63,277 nt of DNA, filler included, from Globobulimina sp. (GCA_003354225.1; 24 parts of 24 records of this genome joined end to end with filler, not necessarily neighbours in it); one strand, 5' to 3'; positions 1 to 63,277 are shown, counted from the first letter of the whole stretch. Program-made: numbers and translations. Notes: generated from the sequence alone by a model not told the origin.

Positions 1-199
1 AATTATATATTGAATGGATTTGAATAGGAATGAATGGATATGATTAGGAATGACTTGTAATGAATGATAATGAATGCCATTCATACCCATTGCGCGTTGG
101 TTAGAATTTATGGGATGCTCTATTCATTGAATAAGCCCATATGTATACAACCATTCAACATTAATATTTGAATGAAACTGAATGACTTTAATATTTAAA

Positions 200-600
200 T
201 CAATGAATGAATTCCAAACTTGTGCACTTACGAATAACTAGCTGGTTGTTGGTATCTTTTAATTTGTTCCAAATATGGTGCGCTTCGTCCCATTGCTGGT
301 ATTTTGTCAAAAATGAAAACGTTGCTGTTATTAATTGGTAGTTTGGTTTGATGTTAAATGTTTCCACTTCATTCATTAATTGCTTATATATTTGAATCGC
401 TTTATCTTCGTTTTTATAAATATTCGAATGGTTTAATATCCAAATCATATGATAATATATATATATATATACGTTGGCATCAACAATAAATTTTGACTTT
501 GCAAACTCAAATAATTGCCAACATACTTCATAACCATTCAAACTCGAACATTTCCTGATTTCTCTATGGATATCTTCTGCGGTTTGATCATCTTTTCGAT
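200..600 (-). pseudogene. PPR-like helical repeat fragment
   Basis: DKAIQIYKQLMNEVETFNIKPNYQLITATFSFLTKYQQWDEAHHIWNKL resembles PPR helix pairs; the upstream reading frame is broken. Confidence 0.45.
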
Positions 601-766
601 GTATTACAAAATTGAAAATTCCAAATTTCTTGCGATGTTTTACATGATAGAATTGGATCTACAGTGATGTGAGGCTGCGGTAAATGATATCCATTGTGCT
701 GAATGCCGTTTGATAATCATATAAACAAACTGGAATTACCTGAATTAAGGCGCCATACCGCCAATA

Positions 767-834
767 TCCCACGCCAGGATTTGAACCTGGATTCTTGCAT
801 AAAAGCAGTGCTCTTCTAATTGAGCTACGTGAGA
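767..834 (-). ncRNA. tRNA-like element without a canonical anticodon loop (copy 1)
   Basis: TCTCACG TA GCTC AATTAGAA GAGC A CTGCT-TTTA-TGCAA GAAT CCAGG TTCAAAT CCTGG CGTGGGA: 7-bp acceptor stem, D-stem, T-arm/B-box; anticodon arm is only 14 nt. Confidence 0.75.
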
Positions 835-1263
835 TTTATGCACCAGCAAATCGCCAACAACAAAATCAATATGTTTTGTTGGTATATAGATATAAAAGCT
901 AATGCTGAGGTGTTCGATAACATCAGTACAAAACAAAAAAACCTTTTCAAACAGCAAAAAAAATCAGTACTTATCGGAGACCCCTAATAAAACTATTTTA
1001 CTGGCAATTGCAATGCTGTTCATCTTTTCTAGTATGATTTGGATCACAGGTTGGGCTTAATTTACTTGTACCAGGAGTATAACAATTGGCAGCACACCAA
1101 CTATGTGAGACAACTCGTATGTTAATTGATTTACATGGTACTGTTGAAGCAGTGGTTGGTGATGCAGGGTTTCGATTTCATTTTTTGCACAAGCCGTGTT
1201 TGCCATTCTTACAGAGAACAGAAGAAAGAAAAATGAGTTGATGTAAGTTAATGATAAAAATTA

Positions 1264-2543
1264 GTGGAAAACCTGCTCGTCACGATTGGCAATTTTGTAG
1301 CAAGCAAAGAGTCAAAGGACTTTCGGGCATTCATTGCTCATTATTCTTTGGACCAAATCGAAGCCAAACTAGTCGAGGAAGGAATTACCATCAAGTTCTT
1401 GTTAGATACATCAGCGACACAACTCGATACAATCGCTGCGTCATTGGGAATCAATGCCATCCAACAAATTAAATTCAAAAAAGCTGTTCTAGCAATACAA
1501 CAAACTAAATATCCCAATAAGAGCCATCCGATTATTGATGTACCACTGCCAACAAACAACAACAACAAACGAAAGAATCCATATTCAAATCAAAACACAC
1601 CAAATCCAAAAAAACAAAAAACGTTAACCAATATTTCAGAAATATTCAATGTTCCAAATTCAAATGACACATTACCTGTAAATTCAAATTCAAATTCAAA
1701 TCAAGAAACATCATTTTTAATTGACAATCACAAACGGCATTGTTTGGGTAATGATAAAAATCAACAATATCCGCCTCATGCTCCTCAAGCAAAACATGAT
1801 TTACATAGAAAAGAAGAGCAACAATTGATTGAATGCAAATATTGTGAGTATGGATGTAATATTCAATCAATATCTGAACATGAATTATATTGTGGTTCGC
1901 GGACTGATGATTGTCCAAAATGCCGACAAAGAGATACTTTGCGAAATATAAAACTTTGTAAACATCAATGTCATAATACAAATGTTTCCAAACTCACTTC
2001 AAATCCAGAAACGTTTGATTTTTCCGACCAAAAAATAAATTATGAATTACAAAATGAATATACTCCAAAATTTGAAAGGCAATTATATGATTTGCAGAGA
2101 ATTTTACATGATCGATTTGTAAAGAATAATAAAGAGATTTCCTCTCATTTTGAGGAATATGATGCTTTCGGACTTAAACAGAAAAAAAATAGCAATGGAA
2201 ATATATCAAATATTCGGACATTGAGAAGTTATAATATGTCAAATCATAATTCGAATGAAACAACATCTGAATATAAAGCAAATACTAACAATAAATCCAA
2301 AAATGAGTCTATGAAAGAAGATGGAGAGAAATATAAGAAAATATTGACTTTATTGGAGACGATATTAAGGAATATAAAGGAGCAGCCACTTAATGATAAA
2401 TATCGGCGGTTGAAATGTAATAAAGAAAAATTAAAAACGTTTATATTTAGCTACAGTCCATGTTGTAAGTTTTTGTTTTTATGTAATTTTAAATTTGTTA
2501 GAATTGATGGCGATGATTTTTATGAAATGAGAGATGTTAATAT
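1264..2543 (+). CDS. SAM-like + TRAF/XAF1-type zinc finger + PUB domain protein (3' truncated)
   Basis: SAM-like N-terminus (KLVEEGITIKFLL...LGINAIQQIKFKKAV); CKYC..EHELYCGSRTDDCPKC; PUB-like LLETILRNIKEQPLNDKYRRLK; true start uncertain. Confidence 0.6.
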
Positions 2544-2643
2544 NNNNNNNNNNNNNNNNNNNNNNNNNNNNNNNNNNNNNNNNNNNNTTAATTAATTAAN
2601 NNNNNNNNNNNNNNNNNNNNNNNNNNNNNNNNNNNNNNNNNNN
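2544..2643. other. Artificial contig-joining linker (N44-TTAATTAATTAA-N44); 23 identical copies across the window
   Basis: Identical 100-bp spacer with a six-frame stop, recurring every ~2.64 kb; the flanking contigs are sorted by length. Confidence 0.99.
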
Positions 2644-3814
2644 GGGCGTCTATATGAGCATTGCAAAAGGCATTGAAAGTGTCGCCAAAAGTTTGAGAGG
2701 CGGCGTCTTTATGAATCTATAAAAATAATTTTGTTTTTCTTTTGTTTGTGGCCTTTTCGTGTGTATTTTGTTTTGTTTTTTGTTTTTTGCTTTTGTGATG
2801 ATATGTACTTATTATTATTATGTAATATATAAACCAGAGGAGAAATATGCCTTAATTATGATTTAACAGTGTATAATTAATTGATTTCTATGGTCGCAAA
2901 CGCTATCCTTGCACAGATCTTTTTTTCTTCGTTTCGTTAAATTAAAGTACGAAACGGAGCGCAAAGAAAGGAACATAAGAAATGGATCCGTGCAACAACA
3001 TAAATGTCATAAATCATATTTAATTATTAATACAAACATATAGTAATATTATTAATTATTATTGTGGTACGCAATGAGGTCTTTATGGTATTAATACCCG
3101 ATATTCTGCCCGTGGTAACTCCTAAAATTAAGCCACAAAATATTCCAAAACATAATGCTAAAATTCATGCAATATGAGGTGGTGCGAAGGTGTTAAATCG
3201 TTAAAACGCCATCAAAATCATATAAAATAATTTTGATTTTCTTTATATTTACACTTAAATCGATGTCGCGATCCCGATCCCGATCCTGTGATGTTATCGA
3301 CAAATATCTCTTTTATAGCAATACAATTCTTTTATAGCATAACACAGCGTATTCTTATCCAAATTGCGTGAATTATGCTTATACGTAAATGCAATAACTG
3401 ATATTTCGACGCATAATAAAATCAAGAAATAGGAGACATAGTCGGTGACATTGTCAATGACTGTCGATAACAATGTGTTTGGTCTCTTTTCTCGCATTGA
3501 TATGGCTATAATGTGTTGCAATAAATTTATTAAATTTATACCATTGATAAATTTATCATTGACAGTAATAAACTGTTTAATTTTTTCAAATTTTTAATAT
3601 TTACAATATTTATGCCATTATTCAAATTTTTGGTTTTATTCCATACATATTTGCGGATATCAATTAATGTCAAAATTACTAGCAATGCGCCAATAATACA
3701 AAACAAATATGAATATAAACAATATCCGTTGTGCTGAATGCAATGATATAACATAAAAATAAAAAGCTTTCTTTTTCATTCCATAAAATCCAAATCCATT
3801 GCACGATGATGTGC

Positions 3815-3880
3815 TGTCGCCACAGGATTTGAACCTGTATCTTCTGGATTAATCCAGTGCTCTGCTTGAGCTATGCGACC
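3815..3880 (-). ncRNA. tRNA-like element with a 4-nt loop in place of the anticodon loop (copy 2)
   Basis: GGTCGCA TA GCTC AAGCA GAGC A CTGGA-TTAA-TCCAG AAGAT ACAGG TTCAAAT CCTGT GGCGACA. Confidence 0.85.
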
Positions 3881-4073
3881 ATTTCTGTTGTATTTACCAT
3901 TGCAATTTTCTATGTGGAGGTTTATTTTTCAAATGAATTATAAACCATATGGAGAGACAGTAGAGGCAATAGAGTGAGGACTATTTATTAATCCACTCTG
4001 CTGGCAAGCAATCCTCGTGACATAAGTAGACATCAAATGTAACGGTCTCGAAAAAAACTTAGTTGGACATAGT

Positions 4074-4560
4074 CTAATGATTATCTTTTAAGACATGGAT
4101 ATCACGGGATTTCAGTGTAGAAACAACAGAATTATTCACCAATCTTTTAGCTATTTTCTCAGAAACGGGTAATGATTTAATTTTATTTTTATTATGTTTG
4201 TTATTGAAGCAATTATATGCTGCTTTTTTAGTGAAAATATCAGCGATACGGATACCATGATTTGTATCACGTTTACATTTTTGAAGACGAACAGATATTT
4301 TATAATCAGTATACAAATAATTAATGCAAGAATGAATTTGTTTGACATATTTTATCAGGACATAATCATACGTTGTTTGTATTTTTGCCATCCATAATAA
4401 TGCATTAATATTATCAGAGATTATATAAATAAATCGGAATTTTTCCAAGAGATCAGGTGGAAATTTCATAATTTGTTGAATTACAGTTAAAATTCCTATT
4501 AATTCCACTATATTAACATCGTATGCATAACCAACAGCCATTAAGTCTTTGTGTATAGGA
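4074..4560 (-). mobile_element. Retrotransposon-type RNase H fragment (5' truncated, non-LTR-like)
   Basis: VELIGI / IYIISDNINAL / HGIRIADIFTKKAA match the RNase HI E-D-D motifs; the first Asp (DGS) motif is missing and the WVxGH motif is degenerate. Confidence 0.65.
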
Positions 4561-4794
4561 ATGACATTATATTAATGTTGTAAATGCTTGAAATGAACAA
4601 AGATTATGTTATGCTGACAATGCACGTATGCAATGTCATCATCATATTCATTCCAATCCCAATCCCAATAATATTCTTTCTTTGTTTGTATTTGGTGGCT
4701 GCTTATACCGCTTATTACCACCAAATACATTTTCCCATTAATTTTTCATTCCCAATTAATATCAATTAATTTTTGTTTCGTTTTTTTCGTTTGA

Positions 4795-4859
4795 GATCGC
4801 CTCATGATTTGAACCTGAATCTCTGGACGCATCCAGTGCTCTGCTTGAGCGAGGCGACA
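4795..4859 (-). ncRNA. tRNA-like element with a 4-nt loop in place of the anticodon loop (copy 3)
   Basis: TGTCGCC TC GCTC AAGCA GAGC A CTGGA-TGCG-TCCAG AGAT TCAGG TTCAAAT CATGA GGCGATC, followed by an A-rich tract on the minus strand. Confidence 0.8.
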
Positions 4860-5286
4860 GTATGGAATCCATTTTATTGTATAGCTTCATGATAATATCG
4901 CCTTTATGTCCATTGTGTTTGTTTAGGCGAAATCTCTGCCAATTGCCACTTCGTAATGAAACCAGACATTTTGTAGCTTACAGTGAGTGACTGGGAGTTA
5001 TTAGACGAACGTATTGTTTTAAAAAAAAAAACTGTGTTAGTCACTTATTTGGATCTATTATATCGATCCACTACAGCCGAAAATGAAAAATGTTTCTACA
5101 TAATGTTCCTTTTCCATCCCACAGTAACTATGCTCTGCAAACTGCAACAAAATACAACAGAGTGACTAAGACTAATCGCGAATATANNNNNNNNNNNNNN
5201 NNNNNNNNNNNNNNNNNNNNNNNNNNNNNNTTAATTAATTAANNNNNNNNNNNNNNNNNNNNNNNNNNNNNNNNNNNNNNNNNNNN

Positions 5287-7829
5287 ATTTAATAATTTCG
5301 CTGTCATCGTCCCACGAACTATTCGCAATATGGCCCGCATACAGCCCGCCCCCTTCAAATACCAATGCTATTTGTGTTGGCCGTAAGTAACTAATCACGC
5401 CATTTATGTCCGCAAACGTATCGACTGTGCACGTTACTAAACTGCCATCATTGGTACACCTATAACTCGGATCTATTGGCACAGAAAATGTTGGTTTGTG
5501 TGTTGGCGACTTTGAGGGAGCTAAAGTCGTTGGTGACGTAGGTGATGCAGAGGGGTTTAATGTGGTTGGTTCCTTTGTAGTGGGTGACATTGTTGGTGTT
5601 GGTGTTGGTGCATTTGTAGTCATTGTGGGTGACAGTGTTGGTCGAACTGTTGGATTTAAACTGGTCGCTGTTGGATATTTGCTAGGCTGTAATGTGGTGG
5701 TTGGTACTGTCGGCATAGTCGGCGATTTTGTCGGATGCGATGTGCCAACAACCACAATTGTTCCAGATGAGGATCCCGTGGCAGCTGAAAGTATTTTATA
5801 TATTGCAGTTATTGAATATATTTCAAATATATATACCTGAATAACCACCATAATCATCAGTATTAATGTCCATTTCTTTCAATGCATTATTAACTTCCCC
5901 CCAATTTGTGTCATCTGGCAGCAATTTGGTAGTTTCTTGGGGTATGGTTATTAATGATGCAGTATAACTAAATATTATCGTCAATATTAATACCACAGTA
6001 ATTAAAAAAATACCCAACCCTTTCTTCATTAAAATGAAATATAAATCTGTACAATCACCAAATTGCGTTTCTGCTTCAAACGAGCCATCATTACTTTTAT
6101 TTTTACGTTTTGACAATTTCTTAATGGATTGTCGTCTTTTATCGATCATTGATTGTCCCATTTTTGAATTATCCAATCCATATAAATATGATTTACGTTT
6201 TTGTGCATCCGGAACAGCAAAAAAAATTGATTTTTGATTGTAACGCGTGTTCGCATTATGTGTATACAGTCGATTGCCAGACATTACAGTCATCACTGAT
6301 TTGCGTCGCCACATTGACGACATTCGCGAGGATAAACGTCGAGGATCGTTAACATTGTTCGCCTCATTCTCCTGTGGCAATGGAACAGCGACAGCCAACC
6401 ATTTGGTACATTTATCGATATGAAAGTCATATTCCATGGAGCTCATAACAAACCAAACATAGCTTTGCAGCACGACAGGAAACCAGGTCATGACTAGAAT
6501 AAAATTGGTCAATACCAAGCTACCCAAAAACCAGCCAAACTGAGGTAGCGGATTAATAGTCGACAAACATAGACTAAAAAACGAAAATGCCGTCGTAAAC
6601 GAAGTAACAAACATCGCCGATCCGGCTTCTCTGTACGCAAAGGCTAAGCGTAAATGATTTGGTATCATTTCCCCATTGATTGACTCTAACGGAGCTCGAC
6701 GATACGATGAGATAAACACGCAAATGTCATCCGAGCCGATGCCCAATATCACCCAGATCGAGACCATATTGATTAAGTTAAATGATTGGCCCCATACCAT
6801 TTCATAGACTGCAAAGCATGGCACAAAGGAACAACATACGCCTAACAGACCAAATGTGGTGATGTAAAATGAGCGACAATACATATATAATACGAGATAA
6901 ATGATTATCAATGACGTGATTGCCAGGTTCAGATCTTGTGCTAAATAGTAATACAACTCATCGTTTAATATAACACCGCGTGAATCAGATACCGCTACGC
7001 CAATATATGCGCGGATGGAGGAATCCAATTGGTCAAAGAAGTTGAGTTTGTAGGATGCCACCCAATTATACAAATCTTCAGACGATTCAAAGCCATGCTG
7101 GTAACCGAACGGATATATGGCTGCTAGATATTTGCTGGACACGTTGGCGAAATTGAAGCCGAAGTCGAAAAAGCCAGTGATGCCACCAATATCATTATAG
7201 GTTCGTATCGTTTCTTCAATATCGCCATTTTTCAATGTCAACTCATCTCCGGCACCGTTAAAGACATAGTTTCCTAAAATAATTTGCGGATAAATGTAAT
7301 TTAAAAATGATCCTGGCGATGCTTCTAAATATAAACTAGTGTATTGTCTGCCAAATATTGTCTTTATACTTGTATCCGTTTCCTCGTAAATTATCGAATG
7401 ATTACGATATCCGTTGTATTGTTTGATGCCCTTTTCAATTAAATGTACCTTCTCCAATAACTCTGCTGTTAATATGTTATTTGTTTGCTTTGAATAATAA
7501 AATACAGTCAATGCGTCTGCAGCGATGGCGCGATAATAATAATCTGTCTGTGAGTATAGTATATATCCATATTTCTCAGCATATGCCAACCGCCTTCTCG
7601 TTGCATGTGCCTCTGTATCGGCATTGGTCGATGTTGACGATCCATATCCCAATGAGTCATAACTGGTCTTTGTGGCCAACACATACTGATTAAAATCATT
7701 TGATATCTCGCTATTTATAACCTTAAAGTCACTGAAATTAAAGGACAAACAAATCGGATACAATGCCGTGTAAACACCAAATAAAATCATAATTATTAAT
7801 ATGCTCCAAAAGCAGGCGCAACAGCCGTA
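5287..7829 (-). CDS. Patched/Dispatched-family RND transporter with sterol-sensing domain (partial at both ends; intron 5785-5836)
   Basis: VILGIGSDDICVF (GxxxDD) and AYREAGSAMFVTSFTT; multiple TM helices; a 52-nt GT-AG phase-1 intron joins ORF 5823-7790 to the Pro/Thr-rich ORF 5231-5857. Confidence 0.85.
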
Positions 7830-8450
7830 NNNNNNNNNNNNNNNNNNNNNNNNNNNNNNNNNNNNNNNNNNNNTTAATTAATTAANNNNNNNNNNNNNNN
7901 NNNNNNNNNNNNNNNNNNNNNNNNNNNNNTTCTGAACTGTTCAGAAATGATGTTTAAAAATTCCGTACTTTTCCGCAAAAAATTGATGATTTTTGAATTC
8001 TAGATCGAAAACTCTCATTCTAGATCATGACACCACATTTTCTCTGATCATGTCAAAATATTAAAAGTTTGAATGATTTAGATGCTATATACTGAAATTT
8101 TAAATTGACTGATGTTTTGGCATTCTTGATTGGAGCCACGACGGTCTTTGCAGTCACAGTTGTGTGTCTGTTCAAAACACACACAATTTATGAATCCGAC
8201 CTCCGAAACGAATTGACTAATTTTGCAGTGCAAATCATTATTTTGCTCATATTTGTGACGAGTATTCGATGCAGACAATGTGGATATGACCACGAAAAGT
8301 ATGAAAAATCAAGAAAATGTCAGGAAAAGTGCGACCATCGATCTATGATCCCAATTCCGTCGATATGGATTCGAATCTGTTCGGAAAAAGAAGAACAAAA
8401 GTGGATTATTCACTCGGTTTCGATTTGAATCAAAAAACGGAAGTGTGTGT

Positions 8451-10277
8451 GTGTGTGTGTGATGTCAGTGCTGTATGTGCTTGTGTCTCGATCCACTCAT
8501 TTGTTGGGCGTTTTTTTATGCTTTTGGTTGTTACTTTTGTGCAATTTTGTTGTTAAAATTGATGGGTTATTTTTATATATATTTCCGAGACGTGTTTTTG
8601 TGAATCCAAATGAAAAAGAGAGAAACTTAAGTAAAAGCCAGCAACCCAGATTAAGAACCAACACATGCACTCTTTTTTTGCTATTCACATTTTGATACAC
8701 AAATACAAAAGGAGAAATTAAGTCTGTCATTGTGCAATAATTTATGGAAACGCATTACAAATAATTTATTAAAATAAATGCTCTGTCTCAATGTACTATT
8801 TTACAGTGCCATTCAGCTGCACTCAATGCGCTTGATTCAATGGAAATTAATCGATTATGGCTGGTGCGAATATATCAATGCATCAGATGGGAACAAACGC
8901 ATTTTATTACAATCATTACATGGATACAATGTGGTATACTGCGCCTGAAATGCATATTTACTCTATGAACGTACAGAATGTGTTTAGTGCAAAGACTGAT
9001 GTTTGTGGCTTGGCTGTGAGTGTTTTGGACATTCCGAACAGGGGAAATATTGGTGTCTTTCAAGTCGTGAATGAAGAAAATGAGAATTTGGAGGCGAGTC
9101 TGCATGTCTAAAAAAGAAAGGGAAAATGCGAAACTAATCCGAAATAAGAAACAGAAATGAATTGGAATGGGCACATTTGAATGGTACCGGTTTATTGTTC
9201 AATAAAAGTGATAAATTTGGAGGTATAATCCCTGGTCAGATACTATGAGCGCAACAGAGTATCATTCATTCCAAATGCCAAACAATGTACGATTATTTTG
9301 CATGATTCGAGCCATGGTTTGTGGTGCCAATATATGATAGAATGGTTGATGAGTGTGTGCTGCGTCATTTCTGCATTTTGTGTGTGCTTTATGTGCTTGT
9401 GTCTCCACTCATTTGTTGGGTATTTTTTCATGCTTTTGGTTATTCATTAAAATGGATGGGTTACTTTTATTTATATTAATATTTCCGAGACGTGTTTTTG
9501 TGAACCAAATGAAAAAGAGAGAAACTTAAGTAAAAGCTCAGACAAAAACCGTGGGGATTGGACAACTTGTTTTTTTTTACGCTTTTACTTCAGTTATATA
9601 CTCTTTCATGATTAAACTTTTTTGACCAACCTACCTCGTCAAATACATGAATACAAGGACAATACACTCATAGAACCAAATCAACGTACAAACACATGCA
9701 TTCTTCATTAATTGCAAAGTCAACGCATATCCAGATTAAAAAAGGAGGCAAAAAAAAATACACAGCTGACGAAAAAAACCAAGAAAAAATACACTGCAGA
9801 CAAAAAATTGAAAAAAACGCACTGAAAATGATCACATGCGTGAGATCAGCATATTAGTACAAAATGTTAATGATTTGAAAAATATGTTTATCCAATATTG
9901 CAATACACAAGTTCACAAGTTTCTGAGTCTAAAACTGATTAATATGTCAAGATCCATCAGACTCGAACAAAGAACATTATCTCTCAATCATCTATAAAAC
10001 CATCGGTGCCTGAAGGCAACGTAATGTTTATGAGTGTGTGTTGTGTCGGTAATTTATGCATTTTTGTGACATTTTGTGTGTGTGATGTCAGTGCTTTATG
10101 TGCTTGTGTCTCCACTCATTTGCTGGGCATTTTTTCATGCTTTTCGTTGTTACTTTTATGTAATTTTGTTGTTTCAATCGATGGGTTATTTTTATTTATA
10201 TTTAATTTCCGAGATGTGTTTTTAAGAACCAAAAGAAAAGAGAGAGACTTAAGTAAAAGCTCAAACAAAAACCGTGG
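8451..10277 (+). repeat. Three diverged direct copies of a ~190-200-bp repeat (about 8451-8638, 9378-9555, 10076-10277)
   Basis: Shared core TATGTGCTTGTGTCTC..CACTCATTTG..GATGGGTTA..TTTCCGAGA..AAGAGAGA.ACTTAAGTAAAAGC. Confidence 0.9.
8857..9111 (+). pseudogene. Degenerate protein kinase fragment (subdomains VIII-IX)
   Basis: DTMWYTAPEM...FSAKTDVCGLAVSVLDI resembles GTxxYMAPE...YSxKSDVWSLGV; the other subdomains are not seen. Confidence 0.55.
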
Positions 10278-10572
10278 TAGAATACTATAGGATAGAACCA
10301 AGTCAACCAACACATGCACTGTTCTTTCGATATTGAAATAATTATTACCGTTTATCATTTTGTGTTTTGTAAAATATTGTTTGAGTTTTAGATACATATC
10401 ACACTGCACACTCGCCTGGGATTCCTTTTGTTTTGACTGAAATTTATATTTGCTATCGTTGGTTGTAGTTTTNNNNNNNNNNNNNNNNNNNNNNNNNNNN
10501 NNNNNNNNNNNNNNNNTTAATTAATTAANNNNNNNNNNNNNNNNNNNNNNNNNNNNNNNNNNNNNNNNNNNN

Positions 10573-10639
10573 CGCCGAGCTGAAGTAGAGGACTGGATAG
10601 ATATATCCAGACGATTCAGGTTCAACGCCTGAGGCGCCC
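10573..10639 (+). ncRNA. tRNA-like element (copy 4, 5' end cut by the contig start)
   Basis: CGCC GA GCTG AAGTA GAGG A CTGGA-TAGATATA-TCCAG ACGAT TCAGG TTCAACG CCTGA GGCGCCC; same CTGGA/TCCAG arm as copies 2 and 3. Confidence 0.75.
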
Positions 10640-11103
10640 CCAAAACCTATCCAAATATTGATTGGATTAAATGAATTGGAAATTTGGTATTTAATAAAAT
10701 AAATGAATTAATTTATTGAGAAAGGAATTGATAAACTGAATTGGAACAATCTACTTGAGCTCGGCGATGCTTTCATGTTCCTCTTTGTGAATATCCATTG
10801 TTCTCATGTTCCTGTATAGGTTTGACAAGTTTGCGAGTTTACGGCAATTTTTACACAAACGTTGTTTTCTTGTACCTGAGAAACGTTCGTCATGCTGTAC
10901 AGTAAAGTAAAAAAAAAACGAACATGTTAGATCTCTTCAATCTTAGTGTTTTGAAGATCTGTCCGTCTCTCGGATAGGTACTGTATTCTGTATACAAATA
11001 TTGGCAGACTAGCTAATATTTTTCGAATTAAGAATTTCGAGGTGCTGTGTAATACAAAAAATAACGCTTTCTTCAGTTTGCTCATTATTTAATACGTAAG
11101 AAA

Positions 11104-12987
11104 ATGGCACAGGAAATTCTTCATCACTTGCCACATATTGATCATTCTTTTAACAAGGTTTCAAATGAAATTATAATGCCTTCCATTGCAACAGATTTAT
11201 TTGCATGGAAAACAAAGTTAAAATATGTACATCGCCTCTACTGTAATTAATAATTAATAAAAATTAACAGTTCCTATCAACAATCAATACAAATGTTTGC
11301 TTATATTCCAATAACAATCGCTATTTTATATACTCAAATCTGCGCAGTTATAATGCTATCATACTGTTGTTTTGGACGTTGTAAATATATGTTTTCTTAT
11401 GGAAAAGCATCAAATGGAAAGGAAATTGAAAATTATCATAATTTATCGCTTTTATATAATAAGCAACAACATCCAGATCAAAGTATTGAATTAACTGAAT
11501 ATTCGAGATTCACTCGATGTGCATTCTCTTTTCTTGTTTTAATCTCACTTATTTTCGCCATTGTGTATGGAACAGCATTCAACGAGTGATTCTTATGATG
11601 ATTATGAAATAATAATTGACGATGCAACACAAATTACTTCATTATATATACCGGAGGCGCAATTTCAATGTAAATTAATATTAAATACACCAACGGCAGA
11701 ACCTATTTATGCGAATATCACCGCATTAAATAATACATTGAGTGCATCCCAGGCATATATTGATGCGTTTTTAACCACAGCATCGAATGTTCCACCATGG
11801 GATGTGATAAACACACAAATAACACCATACAGAGAATTTGTAATCATATTTCCGGTCATTGCATTGATTGTATTTGGCCTATTAAATATATTGAATTATT
11901 TATGTTTGTCACATGATTATTTGAATAAACAAATATGTTTTTGTTGTTGCTCATTGTCAGTCATATATCTGGGCGCATTTATATTTATTGTGGCCTGCAT
12001 TCAGTTTGCAGTCAGTGTATTGGTGGCAGATGGTTGTAATGAGCCAGATAGCTCAATATGGCAAGCTGTGGAGGTGTACAATGATGATAAAACTACAAAA
12101 GAAGTAATTAAATATTATTTATATTGTATTGATAATGCGACAATAACTAATCCATTATATCCTGGTATCATAAATCAATATTAATGCAAACAGATATTTA
12201 TTTTTCAATTTTAATTTCAACTGAAATCGAAAAATAAGATGTTTGAAATGTACATTGCATAATTTGCATTAATTTATGATACTGCGACTTTACAGAATTC
12301 AATGCGTCATATTATTCATTAACTGCATTAAATCAAAGTATATATACATTGGTCACAACAAATATATCTCGGGAATTGGGGATTGTAATGGAAGCAAATG
12401 CATTGTATTTCGATTATTATGAATCATTGCTATTAATGGATGAAATTAATGATACGGTACAATGCAAAAATATTTATAATTACAAAGAAAATATGATTCA
12501 TGAATTATGTGTGAATGGCTTGGATTTTTGGATTATATATTATTTGTCACAAATTGCGTTCATTGTACTTATAGTGATTAGAAGTTGGTTAATTTGCACA
12601 AAGAAAAGTAAAAATAATAACAATAGTAATAAGGAACAAATGATGCGGAATAAATATGGTGGCACAAATAATGGATCTATGGATGACGGTGAATCCGAAC
12701 GTAAAAATGAAAATATATTTGTAAATATTAAATATGGTGATAGTATAACACGATATAATTTAAATATAAATAAAACTGTATATGATTTGATGGAAATGAT
12801 TGAAAATACAGAAGATTGTGAGACTGCACAACAAAAATTAATGTATAATGGAGATGAATTACTCCCCAATAAGATCATTGGTAATACGATTAAAAATGAA
12901 CAAATAATTGATTTAGTTATTTTAGATGTTACATTAAGTAATGAATATGAATCTGAACAAGATGATGATTTAGATTTGCCTCAATGA
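11104..12987 (+). CDS. Tweety (TTYH)-family membrane protein with a C-terminal ubiquitin-like domain (introns 11217-11270 and 12165-12295; 1-nt frameshift near 11578)
   Basis: LHHLPHID..VSN, SYQQSI, VADGCNEPD, YYLYC..NP and C...LCVNGL match Tweety motifs; Ubl fold TVYDLMEMIE..QQKLMYNGDEL. Confidence 0.8.
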
Positions 12988-13455
12988 CTATTCATGCCTG
13001 ATATGGATCATATTGTACATTTGTAATTGTACTTTACATGGTTAAAATCTTAAATCTGTACATTCTCGTATTGTTTGTAAGCCACATATTTAATTAACGA
13101 TATATTCCACAAGATNNNNNNNNNNNNNNNNNNNNNNNNNNNNNNNNNNNNNNNNNNNNTTAATTAATTAANNNNNNNNNNNNNNNNNNNNNNNNNNNNN
13201 NNNNNNNNNNNNNNNTTTTTCAATAACATTCAAACCCATGCGCCACCTGTATGTGCATGCATGCATCCCCAAACTGTCATCGTCAGTTAGCAGTGGGCAT
13301 AAATCATTGCTACTTTAATTCAAAATGCCCATAATCCGCCCATTCTCCGCCCCATCGAATTTTAATATTCTGCTAACTGCAAATCTAAGCCTTGACATCA
13401 CATTAAACAGTGACCGCACCAACTTTTTGTACATAAACAAGCAACCCTTAATCAG

Positions 13456-15645
13456 TGCATATGATGATGACAACGAATATAATGAGATTCAATCGTTTGA
13501 CTCCTCCGCACGTCGTAGACTAAGATCATGTCATTGGAATCATTGTTGGTGGGGACGTTGCCATAAACATCATTATCACTGTAACCCCACCTCACCGCCC
13601 AAAAACAACGCATATTGGAATAAAAAGTACCAACGGAAAGGAAGATTCATCGCTTTCTTCCCCGGCTATCGTCAATATACTTACGCTCAATGTTCGCATC
13701 ATTGCCGTGTCCATTACGGAGGTCTGGCGTCCATTGCATCGGCAGTAGAACAGCAGGAAGTTGCTGCAGTATGCAAAGATATATTGGAACAACCCACAGC
13801 TTCACCCACACAAAATTATGCCGGCAATTGGCGAGGCTCTGCGTGTTATATTGGCTTGCAACGACCCTTCGCACTGTGGGATGATCAAAAAAAGGTCGAT
13901 AAAGGTATTGAAAATTGGAGCCCAGGTACGCTATATTCAAATTTTCATTGGCTGTCTGTACATATTTGTACACAAAAGGCCAACCGGATAATGCTGGCAA
14001 GAAAGAGAATTGCGGTGAAATATGGCCATTTAAAAACGGTGTCTGGAACGACATAGCATGCGATCGTCGCAAATCATGTATTTGTGAGGATGCCAGAGGT
14101 GTTTTCTCCGGCAAATATATTGCGGTGCAAGCGATGAGAGATTACCATTCCGCGGAACAACATTGCCAGGAAACATATGGTACGACATTGGCGACCATTG
14201 TTAGTGACGAAGAAAATAATCAGGTTTTGGAAGCATGTAAGAAAATTATTATTGTCGGCACAACTGCATCGTGCTGGATTGGGTTACAACGACCGTTTTA
14301 TCGGTGGAACGATGGAAGTGACGCGGAAGAAAAGTATACAAATTGGAAAACAGGAGAGCCAAATAATAAAAACGAAAAATGTTCAGAATTGTATACTATT
14401 CATGAAGGGAAATGGAATGATTTGCCGTGTAGGTTTTATAGGTATTTTGTGTGCAATGCGCTGTCGTCAATTGAGAGGATGGGTTATCATGGCAGGGAGG
14501 AATTGATTGCGAAACGGTTACATAGACACAGAATAAAATGGGAACATTCACAAGCTAGGGTTCATAGGGAAAAACTTAGTAAAATGTTTTTTTCACAAAT
14601 ACGAGAGTTGCGAGCTCAAATGGCTAAAAGTAAGCGAACACATACTAATAAGTATAGGGAGGAGTTAAGGAAACATTTGTTTAATAATTTGTATCCAGGT
14701 GTGCCATATAGTAGCTTTGGTAAAAGTAGTCAAATCATAATGAATAGTGCGAGATTATTTGGTGGCTCACGCTTAGCAAAACAAGCGAAACATAGAAGGG
14801 GAATATTAAAACATAAAAAAGAAAATAAACAGAGTGATATTGCATATTCAAAGGATAAAATACAAAGACGTAAACAGGATATGTATGTAAGGAGAATGGT
14901 TGAGTTTGATGATGAAGTTACATTGTTTGGTAATGATGGCATTGAAAATGATGAAATAATGGACGATGAATATGGTGATACATCGGCGAGGAAGTGTATA
15001 ATGGTAAGTGTTATGAATGAGATGTATGAGATATGTGTTGGTGAAAATTATATTGATATTAAGAGATATATTAAAAAAATAAAAGAGAAAAAAGAAAGAA
15101 TGGTTGACTTTGAAGCTGAGTCTATGGCTGAAAATAATATTATGTCGGATCAAAATTATAGTGTCGAGGTTATGAGTTTTATTGATTTTGAAAACTGGAA
15201 ATATGAAAAGATATTTGCAATGGAACTCGAGTATGGAAATGAAAGTGGTATAAATATAATGAAACATGAAGTAAATAATTATTTGACACATTATGTGAAA
15301 GTGTACCAAAAGATATATGATAATGACAGTAATCATCAAATGCAGTGTTGGAGTGATATTAAACCATTTCATTTATGTATGGAAATAGATAATGATAATA
15401 TGGTTATATCCACAAAGGAATATGATGTATTTAGGGATCCTTTTATAAAATTTGCGTTTAATAATGATAAATATTGGGATGATATTATATATCATTACGG
15501 TATGGATGATAGGCAAATAGCAATGCAAAAATGTAGGAAATTTTATTCAACCAATTCGAAATTGTGTGTTTTGAAAACTGTAGATAATGTTTATAAAATG
15601 ATACTCATTCGACACAGAGATGATGATCCATCATTTTATGATTAG
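13456..15645 (+). CDS. Tandem C-type lectin domain protein (intron 13926-13978; 5' end uncertain)
   Basis: CTLD1 CYIGL..WSPGQPD..ENC..WNDIAC; CTLD2 CWIGL..WKTGEPN..C..WNDLPC. Confidence 0.85.
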
Positions 15646-15857
15646 TTGTTTTGTTTTTTTGTTCTGTATTTGCAAACAATACAAAGTTAAAACAAATCTA
15701 TATAGAAAACTGTTTCTGGATTTGCAAACCGTTTCTAGTATAATTGAAAAAAAATGTNNNNNNNNNNNNNNNNNNNNNNNNNNNNNNNNNNNNNNNNNNN
15801 NTTAATTAATTAANNNNNNNNNNNNNNNNNNNNNNNNNNNNNNNNNNNNNNNNNNNN

Positions 15858-18399
15858 AAAGGAAACAAATATTAAAAGCAATTGGTATTAGGAAAGAGAC
15901 ACAAAATAAAATGAATCAGCTTGAAGGAAACACCAATTATGTATCAATATAATATCTCGCCATGTTATATATAATTGTTATATATAATATTAATTTTATA
16001 TAATAATAGTCATTAATAGAACAGCATACTTCGAAACATCGCGCGTTTTTACAAAATTTACTTAAAGAATGGGTAATGAAACATTAGGTATAGAAAAAGA
16101 GTATGAAGTGGACATAAGTCAGAACAAATCAAACAAGACTATGAATGAAAAACAATTTATTTTAGAGAATGAAAAAAAAGATGTTGATTTTAAAATATTT
16201 GTTGGCATTGATTTTGGTACTGATGGTTGTGGCTTAGTATGTATTTAATACTTTTATATCTATTATGATATACATACACTACAAATATAGGCATATGCTG
16301 TAAAAAAGAATGAATTAAATGTGCCAGATGATACTGCATATATTGAACATGTAGAGATACACACAAATTTTAAGGATGCCCATGGTCCATATGACAAGTC
16401 ACGAACCTCTGTCTTATTTGACGCAAATGACAATGTTCAATCAGTTGGTGGTGAGGCAGCAAACATGTTCGTTGAAATGAAAAATAAAAAAAACTGGAAA
16501 TTATTTGAACGGTTCAAAATGGATTTATCTAAATCACCAGATTTAGAAGACACTATAATACCCACAAACGGCGGTGAACCATTCCCATCAAACGCAATAT
16601 TCATTGCAGAATTAACGCGATTAAAAGAACTCGCATTGGATTATTTAAAACTACATTTTGTTCAAAAAAAAAAGATATTATTCACACCGAGTGAGTCCGA
16701 TATCCAATGGATATTACCAGTATGTACTTAATAGTTAATATGTTTTTATATTGATACTTTGTTTTAGGTGCCCGCCATATGGAGTGATTATGCTAAAAAT
16801 AAAATTGAAACATGGGCAAAAGATGCAAAATTAATCAATGCAAATATTCGCAATCACTTAAAAATTGTTTACGAACCGGACTGCGCTTCATTGGCTGTTC
16901 GCGTACAATGCAACAAATGGAAAACAAATGATATCGATACGGACGACGATGAACCGGATCATAATGGCGACGATGATTATAAATATTTGGAAGAGCTCGA
17001 TGAAGAAATGAAATACACCGCACAGTCATACACACAACATTTGGAAGAAAATATAATTAAATTATCGGACAAGAATGATCCCGGCATACGTTTTAATTGC
17101 GGAGTTGTATATATTTTAGTGGACAGTGGTGGTGGCACTTGTGGTATCTGTTTTTTTTTTGTCATTTATAATATGTATTGTTTTTTACATGCAATTTTGT
17201 ACTTTTTGTCCAGATATAGTCTGCCATGAATGTATTAATTGTATTAATGATAAAGAGATATTACATCCAACCGGAGGGCAATGGGGAAGCATGAATATTG
17301 ATAACCAATTTGTAGCATTATTAATATTGATATTTGGACCCCAAACAATCAACGAATTCAAACAGTGTTTTGCCGGGATGTGGTTACAATTAAAAGATAA
17401 TTTTTGTAACGGTTCAAAAGCAAGTTTTTATAATAATAAGCAAAGAAAAAAAGAGTATCATTATGTTACATTACCTTCGCATTTCGCCAATTTTATAACG
17501 GAGAAATACGACAATGATATTGGTAAAGTTAATGAATTGTTGCGCAATAAATCCGCGCAACTGTTTAACAAAGATAATTATTTGAAATGGGAGCTTATTG
17601 GCTATACTACCACATTGACTGTACATAACAAGATATTTATAGATTTTTTATTTGAGGAAAAGACAGTAACGCCGATTATTAATCATTTAACAGAAATATT
17701 GTACAATAATGCAGAGATGCGAGAGTGTAAATATATGATATTAGTGGGTGGTTTAGCAAACAGTCGATATTATCAACAACGAATATATAATGCGTTTGGT
17801 CGCAAAAATAACAATAAAATAAAGATAAGGGTGGCGAAGAAGGCGCAGGAATGCGTAGGTGAGGGAGCTGCGAGAATGGGTTTAAATTCATCAAATCAAA
17901 CAATATCAAGTATTACCAGCATCAAACTACAATTCAGTGCAGCATTTTTTACACCAACAGATGAAACGTTTATGGATACATTGCAATTACAGACTGACAC
18001 TGCAACAGCTTTGCTTCAAATTTGGTGCCGACAAAATGAATATGATTCTGAGGCAATATTTGCAGATTTGGAGCATGAAAAGAATTCAAATATTCATCTA
18101 TTTTCGAGATCGATCCATAATACATCTGCCACAAAGGAACATTTATATGCATTGAGAAAGCGTATCTGCAGATATTATAAAGAGAAAAAAGATGCGATTG
18201 ATATCGATGTTTACTATAATGCAGAAGCAGGATATCAACGTAAAGGCGTAGGTATTGCCCGTGATAAAAATCATACAAATAATGGATGGGATAAACATTT
18301 AAATGATGGAATTGTATCTACGCTGCAAAATGATGAAAAACAAAAGTTTGAGAAAATGTTCAAATCGTTTGAGACTAATATGGCAGACAAAATCTGTCA
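15858..18399 (+). CDS. HSPA12-like Hsp70-superfamily protein (multi-exon, partial)
   Basis: VGIDFGTDG (intron 16237-16290), WILPVPAIWS, VYEPDCASL, VDSGGGTCD, GGQWGSMNID, LVGGLANS, VGEGAA. Confidence 0.85.
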
Positions 18400-18524
18400 N
18401 NNNNNNNNNNNNNNNNNNNNNNNNNNNNNNNNNNNNNNNNNNNTTAATTAATTAANNNNNNNNNNNNNNNNNNNNNNNNNNNNNNNNNNNNNNNNNNNNC
18501 CTTTTGCCTTCCTGCACTTCCACC

Positions 18525-18566
18525 ATGTCGACCAAAGATGTTATCGGTTTCCAATACAGTGCATAA
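18525..18566 (+). promoter_or_regulatory. Candidate upstream ORF MSTKDVIGFQYSA in the AdoMetDC leader; overlapping second uORF at 18538-18603
   Basis: CCACCATG start context 180 nt upstream of the AdoMetDC ATG; these are the only two ATGs in the leader. Confidence 0.5.
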
Positions 18567-18704
18567 ACTGTATCAAAACTACACCACGCCACAAATCAAC
18601 TAAGATTGCAACAAATTAACCAAAATTGCAACAGCATCTCATCCATTCATAATCTGATAATCATCATCGTCGCGTAATCGCAATTTCAAAAATCATTTAA
18701 AAAC

Positions 18705-19805
18705 ATGGAAAATACTGCAAACGGCGAGAATCCACAGAAATATCCATTTGAAGGATGTGAAAAGCGATTAGTGATTACATTCAAAGGCAATGGAAACTTA
18801 CAAAACGTCCAAAAAACAGAATGGGTTCAAATATTAAAACATGCACAATGTTCGATATTAAATACAATTCAAAATAAACAATGCATCGCACATTTGTTAT
18901 CAGAATCATCTCTATTTATATTTAAACAAAAATTGATGATTAAAACATGTGGAAATACCGCCTTATTAAAGATAATACCAATTTTAATGCAAAATTATCC
19001 ATTAACACATTTACAAATTGATAATGTATTTTATTCCCATTCCAATTTTATGTTTCCGCAAAATCAGCCTCCCATTTATCATAAATTTGAGAATGAAGTC
19101 AAACATTTAAATAATACATTTGATGATCATGACAAAGGGAAAGCCATTTCTTTGGGATGTCCCACTAAGACCGCACGATGGCATTGTTATGAGTATGATG
19201 CCGGCAATCAAGCCAATAACATTCAAGGTAAAACCATAGAGATTGTGTTATTTGATTTAGATCCTGAATGTATGAGATATTTTTTTGAAAAAAATAGTTT
19301 TCCACAATCATTTGTTGATGAATATGTTGTAAATAATTGTCATATCCCAAGTAGTGTCAAAATTGATTCATTTGTGTTTAAACCATGTGGTTATTCATTA
19401 AATGGGATATTAAATGATACATATTTTAGTATACATATTACACCAGAAAATGATGGAAGTTTCATATCATTTGAAACAAATTATGACTATGATGCAGAGG
19501 ATGGAGGATATGCAAATGTTATAAATGATATATTGAAAACATTTAAGCCAAAAAGATTTGGATTTGCTGTAAATAGATATGGTGATGTTGATGATGTTGA
19601 TGCTGGTACAAATTGTTGTAAATATTTGAGATTTAAATTTAATGGTTTTACTTTAATGGATCATGCATCACATAGATTTTCAAGATATCATGATGTTAAA
19701 TGGTTTAATTATGAATATAAATTATATAATAAAACATCATCACATTTTTCAATGTGTTTTATTGTTGTTTGTGTAATTCTATTCATCTGCATTGGGTGTT
19801 CATAA
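18705..19805 (+). CDS. AMD1: S-adenosylmethionine decarboxylase proenzyme (eukaryotic type)
   Basis: FEGCEKRL, LSESSLF autocleavage site, IKTCG, FKPCGYSLN, IHITPE, SFET. Confidence 0.95.
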   Translation: MENTANGENPQKYPFEGCEKRLVITFKGNGNLQNVQKTEWVQILKHAQCSILNTIQNKQCIAHLLSESSLFIFKQKLMIKTCGNTALLKIIPILMQNYPLTHLQIDNVFYSHSNFMFPQNQPPIYHKFENEVKHLNNTFDDHDKGKAISLGCPTKTARWHCYEYDAGNQANNIQGKTIEIVLFDLDPECMRYFFEKNSFPQSFVDEYVVNNCHIPSSVKIDSFVFKPCGYSLNGILNDTYFSIHITPENDGSFISFETNYDYDAEDGGYANVINDILKTFKPKRFGFAVNRYGDVDDVDAGTNCCKYLRFKFNGFTLMDHASHRFSRYHDVKWFNYEYKLYNKTSSHFSMCFIVVCVILFICIGCS

Positions 19806-19986
19806 TACACACAACAACAATATCTGTAATGTAATAATTTTAATACAAAATGATATGACAGCTAATAATAATCTGCCTTTAAAACCAGACATTACTTTTT
19901 TTTCACGAACCACTGTAAAAAAGCAAGGTTTTACATCAAAATCATTGACTTATTTCGAGACTCCAGCTACCATCCTGTCTTGTAAT

Positions 19987-21041
19987 ATGTTATCACGGTT
20001 CAATTTCAAAGCATGGTCGAGACCGTTGCTGTCCTATACTAATACTAACAATATACCAGTCTTAATCTCTCATGCACGACGATCCGCGACTAACATGTTT
20101 TGGTATGATGACACATGAACTTGTCTACGGAATGAAAAACACCCACACATACAACCATACATTCAGCATGCAATGCGAACAAACATCGCATGGAACAGGA
20201 TGCACCGCCACAGGTATTTGTGGTAAATTCCCTGAAACAGCAAATATGCAGGATTTGCTCCTTTATGTAAACCACGGATTGTCGCAATATATCCATAATA
20301 TGGATGAAAATAATTTGGATAAACCTTTACGAGAAAAAGCGAGAGGCCATTTAATGGAATCCGTTTTCTCCACATTGACGAATGTTAATTTCTCTGAAGA
20401 CCGAATGGTACGATATATCAAAAAAACCATCGACATTCGAGAAGAAATTAAACCTAAATTCCGTCTGATTCAGTTATGTCCAATTTTTTATCCTTGCCAA
20501 TTGCTTTGGAAACGAGTCCATATTTGGAAATTCTTCGAAATTTCCAAGATCAGTCCCAAAATTGACAAAAACCGTTCACTCGATGTGCAAGGATAAAATA
20601 TATACATTTCTGTATGATGACAGTCCGCAAAAACAAGAATTCGAAACAATAGAAAACAATCCGTGTAATTACTTTATTAAAGATGATGACACTTTAAATT
20701 CAGACGCAATACGTTTGGCATCGTTACCCGCCACCAAACAAACAATCAGCGATCCCAATTGTTTCGGATTGAGAGAATGCGCAGTCTACGGATTAAAAGG
20801 AATGGTCGCATACTTCCAGCACGCTGAGCATATGCACAAAAACACACAAAATGGTGTATACAGCGAGGAAGAGAGAGACGGTGTTTATAAGACTTTGATG
20901 AAACTGATGAATGATTTCTGTTCGGATAGCAAAGATCTAAATTTCTGGTTAGCTATGAATATGAAAGTTGGCCAAACCAACGTGAAAGTGATGGAATTGC
21001 TCGACAGAGCACATAATGTCTCCTATGGCACACCGGAACCA
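19987..21041 (+). CDS. hcp: Hybrid-cluster protein (hydroxylamine/NO reductase) with an N-terminal transit-like peptide; intron 20103-20166 and a second intron at about 20473-20623; 3' truncated
   Basis: Spliced MFC|MQCEQT..GC..GICGK cubane motif; QDLLLY, FSTLTNVNF, YGLKGMVAY, VMELLDRAH..YGTPEP. Confidence 0.92.
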
Positions 21042-21141
21042 NNNNNNNNNNNNNNNNNNNNNNNNNNNNNNNNNNNNNNNNNNNNTTAATTAATTAANNN
21101 NNNNNNNNNNNNNNNNNNNNNNNNNNNNNNNNNNNNNNNNN

Positions 21142-21181
21142 AGCCGGGAATTCATAGCAAAACAGACCATGGTGCCCACCG
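21142..21181 (+). mobile_element. 3' end of a 5' LTR (..CA) followed by primer-binding site TGGTGCCCACCG (21170-21181)
   Basis: CAGACCA|TGGTGCCC, the usual LTR-end/PBS arrangement, about 1 kb upstream of gag. Confidence 0.55.
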
Positions 21182-21547
21182 AAGCTGAATCAAACACCCC
21201 TCAAGTGTTCAGTTTGTGAAGAAAACACCTGTTTCTGTCAGATTAGTTTATTTTAATTTTGCTTTTCTTTTTTGTTTCTATACCGTGTACCCACCCTACC
21301 ATCTAGGTGGACACACAGTGACACTTAAGATCTGTCGATTTTAAATACCAAACTTCCCCTTTCTATAATCACTGAGTGTCGTTTTGACAATAAACTTCAA
21401 TATGAGTGAATTTGATGGTTTGTATCAAAGTACACTTTGAATTGCAGAAACTAAACTGTCTGTACTGTCAATTGTGCCTACTTCTGTGCAAATTGAATTC
21501 ACGGTCCGGTTGTAGTAAATTGCGGTCCTTGAATTTATTCGATTTTG

Positions 21548-21605
21548 AATTCACGGTCCCTGAAATTTACAATTCACGGTCCCTGAAATTTACAATTTAC
21601 GGTCC
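21548..21605 (+). repeat. 23-bp tandem repeat AATTCACGGTCCCTGAAATTTAC x2.5 (degenerate copies at about 21496-21540)
   Basis: Seen directly in the retroelement leader. Confidence 0.9.
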
Positions 21606-22169
21606 AAAAATTTTTTCTGCTGTATTAATTCATTTTTTATTGCAGAATTTATTAAGGGTGTTCAAACAACTCTTTACAGCTGAAATCGGTCAAACAAATT
21701 TTGGTTCAAAGTCATTCAATCTGTGCACTGAATCAACTTTTGCTGTTGGAGTCAGATCATTGGTATCATTAGCTTTTGCACAGGTAAAACCTTTTGATAT
21801 TCACATTCATATTGTGCAATACTGTACTGTAGTGCTAACTGAGTTCTACAATATTTGCATTCATTTCTGTTCTGTAGTATTAAAAGGGTACTACAGAATT
21901 TGCATATTGCAGTGTATTCAATCTAGTTTATGCTGCATTTTGCCTGCCTGCATTCTGCCTGCCATAGGAATCGCACTAATTCTGCAATTTTGTGATTCTC
22001 TTTCTGTGATATTTTGTGTGATTCTTTTATTGCATAAATTTTATATTCTGCGTACAACTGTATTTGTCCTCATCTGTCGATTTTTTCAAATTTCAAGAAA
22101 AATTCGATTTTCCGATTCCTCGATTTTACTCTTCATTGGTAATTTTCGAATCGATTTTTTGCATTCATC

Positions 22170-23682
22170 ATGTCGTCATTAGGTGGATTCAAATCTTCTC
22201 GTACCAGAGCCAAGAAAGACCTTTTCAAAATCAAAGGTGATGTCTCTCGTATTGTTGATCAACGACCAAACATTTCTGCAATCCGTGCTGATAACTTAGG
22301 TCCACTTGAAACAGAAGTCGGTGATCTTTTTACAAAATTACAGGATAGGTTGTCTAGATTCGATGCTGCTACTGACAACGTCAACAAATGCTGCATTGAT
22401 TCCAAAGATGAAGATGCACAGGAAGAACTTCAAAACGAAATAGACGAAGAGCATGATGCTATCACAGTATTTAGAGACGATTTACTTATTCTTCGTCGTT
22501 TTCATGCTTCTATTCAACAACGAGCAGCCTCACTGCAACCTAGAGTGCCTCCACCGCCTGTAAAAGCTGAACAGGATCCAGCTCAGTTGGTTCAACTTGT
22601 AACCGCTGCAGTCGTTACTGCAATGGCACAACTACCACCTGCTCCCGTTCACGCTCCAGCTCCTGCCGCTCCTGCTGCTGCACAAGCTCCATTACATGTC
22701 AAGTTACCTAAATTTGAGATGCAAAAATTCTCTGGCAAAATTCTCAAATGGAAAGGCTTTTGGGATGAGTTCTCATCAGCAGTTCATAATGTAGCAGCAA
22801 TGTCGGCCATTAACAAGTTTCACTACTTGCGTGCTCAATTGGATGGAGACGCCCTTAAAACGGTAGCTGGCCTTCAATTTACTGCAGAAAACTACCAAGT
22901 TGCTGTTGATTTACTGACTGGTCGTTTCGGCAAAAATCAGTCAATTATTGAGGCACATTACACTGCGTTAGAAGATTTGCCTACTGCGGGAAGTAGTCAT
23001 ATCAAACTGCGTATCTTTTTCGACACTGTGGAGCAACATTTGCGCTCACTCGAGAGCCTCGGTGAAAATATTAATCTTAATCTTTTGGTTAATATAATCA
23101 AACGGAAGCTTCCACATGACGTTTTGACGCAGATCGAACGACTGAAACCTCATGCTGAGCCCTGGACTATGGTACTTTTGCGACAGTATCTAAAGCAAGA
23201 TTTAGAACTTCGTGAAACCATAAATCCAATCGACAAAAGTGACGATAAAACGTCACCAACAAAAGGCTCCGGTCCGCGCTCCAGGACTGACTTTCCTTCG
23301 GCTGACAAACCCAAATCTGTACCACCTCGACCTACTGCTGAAGCTCTTCTTAGTCGTGAACGTAACCGAATGCTGCCTGTCAGTCCATGCAAGTTTTGCG
23401 ACAAAACTGGTCATTATTATGACGACTGTCGGAAAGTCACGACTCTTGAAGCCCGACAAAAGATAATTAAAGAACTTAAGTGTTGCTTTAATTGTCTACA
23501 ATCAGGACATGTCACAAAAGAATGTCCATCGATACGAAAATGTTTCCATTGTGCTGCAGTTGGACATCATCAATCACTTTGCCCAAAGAAGTTTGGACGG
23601 AAACCTGATTCCAAACCTCCCGACAAAAGTGGCCCACCCATTAAAGAACCACATCATCTTAGTATCGGCGAAAAAGACCCTG
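22170..23682 (+). mobile_element. BEL/Pao LTR retrotransposon Gag (DUF1759 domain + three CCHC knuckles), 3' truncated
   Basis: KLPKFEMQKFSG..WKGFWDEF..KFHYLRAQLDGDA; CKFCDKTGHYYDDC, CFNCLQSGHVTKEC, CFHCAAVGHHQSLC. Confidence 0.92.
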
Positions 23683-23782
23683 NNNNNNNNNNNNNNNNNN
23701 NNNNNNNNNNNNNNNNNNNNNNNNNNTTAATTAATTAANNNNNNNNNNNNNNNNNNNNNNNNNNNNNNNNNNNNNNNNNNNN

Positions 23783-24205
23783 TCTGAATTCCTTTTCCCA
23801 AAAATCAACATGATCTTTGCGTTCTTCCTCCTTCATGCCATGTTTTTTTAGCACATTCTCACTCATTAAATTGGTAGGGACCGACATATATCTTTGCTTT
23901 CGTTTTTTTGTCGTTTGCAATGGATTATTATTCATTGATAATGGCACAATTTCATCATTAATATCCATTGATTTTGACGAAGACAATGTCCGTCTTTGTT
24001 GGAGAAATTCTTCCTTTGCTGGCGGCCTCGTGAATGGATCAGAACTTATCTGCATTGACATTGCACGGCTGACACCGCGATTATTTCCATCCGTTTGTAC
24101 GCGTCGCATCATATTATTTACAGCTGATTCGCTGAAAGAACGTGGTTGTTGATAGCCGGCGTTCCTTCCAAAGGCTGGTAAGTGCACAGGATCCATTTCG
24201 TCCAT
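23783..24205 (-). CDS. Hypothetical protein, low-complexity N-terminal part (3' truncated)
   Basis: Open frame running to the contig end; no domain recognised. Confidence 0.5.
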
Positions 24206-24259
24206 GTCTATAAAAAAAAATGTAGTTTGTTTTTCGTTTTTGTGTCGTTCGGAAACAAA

Positions 24260-25444
24260 TTAACTCAAAGATAAGTCAGCAACATCCTCAACAGACTGAT
24301 ACTTTGTTTTATATATACGACGATAAAAATAAATCCGTTCGCAAATTAATGCAAATATGGCAACAATACATAAGATAATTAGTACTCGCCATATTATCAA
24401 AGTATTGGATGAATTATTATCGTTGCTTGAATGTGATACCATATCGCCAATATTTGCCCATTTTATATTAATATAACATATAATGTGTCTATCCGCGAGA
24501 TCTGGCGTGATATATGACACTTGGATGGGATTATTCTTTGTGTCTGATATCTGATATTCATATTTATTTGGATCGATTACTAAAAATGTGTCTGTATCAA
24601 CAATTAAGTCGATAATACCAATGCGTTGGCTGTCTAATTGTGTGCATTTATACATGTCCTGTTCAGAAATATCGCCTGTTTTTATATGCGACAGAAACGC
24701 AAAGTAAAGCGGAGTGAATTATATTGTTTATTATATGAGAAACATACCAATGACGTATACAGTGATCTGACACATTATAAAATATTGCTTATTTTCTGCA
24801 GCATAGGTTATTTTATGTTGACCTATTTCATATTGGTTATGATTACCAGATATAGATACGGTGATATTTGAGGTATGATTATGTAACGTTGGAATGTCCC
24901 AAAATGCAGAGATTTCAGTGCTTGATATGTCATTTGTGATAAATGCAACATATCCTCGGGATTTAATGTGGCAGTTTTCATTGTTTATTAACCAAATTAT
25001 CTCCTCTTCGTCTGGTATGGTCGTGGTGTGTAAGGAAGTGATATCACCGATGGATGTATCTATATTTTGGTAACATACAATATTTAAAGTGATTTGTGTT
25101 CCATCATTGATTGAGTTCCATGTTGATGATATTGTATCGTTTGTAAATGTTATAGGTAGCGAGTAAATATTTGTATTGTGCTCTTGTGATAATGTGAATG
25201 ATTCATCTTTGTTGTCCCAATTGTAAAAATACCATTTATTTTCAAAGATTAATAGTTGGATTACATGTGGTGTGGGTACGGAATACCAATAATTTGTACC
25301 AAATTTTGTTTCGTTTTTAGAATATTGGTACCATCCGTTGTATGTAAATGAGTCTGGTGATACATACAAATAGTTACAGTCTGTGCTATTTATGGATGAA
25401 ACCGATGAGAGGTAACACAAAATGAAAAATGTAAGAATTGCCAT
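24260..25444 (-). CDS. Type I membrane protein with a HYR-like domain (one intron at about 24660-24745)
   Basis: Signal peptide; FWDIPT..YEIGQHKITYAA..CQITVYV (HYR-like); C-terminal TM helix and short tail. Confidence 0.65.
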
Positions 25445-25589
25445 GCTTTAATGAAGTAGTAAATGGGAAACGAAATGGCATGAACTGTGCAAGGATAATA
25501 TTGATGAAAGCTAAAACAAAAATAAATTAAAATAAACAGAGAGAGAGTAAAAGTGAAATGAATTGGAAAGACAGAGAGAGTAAAATGAG

Positions 25590-26105
25590 TCAATCAATAT
25601 AGAAATTAATGCCTTTCGATTGAGGATGAAATCCATTTTGTTCATCAGATACACTGTCTTCCTTTGCAGATAATGTATAACCTTTCTTTTCTGCGGTTGC
25701 TTTAATACAATGTTTATAACATAATAAGGACATAATTACAAAAATAATGATTGCTGTGATTAAAAACAATGTATAAACAACAAAGTGACTCTCAGGATTA
25801 TCATTTTTAATTTCGGCTTCTATTTCTTGTGAAGAAATATGTTCGTTTGGAAACATCAATTCATTTTCTTCATTATCAAACGTTGGTTGTTCTGTTGGAA
25901 AATCAGTTGGTTGATACGTTGGGAAATCAGTTGGTTGCAATTGATCATAATTTAGGTTAGGATTTGCTGCATGATTGGGGTCGGAATTCGTAATCAGTGC
26001 CTCAAGATTCATTGATAACATTAAAAATGATATTATTAGCAACATGTTTACCAGTTGGAAAATGGAAATGCTTCTTGTTGACTTAGCAACAATTAAAGTT
26101 TTCAC
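25590..26105 (-). CDS. Small single-pass membrane protein with QPTDFPT repeats
   Basis: Hydrophobic N-terminus, PT repeats, TM helix VYTLFLITAIIIFVIMSLLC. Confidence 0.6.
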   Translation of the reverse strand: MKTLIVAKSTRSISIFQLVNMLLIISFLMLSMNLEALITNSDPNHAANPNLNYDQLQPTDFPTYQPTDFPTEQPTFDNEENELMFPNEHISSQEIEAEIKNDNPESHFVVYTLFLITAIIIFVIMSLLCYKHCIKATAEKKGYTLSAKEDSVSDEQNGFHPQSKGINFYID

Positions 26106-26424
26106 ATAGTAAAAAAAAGCTAGATCATGTCGTCGTCGTTTTTTATTCCAACATCAAGCATCAAATTCAATGCGATGCAATTTTGCTTTCCAATCGATTC
26201 GGAATTGCATTCAATTAATGAGGATTTGACCATCTTTGGATATTTAAGAGTATTCAATGAATTACTCGTTTCAACCTCATATAAGATACATATCCACCGA
26301 TTAAGATTAAATATGGCAATAAANNNNNNNNNNNNNNNNNNNNNNNNNNNNNNNNNNNNNNNNNNNNTTAATTAATTAANNNNNNNNNNNNNNNNNNNNN
26401 NNNNNNNNNNNNNNNNNNNNNNNC

Positions 26425-26712
26425 TTTGGTCACGACGCAAAGAGACAATTACAAATTGCTGCTTATGCCACAGGCTTAGATACGGGATGTTGTTATGGCG
26501 GATCGCTAACTGCAGCAATTGTAAAATGCGATGACTACCACGATGACCTAATCAATGAACTGCAAGAATCGCAGTATAAAATTGAGGATTGGGAGACTAA
26601 TATTAATACTAATCGCAATGTCAGTGCCTCGGGAGTTGTTTATCGATTAATTCAACAAAAAGCAAAGGGAGTCTATAAAAATCCATATAGACAAATAACT
26701 TCAGACAATTAA
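26425..26712 (+). CDS. C-terminus of an ApaH-like metallophosphoesterase (5' truncated; absent from the ORF track)
   Basis: Manual translation [30 protein letters not shown]. Confidence 0.8.
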
Positions 26713-26976
26713 ATTCAATGTTTTTTATAGTTGCTTTGTGAATGTGCATGTTTTCTATGCATTCGATTGATCGAACAAGTTTTTCCATTTAAATAAAATG
26801 AACGGGTTTTCAAATAAAGACACTACTCTATAGCTCAAAATGGTGCTTGATCATACTGTCGCTTGTAAATAGCAGTTGAGTCATAATGGTGATCATAATT
26901 TATGAAATTTTGAGTTGTTTATAATCAAATATTGATAACCGTGCACACTACTTGTTGTTGTAGAAAAAAAGAGAAT

Positions 26977-27642
26977 ATGTCTCCAAATGAAATATGTGTC
27001 AACTTATTAAGTGGTGTTACTGCATTAATTCCAAATGATGTGACATTCACAGAATTAAAAAAAAGAGCCGCCGAAGGAGATAATATGAATTTCACGCAAT
27101 TAGAAATTTACACAAATGGTGTATTAATTGATTTAAATAAATATGGCACAACAAAACTATGTGATTACCGGACTGAAGATGGTGAATTAATTTCAAAAAT
27201 CAATGTTGGTCGTTGCATTTTGTCAGGTTCAAAATTTGGAGCTGTTGATAAAATTGATGAAGAATTGGTAAATAATGCAATGAAAGAAAAGACAGCACCA
27301 ACACCAGTGTTGAGGGGATATACCGGACATGTTCCAGGAAGGAAATATTCGTACGGCATAGCAAACAGTTTAGCAGATAAAACACATACGTTACCACCAG
27401 AAATTGCAGAAAAGGAAAACAATGGAATCCATTATAAACCAGATATCACTTTAGGATATAAAGGATTTATTCGTGGCGCACAACATGTGGCTGGCAGAAC
27501 ATATAGACATTCATTACAAGCTGCTATGAATACAGATTTTGATGCTTTGGCTCAAGGTTCCGTACTACCGGTCGGTGCACAACATCCTTCGCACAGAGTT
27601 TTTAGTTTAGAAGACGTCCGTCGTCATATTAAAACATTGTAA
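26977..27642 (+). CDS. Protein with a ubiquitin-like N-terminus and FAM166/CIMIP-like GYxGxxxG repeats
   Basis: GYTGHVPGRKYSYG and GYKGFIRGAQHVAGRTY; the N-terminal pattern resembles a beta-grasp fold. Confidence 0.55.
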   Translation: MSPNEICVNLLSGVTALIPNDVTFTELKKRAAEGDNMNFTQLEIYTNGVLIDLNKYGTTKLCDYRTEDGELISKINVGRCILSGSKFGAVDKIDEELVNNAMKEKTAPTPVLRGYTGHVPGRKYSYGIANSLADKTHTLPPEIAEKENNGIHYKPDITLGYKGFIRGAQHVAGRTYRHSLQAAMNTDFDALAQGSVLPVGAQHPSHRVFSLEDVRRHIKTL

Positions 27643-27728
27643 AAAATTATTAAATAATTTTAATTTTAATTATAATTTATTCTTGAAAACACTATAAAAG
27701 AGATTTTCTTGAAGTGAGTCAGTCTTCA

Positions 27729-28868
27729 ATGGGCAACAAAAATGGAACGGGAACTGACGACAGTGTAAGTATATATTCCTCCCTTCGTTTGAATCCACCA
27801 TAACAACGTACAAAAAAAAATGGAACAAAGCGACCAAACGAAGCACCAACGTTAACATCGCAACAAGCAAATACATTGCAAAGATTATTTTCGCGCGGAT
27901 TACATCCCGATGTGTCATTATTGCCATATCAAATGAAGAGAATGAAAGTCGATGCACCGCCCAAAACAAAACAAAACCGAAAGACCATTAGAATGAAAAA
28001 TATATGTTATTTAAATAAAAAGACATTCGATTTGACTCATATTTGCGATAATAAATATAAAGTAAGTTTTGAATATTCCACTGCTCTCAATGTATATTGT
28101 TCCATTTATTTCTTTGTCAATGAGATTACCAACAAATACAACTGCACATTAACAATGGATGAAAAATATAAACGACCCATTATGCATTATGTTGACATGA
28201 AACAGGATCAAAAAGAAAGTGAGCTCGAGAATAACAGCGCAAAATGTGTGGGAACAACCTATTTATTGCAAAAAGGTTACAATTTAAGCTTTGAACAAAA
28301 TGATAGAGATTATATGGATTTGAATGCGGTGAATTATAGATTTTTTAATGAGAATCCAGCTGTGGGCTATTATCCAATTATTGTTACATTGTCATTATCG
28401 AAGCCCAAACAATCTTTGTTATGCATTCAAGATATAAATCAACATAAAAATATTGGAGCAAAACCATATGATATAACATCAAAAGAAGCACACAATGATA
28501 GCAGTGACAGCAGCATTGAATATGTGACAAAATCACTAAATTATGCAAAATTAATATTGGGTGCGGATAATTTATATTCGGCCGAAATAATATCGCAAAA
28601 AACACAGGTTAAAAATCGTGCATTTGAATCACAAGATATTTATGGTTTGGATCGGCCAAAAGATCCATATTCAAAAGAGGATAATTTGTGCGTTATTTGT
28701 ATGACAATGGCCAGGGATACGGCATTATGTCCATGTCGACATTTGTGTTTATGCAGTTCGTGTTCGCAGCAATTGCTAAAAAGAACAAATAAATGTCCTG
28801 TGTGTAGATCATGGGTATCGCACACAATAAACATAGCAAGGAATAATAACACAAATCAATTAATATAA
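27729..28868 (+). CDS. MGRN1/LOG2-type RING E3 ubiquitin ligase (intron 27765-27830)
   Basis: MGN myristoylation-type start; DIYG..CVICMT..DTALCPCRHLCLCSSC..CPVCR. Confidence 0.88.
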
Positions 28869-29064
28869 GTGTATAACTATAAGTTTATGTTTGTTTCAAA
28901 TGAAAGCTAGTCTAATATTAAACATTCAAAGTTTTTTTTTTTGAAGACTTGAATCTTTTATTAGNNNNNNNNNNNNNNNNNNNNNNNNNNNNNNNNNNNN
29001 NNNNNNNNTTAATTAATTAANNNNNNNNNNNNNNNNNNNNNNNNNNNNNNNNNNNNNNNNNNNN

Positions 29065-31605
29065 AAAAAAGAAGAAAAGGCCAAGAGAAAGAAAAACAAA
29101 AACAAAAAGAAACTGAGCAAGAAATAGAGAAAGAGCTACAAAAACAAAAAGAGCAACAATTAGAGTCAGAGCACCAAACTCAAAAAGAAAACGAGAAAGA
29201 GAGAGAAAGGGATGGCTGCGGCTTATATGACTATGATTTTCTAGATTTATTGGATAGAATGAGAGGCAGCGGCGGCAACCCCCACATCCCTCAAATAGTA
29301 TTGATTGGTTCCCGCGGATGTGGCAAGACCTCATTATTAGAAATCATCACTGGCATCAACCTTCCAAAAGGCAGACACAACCCAACCATCTGCCCCTTGG
29401 AGTTCAATATCATACGTTCCTTACACGAGAAAAACGGCGAAATCTCCTGCGATATGCATATAAAGTGGCGGTTTAACGACGAAACAAATAAATACTTTCC
29501 CAATTACGAGCAGAAAGAAGACGAAATGTTTGCTAAAATCGAAGACATTTCCTTACTAAACCACTACATCCAGCAAGCTCAAAATATGATCAATGATTCA
29601 AACGAAAACTATACGATCTCTCCAAACAGCATCGTAGTCAATGTATACGCCAACAACGTCGAAGACATTCGCATCGTAGACATGCCCGGTTGGATCAAAA
29701 AAAATTCTAAAAAAGATAGCGATAAAAGACACAAATTCTACAACGATATCTGTGATATCTATCTATCCGACACTGACAGCAACAGCAATAACATCGTTGC
29801 GTTTATATTCAACAAGTCCTTCAACAAAGCATTGATCGACAATTTCAACATCGGTCAGCATGAATGCATTGGCATTATCACCGGATTAGGTGACATCAAA
29901 TCGGAGGCGGACTGGGTCATAAAACTGCTAAAAAATGGCTACAGCCACAACAAAAAAGCAATCAATAACTTTGTCGCTATGGACACGTTCAATGATTACG
30001 ATATTTCCTCCGGTTTATCTGCCATTGACTTGAAACAACGCGAATTTGCCATACTGAGCAACCGCGAGCCGTGGAGTTATTTGTTTGAGATTCGCAATAA
30101 ATTGGGCAGTGACAATATGATGCATTTTTTAGGCGAGCTGATAATGTCCAGTATCAATGACGAGCTCTGTGCATGGAAGGAAAAATTGGATTATCGGCTG
30201 CAAAAATTAATCATCCAATTTGAAAAGTTGCCGCCAACCATCACCGCACAGGACGCCACTGCAGCGATCTCGCACATTATTCATAACTTTATCCATGAGA
30301 TTGAGAAGCATACCGACGGCGAAATTGGTTACGAAAAAACAATCCATCGGATTGAAAACAAATTTTTAATGTTGAGGAAAGAGATTATGTCCACGCGGCC
30401 ACGCTTAGCGACCAAGGGCATTGCGTCTGATATTGGCAATAATATCTACACCATTCGAGATTTGATGAAGTTAACGGCGATCACCAGGAGCAGGGATATG
30501 AAGTCACATGATATCATACACGGCGTGCGGCATTTTTTAGTGTCGTCGGTGATATCTAGTAAATGGGCGCTGCCATCGTCGCGGTGCTTATCTGCGATCC
30601 ATGGTATCATTGCGAGTTTGTTGGAGTTTTTGTCCCAGAAACATGTGCATCAATTTGTGCACTTTCAGAACAGCATTCGGCAGACTATGGCGGAGCTGTT
30701 GGGCAAAATGTTGGGCACTGCTCAGAAAGAGATCGAAACGATGTTATTTCGCGAGAAATATTCGCCCATTGTCGACATTAACACTTTCAAACAAAAATAT
30801 GAAATTTATAAGCTACGGTTGTCAAATAAGCGGCAATTGCTATCCAGCTCTGGCAATCGTACGTTGAATGAGAATTTAATTGAAATATTATCACAGTCGT
30901 GGGCTTATTTCGATATTGCATCGAATCGGTACTGCGATAATATTGTAATGGTGATACAATCGACGTTAATCACCTCGTTACACAACAAATTGCAAGAATG
31001 TTTTACAAACTCTTTTTTGACGCAAAAAGCAGAGAATTTGGAAACTTTATTGTCGCTGAACGGGACACAAAAAAAAAGAAAAAAACAATTGGTGCAGCAA
31101 TTTAAGTTATTGACCAATAATCGGAAACAAATCAATGATATGATTTACAGAAATGGTCAGAAAACCGCTGCCATTGTACAGCAGAATAGTATCCAAAATA
31201 TCTATGACATTGAATCAAATGTAAATCCCCTACAACAAATCCAGCCGTTACAAGAAGTGGATTATAACGAAGGTTACGAAGAAGACAACAGTACGAGCAT
31301 GAATATGAAAGCTATGTCCACTTCCATGTCACCGGGCGAGTCACCGTTGGACGACGCTAGCTTAGTTCCCGCTGATTTTTATAGTGATTATATTGAGAAA
31401 AAAAAGCAATTAGATTTGGTGGTGCCGAAATTAGCGCGAATTAATGCACAGTTAGAAGCACAGAAACGTGAATTGGAGAAATCCTTTGCTGTTTTAAAAA
31501 TGCAGCAGGAAAAGTTACATAATGACCAACAACATTTGAGTCAACAGCAACAGAGTATGGCTGAACAAATGGAGGAAGTGGAGAAGGAATACTTTGAGCT
31601 GGACG
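29065..31605 (+). CDS. Dynamin/Mx-like GTPase with coiled-coil extensions (partial at both ends)
   Basis: IPQIVLIGSRGCGKTSLLE, PTICPLE, IVDMPG, GED-like AYFDIASNRYCDNI; the frame is open back to the contig start. Confidence 0.85.
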
Positions 31606-31705
31606 NNNNNNNNNNNNNNNNNNNNNNNNNNNNNNNNNNNNNNNNNNNNTTAATTAATTAANNNNNNNNNNNNNNNNNNNNNNNNNNNNNNNNNNNNNNN
31701 NNNNN

Positions 31706-33519
31706 TTTATCTTCTTTCTTTTCTTCGATTTTAGGGGGTAATACGTTTGGGGCCGCTATTGGTTTTTGGTTGGATTCTGCAGTTGTTTCTGGTTTAAGTT
31801 CTTCTGTTTTTGGCTCGGCTAACTCGGCTTTGCTTGGTTTAGGTTGAGTAGGTTCTGTTTTTTTATCATCACTCACAACGTTAACTGCTTCTGCTTCTGT
31901 TGGGTCTGTAGCTTTGTCATTTTCTTTTTCCTTTTCTTTTTCTAGCTCTTTTTGTTTCTCTTTTTGCTCTCTGGCTTGTTGCAAAGCCTTCAATCGATCT
32001 TTCTCAAGTTTCTCTTTTCTTTTTTTCTCGCTATGTACATTATACAGGAATAGGAATCAAAGGCTTTGCCATTACGCAAAACGTTGACATGATTTAAAAG
32101 TACAACACTCAAAAAAAAAACTTCACTTTTCATGGCATGGCAAGTTTCCGGACAGTTTAAAAAATAGGCGCAATCATACCGTTTTTCGCGAGCCAATTTT
32201 GATTTTAACTCTTTGGGATCAATCCTTTTCTCCAATTGTTTGATCTGAAACGCCAAATAAAATTTCTTCACTTTCTCATCGTACTCCCGCCACATTTCCC
32301 GTTCCTTGCTTAATAATGCCGCATATTGCACGTATTGAGTGGCGCCAATATACTGCGCAATGCATTTCTCTTTCACTTTCCCTGTTTCTTTATGCTGATA
32401 CGGCGGTATATCGTATTTTGCATCCAATTGCATATAGTGATCGTAATTCAATTTGGCCGCACTCTCATAACTCTGCACCAAATAACAATACATTTTGTCG
32501 CAGAGCTGCTGCGTTGCGATTTCTTTAACGGACTGAAAGCCAAAATATAATTTCGCCCTCTCCTCCGCTGTGGAATTATTGCAAGAGATGCAACGCCATA
32601 ACAAATCGTAATGAATATTGTCTATTTTTCCTTTCAAAGCCTCCTTTCCGAGGATATATTTGTGCACTTTGCTAAATTCGCCATAACGCACATCATGTTT
32701 GACGAGCAAATGAATAAAATCATCCATGACATCCGATAACGTATACTCGCCATCGCCAGATATCGTGTTTAGAAAATACGCATAAAAGCCATTCTTTTCG
32801 TACTCTTTTCCTTTGTCACATTTGTGATTATCAGTGCGGTTATAAGTGTTTGTTAAAAATTGCTTGTATTCGCGCAAAATTATGCCGATATGCTCCAAAC
32901 TTTCGCAGTCTTCGATGTCGCAGATCTCCTCCTTTTCCACTTTGATGTCATCGATGTTTATCACTGGCCGGTATACTTTCTTTTTGTTGGAGGAGGAATA
33001 GGGATAATATGAGGAGTTATTGCTATAGGTATTATAACTGGATTTTTTCTCTGGTTTTTTGGGGTTTTTCACCAAATAATCCACCAATTTGGCAGTCTCG
33101 CTGCGATCTGCAGTGGCTGCATTGGTGTAGGCACGCAAGGCTTCGTCGCGGGTATAGCCCAAATTCATCACTTGCTGGATCATATGTTGCTGACTGTGTT
33201 GATGTGGTGGAGCTTGCGGCTGTGGCTGTGCCTGAGGCGGCGCTTGGAACAGGTTCGTGTTTTGCGGTGCTTGATAACGAGTGTTTGCCATTATATTTGT
33301 CGGCGGGTTGGTCGCGATGCGAGTGGGATTGGTAGGGGCTGCAAAGGGATCTGTGTCGATGTTGGCGTCATTTCTGTGATTTATTAGCCAATTTGCGGCT
33401 GCGTTTAAATCTGTGGGATGTGCGACTAATGCTCGCATGCATGCATTTCGCGAACCTAAATTTAAAATTAATAGTTGTGTGAGTTGGGTTGTATTTATTT
33501 GATCTGCGCTGGTCGCCAT
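31706..33519 (-). CDS. Protein with two UBA-like domains (intron near 32031-32121; 3' truncated)
   Basis: LTQLLILNLGSRNACMRALVA..DLNAAANWL and IQQVMNLGYTRDEALRAY..LVDYL. Confidence 0.7.
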
Positions 33520-33927
33520 TTTGTTGCAACAGTCGACTACAATGAAAATTTAAGTTAGCTTAACAAAGTTTTTGTTCACCTTCGATCCAAAACTAAAACG
33601 AACATTCCAACCTAACAGCCCTACGAAGTACTTGTCGAAGTACAATAAACAACAAGAATAAACTAATACTATTTTGTGAAGATATGGGCAATTTAGTGCC
33701 GGAAAATGCTTGTCCAGAGGTCGAGGTGCCGGATGAATATAATTTTTCAAGTTTTGGGATAAAAACAAATATCGAGTGGGCGTATTTAATTTGGTTTTTC
33801 GTGTTTATCCCGATGTTATTTGTCTCGTATGGCTTGGTACGTTGTATGGGCAAATTATCTACAAATTATAAATTCCAAAGCTAACTGCCTATCAAAAATT
33901 AGCTTCCAAACTTTAAAAACCTCTAAT

Positions 33928-34246
33928 GAGGCTTTAAGCATCACAGAGCAAAATAAGCGGTTGAAGGTAGTAGATGTCTGTACGGGCAGCGGTTGTATTG
34001 CGGTAACATTAGCCAAACAACTACCCCAAGCTGAGATTACGGCCATCGATATTTTGCCCGAAGCGCTGACTGTGGCGGAACAAAATGCGGCTCAGCATGA
34101 TGTATTGAGCCAAATTACCTTTGTTGAGGGCGACATGTTGCAATCGGTGGTTGAGCCGGTGGATTTGATTGTGAGCAATCCGCCGTATGTTAGCCAGCCG
34201 GAACTGACGGCAACCGGGCCAGAAGTGCAACAGTACGAGCCATCGC
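33928..34246 (+). CDS. prmC: Bacterial-type release-factor glutamine methyltransferase fragment
   Basis: VDVCTGSGCIAV, IDILPEAL.VA..NA, DLIVSNPPYV, V..YEP; visibly higher GC than the flank; 5' half missing. Confidence 0.85.
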
Positions 34247-34346
34247 NNNNNNNNNNNNNNNNNNNNNNNNNNNNNNNNNNNNNNNNNNNNTTAATTAATT
34301 AANNNNNNNNNNNNNNNNNNNNNNNNNNNNNNNNNNNNNNNNNNNN

Positions 34347-36887
34347 AATTTTGTTACAGATGTCATATCACTTTCATTCATTTTCATGTTAAATTTATGC
34401 TTGATTTCGTTATATACCTTTTCAGCCATTTCATAATCATTATATTTTTTACATCCGTTCAACAACGAAGTCCACATTTCTATGTTACTGTCATCTTTAG
34501 AATAACTTTCATATTCCAATATAAGTGTATATGCCTGCAAAATCCTACCATTTCTGGATAAACAATCAACCAAACTCGTCGACACAAAACAATCGTATCT
34601 AACATTATCTTTTTTGATTTCATTTTGCCAAATATTTATTGCCATATCCACCTCGCCACCGTTACCAAGTGCATTGATCAATAATTTAAACGTCTTACAA
34701 TGAATATTATTATTATTCGCTGCATTTTCTTTTTTGATATCGTCAAATATTTTCAGTGCATTATTAACATCGTTATTTCTCCCAAATGCGTATAACATTG
34801 AATCATAAATTGCAAGCTGTTTAATTTGAATATTGTCAAATATTTTTTTACATTCATCCAACATTCCACATTTGCCATACATATTTATTAAATGCATTTG
34901 AATCAATGGATCATTGATCATATTATTTACTTTCAATGTTTCATGAATATGCTGTCCAAGTTGTAAAATGGATGCATGAGTGCACGCTTTGAGTGCAGTG
35001 ACATAACTAACTTTATCTGGAATTAATAAATTATTCATTTCTGATAAATTCTCAAACAATTCAATACATTTTATTGCTAAATCATTGTGGATGAATGCCT
35101 GCATCATTGCATTTACACAAGCTATGTTTTTATGCTTGTTATTGATGCAATGAAATATGTGTACTGCCTCATCGATCTCTTTGCATTTTCCATAAAAATT
35201 AATTAAGGCTGAATTGATATAAATGTCATCGGTTTGACCAATAAATCTGTGGATCTCTTTGCCTTTAACTATATTCTCTGCATTAATACTCTTTGAACAT
35301 GCTTTCAACGCCAATGTATGTGATGTCTCATCATGTAACCAATCATATTTTTCATATATGCCCAGTGCTTCCTTATTGCATCCATTATTGAGAAATACAG
35401 TCATCATACAATTGATGCAAACGCAATCCTTATTTTTATTATTAATGTTATCGAATATGTATTTTGCATCCATTATTTTACCAAAATAGCCATAAAAATT
35501 GATCATTGTATTCTCAACTTGTAAGTGATGAGCATTGTGATTGATATTAATATTTTCATAAATCTGCTTTCCCGGCTGATAGTTATCCATATTTTTACAT
35601 GCATGTATCGCCAATACATGAGTTATATTATTATTTAACAGTGCAAAATCATTATATATTTGCAAGGCATGTTCATTTTTATTGTTGTTGATTAATAATT
35701 TCATAATAACAGCAACAGCAACTACATTTATTTTAGGTTTATTAATGTTGTTGAATAAATTCAATGCAATGTCTATTTTACCAAATGTTCCATAAAAATC
35801 AATCAATGCCGTTTGAATACGCATATCTTCAAATAGTAATTGTTGATTTTCTTTTATATTGTCATGAATTTGTATTCCCCTCTTCCAATTTTTGGAACAC
35901 GCTTTGATTGCCATTATATGACATTGTTTATTACAAAATGTATAAAATTTGTCATAAATATGCAATGCTTTTTCATTTTGTTGGTTGGTGATTAACATTT
36001 TCATCATTTTATAAATAAATTTATCTTTGTTATTGTCATTTGGTATTGAAGCAAATATAAATTGTGCTCTTTCTAACACATTAAAATGACAATAAAAATC
36101 AAATAAAACAGTTTTATATTTAACATTATTATTGATATCGATATTTATCTCTGAAATGATTTTATTTCCTGTTTCAAAATTATTAGTCATGATACATGCT
36201 TTAAGCGCTAATAAATGACAAATCTCATCATGCAAATGATTATATGATTGATTATGATATAAGTTTAATGCTTTTACATTTTGGCAGTTATTAAGCAATG
36301 CTTTCAACATTGATCCAATCACAACTTTATCTTTTGAATCTATTGCAATTGATTCAAATATTTTTTCCGATTTGTCAATTTGTAAATATTTGCCATATGC
36401 ATTAATCAATGCTGTTTTGATGAAAATATCTTTATTCACATTCATATTCAAAGCAATCACTGAATAAATAGTATCTAATTGTTTTATATTTTGGCATTTT
36501 GATATTAATTTTGAGCAATTTCTGGAAAAATCTTTCATTTCATAAGCCGTTTTAAATTGATAATTACTCTCATTCATCAAACACAAAATATCTATACAAT
36601 GTTGAATATTATTCATGTTCACAAAGCATTGCATCAACAAAGGATATTGAATCAAATCATTATTTTCGTTCTGTTTACATACATCATTCCATATAATACT
36701 CGCCTTTTGTGGTTCATTATAATGAATGCAAACTCTTAAAAACTTGTTAATGGTAAAATGATTTTTACCTTCATCAATTTCATTGTAAATATCAATTGCC
36801 TCATTAACAGCGTTTAATTTTTTTTTATTTCTCAAAAGATCGTTTAATAACTTTGTAGCGTCATAATTGGAAAGCTTTGATTGTTTC
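34347..36887 (-). CDS. PLS-like pentatricopeptide repeat protein with an E-domain-like C-terminus (partial)
   Basis: Repeated ALINxYGKCG..A..IF motifs and G.QIH motifs; ends LVDCLSRNGRI..A..MWTSLLNGCKKYNDYEMAE. Confidence 0.9.
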
Positions 36888-37075
36888 NNNNNNNNNNNNN
36901 NNNNNNNNNNNNNNNNNNNNNNNNNNNNNNNTTAATTAATTAANNNNNNNNNNNNNNNNNNNNNNNNNNNNNNNNNNNNNNNNNNNNCGGTGATTCCGCA
37001 TAGTATTCTGCGTATTAAATAAATTGTCAATAAAGTATTGATTCAGTGTGCGAATTCAATGAAGAAATATATAAA

Positions 37076-37312
37076 CTAAACTACATGTACAGCATCACAA
37101 TAATATCCAGACTGTTGCTCCGAACAGTTCTTAGTCGCCATCGTATTTCTGCTATAATATGAACAATTCTGTGCATCCATATCACAGGGAATTTCACAGC
37201 CAATGTGGAGATCTACTTCATTTGTTGCCGGATGAGCACATTGCATTTTCGCAGAAACACATATCAAATTGTGATATAATAAAGCGATTGAGATAAACGA
37301 TGCTACAGTCAT
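37076..37312 (-). CDS. First exon of a secreted Cys-rich protein
   Basis: Signal peptide-like N-terminus and 6 Cys; probably continues past an intron. Confidence 0.4.
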   Translation of the reverse strand: MTVASFISIALLYHNLICVSAKMQCAHPATNEVDLHIGCEIPCDMDAQNCSYYSRNTMATKNCSEQQSGYYCDAVHVV

Positions 37313-37532
37313 CAGAACGCCATGAGGAGCACTTCAAAAAACGTTTTGGAATCAATCAAGTTCAAAGTCCAGATCCATGTTCATCTCAACAGGAACTACT
37401 TCATCCAAAGGTCATAAACACTCAAATGTGTTCAAAAGACACGGCTTAAGAATGAAAAATAAAGTCTCTGCTTCATGCAGCAAAACACTGTTTAGTGATT
37501 AATATTTGATTATTTATTTATTGTATTATTAA

Positions 37533-39528
37533 ATGCAAAATTTAAGATGGATGGTTGGAGCAATTGTTGTATTCGTCGTAATTGCCATTTCAACCGCAGT
37601 GGTTCATTTAGGTCAGGATTTGATGTATGCCGATCAAGCACAAAGAGATGCATTGCAATCGCACTCGCATTCAAATGATGCACTGATTATTTTAAATAAT
37701 ATGAATGAACAGTTGGATCACAATATAAATAATAATAATATTTTACTATCATCGTCCAGTAATGATGAGGATGACGACAATTATGATGATAATTCAGAGA
37801 CAGATAAAGAACGAATGGATGTGAATGGCGAAGAAGTAAATATAAAAAAATCGGAGCTAGAAGAGGTATGGAAAGAGGTTGAACATCAATTGGATGAAAA
37901 TCAAGAAAGCAGTTATTATTATATATATATACATGCATTCATATATCCATACAATAAACACATCATTCATTTTGTTGAATAAATAGATGGTTTTGTCGAT
38001 AATGACGATCGTGATGATGCTGATACTGATAACAGGGCCAATAGTGATGATACAGAGTATACGCAAAGCAATGAAGATGATACGAATGAGATTGTAAATG
38101 ACAATGAAAATGAGATTGTAAATGACAATGAAAATGAGATTGTAAACGATAATGAGATTGAGAATGACAATGAAAATGAGAATGATAGCGGCGATGATGA
38201 GGAGGGTTTAAATATAAATATATTTGCAGACAATGATGACAAAGATGCAGCAAAAACATTTGATTCAGAGAATAAAAAAAGTAGCGACAAAATAAAAATT
38301 AATAATTATGGTCATGAATTGGACAACGACTCAATGGAAAAGGGCCAAATATTCAAACCAGCGCAGAGTGCTGATATAAATAATGAGAATGAATCTGATT
38401 CAAATGATGATGAAGAGGATAGCATTGGTAATAGAGCTATGGATAAAATACAGGAACCAAATGACGATGACGCAGATCTTGATATTGTTGCCAAAGCAAA
38501 TGAGTCCGATGATATTCAGCAACATAATGATAACCAAAGCGATGCAAATAAGGAGGAACATAAAACTCCATCCTCCGATGCCAAAAAACCACAATTAGAC
38601 TCTGAAGAGTTGCAACGTGTCTTATTCCCACAATACTGGGACTTGCCAACCTTTTTTGACATCGATCCGAATGACATCGACGCATTGGTAAAATATTGGC
38701 GCTCGCCGGGCAAAACGCATTATAATAAATACAGCACCAAATACCGAGAGATTCAAGCGTACGATTTAAAAGAGACCATAATGCATCAGGACGAACATCA
38801 CAATGGCAAATTAGAATACATTTACGATCTAAATAATGGGCGCGAGCATGCCTACAATATCGATTATGACTATTTCTATCCATATATGTATCCCATCGAA
38901 GCGTACGACAAAAAGTTCTTAAATCCAGAGGTTTTCATCGGGAATTTAAGCGAATTCATTGAGTCTGAAATTGGCCATCCGCAGTCCCGATATATTCCCA
39001 AATGGGACATCTATGAAATATTTGCCGCGAATGGGGACAAATATCGCCGCATTATATCCAAACAAGCAATGTATGACAAACATGAAGCATATTTACGTGC
39101 CAATTATCAAGATATTGAGCTCATTTTCCCGGAGAATGATACCTTATTATTTGCGATGTTGAACAGATTCGGAGAGAGATTGAAAGCGAATCTTTTGAAT
39201 ATGTCGCAATCCAACCATGGCGGCAAATTTTTGCACGCATTGAAAAAAATGGAGGATGAAGGTTCCTCATCGAAGCGGAGGCGATTGGAAGGTTTTGGGC
39301 TGTTTGATTCTGCGGAAAATACTGCGAAGTTGGACTTAAATGATATCAATATTGGCGACTCCACGCGAGAGGACGTAGAGCGACCACGCATTCATACTTT
39401 CAATGGTCTGACCTCAGACATTACCTATTTTCATCGCAATCGCTCTTCCTGCAAATATGCGCATAATATGGCCACGGATTCGCCAATGAAAGTGTTCATG
39501 GCTGGCAATATGAATATGGCTATGGATA
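37533..39528 (+). CDS. Type II membrane protein with an acidic Asn-rich stalk (intron 37912-37986; 3' truncated)
   Basis: N-terminal signal anchor; NEIVNDNE 24-bp repeats at about 38084-38170; splicing restores the frame into ORF 38319. Confidence 0.7.
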
Positions 39529-39628
39529 NNNNNNNNNNNNNNNNNNNNNNNNNNNNNNNNNNNNNNNNNNNNTTAATTAATTAANNNNNNNNNNNNNNNN
39601 NNNNNNNNNNNNNNNNNNNNNNNNNNNN

Positions 39629-40372
39629 GACAGTAAAATTCTCTCTACGATGTTGATTATTGTTATATGGACAAGAACCGCAATCATCGCCATTAGGGCA
39701 TGACGTCGATGATATATCAGTACCATTTATATCGTAGACAAAAAATGTTGGGTCATATGAAGTGTAACAATCATCAAATGAAACATTAGCATATTGGTTC
39801 AATGTCAATTGATGTATTTTGGTTTCTCCTCTTGAAATTGCGTCAATTATGCTGTCACCACAGGATACAGAATAATCATTTGTTGATTGTAGAGGAATGG
39901 GGCTGCATTGGAGGTCAATAGTATAATTGCCACCTATTTTAAATAAATTATTAGATTGTGGAGAAGTGACATATTATATATACCAACCTGGAGAAGTGGC
40001 ATAGGGACCGATTTCAATATGATACGATCCAGCGTTAAGTATTGGAATCGTGAAATTTTCTCTGTAACTATGATGAATGCATGAACCACAATCATCACCA
40101 TAGACATTGCAATAATCTGTGGATATTTTTGTGTTTGAAGAGTCATATACAAACATTTCTGTATCAAACGTGCTGGGACAATTATCAAAATTTACTGAAT
40201 ATGATGCATTTAAAGTAAATTGATAATAATGACTCTGTGGGTTTGTAACCGGGATTACATTTGATACCGTTTCTCCACATGATATGGTTCCATTGCTAAG
40301 TGATAACACCTGATTTAGAATACAAACTACGATACAGATTGTAAACAATCGCCAAACACTTGCAGACGACAT
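39629..40372 (-). CDS. Secreted protein with tandem PPC-like beta domains (one intron; 3' truncated)
   Basis: Signal peptide; two copies of CG..V/I....Y..TL..Y..V.FD.C..FD...VYD..GDDCGSC..RENFT. Confidence 0.7.
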
Positions 40373-40465
40373 TACTTGTTCTAAGTTTGGCAGTAATTAT
40401 AAATAAAAGTTTTTTTTTTAAACAATGGCATAATTAATACTTGCTTTCGGTCAATATAATTTAAT

Positions 40466-42168
40466 ATGTCTATAGCTAAACGTGTTAAAATAAACAATTT
40501 TGTGGCAGTTCGAAAGCTAAAACAGTTGGATTTACAATATCTCAATAAAACAAACAAGGAAAGCATTATAAACGAAGCATATCGAATTTATTCAGGGATC
40601 CATGGATCCAGTAATTATCATGTAATCAATACATTGTTAAATATGTCTTTAAAATATAAGCAATCACATCGAATATTTTTTATTTGGAATGATATTTGTA
40701 AAGCAATACATCAACAAAACAAAACACAAAACATTGATATATCTTATTCACTGTTATTAAAATGCTGCATTGAATCAGAAAATATCCCTAAATGCATTCA
40801 AGTATTACTATGGATTGAAAAATCAAATTACAAACTAAAAATACATGATTTATTCATTCGCAAATTGTTATCAAACTGTGACACTCTGCAACACATAGAA
40901 TACATTCAACGATTAATAAATGAGAAATTTATAGAAAATAATGATAAATACATTAAAGCTGCGTTAATTACTGCATATGGTCGATGTAACAGCATTGAAC
41001 AGGCACAGCATGCATTTGATTACACTCTTGATTCGGACAAAGATATTTTTATCATCAGTGCAATGCTGAAAGCATATATCGACAACAAATATTATATGAA
41101 AGCATTAGATTTGTATCAAACCATTAGCTGCAATCAAAACGATGATGTTTCAAATATGTTTGCTATTAAAGCTGCGCTCAAAATCAATGATACGAAGCTT
41201 GCTCAGTCAATAATTAATACAATTAATTTCAACCAACATTCACACATTCAACTTCTTAATACAATCATTGATTTTTATGGGGACTCATTAGATTTGGACA
41301 ATGCTTTGAAAACATTCAATGAGATTAATCATAGAAAGAAAACAATTTTTACTTTCAATGCGATGATTGCCGCTTACATTCACAATACACATAATGAGGC
41401 AGCTTTGAATTTATTTGATACAATCACAGTGCAGAAAGATGGTACAAGTTATTTATTGGCAATGCGAGCATGTTCGAATATAAATGATGTTGAAAAGGCA
41501 CAAATAATATTTGATTCTATTGCTGATAAACAAAAAAATAGTGTCAATATTGGTGCAATGATGAAGGTGTATCTCAATAATGGAGACAGTGAGGATGCAT
41601 TGCAAGTATATGATGAATACAATTATATTAATTATGATGAGGTAACCAATAGTTTAGCGATCAAAGCTTGTGCAAAAAGCATGAACTTGAGCAAAGGTAA
41701 AGAAATTCATAAATTAGTAAAAAACAGTCAGAAGAACATATCGATTCAATTTACAAACACTTTAATTGACTTTTATGGTAAAATGAAATGTATTGATATC
41801 GCACAAGAGATATTTATGTCAATTGATAAATCATTATACGATGTATATACCGTTGGTTGTATGATGAATGCATACATCAATAATGAACACAGTCAGAATG
41901 CATTGGATTTGTATGATAATTCACCCGCAAACAGCATAAACAATCTATGTCATAGGTTCACAATCAAAGCTTGTTCAAACACTCGAAATTACCAGAAAGG
42001 AAAACAAATTATTTCCAATGTTGACATTGTTGCTATTGACACTGAAATGAAAAGCAGTGTGATTGAGTTTTATGGAATATTTAAAGATATTTTATCTGCC
42101 GAAAAAATATTTGATTCAGTTGACGATTCACATAAAAATGATGCAATAATTTGTGTAATGATGAAAGC
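40466..42168 (+). CDS. PLS-like PPR protein (3' truncated)
   Basis: LITAYGRCNSIEQAQHAF, NTLIDFYGK..A..IF, GKEIH repeats. Confidence 0.9.
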
Positions 42169-42268
42169 NNNNNNNNNNNNNNNNNNNNNNNNNNNNNNNN
42201 NNNNNNNNNNNNTTAATTAATTAANNNNNNNNNNNNNNNNNNNNNNNNNNNNNNNNNNNNNNNNNNNN

Positions 42269-44808
42269 ATCATTGTTTGAAATCCAATTTCCTCCAATTC
42301 ACACAACAGTTTCCCATCAATTTTATTTAGATTCTCTTGCAATAATTTTTCTTTTTCTTCTGGATCTGCAACATTACGGATTGCGGGTAAAAGTATACGT
42401 TTTTTTGTTTCTGAGGCATCCAACACAGATAAAATTGCCGCATAATCTAATTCTTTATATACGTGATAATCTTTTAAAAACGCTAATATTTTACAACATG
42501 CATCACATTCTGCTGCCTTTCCATTGCAATCAAGCTCATTATTGCGACCTATAATGATATCATTGTTCAAATATTTTTGTTTTGATTCGCCTTTCAAAGT
42601 ATTGGTAATGGCGCTAATTTTGCCAAATCCACAACAACGACAGCAATTCATTAAGGGATGACATGGGGTCAAGTCCTTTCCATTTATTTTAATTATTTTA
42701 TTATGGCAACAACATTCAGAGCACCACCATTCATTTAAGCAGAGAGAACCAAATATCGCTGAATATAAAAGATATAAATCATTCATCAAATTATAGTTTG
42801 GTCGGTCTTTACTTTTAATTTTATTTTTTGTGATTAAATACCAAAATAGATTTGTTAAGGTTTCACTTTCTTTTTTTAAGGACCAATTATTCAATAATTT
42901 TAATGCAATTTCTTCATAATTGATTGGAAAGGTATCAGTTGATAATTGTTTTAAGTTTTTCACATTTATATACTTCTTTAACTCAGAACGATCGACATGA
43001 TCCATGATTTTTGACTCAATTTCTTCATTGTTTGGTACATTAAAGGTTTGTATTAATTGCATTATTTGCATCGCATCGTCTTTTTTAATCGCCAGTATAT
43101 TTCTTAACTTGTTAATGAGTATCTTATCTGCGTTACTTGTCTCAATAAACCATTTGCCATCAATCCAATCTTGAACCTGGTCACCGTGTAAATCATTTCT
43201 TTTTGTTATCTTCTCATCAATTCGTTGAATACGCAAAGTACAGACTATTTCAGCCAATCTGTACGAATCAATGGTGGATAAAACAATATTGTCGGAACTT
43301 TCTAACTTATTTGATAACTTATTGGCGATTATCCCAATCATTTTATCTTCAAAAAACTGTCCGATTAAATCGGTTAAATATAATTTTATATTCATATTTT
43401 TTTTGATCAATTCTTGGATAACAATTCCATTTATATTCTTATCCCGGATAATGGCCATGATTTGTTTGCAATATAATGTGTATTTAACATCTGATAAAAA
43501 CCAATATTTAATAATATTACAAATGTCGGCATTTGTCATTTTATAGAGTGCTTTTATTTCGTTGAAGATAATGGTGGATAAAGTGTCTAATTGCTCCTTA
43601 TTCTTTGTTTCAAATATTTTTATCTGATAATCATGAATTTCCTTCGTTGTGTATCTGCCCTCAATATCAATTTGCGGCAATTTGTCTTTTGATTTGTTGC
43701 AATGATATCCAATGGCTTTGGCAAACTTAACTGAGTCACTTAGTTGTTCCCGGAAATCGATCTCCATTTGCAATTGCTCCCTAAACCCAAAAATATCTGC
43801 GTTATTACTCCATGCGACGGATAAGGAGATCACTAAAACATTTTCAATATCGTCAATATCTAAAATACATATATATGATATGGATAAAATTGAGTAAATA
43901 TACAACTGACAACATTTTATTATAAACCACGCAATTTGCAAATACCCAACAATAAATAAACCAACACAATAAACTAAAATAATTCGTATTTCTTACAGCA
44001 ATAATCATTACGCAGTAGAATATACATAACATAATAACCCCTATATTTATATAAAATTCTTTGGTTTCATAATTCTCTAAATTTTGCCATGAATTCGGAT
44101 TTAAATCTTGAATGCTCGACGCTGATAATTCCGATAACACTTCAAATATCACGATTGAATTATATTCAATGCCCTCAGTTCCAGCGTCAGAAATCTTTTC
44201 CAAATTTAGAGCAGAATCAAAATATTCTCGCAAACCATGTTGCACCATTTGCTTAAATGTATTTGTGTTATTTCCCTCGTTATAACTATCTACCATCTGT
44301 TTACAAGTAAGGCTCCAAACAGTATCACACAAACATTCCTGTTGCATTTCCCACCTTTTCCCAGCAATCGCATTGTCATGATCTGCTGTGAAAAAGTCTT
44401 CTTTCATTCGAATCCAAAAATTTTCATACCCAAATCCTGAGCCCATAATGTCCTTAAACCCCTTTTCAATTATTTTAATAATATCATCAGCTACGATATG
44501 AAATTCATGAGTGATATATTCGATTTCTTCTCTGCTAAAATTACGAATTTCGCAAATAAAATCAAATTTGGAATTGTATTCATTTGCAGCGGTTGGTTCT
44601 CGGGTCGGATCTGTAGTGGGCTCTGTTGTTGGATCATGTGTGGGATTGTCAGTTGGTGATGGTGTTGGACCTAACGTTGGCTGATTTGTTGGATTGTTGG
44701 TTGGATCGTATGTTGGCTCAAATGTTGGATCAAAGGTTGGGATTGCAGTCGGATACAACGTGGGTTAGCTGGTTGGATCAGAGGTGGGATCTTTTGTTGG
44801 ATGTGTAG
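42269..44808 (-). CDS. Membrane protein with an extracellular PTxDPT stalk and a cytosolic Cys-rich domain (partial, multi-exon)
   Basis: PTFDPT/PTDNPT repeats, a TM segment, WWCSECCCHN..CCRCCG zinc-ribbon-like motif. Confidence 0.6.
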
Positions 44809-44908
44809 NNNNNNNNNNNNNNNNNNNNNNNNNNNNNNNNNNNNNNNNNNNNTTAATTAATTAANNNNNNNNNNNNNNNNNNNNNNNNNNNNNNNNNNNN
44901 NNNNNNNN

Positions 44909-46197
44909 TTTTGTGCCATTAATTTCATTCTTTGTACACTTTTATGCAATTCATCCAATTTATCATTAAATTCCTCGTCTTCCTCTTGACGCCCACCTAA
45001 TTTCACCTGCTTTCTTTTTTTACTGTATCCTCGCTGTGCTTTCTCTTTCTCCCATTCCGTCATCTTCTTATTCAAATTCATTGTATCCACAGACTTCCTT
45101 TTCTCATAAACCTGTCTCTCCGGCGCTTTCTTAAAGTAATTCCCAATGCCACCCCACACACTTTTCATTCCTTTCAACGTAAACTCTGTGCGATCCAAGT
45201 TCTGATCCGTTTCATGCAACATTTTATCCACATTCTCCAATTGTTCTGTGCAACAACAACAAACATTTTAAAGTACCTTCATTTTGCACACACTCAAAAA
45301 CTTTCATTTTCACTTCAAAAATGACAACAAAGCCATGGCGCCAGACATTTACACTCAACTCCTTTGATTGTACAATACCTCCGATGTATCAGCCGCTAAT
45401 TCCTCAGATTGGTACGCTGTCCTTAACGATTGATCTAAATGAGATATAGTTTGGTCTCTTAGCTGCTGTTTGTATTCCTGTTGTTGTTCCATTGTATTCA
45501 TGTCAGGTCTTTGTCGGCTTCGTTTATTTTTGTGTGTATACTCATCATTAAGTGCCCCATTCCTATATTTATTGCGTATTATATTCCTATACGCTGGATT
45601 TGATATTCCTTGCTGTGTATCCGCAGTGCCATAATTCCTGCGCGAATAGGACGGATTGGACGCTTTGTTGCTGTGCACATTTCGAGAGGATTGAGTCTGT
45701 GCTGCTTTCTTGCTGTTATATCCATTGTACTTTTTATTTGACGAATATGCAGATTTCGCTTTGGTGAATGCTGGCGGTTTATTATCATAAGCATTATTAT
45801 TGGAGTTTGCCTTTTTGTTATATTTCGATTTCGAAGTGATTGCATCGTAGGGATCGGTGTTAGAAGAGGTATTATTTTGTTTTGGTGCTGGTTTGGATGG
45901 TTTCGATGCTTCATAATAAGAATTATGATCATCATACGCTGAGTTGCCGTATGCATTGTACACTCCATATGACTTTCCATAGGAGGCACCATGAAAATTT
46001 GTTTGCTGTGTTTGCTGAGTTGATTTTTTTTTTGGTTTTTTTGGTTTGTATGACTGATCAGGTGGCGGCGAATCAAAGTCATCTGTGTCTCGTGTTGGTG
46101 TTTCAGTGGGTTTGGATGATGTGTTGTTGTTATCATCATCGTCATCATCTTTCCACCATGGTTTATCATCATCGTATGCTCGACCACCATATGCCAT
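44909..46197 (-). CDS. SNAP-25-like Qbc SNARE with a long disordered N-terminus (intron 45246-45359; 3' truncated)
   Basis: SLRTAYQSEELAADTSEVLYNQR..QLENVD..LKGMKSVWGG; second SNARE helix LDELHKSVQRMKLMA. Confidence 0.8.
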
Positions 46198-46357
46198 GAG
46201 TCAAATTAATGCAAGGGGAAAAAACTTTTTTTATGTGAAGTGTTAATCAGTTATCGGCGGTTTACGCATTTAATCTAATTAACTCGTTAAATTATTTCAT
46301 GATCTTTTTGCATGTTTTTAATGAAACAATATCGAAAAAATGTTAGCGTGAAAAGAG

Positions 46358-47142
46358 TCACATGACATCTTGTTGGTTGTTATTCTGTTGGTTGTCATTC
46401 GCATTCATATCAATGACATCAATATCGTATCCATCCCTTTCCATAAACAAATATTGGATCCACCTCGGCGTCTTTATTAATTGTATTTTATTTGGATGTG
46501 TTATCTCGGGATATATCCATTTTGCAAAATAATAGCAATGACCGACACCAATGCCCAACAAATCGGCAGTCACATCATGTCCCAGCAACAGACTCAAGCC
46601 CAACAGCACCTATTTAGTACAGTGATATATTTATAGTCATTGAGTGCAAGGATAAGCATAGAAATACAACAACAAACCCATGGCAGCCATGGTGCGGTAA
46701 AATTCATCAATCCTATAAATTGTAATTGCGTCCACGGATTTCTCTTACTCCAAATATAAACTAACATAAAAGTCAATGACGAGCCTAAAAATGGAATGGA
46801 AACAATCGGCGCAGCAAATAACATCAACACTGAGCCCAACATTATCATATAGACAAAATCGCCCGTTCTTCCAGCAAAGGTTTCTTCCTCTAATCGGCGG
46901 GAATATCGCGCCAAGAAAAACATATGAAAAAATAAATCCAATCCAAATGTTGAACCGAAGAAGAAAAAATTTGTAAATAAACGCCAAAATTGATATTGCT
47001 TGAATATAAAATGCACATTGAAATATAATGAATACGGTGAGATTAATTCCATGTAACATCCCAATGTTGTTAATAGACAAAATGTTAAATATGTTCGTGT
47101 TATCATTGGAATATCAAAATACATTCTCGTTATGTCCACCAT
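46358..47142 (-). CDS. DERL2: Derlin (Der1-like ERAD protein); intron 46610-46677
   Basis: IPMITRTY, QFWRLFTNFFFFG, YSRRLEE, YIWSKRNP, FTAPWLPW|VLL, DLLGIGVGHCYYF. Confidence 0.93.
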
Positions 47143-47548
47143 GGTGAAGTATTTCCGATGGGTTCACGATTATGAATTTAATTATGATGCTAATTATAAT
47201 AATTGAATCAAGTGAAAAGAAGCTGACATGACGTTAGAAAGATGTGAAGCAAGATAATTATATAATGTCGACCCTTGCTAGAAGGCTGTAAAAAGGGAAT
47301 GCAACACACGTCTTGAAAATGATGACAAAGTTTATTACAATGGACTCACACAAAAAGAAGGAAATTTACCAAATCGAGGATGATTATTTTGTTGAATCTC
47401 TAATTTATAATTATATTTAGCATATTTGATTGAATGTTTATTTATTAANNNNNNNNNNNNNNNNNNNNNNNNNNNNNNNNNNNNNNNNNNNNTTAATTAA
47501 TTAANNNNNNNNNNNNNNNNNNNNNNNNNNNNNNNNNNNNNNNNNNNN

Positions 47549-48304
47549 ATCGTAATTGAAGAAGAAAAATATATCTCTGTACAAATGGGTAAAAATGAAA
47601 TAAAAATGTTTAAAATTAAGGCGCAAAATGAATCGTATAAAGTATGTGAAGCTGATGAAAAATTTACCATTACGTTACCAACCACGCAAACCATAAATTA
47701 TTGTGATTTTGATTCAAATTTTGACAGTATTTTATTGATTACAAATTATACGACTTTACAGAAACGACCAATGACGAATATCAATGATATTTCAGTGAGC
47801 TTAGTATTGGACGAAAAAATTAATCAATCCAGTTTCCGTAATTTAGCAGTATCGAATGATGGTAATTTTTGTGCGTTGGGAGGCGGAGGATATAAAAATT
47901 ATTTTTATGTCATTGATATTAGTAAAAAAGAACAATATAAGATGACATCGACTGTGTTGCAAGACACGTATGCTCCGTGTTTTATTAATGGCAAAAATGA
48001 GTATATCTCGGTGAGTGATAAAAGGGGAAGGATTGAAATATGGGACATTGGGAGAAAACAACCCATTAAGACGTTATATATCGGAGTGAGTCAATGGGTG
48101 ACATCGAGTGCGTCGACAAATAATATATTAGCTGTTGGTTCTTGGGATAAACAATTGAGATTATACGATGTTAGAAATTGGGAATGTTTTTATTTAAAAA
48201 AGTTTAGCATCAAACCAAATGCGCTCGATTTGACCAAGGATTTGAAATATCTCACTTGCAGTGGAGTTGGTGGAGAATATTGTGTGGTACTCAATATTGA
48301 ATGA
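47549..48304 (+). CDS. WD40-repeat protein (5' truncated)
   Basis: GRIEIWDI, LAVGSWDKQLRLYDVR. Confidence 0.8.
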   Translation: MVIEEEKYISVQMGKNEIKMFKIKAQNESYKVCEADEKFTITLPTTQTINYCDFDSNFDSILLITNYTTLQKRPMTNINDISVSLVLDEKINQSSFRNLAVSNDGNFCALGGGGYKNYFYVIDISKKEQYKMTSTVLQDTYAPCFINGKNEYISVSDKRGRIEIWDIGRKQPIKTLYIGVSQWVTSSASTNNILAVGSWDKQLRLYDVRNWECFYLKKFSIKPNALDLTKDLKYLTCSGVGGEYCVVLNIE

Positions 48305-48731
48305 GAAAAGAAAGGATAAAATATTAAATAATTATAATTATTATACTATAAATTATATATTACGTATACTTTCGTGTTTGTATTTTGTATTTTCAAGATG
48401 TGGCAATTGAAAAAACAGCTTTTTGTTCGTTTGTTTTGTTCCTGGTTTTTGTTCCTTTGTTGTCATATTTTTCGGTGTGAATAGTATTTTTTCGTTGGAC
48501 TACATCGTATTTGTAGCATTGATTCTTGTTACTGTGCATAATGCATATGATGCAAAGATCGTTGTAAAAGAGGATGACATTTTTATGTAGAAAGTTTATC
48601 GTTTTTGGTTTAGCAAAGTCAGACTCGGTTTGAACATGAAAAATTATTTTTGGTTGTTATTAAATAAATATTGGATCATAATTTGAACGTCATCAACTAT
48701 TCAAAGTGTTACATAATTTTATACCTCAAAA

Positions 48732-50087
48732 ATGGGAAAAAGCAAGAAAGATAAAGGTAAAAAAAAGGCAAAAAAAGATGATAATGCCGGCGGTGTTGAT
48801 GGTGATGCAACATTACCAAATATAGAACAAACAGCAGAGGAGAAACAGTTAGCAAAAGAATGCCGAGAATTAAAAAATAAATATTGTATCGAAGAAAGAT
48901 TATTAAATGAATTCCAACAGTTTGTGATTAAAATTGAATCAATGTTAATGATGGAAAAACAAAAATCATTTGAAATAAAGAATGCAATGTATGATAAATT
49001 ACGAGAAAAAGAGGAAATAAACGATTGTCAAGAATACGAATTGCGAAACTATCAAGAAAAAGTGCGACATTTATTGGATGAACAATGGATATTAGTCACA
49101 AATTTACGGATTGAATGTGAAGAAATATTAAAAAATGTAGAAAATATAAATCGTAATTCACAGTATAATTTAGGAATAAATATCCGATCATTGTTAATCA
49201 AACAAAAAGAAAATACATTAAAAAATGGTGAACTATTAAATGAATATAAAATACTAAAAAATAAAAATATAATGAAATTGCGAGAAGAATTTAAAATAAA
49301 AATAAATAATTTATATAATAAATATAATGATTTGTACAACAAAATTAGTAAAAAATATAAATCGGAAAGAAAATCAAAAATTGAATTGATTGAATGCTCA
49401 AAAAATAAAAACATCTCCAATTTAATGAAAAAACATAAACACAGTTTGAATGACATCAAAAATTATTATTCTGACATTATTCATTCAAATTTAGATTTAA
49501 TTAAATCACTAAAATCGGAAATTATTGAAATTCAAAAAAAAGAGAAATTAAAAGAACAACAAATGTTAGAAATTTCAAATATAAATAAATCACTAAGCAA
49601 GCCATTAAAAAAATATTTAAATGACATTGAAAATTTAAAAAATACATTAAAAATATATGAAAAAGAAAAGGAAATTTTAAAAAATATAGTCGAAAATATT
49701 AGTAAATCATCAGACGAATATAATGCGTTGGAATGGAAAGACGAAATATTAAAACAAAAATATGAACAGCAAGAAAATGAATATAATGTATTAAGAAATA
49801 AATATGAAAATGTTTTATTAGCCATCAAAGAGAAAAAATCATTGAAAACATTAATTTTAAATCAATCAATAAATGAAATTAATAAAAAAATAGAAAAGCA
49901 AAATATTAATTTTAATGAAATAGTATCTTCAATAAACAATAAACAATCGTCAATTAATAATAATAATATATCCGTAGAACTGGATAATGTGATTAAAATA
50001 AAAGATGATACAATTAAACATCTTCAAAATAAATCATCAAATCTAAAACATAAATATCAAGAAATGATTCATTATTATCAAAATTTA
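48732..50087 (+). CDS. DRC4: Dynein regulatory complex subunit 4 (GAS8/trypanin), 3' truncated
   Basis: LMKKHKHSLNDIKNYYSDIIHSNLDLIKSLK and NKSLSKPL match the GAS8 signature; long coiled coil. Confidence 0.85.
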
Positions 50088-50187
50088 NNNNNNNNNNNNN
50101 NNNNNNNNNNNNNNNNNNNNNNNNNNNNNNNTTAATTAATTAANNNNNNNNNNNNNNNNNNNNNNNNNNNNNNNNNNNNNNNNNNNN

Positions 50188-52726
50188 CAAGTTTGGAGGT
50201 TATACTGCATGGAATGTTGGATTGATTGCATTATTTCCTGTTTTAATCGTATTTATTATAATGTTATCATGTAAAAATGTCGGCGAATATGGCACAGTAC
50301 ATTTCTATGCCGGAGACACAAAATGTTATGGACTGGAATTCATTGTTGCGCTAATTATACTATCAGTAATTGTATTTTTTTTTGTTTGTACCTGGTTTCT
50401 TTTAAAAGTAATGCGAGAAACGGCGCGGAAACAAAATAAACATTTGCTGAGCGGCATTATACGGCCTTTTAACGCAGATTATTGGTACTGGGAATTTGTG
50501 TTATTAGCACGGAGAATATTGATTATTATATTTATTACACTGCAGTATGTCGATAGAGTTGCAATGCAAACTACGATATTGATTATGTTATTTTTGTTTG
50601 GAGTTATTGAGTTTAAATGCGATCCATTTAAATATAGACGCGCATTGTATATGGATTTGTTATGTATTGCAGGGATTATAATTTGTTTAATCATAATGAT
50701 TGTAAATATAGATAATGATACCTCAATGCTATGCATATCGATTATTATATTTTGCCCACTTTTATTTATAATATGCTTAGTCATAATGTCTATTTGTTCG
50801 TCGTGCCCTGGCCGTCGGATAGTAGGTAATGAGGGTGACACTGACACAGTATCTGTCGAAGGTGAGTCAAGCGATGAAGAAGAGACTCAGACAGTGACCT
50901 GTACAAAATATAGAAATCGAGATGTTACATTGTCAGCTATTCTGGAAAAATCAGAATGTGACGAAAGCAAAACTAAAACTAAAGCATCGCGATTATCCTT
51001 TCTCAAACGGAACAGATCAAAATCAAAAAAGTCTGGATATCATCAACTTGGTAATGCACAAAAGCTGAGTCAATCCAATAAACATAACTTTGATGCGGAT
51101 GATTATGATTTTGATTCGGATTCCGATGAAGATGAATCTTTGACATATTCAAATAGGAAAAGCGTGCAGAAAACTGAAATATTAATGACTGCATTGGATG
51201 GAGACAATATCAATGAGAATGAAGAAGAAAAACAATTTGAAGTTTATGATAATAAACATATGACATTTGTTCGTAAAACTAAGTTAGAGAATGGATTGTC
51301 AGCAATTATGGAGAGCCCAGAAAGAAAACGAATGGAAGTGGATGAGAATGGGAATGAACTCAATGAAGAGATTGATGATAGTTATACAGCACTGACAGTT
51401 GGAACAGCCGATGTCAGCAAAGACTTATATGGCGTGGTGGATATGGGCAAAACAACCAGTGATTACATTGCAAGTGGGGCAAATGCCAAATTACAGGCAA
51501 ATGATCCAAATAACTTTAAAATGGAACATATGGGACAACAGAAACCAATCAGTCAAGTTGCTGCAAGACATAGTTTGGCGGCTAATAAATTATCAAATAA
51601 TAATAATAATGATCATTCTGCAGATGGTAGTTATGATTATACACAAACGACCAACGATGATGATGACTATACAAATGATGCAAGTGATGATGATGAAGAT
51701 GTGACAGAAATAGATATGACATCAGATGTTATCACAAGTAGCAGTCCAATTCATCCGCAACAAATTCGACAACGAATGGAAGTTATATCAAAACATCCAC
51801 TGTCAAATACAATGCAAAATATAATTGATTCTAGCTCTGATTCGGATAATACATATGATTCGGATTCGAAACACAATCATAATAATAAAGATGTACATAT
51901 ATCAAATGATAAGATGGAGATGGAGAGAGAGAGCGAGAGTTATAGGGAGAGGGAGAGAGTATATATAAATCCATTAAATGCCGTAAATCCATTCAATAAC
52001 AATGAAAAGAGAAAATTGATGGCAGTGGGTGATGATTCCGATGATGAATCACAATCACAATCACCTAATATAATAAAATCAACAAGAAAATTATCATATT
52101 CTTCAGAACGTGGCAGTATTACACCATTTCAACCAGCATTTCAAACATCATTTCCAACACCAATTTCAAATTCAAATAATTTTAATACGAGTACAATTAT
52201 AATAGATAAAGATGACATTGATATTGATAATGACAATATGCATGAATCAGATTCAGATAAAGAAAGCAATTTAGATGAGATGTTAAACGATGTTTTATCA
52301 CAAATATCGCCAAATAATAAAAGAAATGTATCGAAATTACATTTATTATCTCGACATACTGACTCTACAGACACCCAACAACAAGAAGAAGAAGAAGAAG
52401 AAAAAAAACAAGAAGAGCAAGACGAAGAAAGTAATTATTATAAAATACAAAAACATCCGTCAAATGAATCAGAATCGACTACAGATCAGGATCAAGATAG
52501 CGATATTCCAAAGTCATCAAAAACAAAAATAAATAATATGGAGAATAATGAATATAAAGAAATGAATAATAAATCACTAAACACAATTGACGAAGAGAGG
52601 AAATTGGACGATATGAATAGAATTAAACATGAAAATGATGCTCTTCTCGCAATCACAATGCCTACGTCCAATACGAGCGCCAATTCCATTTCAACAATGA
52701 GTTTTCGATCTGAATCACCTCGCAAA
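50188..52726 (+). CDS. Multi-pass membrane protein with a long acidic disordered cytosolic tail (partial)
   Basis: YWYWEFVLLARRILII, PFK motif, several TM helices. Confidence 0.7.
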
Positions 52727-52826
52727 NNNNNNNNNNNNNNNNNNNNNNNNNNNNNNNNNNNNNNNNNNNNTTAATTAATTAANNNNNNNNNNNNNNNNNN
52801 NNNNNNNNNNNNNNNNNNNNNNNNNN

Positions 52827-55108
52827 AGAAAAACAAATCAAGCTCCCCGCTCCCATTGCATATCAAATCCAGATCCCATTCCAATTCAAACTTAAAATCA
52901 AAACTCACAAAAACGCGTAAATCAGAATATATAACACCTAAATCACAAACACCTCGCCACAGAAACAAAAACAAAAACAATTCACTACATTTTGCCAAAA
53001 ACAAAGACAACAAAATAGTTTTGCCGCGTTTGGGCATAGTTAAAAAAAGCGGCACTCTCAAAGCAAAAAGAAAGAATCCGAAAAGAGAGGATATCGAACA
53101 GGAAAAGCGAAGAAATCCAAATAAGAAAAAACGTAAAGCAGTAAAAGCAGCGCCGCCTTCTTCTGCTTCTGCAAAGAATAAAATATCGATAGATTTCCAA
53201 CGTAAAAAGAAAAAGAAGGGGAAATTGATGAAACCAAAGGCAATAAATATAAATGATATAAATGCACAAAGGACACACGCACAATCACAAGGAATGCAGT
53301 CTGAATTATGTAAGCGGCCAATGACTGGCCGAGGTGCATCGCATTTAACTGTCGGTGATCACGTATTGTTGACGCAGGATCGAGAAGGCGTTGTATTATA
53401 TATTGGCGCCGTGCACTTTGCAAAAGGCATTTGGTTTGGGTTGGAATTAATTAATGGAAGTATTGGAACACATGATGGCATTATTGGGCACAAACGATAT
53501 TTTACGGTTTGTTTGTATGCAATGTATACATATATGTTGTTTCTCACTTTGCTGTGTCACACATTGCTGACATTTGTTTTGTGGCTTTGTTTGTATACAT
53601 GCACTGTTTCAGGGTTTAATATGTTTGACATGTTTCTTCCTATTCAGAGTGCGCCGAAGCGTGGCTTATTTGTGCAAAGCTCAAAGATACGGCGTAAGAT
53701 CAGACAAAGTGACTTCAACTCGTCGCCACGACTACGACGCCACCATTCACTCGAACTGATGATGAAATTAGCGGCTTCTGGCTCTGGCGGCGATAATAAG
53801 CCGCAAATGAAACAGAAAAAAAGAAGACGAAAAGCAGTCGATCCACGTGGACATAATGCCAGTTTGAATACACAATATGACGGTGAACCGATCGATGATG
53901 ATGATATTTCCTATGCGTTGCCATCGCAGTCAACGCCAGTGCTGCAATTCAGTGATTCGCGGTTAGCGACGGCATCACCGATTCACGTCCAACCTGTGCA
54001 ACGAGCAAGTTCTGGATACAGTTATGGCACAAATCAATCCTCCAATTCATCCACATCCACCACCACCACCGCCACCACATCAACACACCATACTAACCAC
54101 AGCCGACACTCTGCACATTATGGACATCAAAATGAGGATAATGTGCATGGCCAAGCTCAGCCTCATAATGCCATGGCGTTACCAATTTATAATGGTGCCC
54201 GACATAGTTATCGTGGCCATGCGGATAATGATCATGACGCTCACAAACACCATGTATATAGTCATCGCAATACGGGCACTACGCCTGTTCCAGCACAGTT
54301 TGATGAGCTTCAGTTGTCCACCAAATCGGTGCCAGCCACGCACAATATGTCTGGACTCGATATCATTGCATTAAAAAGTTTATTACGCTCCGAAATTGAA
54401 AGCGAATTCCAAACTAAATTCGACGAATTAAAGCAAATTTTAATGGATAAGTCCGAAACTACTGAACATAACAAAAAATCACGCAAATCGAAGAAACGTA
54501 CGCGTAAAAAAAAAAGAAGGAAAAAAAGCAAACGAAAGAAAAAGTTAAAAGAAAAAGAGAAGAAAACATTGGATAAATTAAAAAAAATGGAACGTCGAAG
54601 ACGGACTAAGTCGAAAACCACAGCGGAACAATTAAAAAAATCGGAAGAATTAATCAGTTGCAGTTCGAAAAGTGATAAATCGCATTTATGTGTGGATAAT
54701 AATCATATTCAAACTGAAATGAATGAGAATGATAATGAGAATGAGTCGGATGACTATCAGAAAAATAGTGATTTGAATATAACGACACACTCAGAATATA
54801 CAGAAGAAGATGAGAATGTGAATGAGAATGAGAATGGAGATGAATATGAGGATGAGGAGGATGAGGAAGAGGAGCAAGAAGAGGAAGAGGCGGAAGATGA
54901 GATAGCAGAATTTACGATTTTTACACCTAGAGAACATACGCATGGCCGTAATATATCATTAGTATCTAATTCGAGTGCGGATGGATTTGATGGCTTAACC
55001 CCAACATCTGTGCAAATGACGGATGTGTCGGATTTTGATTTGGATGATATACGATATCATGTTACAAAACAATTGCAGCCACGGAAACATTTTTGGGGCA
55101 CAAAATAA
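52827..55108 (+). CDS. CAP-Gly domain protein (5' truncated; stop-free intron 53507-53647)
   Basis: VGDHV..GVVLYIGAVHFAKGIWFGLEL..GTHDG..RYFT|SAPKRGLFV. Confidence 0.88.
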
Positions 55109-55908
55109 GATAATTCTATCGGATATCTTTTTTTTTCACCCCATATTTTTTTTCATTGTTTTACTATACATTCAATTCCAAGTTTATTTTATTTTATTTT
55201 TACTGAGCGCTTTAGTTTATGGATATTTTTAGTTATTGGAATTTAGATTATTAATTATTTAGTGTGCTGTTTTTGTTTTGAATGTTCAGATTATTATATT
55301 GATGATTATTTGTTTTTGTTTTTGTTTTTGTTTTTGTTTTTGTGACTCTTTATAATTATTTTTGANNNNNNNNNNNNNNNNNNNNNNNNNNNNNNNNNNN
55401 NNNNNNNNNTTAATTAATTAANNNNNNNNNNNNNNNNNNNNNNNNNNNNNNNNNNNNNNNNNNNNTGAATGCAAATATTTTAGCAATTATAAGTGACAAA
55501 GTATTGTGTTGTACGTATATGAAAGATATTATTGATGAATGGTATTGTTTTGATGTGAAATGTATGCAACGGGGAAGTTTTGATTATGTAAATGATATGT
55601 TTTCGAACCATTTCTATGGGGTGTTATCGACTTGCAAAGTGAGTGAGGATGCGCATGAAAGTATTTTTGAAATACAATTTGTTGAAGCTGTCATTTCTTA
55701 TTTCTGTAATTATGAGAGCTGATTCAATTTATTGTTGTTTGTTACATTTATTAAATCTAATTTTCGTTTTTGTAAATCCATTTCCTTAATCCAGTCATGC
55801 AAAATTAAAAACTTTCAGTGAAACTACTAGTCATCGACCATTTCCCCGTTGTTAACATTATTTTATACAATCTGTTTTTGTTAAAATCCCCAAAAGCAAA
55901 CAAAAACA

Positions 55909-58003
55909 ATGAGGATTTTCTTATTGCTTCATTTTGTATTATGTCACAACGTATTACTATTGGCTCAACAACCGCAACCACCACCAAATATTGTGTTTGT
56001 TATGTTTGACGACTTGGGCTGGAATGATGTCAGTTTTATGGGCTCACAATTACCAACGCCGAATATCGATAATTTATACACACAATCCATTAATTTAGAA
56101 CGTCATTACATCCATTTACTTTGCAGCGTCTCCCGATCGCAAGTATTAACTGGACGGTATGCCATGTATTCAGGCTTTGGCAAAATGAGCCCTTTTGGAA
56201 TTGGACATGTTGGTGGTATCCCCATTGGCCTTCCCACACTCCCACAATGGCTAAAAGCATATAACGCAGACTATACAACATATGGTATTTACAATACGTG
56301 GTCAAATTGCAATGTATATTCATGTATTTTTTTTGTTTGTGCAGGTGTTGGAAAGTGGCACCTCGGATATTCTACAGAAGCATTATTGCCATCCTCCAAA
56401 GGATTTGATCACTTTTTTGGTCCTTGGAGTGGCGCAGTAATGTATGACACCGCAGCCATTGTCGCAAATAAATGTGATGGCTGCAACCCAAACCGTACTG
56501 ATTTCCATCAAGATGACAAAGATTACAATATGCAATTTTCAAATACAATGTATGAGTATAAACATAAAATAGCGCAATATATCGATGACGAAGTAGAGAA
56601 AGCAGGCGCTGCTCCTTTTTATTTATACGCACCCATCCAAACTCCACATGGTCCTTTGGATTATTTTAAAAATTACAATGCCGCATGTGACGTATTGATT
56701 GGTGCTATTGGGGAGAATACAAACCATCTCATAAAATATTGTGAAGCTATGTTATTCTCAGACGATATTATCGGTGAAATCGTGGATAAATTGAAGGAAA
56801 CAGATAAATGGGACAACACTTTGTTTATATTAACTTCTGATAACGGCGGAGATATAGAAAATACGGGCTGTAACTATCCACTTCGCGGTACTGTACTCAT
56901 TCGTTTTTATGTCACAGTATAATCATTTTATATATGTATGGCAATGAATACAGGCACAAAAGGTACGTTATTCGAAGGTAATCAGCGTGTCATCGCCTTA
57001 GTTGGTGGCGGTGTAATACCGAAAGAACAATATGGAACAAAACGGGAGTCCTTATTTTCAGGACTTGATTGGCTACCAACTTTATTACAGTTTGCTGGCA
57101 TTTATGATCAAATCAGTGAGGAGGACCAAACTTGGGATGGTATAAACCAATACGACTTAATAATGCATGGTGATGACTACACTGAGCGTATGGATCGGGA
57201 CCATCTCTTATTTAGTATCGGTTTACGCAATTTAGAGTCAGCTACGATAGTTTTTAAGTACGCAGCGGATGATGACAAATTATATAAATACATTGCGCAG
57301 AATAAAGAGATTGAAAAAGCGGGATATATGCGGTATGTATTCAATTATATTGATTAATATCATTCTTTTATGTGATTGTGATTCCAGAACTGATGGATGG
57401 TGCGTACCCAACGCAGACACAGGTGATTGGAATTTGATTTTAAATGATGCGGAAACACTCGATCCAGCCACGCAAGCTTTGGATGATAAATTCTTATTTG
57501 ATTTATATGACGATGTGTCAGAAAATAACAACATTTTAATTAATAATCCCGATGGAAAATATGATGTAGATAATCTTGTGAGTTATGCGCTGTCGTTAAT
57601 TAAGCCATATATGGAACATCCACTGTTTGCTGAACACATTGCTGGTCTTTGGAAGTATGATGTTGATGAAGACAGGACGCGATATGGAGAGCTTTTTATT
57701 CATCCTTGGTTGTCAATGGATGCATATTTAGCTGTTATTAATCATTATATTGACAATGAAGAATTGCATCACGACAATCCTGTGCCGACTGCATTGCGTA
57801 AACTATACAATCAACAATGGGTTGCTCCGCAAAACACAGCGCAGCAAACAACTGAAATAGTGGCGGAGGGTACGGGCAAAATGTTGAATGTCCCCACGTC
57901 GTGTATTGGGTTGAAAGATGGTGAACATATAATAAAATTGATTGATGCTGCTCAATATCCATTAATTGCGACAAAATGCAGTAACGAATATATGATGATT
58001 GAT
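55909..58003 (+). CDS. Arylsulfatase B-like secreted sulfatase (introns 56285-56344, 56888-56953, 57333-57388; 3' truncated)
   Basis: Signal peptide, DDLGWND, CSVSR..LTGRY, GKWHLG, SDNGG, NYPLRG|TKGTLFEG, DWLPTL. Confidence 0.93.
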
Positions 58004-58643
58004 NNNNNNNNNNNNNNNNNNNNNNNNNNNNNNNNNNNNNNNNNNNNTTAATTAATTAANNNNNNNNNNNNNNNNNNNNNNNNNNNNNNNNNNNNNNNNN
58101 NNNGAGGTTCCTCCATGAATTATCAGGTATTCCATCCATTGACTGCTTTTCATCTATCTCCTCTGAAATTGTTCTTTCTGGCAGATATCCCGGCGTTTGT
58201 TTTTGCATATCGATGATGACCGGCGTTTGTTTTTTGATTGTTTGCAGCTGCTTTTCTGTGGCTTCTTTTAGTTTGATTTTATCACTGTCTAAATCAAAAT
58301 CAAAACAGAGAAATTGTCAAACAATCCAAAGATTTTTAGAATTCGTTACAGCAGCTGCTTGTAATTGAAACGCTTACAGTTTGTTTTGTGTTGACACAAT
58401 GATATTAATTTTGGTCCACATTTCTTTTGATGTATTTAACTTTCAGTTAAACCCTTTTGATCTTTCAGTTAACCCGCAAATGGGCCGTAATATTGTCAAC
58501 TAATCTGTCAGAGGTGCGATTATGAACGCCGAAATAATTGCTAAAAAAAGAATTATTTGCCTCCATCAACTACTTCATCCAACTCATCACCTACAACAGA
58601 CCAATTACTTACATTGTTTGCGTTCTAAATTTCTGCACTCATC

Positions 58644-59819
58644 ATGATGCACAAAAAAGTGGTACCCTCATCAACAATGGAAACACACAAACGAGTGATA
58701 TTTCAAAAAGTTGGTTGCTGTATTACTGTGATAAACGTATTCACTTCATTTAGCATATTTATTACATTTTTAGTTGCAGTATATCGAACCGTGACATTTG
58801 ACATCGATACAGATATTCCGAAAGCAATTGACAGACCTTACAAGACGAATCACTACTTATTTGCTGGGAATGATCATCGAAATGAATTTGGCGAATGGTA
58901 TGGTGCAATTCTTGCAATCCATGTGTTTTTTGGTGTAATTGCATGTATACTCATGTTTATTCCATTGCTGACAAGATTAACAAAAAAGTATTTACATTTT
59001 CATTCTGGATTTGGAATCGTCTCTTTAGTATGTACAGCATTTATGTATGTGTTTGGTGCGATGTGTACTGTAAATTTGTCAAGTTCGAGAGGATATCATC
59101 CGTGTGCATTTGAAATAGAAAATGAAACACACAATACATCTTTTACATATCTGAACTTCTTACAGTTCAGTTATTATGCACCATTTTTATCTGAAACGAT
59201 GTGCTATGGAATATTATTAATAATATATGCAAATAATCTGAATAAAATCCCTGACTTTTACAAGAATAATTTAAGGATATTGTCCATAATATCCATTGCA
59301 TTAAATATTGGAAGATTTATTATTTTATTCTTGATCATAACTTTGGAGTTAGATGAAAATGACAGCTGTTATTTAGGATACAGAAAAAACAGTGGTGCAC
59401 CAATTATGTTATTTGTTACGTTATTTGAATTACCAACATCTGTATTATCATATACAAATTATCAGTGTCTTACAAACAATAATGATCAAGAATGGATCTC
59501 GTTTCAACATGGAAAAAATTTATCAATTACATCAGGCATTGTTGTTTGGACATTATTTGCAAATATATGCCATAAAGTGGAATGGATACCGGCTCTAATG
59601 AAAATAGCGTCTTATGTGAGTACTTTGGTAATGTTATATATTTACTGTAAAGCATCACATTCACATATTATAACATTGTATCTTTTGGGAATCGCTTTTA
59701 TTGGTGTATATTTTGAATCCAACTTCATCATTGTTGCGTTTATCATATTGATTGTGTGGAAGTATCAAAACAGAAGCAAAGGTTCAGAATTAGAAACTAA
59801 AAAAAAACAATTAATTTGA
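58644..59819 (+). CDS. Polytopic membrane protein of unknown function
   Basis: 391-aa ORF with many TM helices; HVFFG..LHFHSGFG His motif. Confidence 0.7.
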   Translation: MMHKKVVPSSTMETHKRVIFQKVGCCITVINVFTSFSIFITFLVAVYRTVTFDIDTDIPKAIDRPYKTNHYLFAGNDHRNEFGEWYGAILAIHVFFGVIACILMFIPLLTRLTKKYLHFHSGFGIVSLVCTAFMYVFGAMCTVNLSSSRGYHPCAFEIENETHNTSFTYLNFLQFSYYAPFLSETMCYGILLIIYANNLNKIPDFYKNNLRILSIISIALNIGRFIILFLIITLELDENDSCYLGYRKNSGAPIMLFVTLFELPTSVLSYTNYQCLTNNNDQEWISFQHGKNLSITSGIVVWTLFANICHKVEWIPALMKIASYVSTLVMLYIYCKASHSHIITLYLLGIAFIGVYFESNFIIVAFIILIVWKYQNRSKGSELETKKKQLI

Positions 59820-59925
59820 CATTTTTAAGATTGTTTTTGTATGTTGTTGTGTTTATGATAGTATAATATTTAAAACAAAATTTCATTCCATTTGCAGATT
59901 TGATGCTTTGGCTCCACAAGGATTT

Positions 59926-60083
59926 GGAGTTGTTCGTAAAATAACCCTCAAATCGAGGTAAATCTGCTATTGATCAGTGTACGAATTTTATATATACTTG
60001 GAAGGCAAAGTTTCATCAGTGCCTTGGACTCACAGCCAAAATCAAATTAACCTCGATTTGAGGGTTATTTTACGAATAACTCC
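59926..60083. mobile_element. 158-bp MITE with ~34-bp TIRs and a 4-bp ATTT target-site duplication
   Basis: GGAGTTGTTCGTAAAATAACCCTCAAATCGAGGT versus its reverse complement at 60050-60083 (1 mismatch); ATTT on both sides. Confidence 0.85.
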
Positions 60084-60740
60084 ATTTCGACTCGAGTTTA
60101 AATGTTAGGAATTTTGCAAATATCTCAGTGAAAACCAAGAGTGTTTCCATCATCTCTCATGGCATGAATGGGCACAAAAATGGATAATAAGTATATATCG
60201 TGATTGAGCATGATTAATGCAGCAAATCTACATACACGACATGCCCCCAAACAGGCTCAATCGTTTCCAAATTGAGAAACGAAATATGAATATTTAATTG
60301 CGAATTTGCGAAAATGATTATATCACGTTTATATTCATGGGGGCTGGTTTTGTCACGTTTATATTCATCATATTTTTATATTCATTTTGGATCAGTGTTT
60401 TATCATCAAAACTATAGTCATTTATATTGTTGTTATTAATGGAATCATCATTGTATATAATCGTACTGCATTTTTTATGGTTAAATGTGTAATTCCAGCG
60501 GGCGCTGTGTGCCTCACAGACGGCACTATTTTTGCGGAACATAGTTGCGGAGTTTTTGCTATGTTTTATGGAACAATCATTGCGGAAAAGTCAAAGTGCA
60601 AAGTCGTGATTTTGCGGAACAGTTTTTACAAGTGCGGAAANNNNNNNNNNNNNNNNNNNNNNNNNNNNNNNNNNNNNNNNNNNNTTAATTAATTAANNNN
60701 NNNNNNNNNNNNNNNNNNNNNNNNNNNNNNNNNNNNNNNN

Positions 60741-61793
60741 AGATTCAAATTATTGTTAACAAAACAATGATCCAATCTGATAGGAGGCACTGGGAACAAA
60801 CCGTTTGGAAACGATACAGCGTATCCCCTCCCACATAATGTATGCGCACTTTTCAAATTTGGAATTGAATCGAATTTGTTGAGCCAATAATTATGCTGAG
60901 TATTATTAAAATCCCCAGCAACCAATAATCCATGTTTTGTTGTTGCATTCTCCGTTTTTATAGTTTGATAAATAACACTCATCTGATGATTAAATACATG
61001 CATATATTCATCCAATCGCGGCGGCAATGGATGCAAATTATACACTTGCAGATATTTCTTAGTATCAACTCCTTCGATTTCAATCAATGTCCGCGTGAAT
61101 GGTATATCATCAATCCACCATAGCGACGGTTTTGCAGCGGAGGCAGCAAACGCATATTTGCTATAAATGGCGGTCCCAAAAGAATCGTTTCTAACATGTT
61201 TGATATTATGTTTGTATTTGTTGCCAAAGCCATACGCAATGAAGGCACAGTCCCATCTCTCAGAGTATTCTTGGACCATAATAATATCTGGATCTTCATC
61301 AGCTATTTCCTGACAAATGCCATTGGTGTCGTGATTTACCATCAATAAATTGGCTGTGAATAAGGTGAGATGTGTTGTTGGCTCCGCAATGTTTCTTTTT
61401 GAGGAGCGTTTAAAACAAAATTGTAGATCGGGTAATATCCACAGCAGATGGCAGAAACATATAAAACCAGACCAGATAATTAATGGGAAATGATGTAATA
61501 TGATGGATATTGCAAGTATTATGTAAACAGGTAAGTACAGGTACAGAGTGTACATATTTGCCCATATTAAATACATCTACAATACGTTTACATTTATGGT
61601 TGATGTGGTTTGGTTAGGCTCTTTGGTTATTGACATACACAAAACATACGTGTTTATCATAAGTACAAGGGCATATTCTGGCAAAGCATGGGATTGAGAA
61701 TAACAAAGTCAAAACATATGCTATCATCCATCCAATCCATTGACCCACAGTCCAAGTTGCGTAAGGATCTTGAAAATCACTCATTATTATCAT
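60741..61793 (-). CDS. Membrane-anchored endonuclease/exonuclease/phosphatase (EEP, YafD-like); intron 61577-61649; 3' truncated
   Basis: TANLL, PDIIMVQE, GTAIYSKY, LHPLPP, VAGDFNNT, IRLDHCF. Confidence 0.88.
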
Positions 61794-62020
61794 AAAACTG
61801 TTTTAGTCAAAAACCTAAAAAACTTTTCCTCGCCCCTTCTCGATCGAAATCTCAACAACGACAAGTACTAAATTAACTATTCTATAAAGTTATATTGCAT
61901 ACCATATACACCGCATATTTTCATCCCAGCACCAATTCCAATTATATAGTTTTCATCCTTGCACATATTTATTCTAGCTGTATACATATTCATTTTCTCT
62001 TATTATTATTACAAATAATA

Positions 62021-63277
62021 ATGAAGAAGCTGATGAATATAAGAAATAAAAATAATAATTCCCAAACTGTGAATATAAGTGATCCCAAAGTCCAAAAATG
62101 GGTGGTCCAAGAGATGGAATTGGCGATGAACAGATTAAATGTCTCATTGCCTGAAGTCCAAAGATGGTTAACACAAAAAAAAATCCCTTCGGATCCAAAT
62201 AAAAAAGCATTATATGAATGTATCTCAAATTATGCTGAAATGATGTTTCCATCAAATAATAATAATCCATTTATTCTCAATCAAATTATGCGATCCCCAC
62301 AAAAACAAAAACAACGCATTGCGAAAATGCAACAAGAGACTATTGATTTAACTCAAGAGATTGATATAAAACCACCAGCTCCGTCCACTACGCATACACA
62401 AATACGGCAAATAGTACCAGCTATACCACCATCAATATACGCACTACATCCACTGCATAGAATACCTACACTCCCTCAAATCCGTCGAATATCTCCGCCG
62501 GCGTCGACACTTTTACCTTTACCAAATCTTCAATTTTCACCATCATCACCATGCTCTCCCATAAATAACACCAATTATCCGCATAATATAGATAATATAC
62601 CTCCGCTTGACGTGAATATGACAGATATGTCCAGAATAAATCCATATTTGTATGCGTTTCCACCATCGATGCCAACAAATAAAGATAACAATATTAAGAC
62701 AAAAGCAGTAAATCAGCCTAAAAGCCGCAGGAAAAACAGTAAAAACAAAAGTAAAAGTAATAAATTGAAAAAATCCGACAAAGTAAAAGTAAAAGCACCA
62801 AAACGAAAGAATGATGTGGTAAAAACAGAAAAAATAAAGTCAATAAAAGGCATACGATCGCGTGGTGGCGGCGGCATAATAAAGCCAATGAGAGATGAAT
62901 ATTATCGGTTGGTGTCACGGGTGGATATTGAGGGCAAATTGCAAGATATGAAATGGAACGGAATGACATTGGCTCATTGTTTTGTAAAAAGGACTGATAA
63001 AATAATATTATTGGACCCAATGACACGCAAAGAATTGCCGGGAACAAAGTTGATAATATCTGAAGGACATAAATGTAAAACAACAGAATGTAAATATCCG
63101 CATTTGTATTCGCAGAAATGTCATTGGAAACGGCATGCATTGACAGAACATTGTAATCGCAAATTTGAATGTAAATATTGTTCAGCGACATTTAGACAAC
63201 AGACACAAAGAAAGGAGCATATTGTTAATAAGCATTCGCAGAGTATGGTAAAATGGCTATGTCCGTATGGCTGTGAT
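62021..63277 (+). CDS. C2H2 zinc-finger protein (runs off the window; absent from the ORF track)
   Basis: Manual translation: Pro-rich and Lys-rich region, then CKTTEC..WKRHALTEH, FECKYCSATFRQQTQRKEHIVNKH, WLCPYGC. Confidence 0.85.
   Translation, partial: MKKLMNIRNKNNNSQTVNISDPKVQKWVVQEMELAMNRLNVSLPEVQRWLTQKKIPSDPNKKALYECISNYAEMMFPSNNNNPFILNQIMRSPQKQKQRIAKMQQETIDLTQEIDIKPPAPSTTHTQIRQIVPAIPPSIYALHPLHRIPTLPQIRRISPPASTLLPLPNLQFSPSSPCSPINNTNYPHNIDNIPPLDVNMTDMSRINPYLYAFPPSMPTNKDNNIKTKAVNQPKSRRKNSKNKSKSNKLKKSDKVKVKAPKRKNDVVKTEKIKSIKGIRSRGGGGIIKPMRDEYYRLVSRVDIEGKLQDMKWNGMTLAHCFVKRTDKIILLDPMTRKELPGTKLIISEGHKCKTTECKYPHLYSQKCHWKRHALTEHCNRKFECKYCSATFRQQTQRKEHIVNKHSQSMVKWLCPYGCD

Follow-up and report, generated by a model that had tools for sequence, protein, structure and literature searches.

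The window analysed here is a stretch of 63,277 nt of DNA from Globobulimina sp. (GCA_003354225.1). It is made up of 24 contigs, each 2537-2543 nt long, linked by N44-TTAATTAATTAA-N44. Four tRNA-like cloverleafs of 66-69 nt lie in it, one on contig 1 (c1), two on contig 2 (c2 and c3), and one on contig 5 (c4) (Table 1). A preliminary description of the window had reported four cloverleafs without an anticodon loop on three contigs, and the four are real: none has a 7-nt anticodon loop, and the GG of the D loop is missing from all of them, as was stated. c3 and c4 are detected by R1, a covariance model custom-built in the present analysis. With its filters off, R1 finds no fifth copy in the whole window, the sole other match being at 25217-25260 (E 0.96). 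The string CAGGTTCAA occurs exactly six times in the window, in the four copies and at two sites that are not tRNA-like. In blastn comparisons among c1-c4, the matches span 54-72 nt only and the contexts are unrelated.

Table 1 Features of the window around the four cloverleafs
Feature	Position	Strand	Description
20-nt motif GCATTCAGCACAAYGGATAT	687-706	-	59 nt downstream of c1
c1	766-834	-	tRNA-like cloverleaf, the sole copy seen of its own type
83-nt repeat	907-988	.	72 nt upstream of c1; 95% identity to positions 219-301 of locus L002
Type A unit holding c2	3777-4078	-	about 200 nt upstream, the cloverleaf, and a 37-nt tail ending ...GGATTTTATGGAATG
c2	3814-3880	-	type A cloverleaf, arm CTGGA-TTAA-TCCAG, D loop of 5 nt
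Non-LTR retrotransposon ORF fragment (RNase H)	4077-4571	-	phmmer matches P0024 (E 2e-25) and P0025
Body common to types B and G	4636-4793	-	downstream of c3; A-rich linker, then WWTGG-rich sequence
c3	4794-4859	-	type B cloverleaf, arm CTGGA-TGCG-TCCAG, R1 76.2 bits
c4	10573-10640 (R1 match 10570-10640)	+	type C cloverleaf, R1 49.7 bits

The minimum-energy fold of c1 is a full cloverleaf (z -3.26), with a 7-bp acceptor stem (TCTCACG/CGTGGGA), a D loop of 8 nt without GG, and a 3-bp stem with a 6-nt loop at the anticodon position. It scores 45.5 bits with the Rfam tRNA model (RF00005), above the gathering score, and 68.3 bits with R1. ARAGORN calls this copy alone of the four, at 765-835(-), as 'tRNA-???' with an anticodon of 2 nt. 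c2 also folds into a full cloverleaf (z -4.73) and scores 41.5 bits with RF00005, above the gathering score, and 85.2 bits with R1. c3 has a single T-stem mismatch, which is present in its fold as well, and TC where the family has TA; at position 4851, most Logan contigs aligned there carry the family base. The arm of c4 is a 7-bp stem with a GATA loop, its D stem is degenerate and broken in the fold, and the first three bases of its acceptor are lost to the contig start. Its identity to four related loci (L005, L021, L085, and L089) is 90-91%. The loops and stems described previously need some correction. TTTA is not the loop of c1, the sequence TAGATATA given as the loop of c4 forms the stem and tetraloop above, and the common acceptor stem is shared by c2, c3, and c4, while c1 has a different one.

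A second copy of the motif GCATTCAGCACAAYGGATAT lies at 3722-3741(-), 72 nt downstream of c2. The two matches in the window compare with none expected from shuffles, and none is present in 108 loci. The 83-nt repeat next to c1 is also found upstream of the L002 cloverleaf, at a distance of 92 nt.

A census with R1 over the window and related public contigs (92.5 kb in total) gives 34 copies, all of which come from one data source or closely linked ones, and therefore copy counts are not independent. In the unselected window alone, the density is 4 per 61 kb. Among 241 million metagenome records scanned, copies of the main types are found in one sequencing project only. The copies fall into at least eight types (A-G and that of c1), in which the acceptor, anticodon-arm, and T stems differ yet are still paired, and the unit size across the superfamily is 58-82 nt. 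Common to all types are a box-A region, TAGCTCAA..GAGC, and a box-B region, GGTTCAAATCC; box B is intact and box A is without the usual GG. The D loop is 5 nt long in 26 of the 34 copies, and ..TTGGCA.. appears only in type F.

Folding by minimum energy places a tetraloop on the anticodon-position arm in 22 of the 34 copies and a 7-nt loop in none. Likewise, a 5-bp stem and 7-nt loop followed by a variable loop is found in 0/34, indicating that the odd arm characterises the family and did not arise by random decay of normal tRNA genes. A 7-nt loop can be drawn in type D only at the cost of position 26 and the entire variable loop. Because a small variable hairpin replaces the anticodon loop, the repeats cannot decode. 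The family is dispersed and non-decoding, as had been proposed, with a normal arm in none of the 34 R1 copies. The decoding loop had further been called free. This is correct between types, where the arm differs, but not within a type, where it is conserved (GATA on a 7-bp stem in 5/5 copies of type C; TGCG in 4/4 copies of type B).

The proposed covariation of the stems is borne out. In the 34-copy alignment A6, 90.4% of 679 pair cells are paired, a figure that is favoured because A6 was fitted to the model's own structure; the controls give 69.4% after shuffling (0 of 500 shuffles reach the observed value) and 33-43% when the partners are slid. Changes on both sides are seen at 17 of 21 stem pairs. 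Compensation also occurs within types. The first T-stem pair is A-T in c2 and T-A in L036a of the same type, and between L097 and L098 two acceptor pairs differ, each with compensation. With RF00005, c1, c2, and members of types A, D, E, and F score above the gathering threshold. ARAGORN finds no gene in six related loci. Downstream of the acceptor strand, types B, C, and G have C/T and then, in most cases, CAA rather than an encoded CCA.

The 5' end of the cloverleaf is also that of the repeat in types B, D, E, F, and G, where pairs have about 0 nt of upstream similarity. Downstream, the similarity extends beyond the cloverleaf by up to 158 nt in types B and G and 340 nt in type E. The cloverleaf of types A and C is set 7-37 nt before the 3' end, in a unit about 220-300 nt long. 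Type A pairs have in common at least 148 nt before the cloverleaf and 37 nt after it. For type C, about 145 nt upstream are in common, except for L085 with 44 nt, which looks like a 5' truncation. No long conserved unit extends upstream beyond about 200 nt. The earlier statement that there is no shared SINE body therefore applies among c1-c4, where similarity ends at the cloverleaf, but not at the level of the family, where the types of c2, c3, and c4 each have the extensions given here.

Around c2, the type A unit matches L036 for 254 nt at 94% identity, and its 3' end, at 3777, is sharp. Positions 3777 and 4078 are where Logan contigs part ways, the summed depth being 3300-14900 inside and about 11 in the flanks. 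The body common to types B and G matches L002 and L086 over 156-158 nt and L013, L016, and L100 over 39-47 nt, and its summed Logan depth is 260-1300. Overall, the summed Logan depth is 260-14900 over the repeats and about 11 beside them, a 100-1000x difference that is not a copy number. The tails are short tandem repeats, (GGAAT)n directly after type F and, in the remaining types, WWTGG-rich sequence. Several copies are decayed: L084 is 3'-truncated, the arm of L002b is deleted, insertions are found in L100 and L106, and stem mismatches in L013, L016, and L021a are uncompensated. A contig end cuts, or lies within 10 nt of, 4/34 copies. Taken as a whole, the units are short (about 70-300 nt), high-copy, and dispersed. 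Target-site duplications are not recognisable by eye in the flanks of 13+10 copies, which are AT-rich with imprecise 3' ends, and no poly-A tail is found on the repeats. An Rfam search at E<=1 upstream in types A and C gives no credible other small-RNA head.

Of 10 paralogue pairs, 4 have a cloverleaf that is more conserved than the homologous flanks. Most clearly, L098 and L102 have no difference in the 68 nt of the cloverleaf, arm included, compared with 71 differences in 375 nt beside it (19%; Fisher 2e-6). L005 and L089 are another pair in which the cloverleaf is conserved beyond the flanks. Stem covariation and a core conserved beyond its flanks exceed what a promoter alone would need; they are compatible with functional RNA genes or gene conversion as well, which counts against the SINE-like reading.

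The type A unit adjoins a fragment of a non-LTR retrotransposon ORF that encodes RNase H. Among the homologues of this ORF, P0028 has RVT_1 upstream of the matched region, and P0029, P0030, and P0031 have Pfam RNase_H there; no relatives are found in prokaryote genome contigs. The ORF stops at the repeat boundary at 4078, about 170 residues before its best homologues end, and the missing C-terminal residues are absent from all of contig 2. The repeat therefore abuts a broken LINE rather than forming its 3' UTR, so that c2 as part of the 3' UTR of the upstream retroelement is ruled out. The RNase H fragment is a neighbour outside the repeat element. In tblastn searches, no further LINE fragment adjoins any copy. 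A partner LINE with a common tail was not found among sequences in which no LINE 3' end is intact and the sole adjacent LINE fragment is without its own 3' part. Among other ORFs, a GAS8/DRC4 ORF has metagenome relatives at about 70% identity and matches solved DRC4 chains at only 110-155 bits, and no relatives were found for an 835-aa ORF.

The most likely identity of the repeats is that of SINE-type mobile elements from an AT-rich eukaryote. From the sequences, we consider it probable that they form a lineage-restricted, tRNA-derived, Pol III-type SINE-like superfamily with the cloverleaf as its selected core. Of the two interpretations offered before, the second, a tRNA-derived retroposon, is the best fit; the proposed family is real, non-decoding, and covarying, and what did not hold is, at the family level, the missing SINE body and, within types, the free decoding loop. 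The cloverleaf units would be the conserved core of short interspersed repeats that behave as non-autonomous retroposons. RNA polymerase III would initiate at the internal promoter; in type D, copies end in a T run, at the position expected of a terminator. The transcript would take a tRNA-like fold, which may serve the element through stability, handling by RNase P/Z, export, or recognition by reverse transcriptase. New copies would be inserted by a LINE enzyme, with selection acting on source copies and most copies decaying afterwards. Against a SINE, types A and C do not have the layout with a 5' head, box A is without its usual GG, and neither recognisable target-site duplications, nor a poly-A tail, nor a partner LINE with a common tail turned up in the sequences examined.

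More tentatively, the cloverleaf may be a selected RNA scaffold rather than a mere promoter relic, a non-decoding Pol III tRNA mimic that would have to pass tRNA processing and export and would present a type-specific hairpin where the anticodon loop was. The hairpin could be a handle by which partners, such as reverse transcriptases or host proteins, distinguish types. On this account, the stems would co-evolve and the arm would be fixed within a type because both are read.

A considerably less likely explanation than the SINE-like one, and the main reading of the preliminary description, is a host family of non-decoding tRNA-mimic RNA genes. Its Pol III cloverleaf RNAs would use the tRNA processing and export machinery and display type-specific hairpins, and the decayed copies would be by-products. 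The stems that covary across types and the compensated changes within types are consistent with such genes, as are the identical cloverleaf and arm of L098 and L102 beside diverged sequence. Type D, 64 nt long, points the same way, with a near-perfect 7-bp acceptor stem in 8/10 copies and TTTT 0-7 nt from the 3' end in 9/10, and types D and E score 46-51 bits with the Rfam tRNA model. However, the copy density in the window, with the excess of Logan depth over the flanks, is far beyond that of known small-RNA gene families. The type-specific bodies and tails, the truncated and mutated copies, and the restriction of the main types to one sequencing project also argue against host genes.

It is improbable that the cloverleaf is a 3'-terminal recognition module of a LINE and its dependent elements, read by the reverse transcriptase. 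The 3' stem-loops of stringent LINEs and the tRNA-like ends of retroplasmids are precedents for such a module. The position of the cloverleaf near the 3' end of the unit in types A and C, the (GGAAT)n that directly follows it in type F, and the apparent 5' truncation of L085 are in line with a 3' module. So is the RNase H ORF that lies about 195 nt upstream of c2 and has homologues with a reverse transcriptase. However, that ORF ends early, at the boundary where the repeat abuts a broken LINE, five types begin rather than end with the cloverleaf, and no copy has another LINE fragment beside it. Independent decay of tRNA pseudogenes, or an assembly artefact that deletes loop bases, would explain the uncompensated mismatches of some copies but can be set aside almost entirely, since an identical odd arm recurs in several copies of each type on different contigs with different flanks, no copy has a normal arm, and Logan, an independent assembly of the reads, has no indel in two of the loops among the 12 of 65 indel entries listed.

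If the SINE-like interpretation is true, the superfamily belongs to a poorly known eukaryotic lineage and keeps an entire tRNA fold by compensatory change across at least eight types, beyond the promoter boxes, with the decoding loop swapped for a type-specific hairpin. It would then offer a natural experiment to find out what in a tRNA is read by the processing, export, or retrotransposition machinery. With Rfam scores of up to 51 bits, the units are expected to be miscalled as tRNA genes or pseudogenes, and the repeats break assemblies of the Globobulimina sp. genome. Therefore, they should be masked in annotation.

Compared with decoding tRNA genes, the cloverleaf arms are present, but the 7-nt loop (U33, purine 37) on a 5-bp anticodon stem is lacking, as is G18-G19 in all four window copies. 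The tRNA-like structures of MALAT1 and NEAT1 are treated in PMC12941219. A reduced, non-decoding anticodon arm is also a property of mascRNA-type structures, in which the acceptor and T arms suffice in principle for RNase P/Z; those of MALAT1 and NEAT1 are single-copy ends of long Pol II transcripts. The family cloverleaf resembles these structures in its arm. It differs in that its copies are very numerous and scattered and that no long host transcript is seen.

Helenus TRIMs are non-autonomous LTR elements with a tRNA-like sequence within their LTRs (PMC10886601). They likewise carry a non-functional tRNA-like box A/B in a non-autonomous retroelement, not always at the 5' end. Unlike in Helenus, no LTR pair surrounds any copy here. 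A Helenus-like layout was rejected, no direct repeat larger than the cloverleaf being present around the window copies or in the first six loci; c2 and c3, similarly oriented and at a distance of 980 nt, have unrelated flanks. SINE heads or tRNA-like repeats in which a tetraloop replaces the anticodon loop did not turn up in searches of the main text of papers, though they may already be published.

tRNA-derived SINEs have a layout of head, body, and tail, as outlined in PMC5786205. The present repeats differ from them in the short or odd hairpin that takes the place of the anticodon arm in every type, in the short D loop without GG of most copies, and in the position of the cloverleaf in types A and C. 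In addition, covariation of the stems is seen both within types and from one type to another, no part is better conserved than the cloverleaf, and target-site duplications and a partner LINE were not found in the copies examined. Like tRNA-derived SINEs, the repeats are short, high-copy, and dispersed, with a tRNA-related region that contains box A and box B and at which five types start, and with type-specific bodies, simple-repeat tails, subfamilies, and decayed copies.

None of the four tRNA-like cloverleafs of the window (c1-c4) folds with a 7-nt anticodon loop (4/4 copies), in accordance with the preliminary description. c1 and c2 fold into full cloverleafs, and ARAGORN calls c1 alone among the four. 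The window is not continuous genome; it consists of 24 separate contigs of 2537-2543 nt, joined by linkers N44-TTAATTAATTAA-N44. With filters off, a covariance model from ten copies adds no fifth copy there. An exact 20-nt motif, GCATTCAGCACAAYGGATAT, sits within ~35 nt of similar sequence near c1 and c2, and recurs neither elsewhere in the window nor among the 108 loci (L-numbers) from public contigs.

Cloverleafs of the window, types of the family, and other sequence features of the window (positions are those of the window)
Feature	Members	Position	Strand	Characteristics
c1		766-834	-	Rfam tRNA model above threshold (45.5 bits); ARAGORN tRNA with two-base anticodon; fold z -3.26; anticodon arm 3 bp, 6-nt loop
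c2		3814-3880	-	Rfam tRNA model above threshold (41.5 bits); fold z -4.73; anticodon arm 5-bp stem, tetraloop
c3		4794-4859	-	Fold with T-stem mismatch; anticodon arm 5-bp stem, tetraloop
c4		10573-10640	+	D stem broken; copy truncated by start of contig; anticodon arm 7-bp stem, GATA
Type A	c2, L036a, L101			Loop TTAA or TCAA
Type B	c3, L013, L016, L100			Loop TGCG
Type C	c4, L005, L021a, L085, L089			7-bp stem, GATA loop
Type D	ten copies			Acceptor GTGATGA/TCATCAC
Type E	L097, L098, L102			6-bp stem, ATTT loop
Type F	L104, L105, L108			Normal D loop with GG; 8-bp stem, 9-nt loop
Type G	L002a, L086, L088, L095, L002b			13-15-nt loops in three; L095 4-bp stem, 5-nt loop; L002b arm deleted
Type c1	c1 only			3-bp stem, 6-nt loop
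GCATTCAGCACAAYGGATAT		687-706; 3722-3741	-	59 nt downstream of c1; 72 nt downstream of c2
RNase H domain		4077-4571	-	Adjoins type A repeat
Direct repeat x3		8452-8638; 9384-9554; 10075-10260		Contig 4; ~170-190 nt, 79-86% identical
Gag-like ORF		22170-23682	+	DUF1759 domain, CCHC zinc knuckle
PPR-repeat proteins		34347-36835; 40466-42168	-; +	Long
Open frame		50222-52726	+	835 aa, no Pfam family

The preliminary description had proposed a covariance-model search beyond the window. Such a search yields many more copies, and 34 distinct copies from window, metagenome and MAG contigs were aligned. A pattern scan of metagenome contigs gives 37 loci, 30 of which are ordinary tRNAs with 7-nt loops on unrelated contigs; another, L018, has an odd 11-nt loop. 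The true members lie on six short contigs, all from one sequencing project, which carry three extra, unselected copies. In two scans of prokaryote genome contigs, matches are confined to small, AT-rich contigs from the bin of a single Gammaproteobacteria MAG; these contigs are probably eukaryotic carry-over. The covariance model matches 24 of 150 candidates scored in this MAG, 21 on contigs of 0.5-2.4 kb and three on large contigs; the latter three are presumably the bacterium's own tRNAs. The metagenome, MAG and window sources may share the same or closely linked samples, and therefore the copies are not independent of the window.

At least eight types can be distinguished among the aligned copies. 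All types have in common TAGCTCAA..GAGC in the box A region and GGTTCAAATCC in the box B region. The minimum-energy fold has a tetraloop arm in 22/34 copies and a 7-nt loop in 0/34; in type D, a 7-nt loop can be drawn only by sacrificing position 26 plus the variable loop. The D loop is 5 nt long in 26/34 copies. In L002, two copies lie in inverted orientation, at 392-467 (+) and 1395-1452 (-), enclosed by inverted repeats of ~110 nt (106-221 versus 1777-1883, 86% identity); together they may constitute a foldback or composite element of larger size.

In the alignment, standard pairs occupy 90.4% of 679 pair cells, compared with 69.4% after shuffling (observed value reached in 0/500) and 33-43% when partners are slid. 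Pairing is 98.8% in the T stem, 96.2% in the D stem, and 82.7% in the acceptor stem, and a 13-copy set behaves alike. Both sides change at 17/21 pairs, but the alignment is fitted to the model and the bulk of the covariation lies between types, so this alone could reflect descent from different tRNAs. Such separate descent is argued against by the derived 5-nt D loop common to types, by the absence of a normal arm, and by compensated changes inside types. In particular, the first T-stem pair is A-T in c2 and T-A in L036a (type A), and L097 and L098 (type E) have two differing acceptor pairs, each of them compensated. The compensatory stem changes claimed in the preliminary description are borne out between and within types.

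Differences in the cloverleaf and in the flanks were counted for ten paralogue pairs with common flanks. The cloverleaf is significantly better conserved in four of them: L098/L102 (0/68 versus 71/375 differences, Fisher 2e-6), L005/L089 (2/71 versus 73/395, 2e-4), L021a/L089 (7e-3), and L013/L100 (0.014). In the remaining six pairs, mostly closer ones, the difference is not significant. On this comparison, the cloverleaf is the conserved core of the repeat; either source-copy selection or gene conversion between copies could account for its conservation.

Similarity had been said to end at the cloverleaf boundary. This holds among c1-c4 but not family-wide, as pairwise analysis finds common flanks within types. 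For types B, D, E, F, and G, similarity begins at base 1 of the cloverleaf and extends downstream, reaching as far as 158 nt in B and G and 340 nt in E. In type A, it covers at least 148 nt on the upstream side and 37 nt on the downstream side; in type C, it covers ~145 nt upstream (only 44 nt in L085) and 7 nt downstream. TTTT lies 0-7 nt from the 3' end in 9/10 type D copies, and family copies carry simple-repeat tails. Upstream of five of the ten type D copies (L090, L092, L093, L094, and L096) are 100-380 nt of tandem repeats, whose ~45-nt unit is a GC-rich hairpin (GGCGGCGAAGCCGCCGC) within TATTTATTATGGTAT-like sequence; this AT-rich motif also makes up the tail that follows the type C copy of L021.

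Logan contigs from four runs of one study were aligned at 80% likeness to contig 2, which carries c2 and c3. The summed depth, which is not copy number, is ~11 in unique sequence, 3300-14900 at 3749-4088, and 260-1300 at 4599-4853, yet it does show that related sequence is very abundant. At 3777 and 4078, Logan contigs have loose ends that delimit the repeat.

We favor, as somewhat better than an even prospect, a tRNA-derived, putative Pol III-type, SINE-like superfamily, lineage-restricted, whose core, kept by selection, would be the whole cloverleaf and whose anticodon arm would have become a type-specific hairpin. This is the best-supported account; it predicts transcription, processing, and retroposition, while inspection by eye of the flanks of 13 + 10 copies revealed no recognizable target-site duplications and no partner LINE was found. 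Damaged copies show truncations, deletions, insertions, and mismatches, and 4/34 copies are at a contig end. The main rival, a family of functional genes for tRNA-mimic RNAs accompanied by many dead copies, is compatible with the SINE-like reading and rather unlikely.

A cloverleaf that serves as a LINE 3'-terminal recognition module would suit types A, C, and F; it is improbable and has lost its sole direct support, the placement of c2 in the 3' UTR of an RNase H element. Among the relatives of the RNase H ORF, a 1297-aa protein has RVT_1 upstream of the matched region, and three others have Pfam RNase_H within it. The two best homologues run ~170 residues further, with a cysteine-rich tail that is absent throughout contig 2, and the ORF ends at the repeat boundary. 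Therefore, the 3'-UTR placement is rejected and the type A repeat borders a broken LINE; beside the remaining family copies there is no LINE fragment. It is very improbable that normal tRNA genes decayed independently or that an assembly artefact is at work.

The window has 34.0% G+C and long ORFs under standard stop codons (43 of at least 150 aa in 61 kb), with the eukaryotic domains PUB, Patched/sterol-sensing, Tweety, C-type lectin, DUF1759 gag, PPR, dynamin, and GAS8; we can say only that its source is an AT-rich eukaryote. The GAS8/DRC4 ORF has metagenome relatives ~70% identical and matches solved DRC4 chains at only 110-155 bits. The gag-like ORF probably belongs to an LTR retrotransposon of Bel/Pao type, and the two PPR proteins hint at a PPR-rich genome. 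For the 835-aa frame, the 8000 word-sharing candidates of similar length (459-1462 residues) scored from a 5.8-billion-protein collection include no relative at E<=0.001. The direct repeat of contig 4 is unrelated to the cloverleafs.

Other shortened tRNA-like sequences occur elsewhere. Many Bacillota and Oscillospiraceae MAG contigs (L058, L060-L062, L065-L070, L073-L075, L078) carry a conserved one whose anticodon arm is shortened (..GAGC GTTGGTTTTCAAAGGTGTC GGTTCAAATCC..); that of L058 (3250-3314) scores 37 bits with Rfam tRNA and lies ~450 nt upstream of the RNase P RNA gene (3760-4124). In tRNA-like sequences of 20 phage-like viral contigs (L038-L057), the D stem to T-loop GG spacing is 19-23 nt versus ~26 nt normally, and L040 has a single short-spaced sequence amid three normal tRNA genes.

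Full-text literature searches return no description of tRNA-like repeats in which a tetraloop replaces the anticodon loop, which is no proof of absence. Among known systems, SINEs are described as laid out in head, body, and tail (PMC5786205). Non-autonomous LTR elements may contain tRNA-like sequences (PMC10886601), and MALAT1 and NEAT1 are reported to use tRNA processing (PMC12941219).
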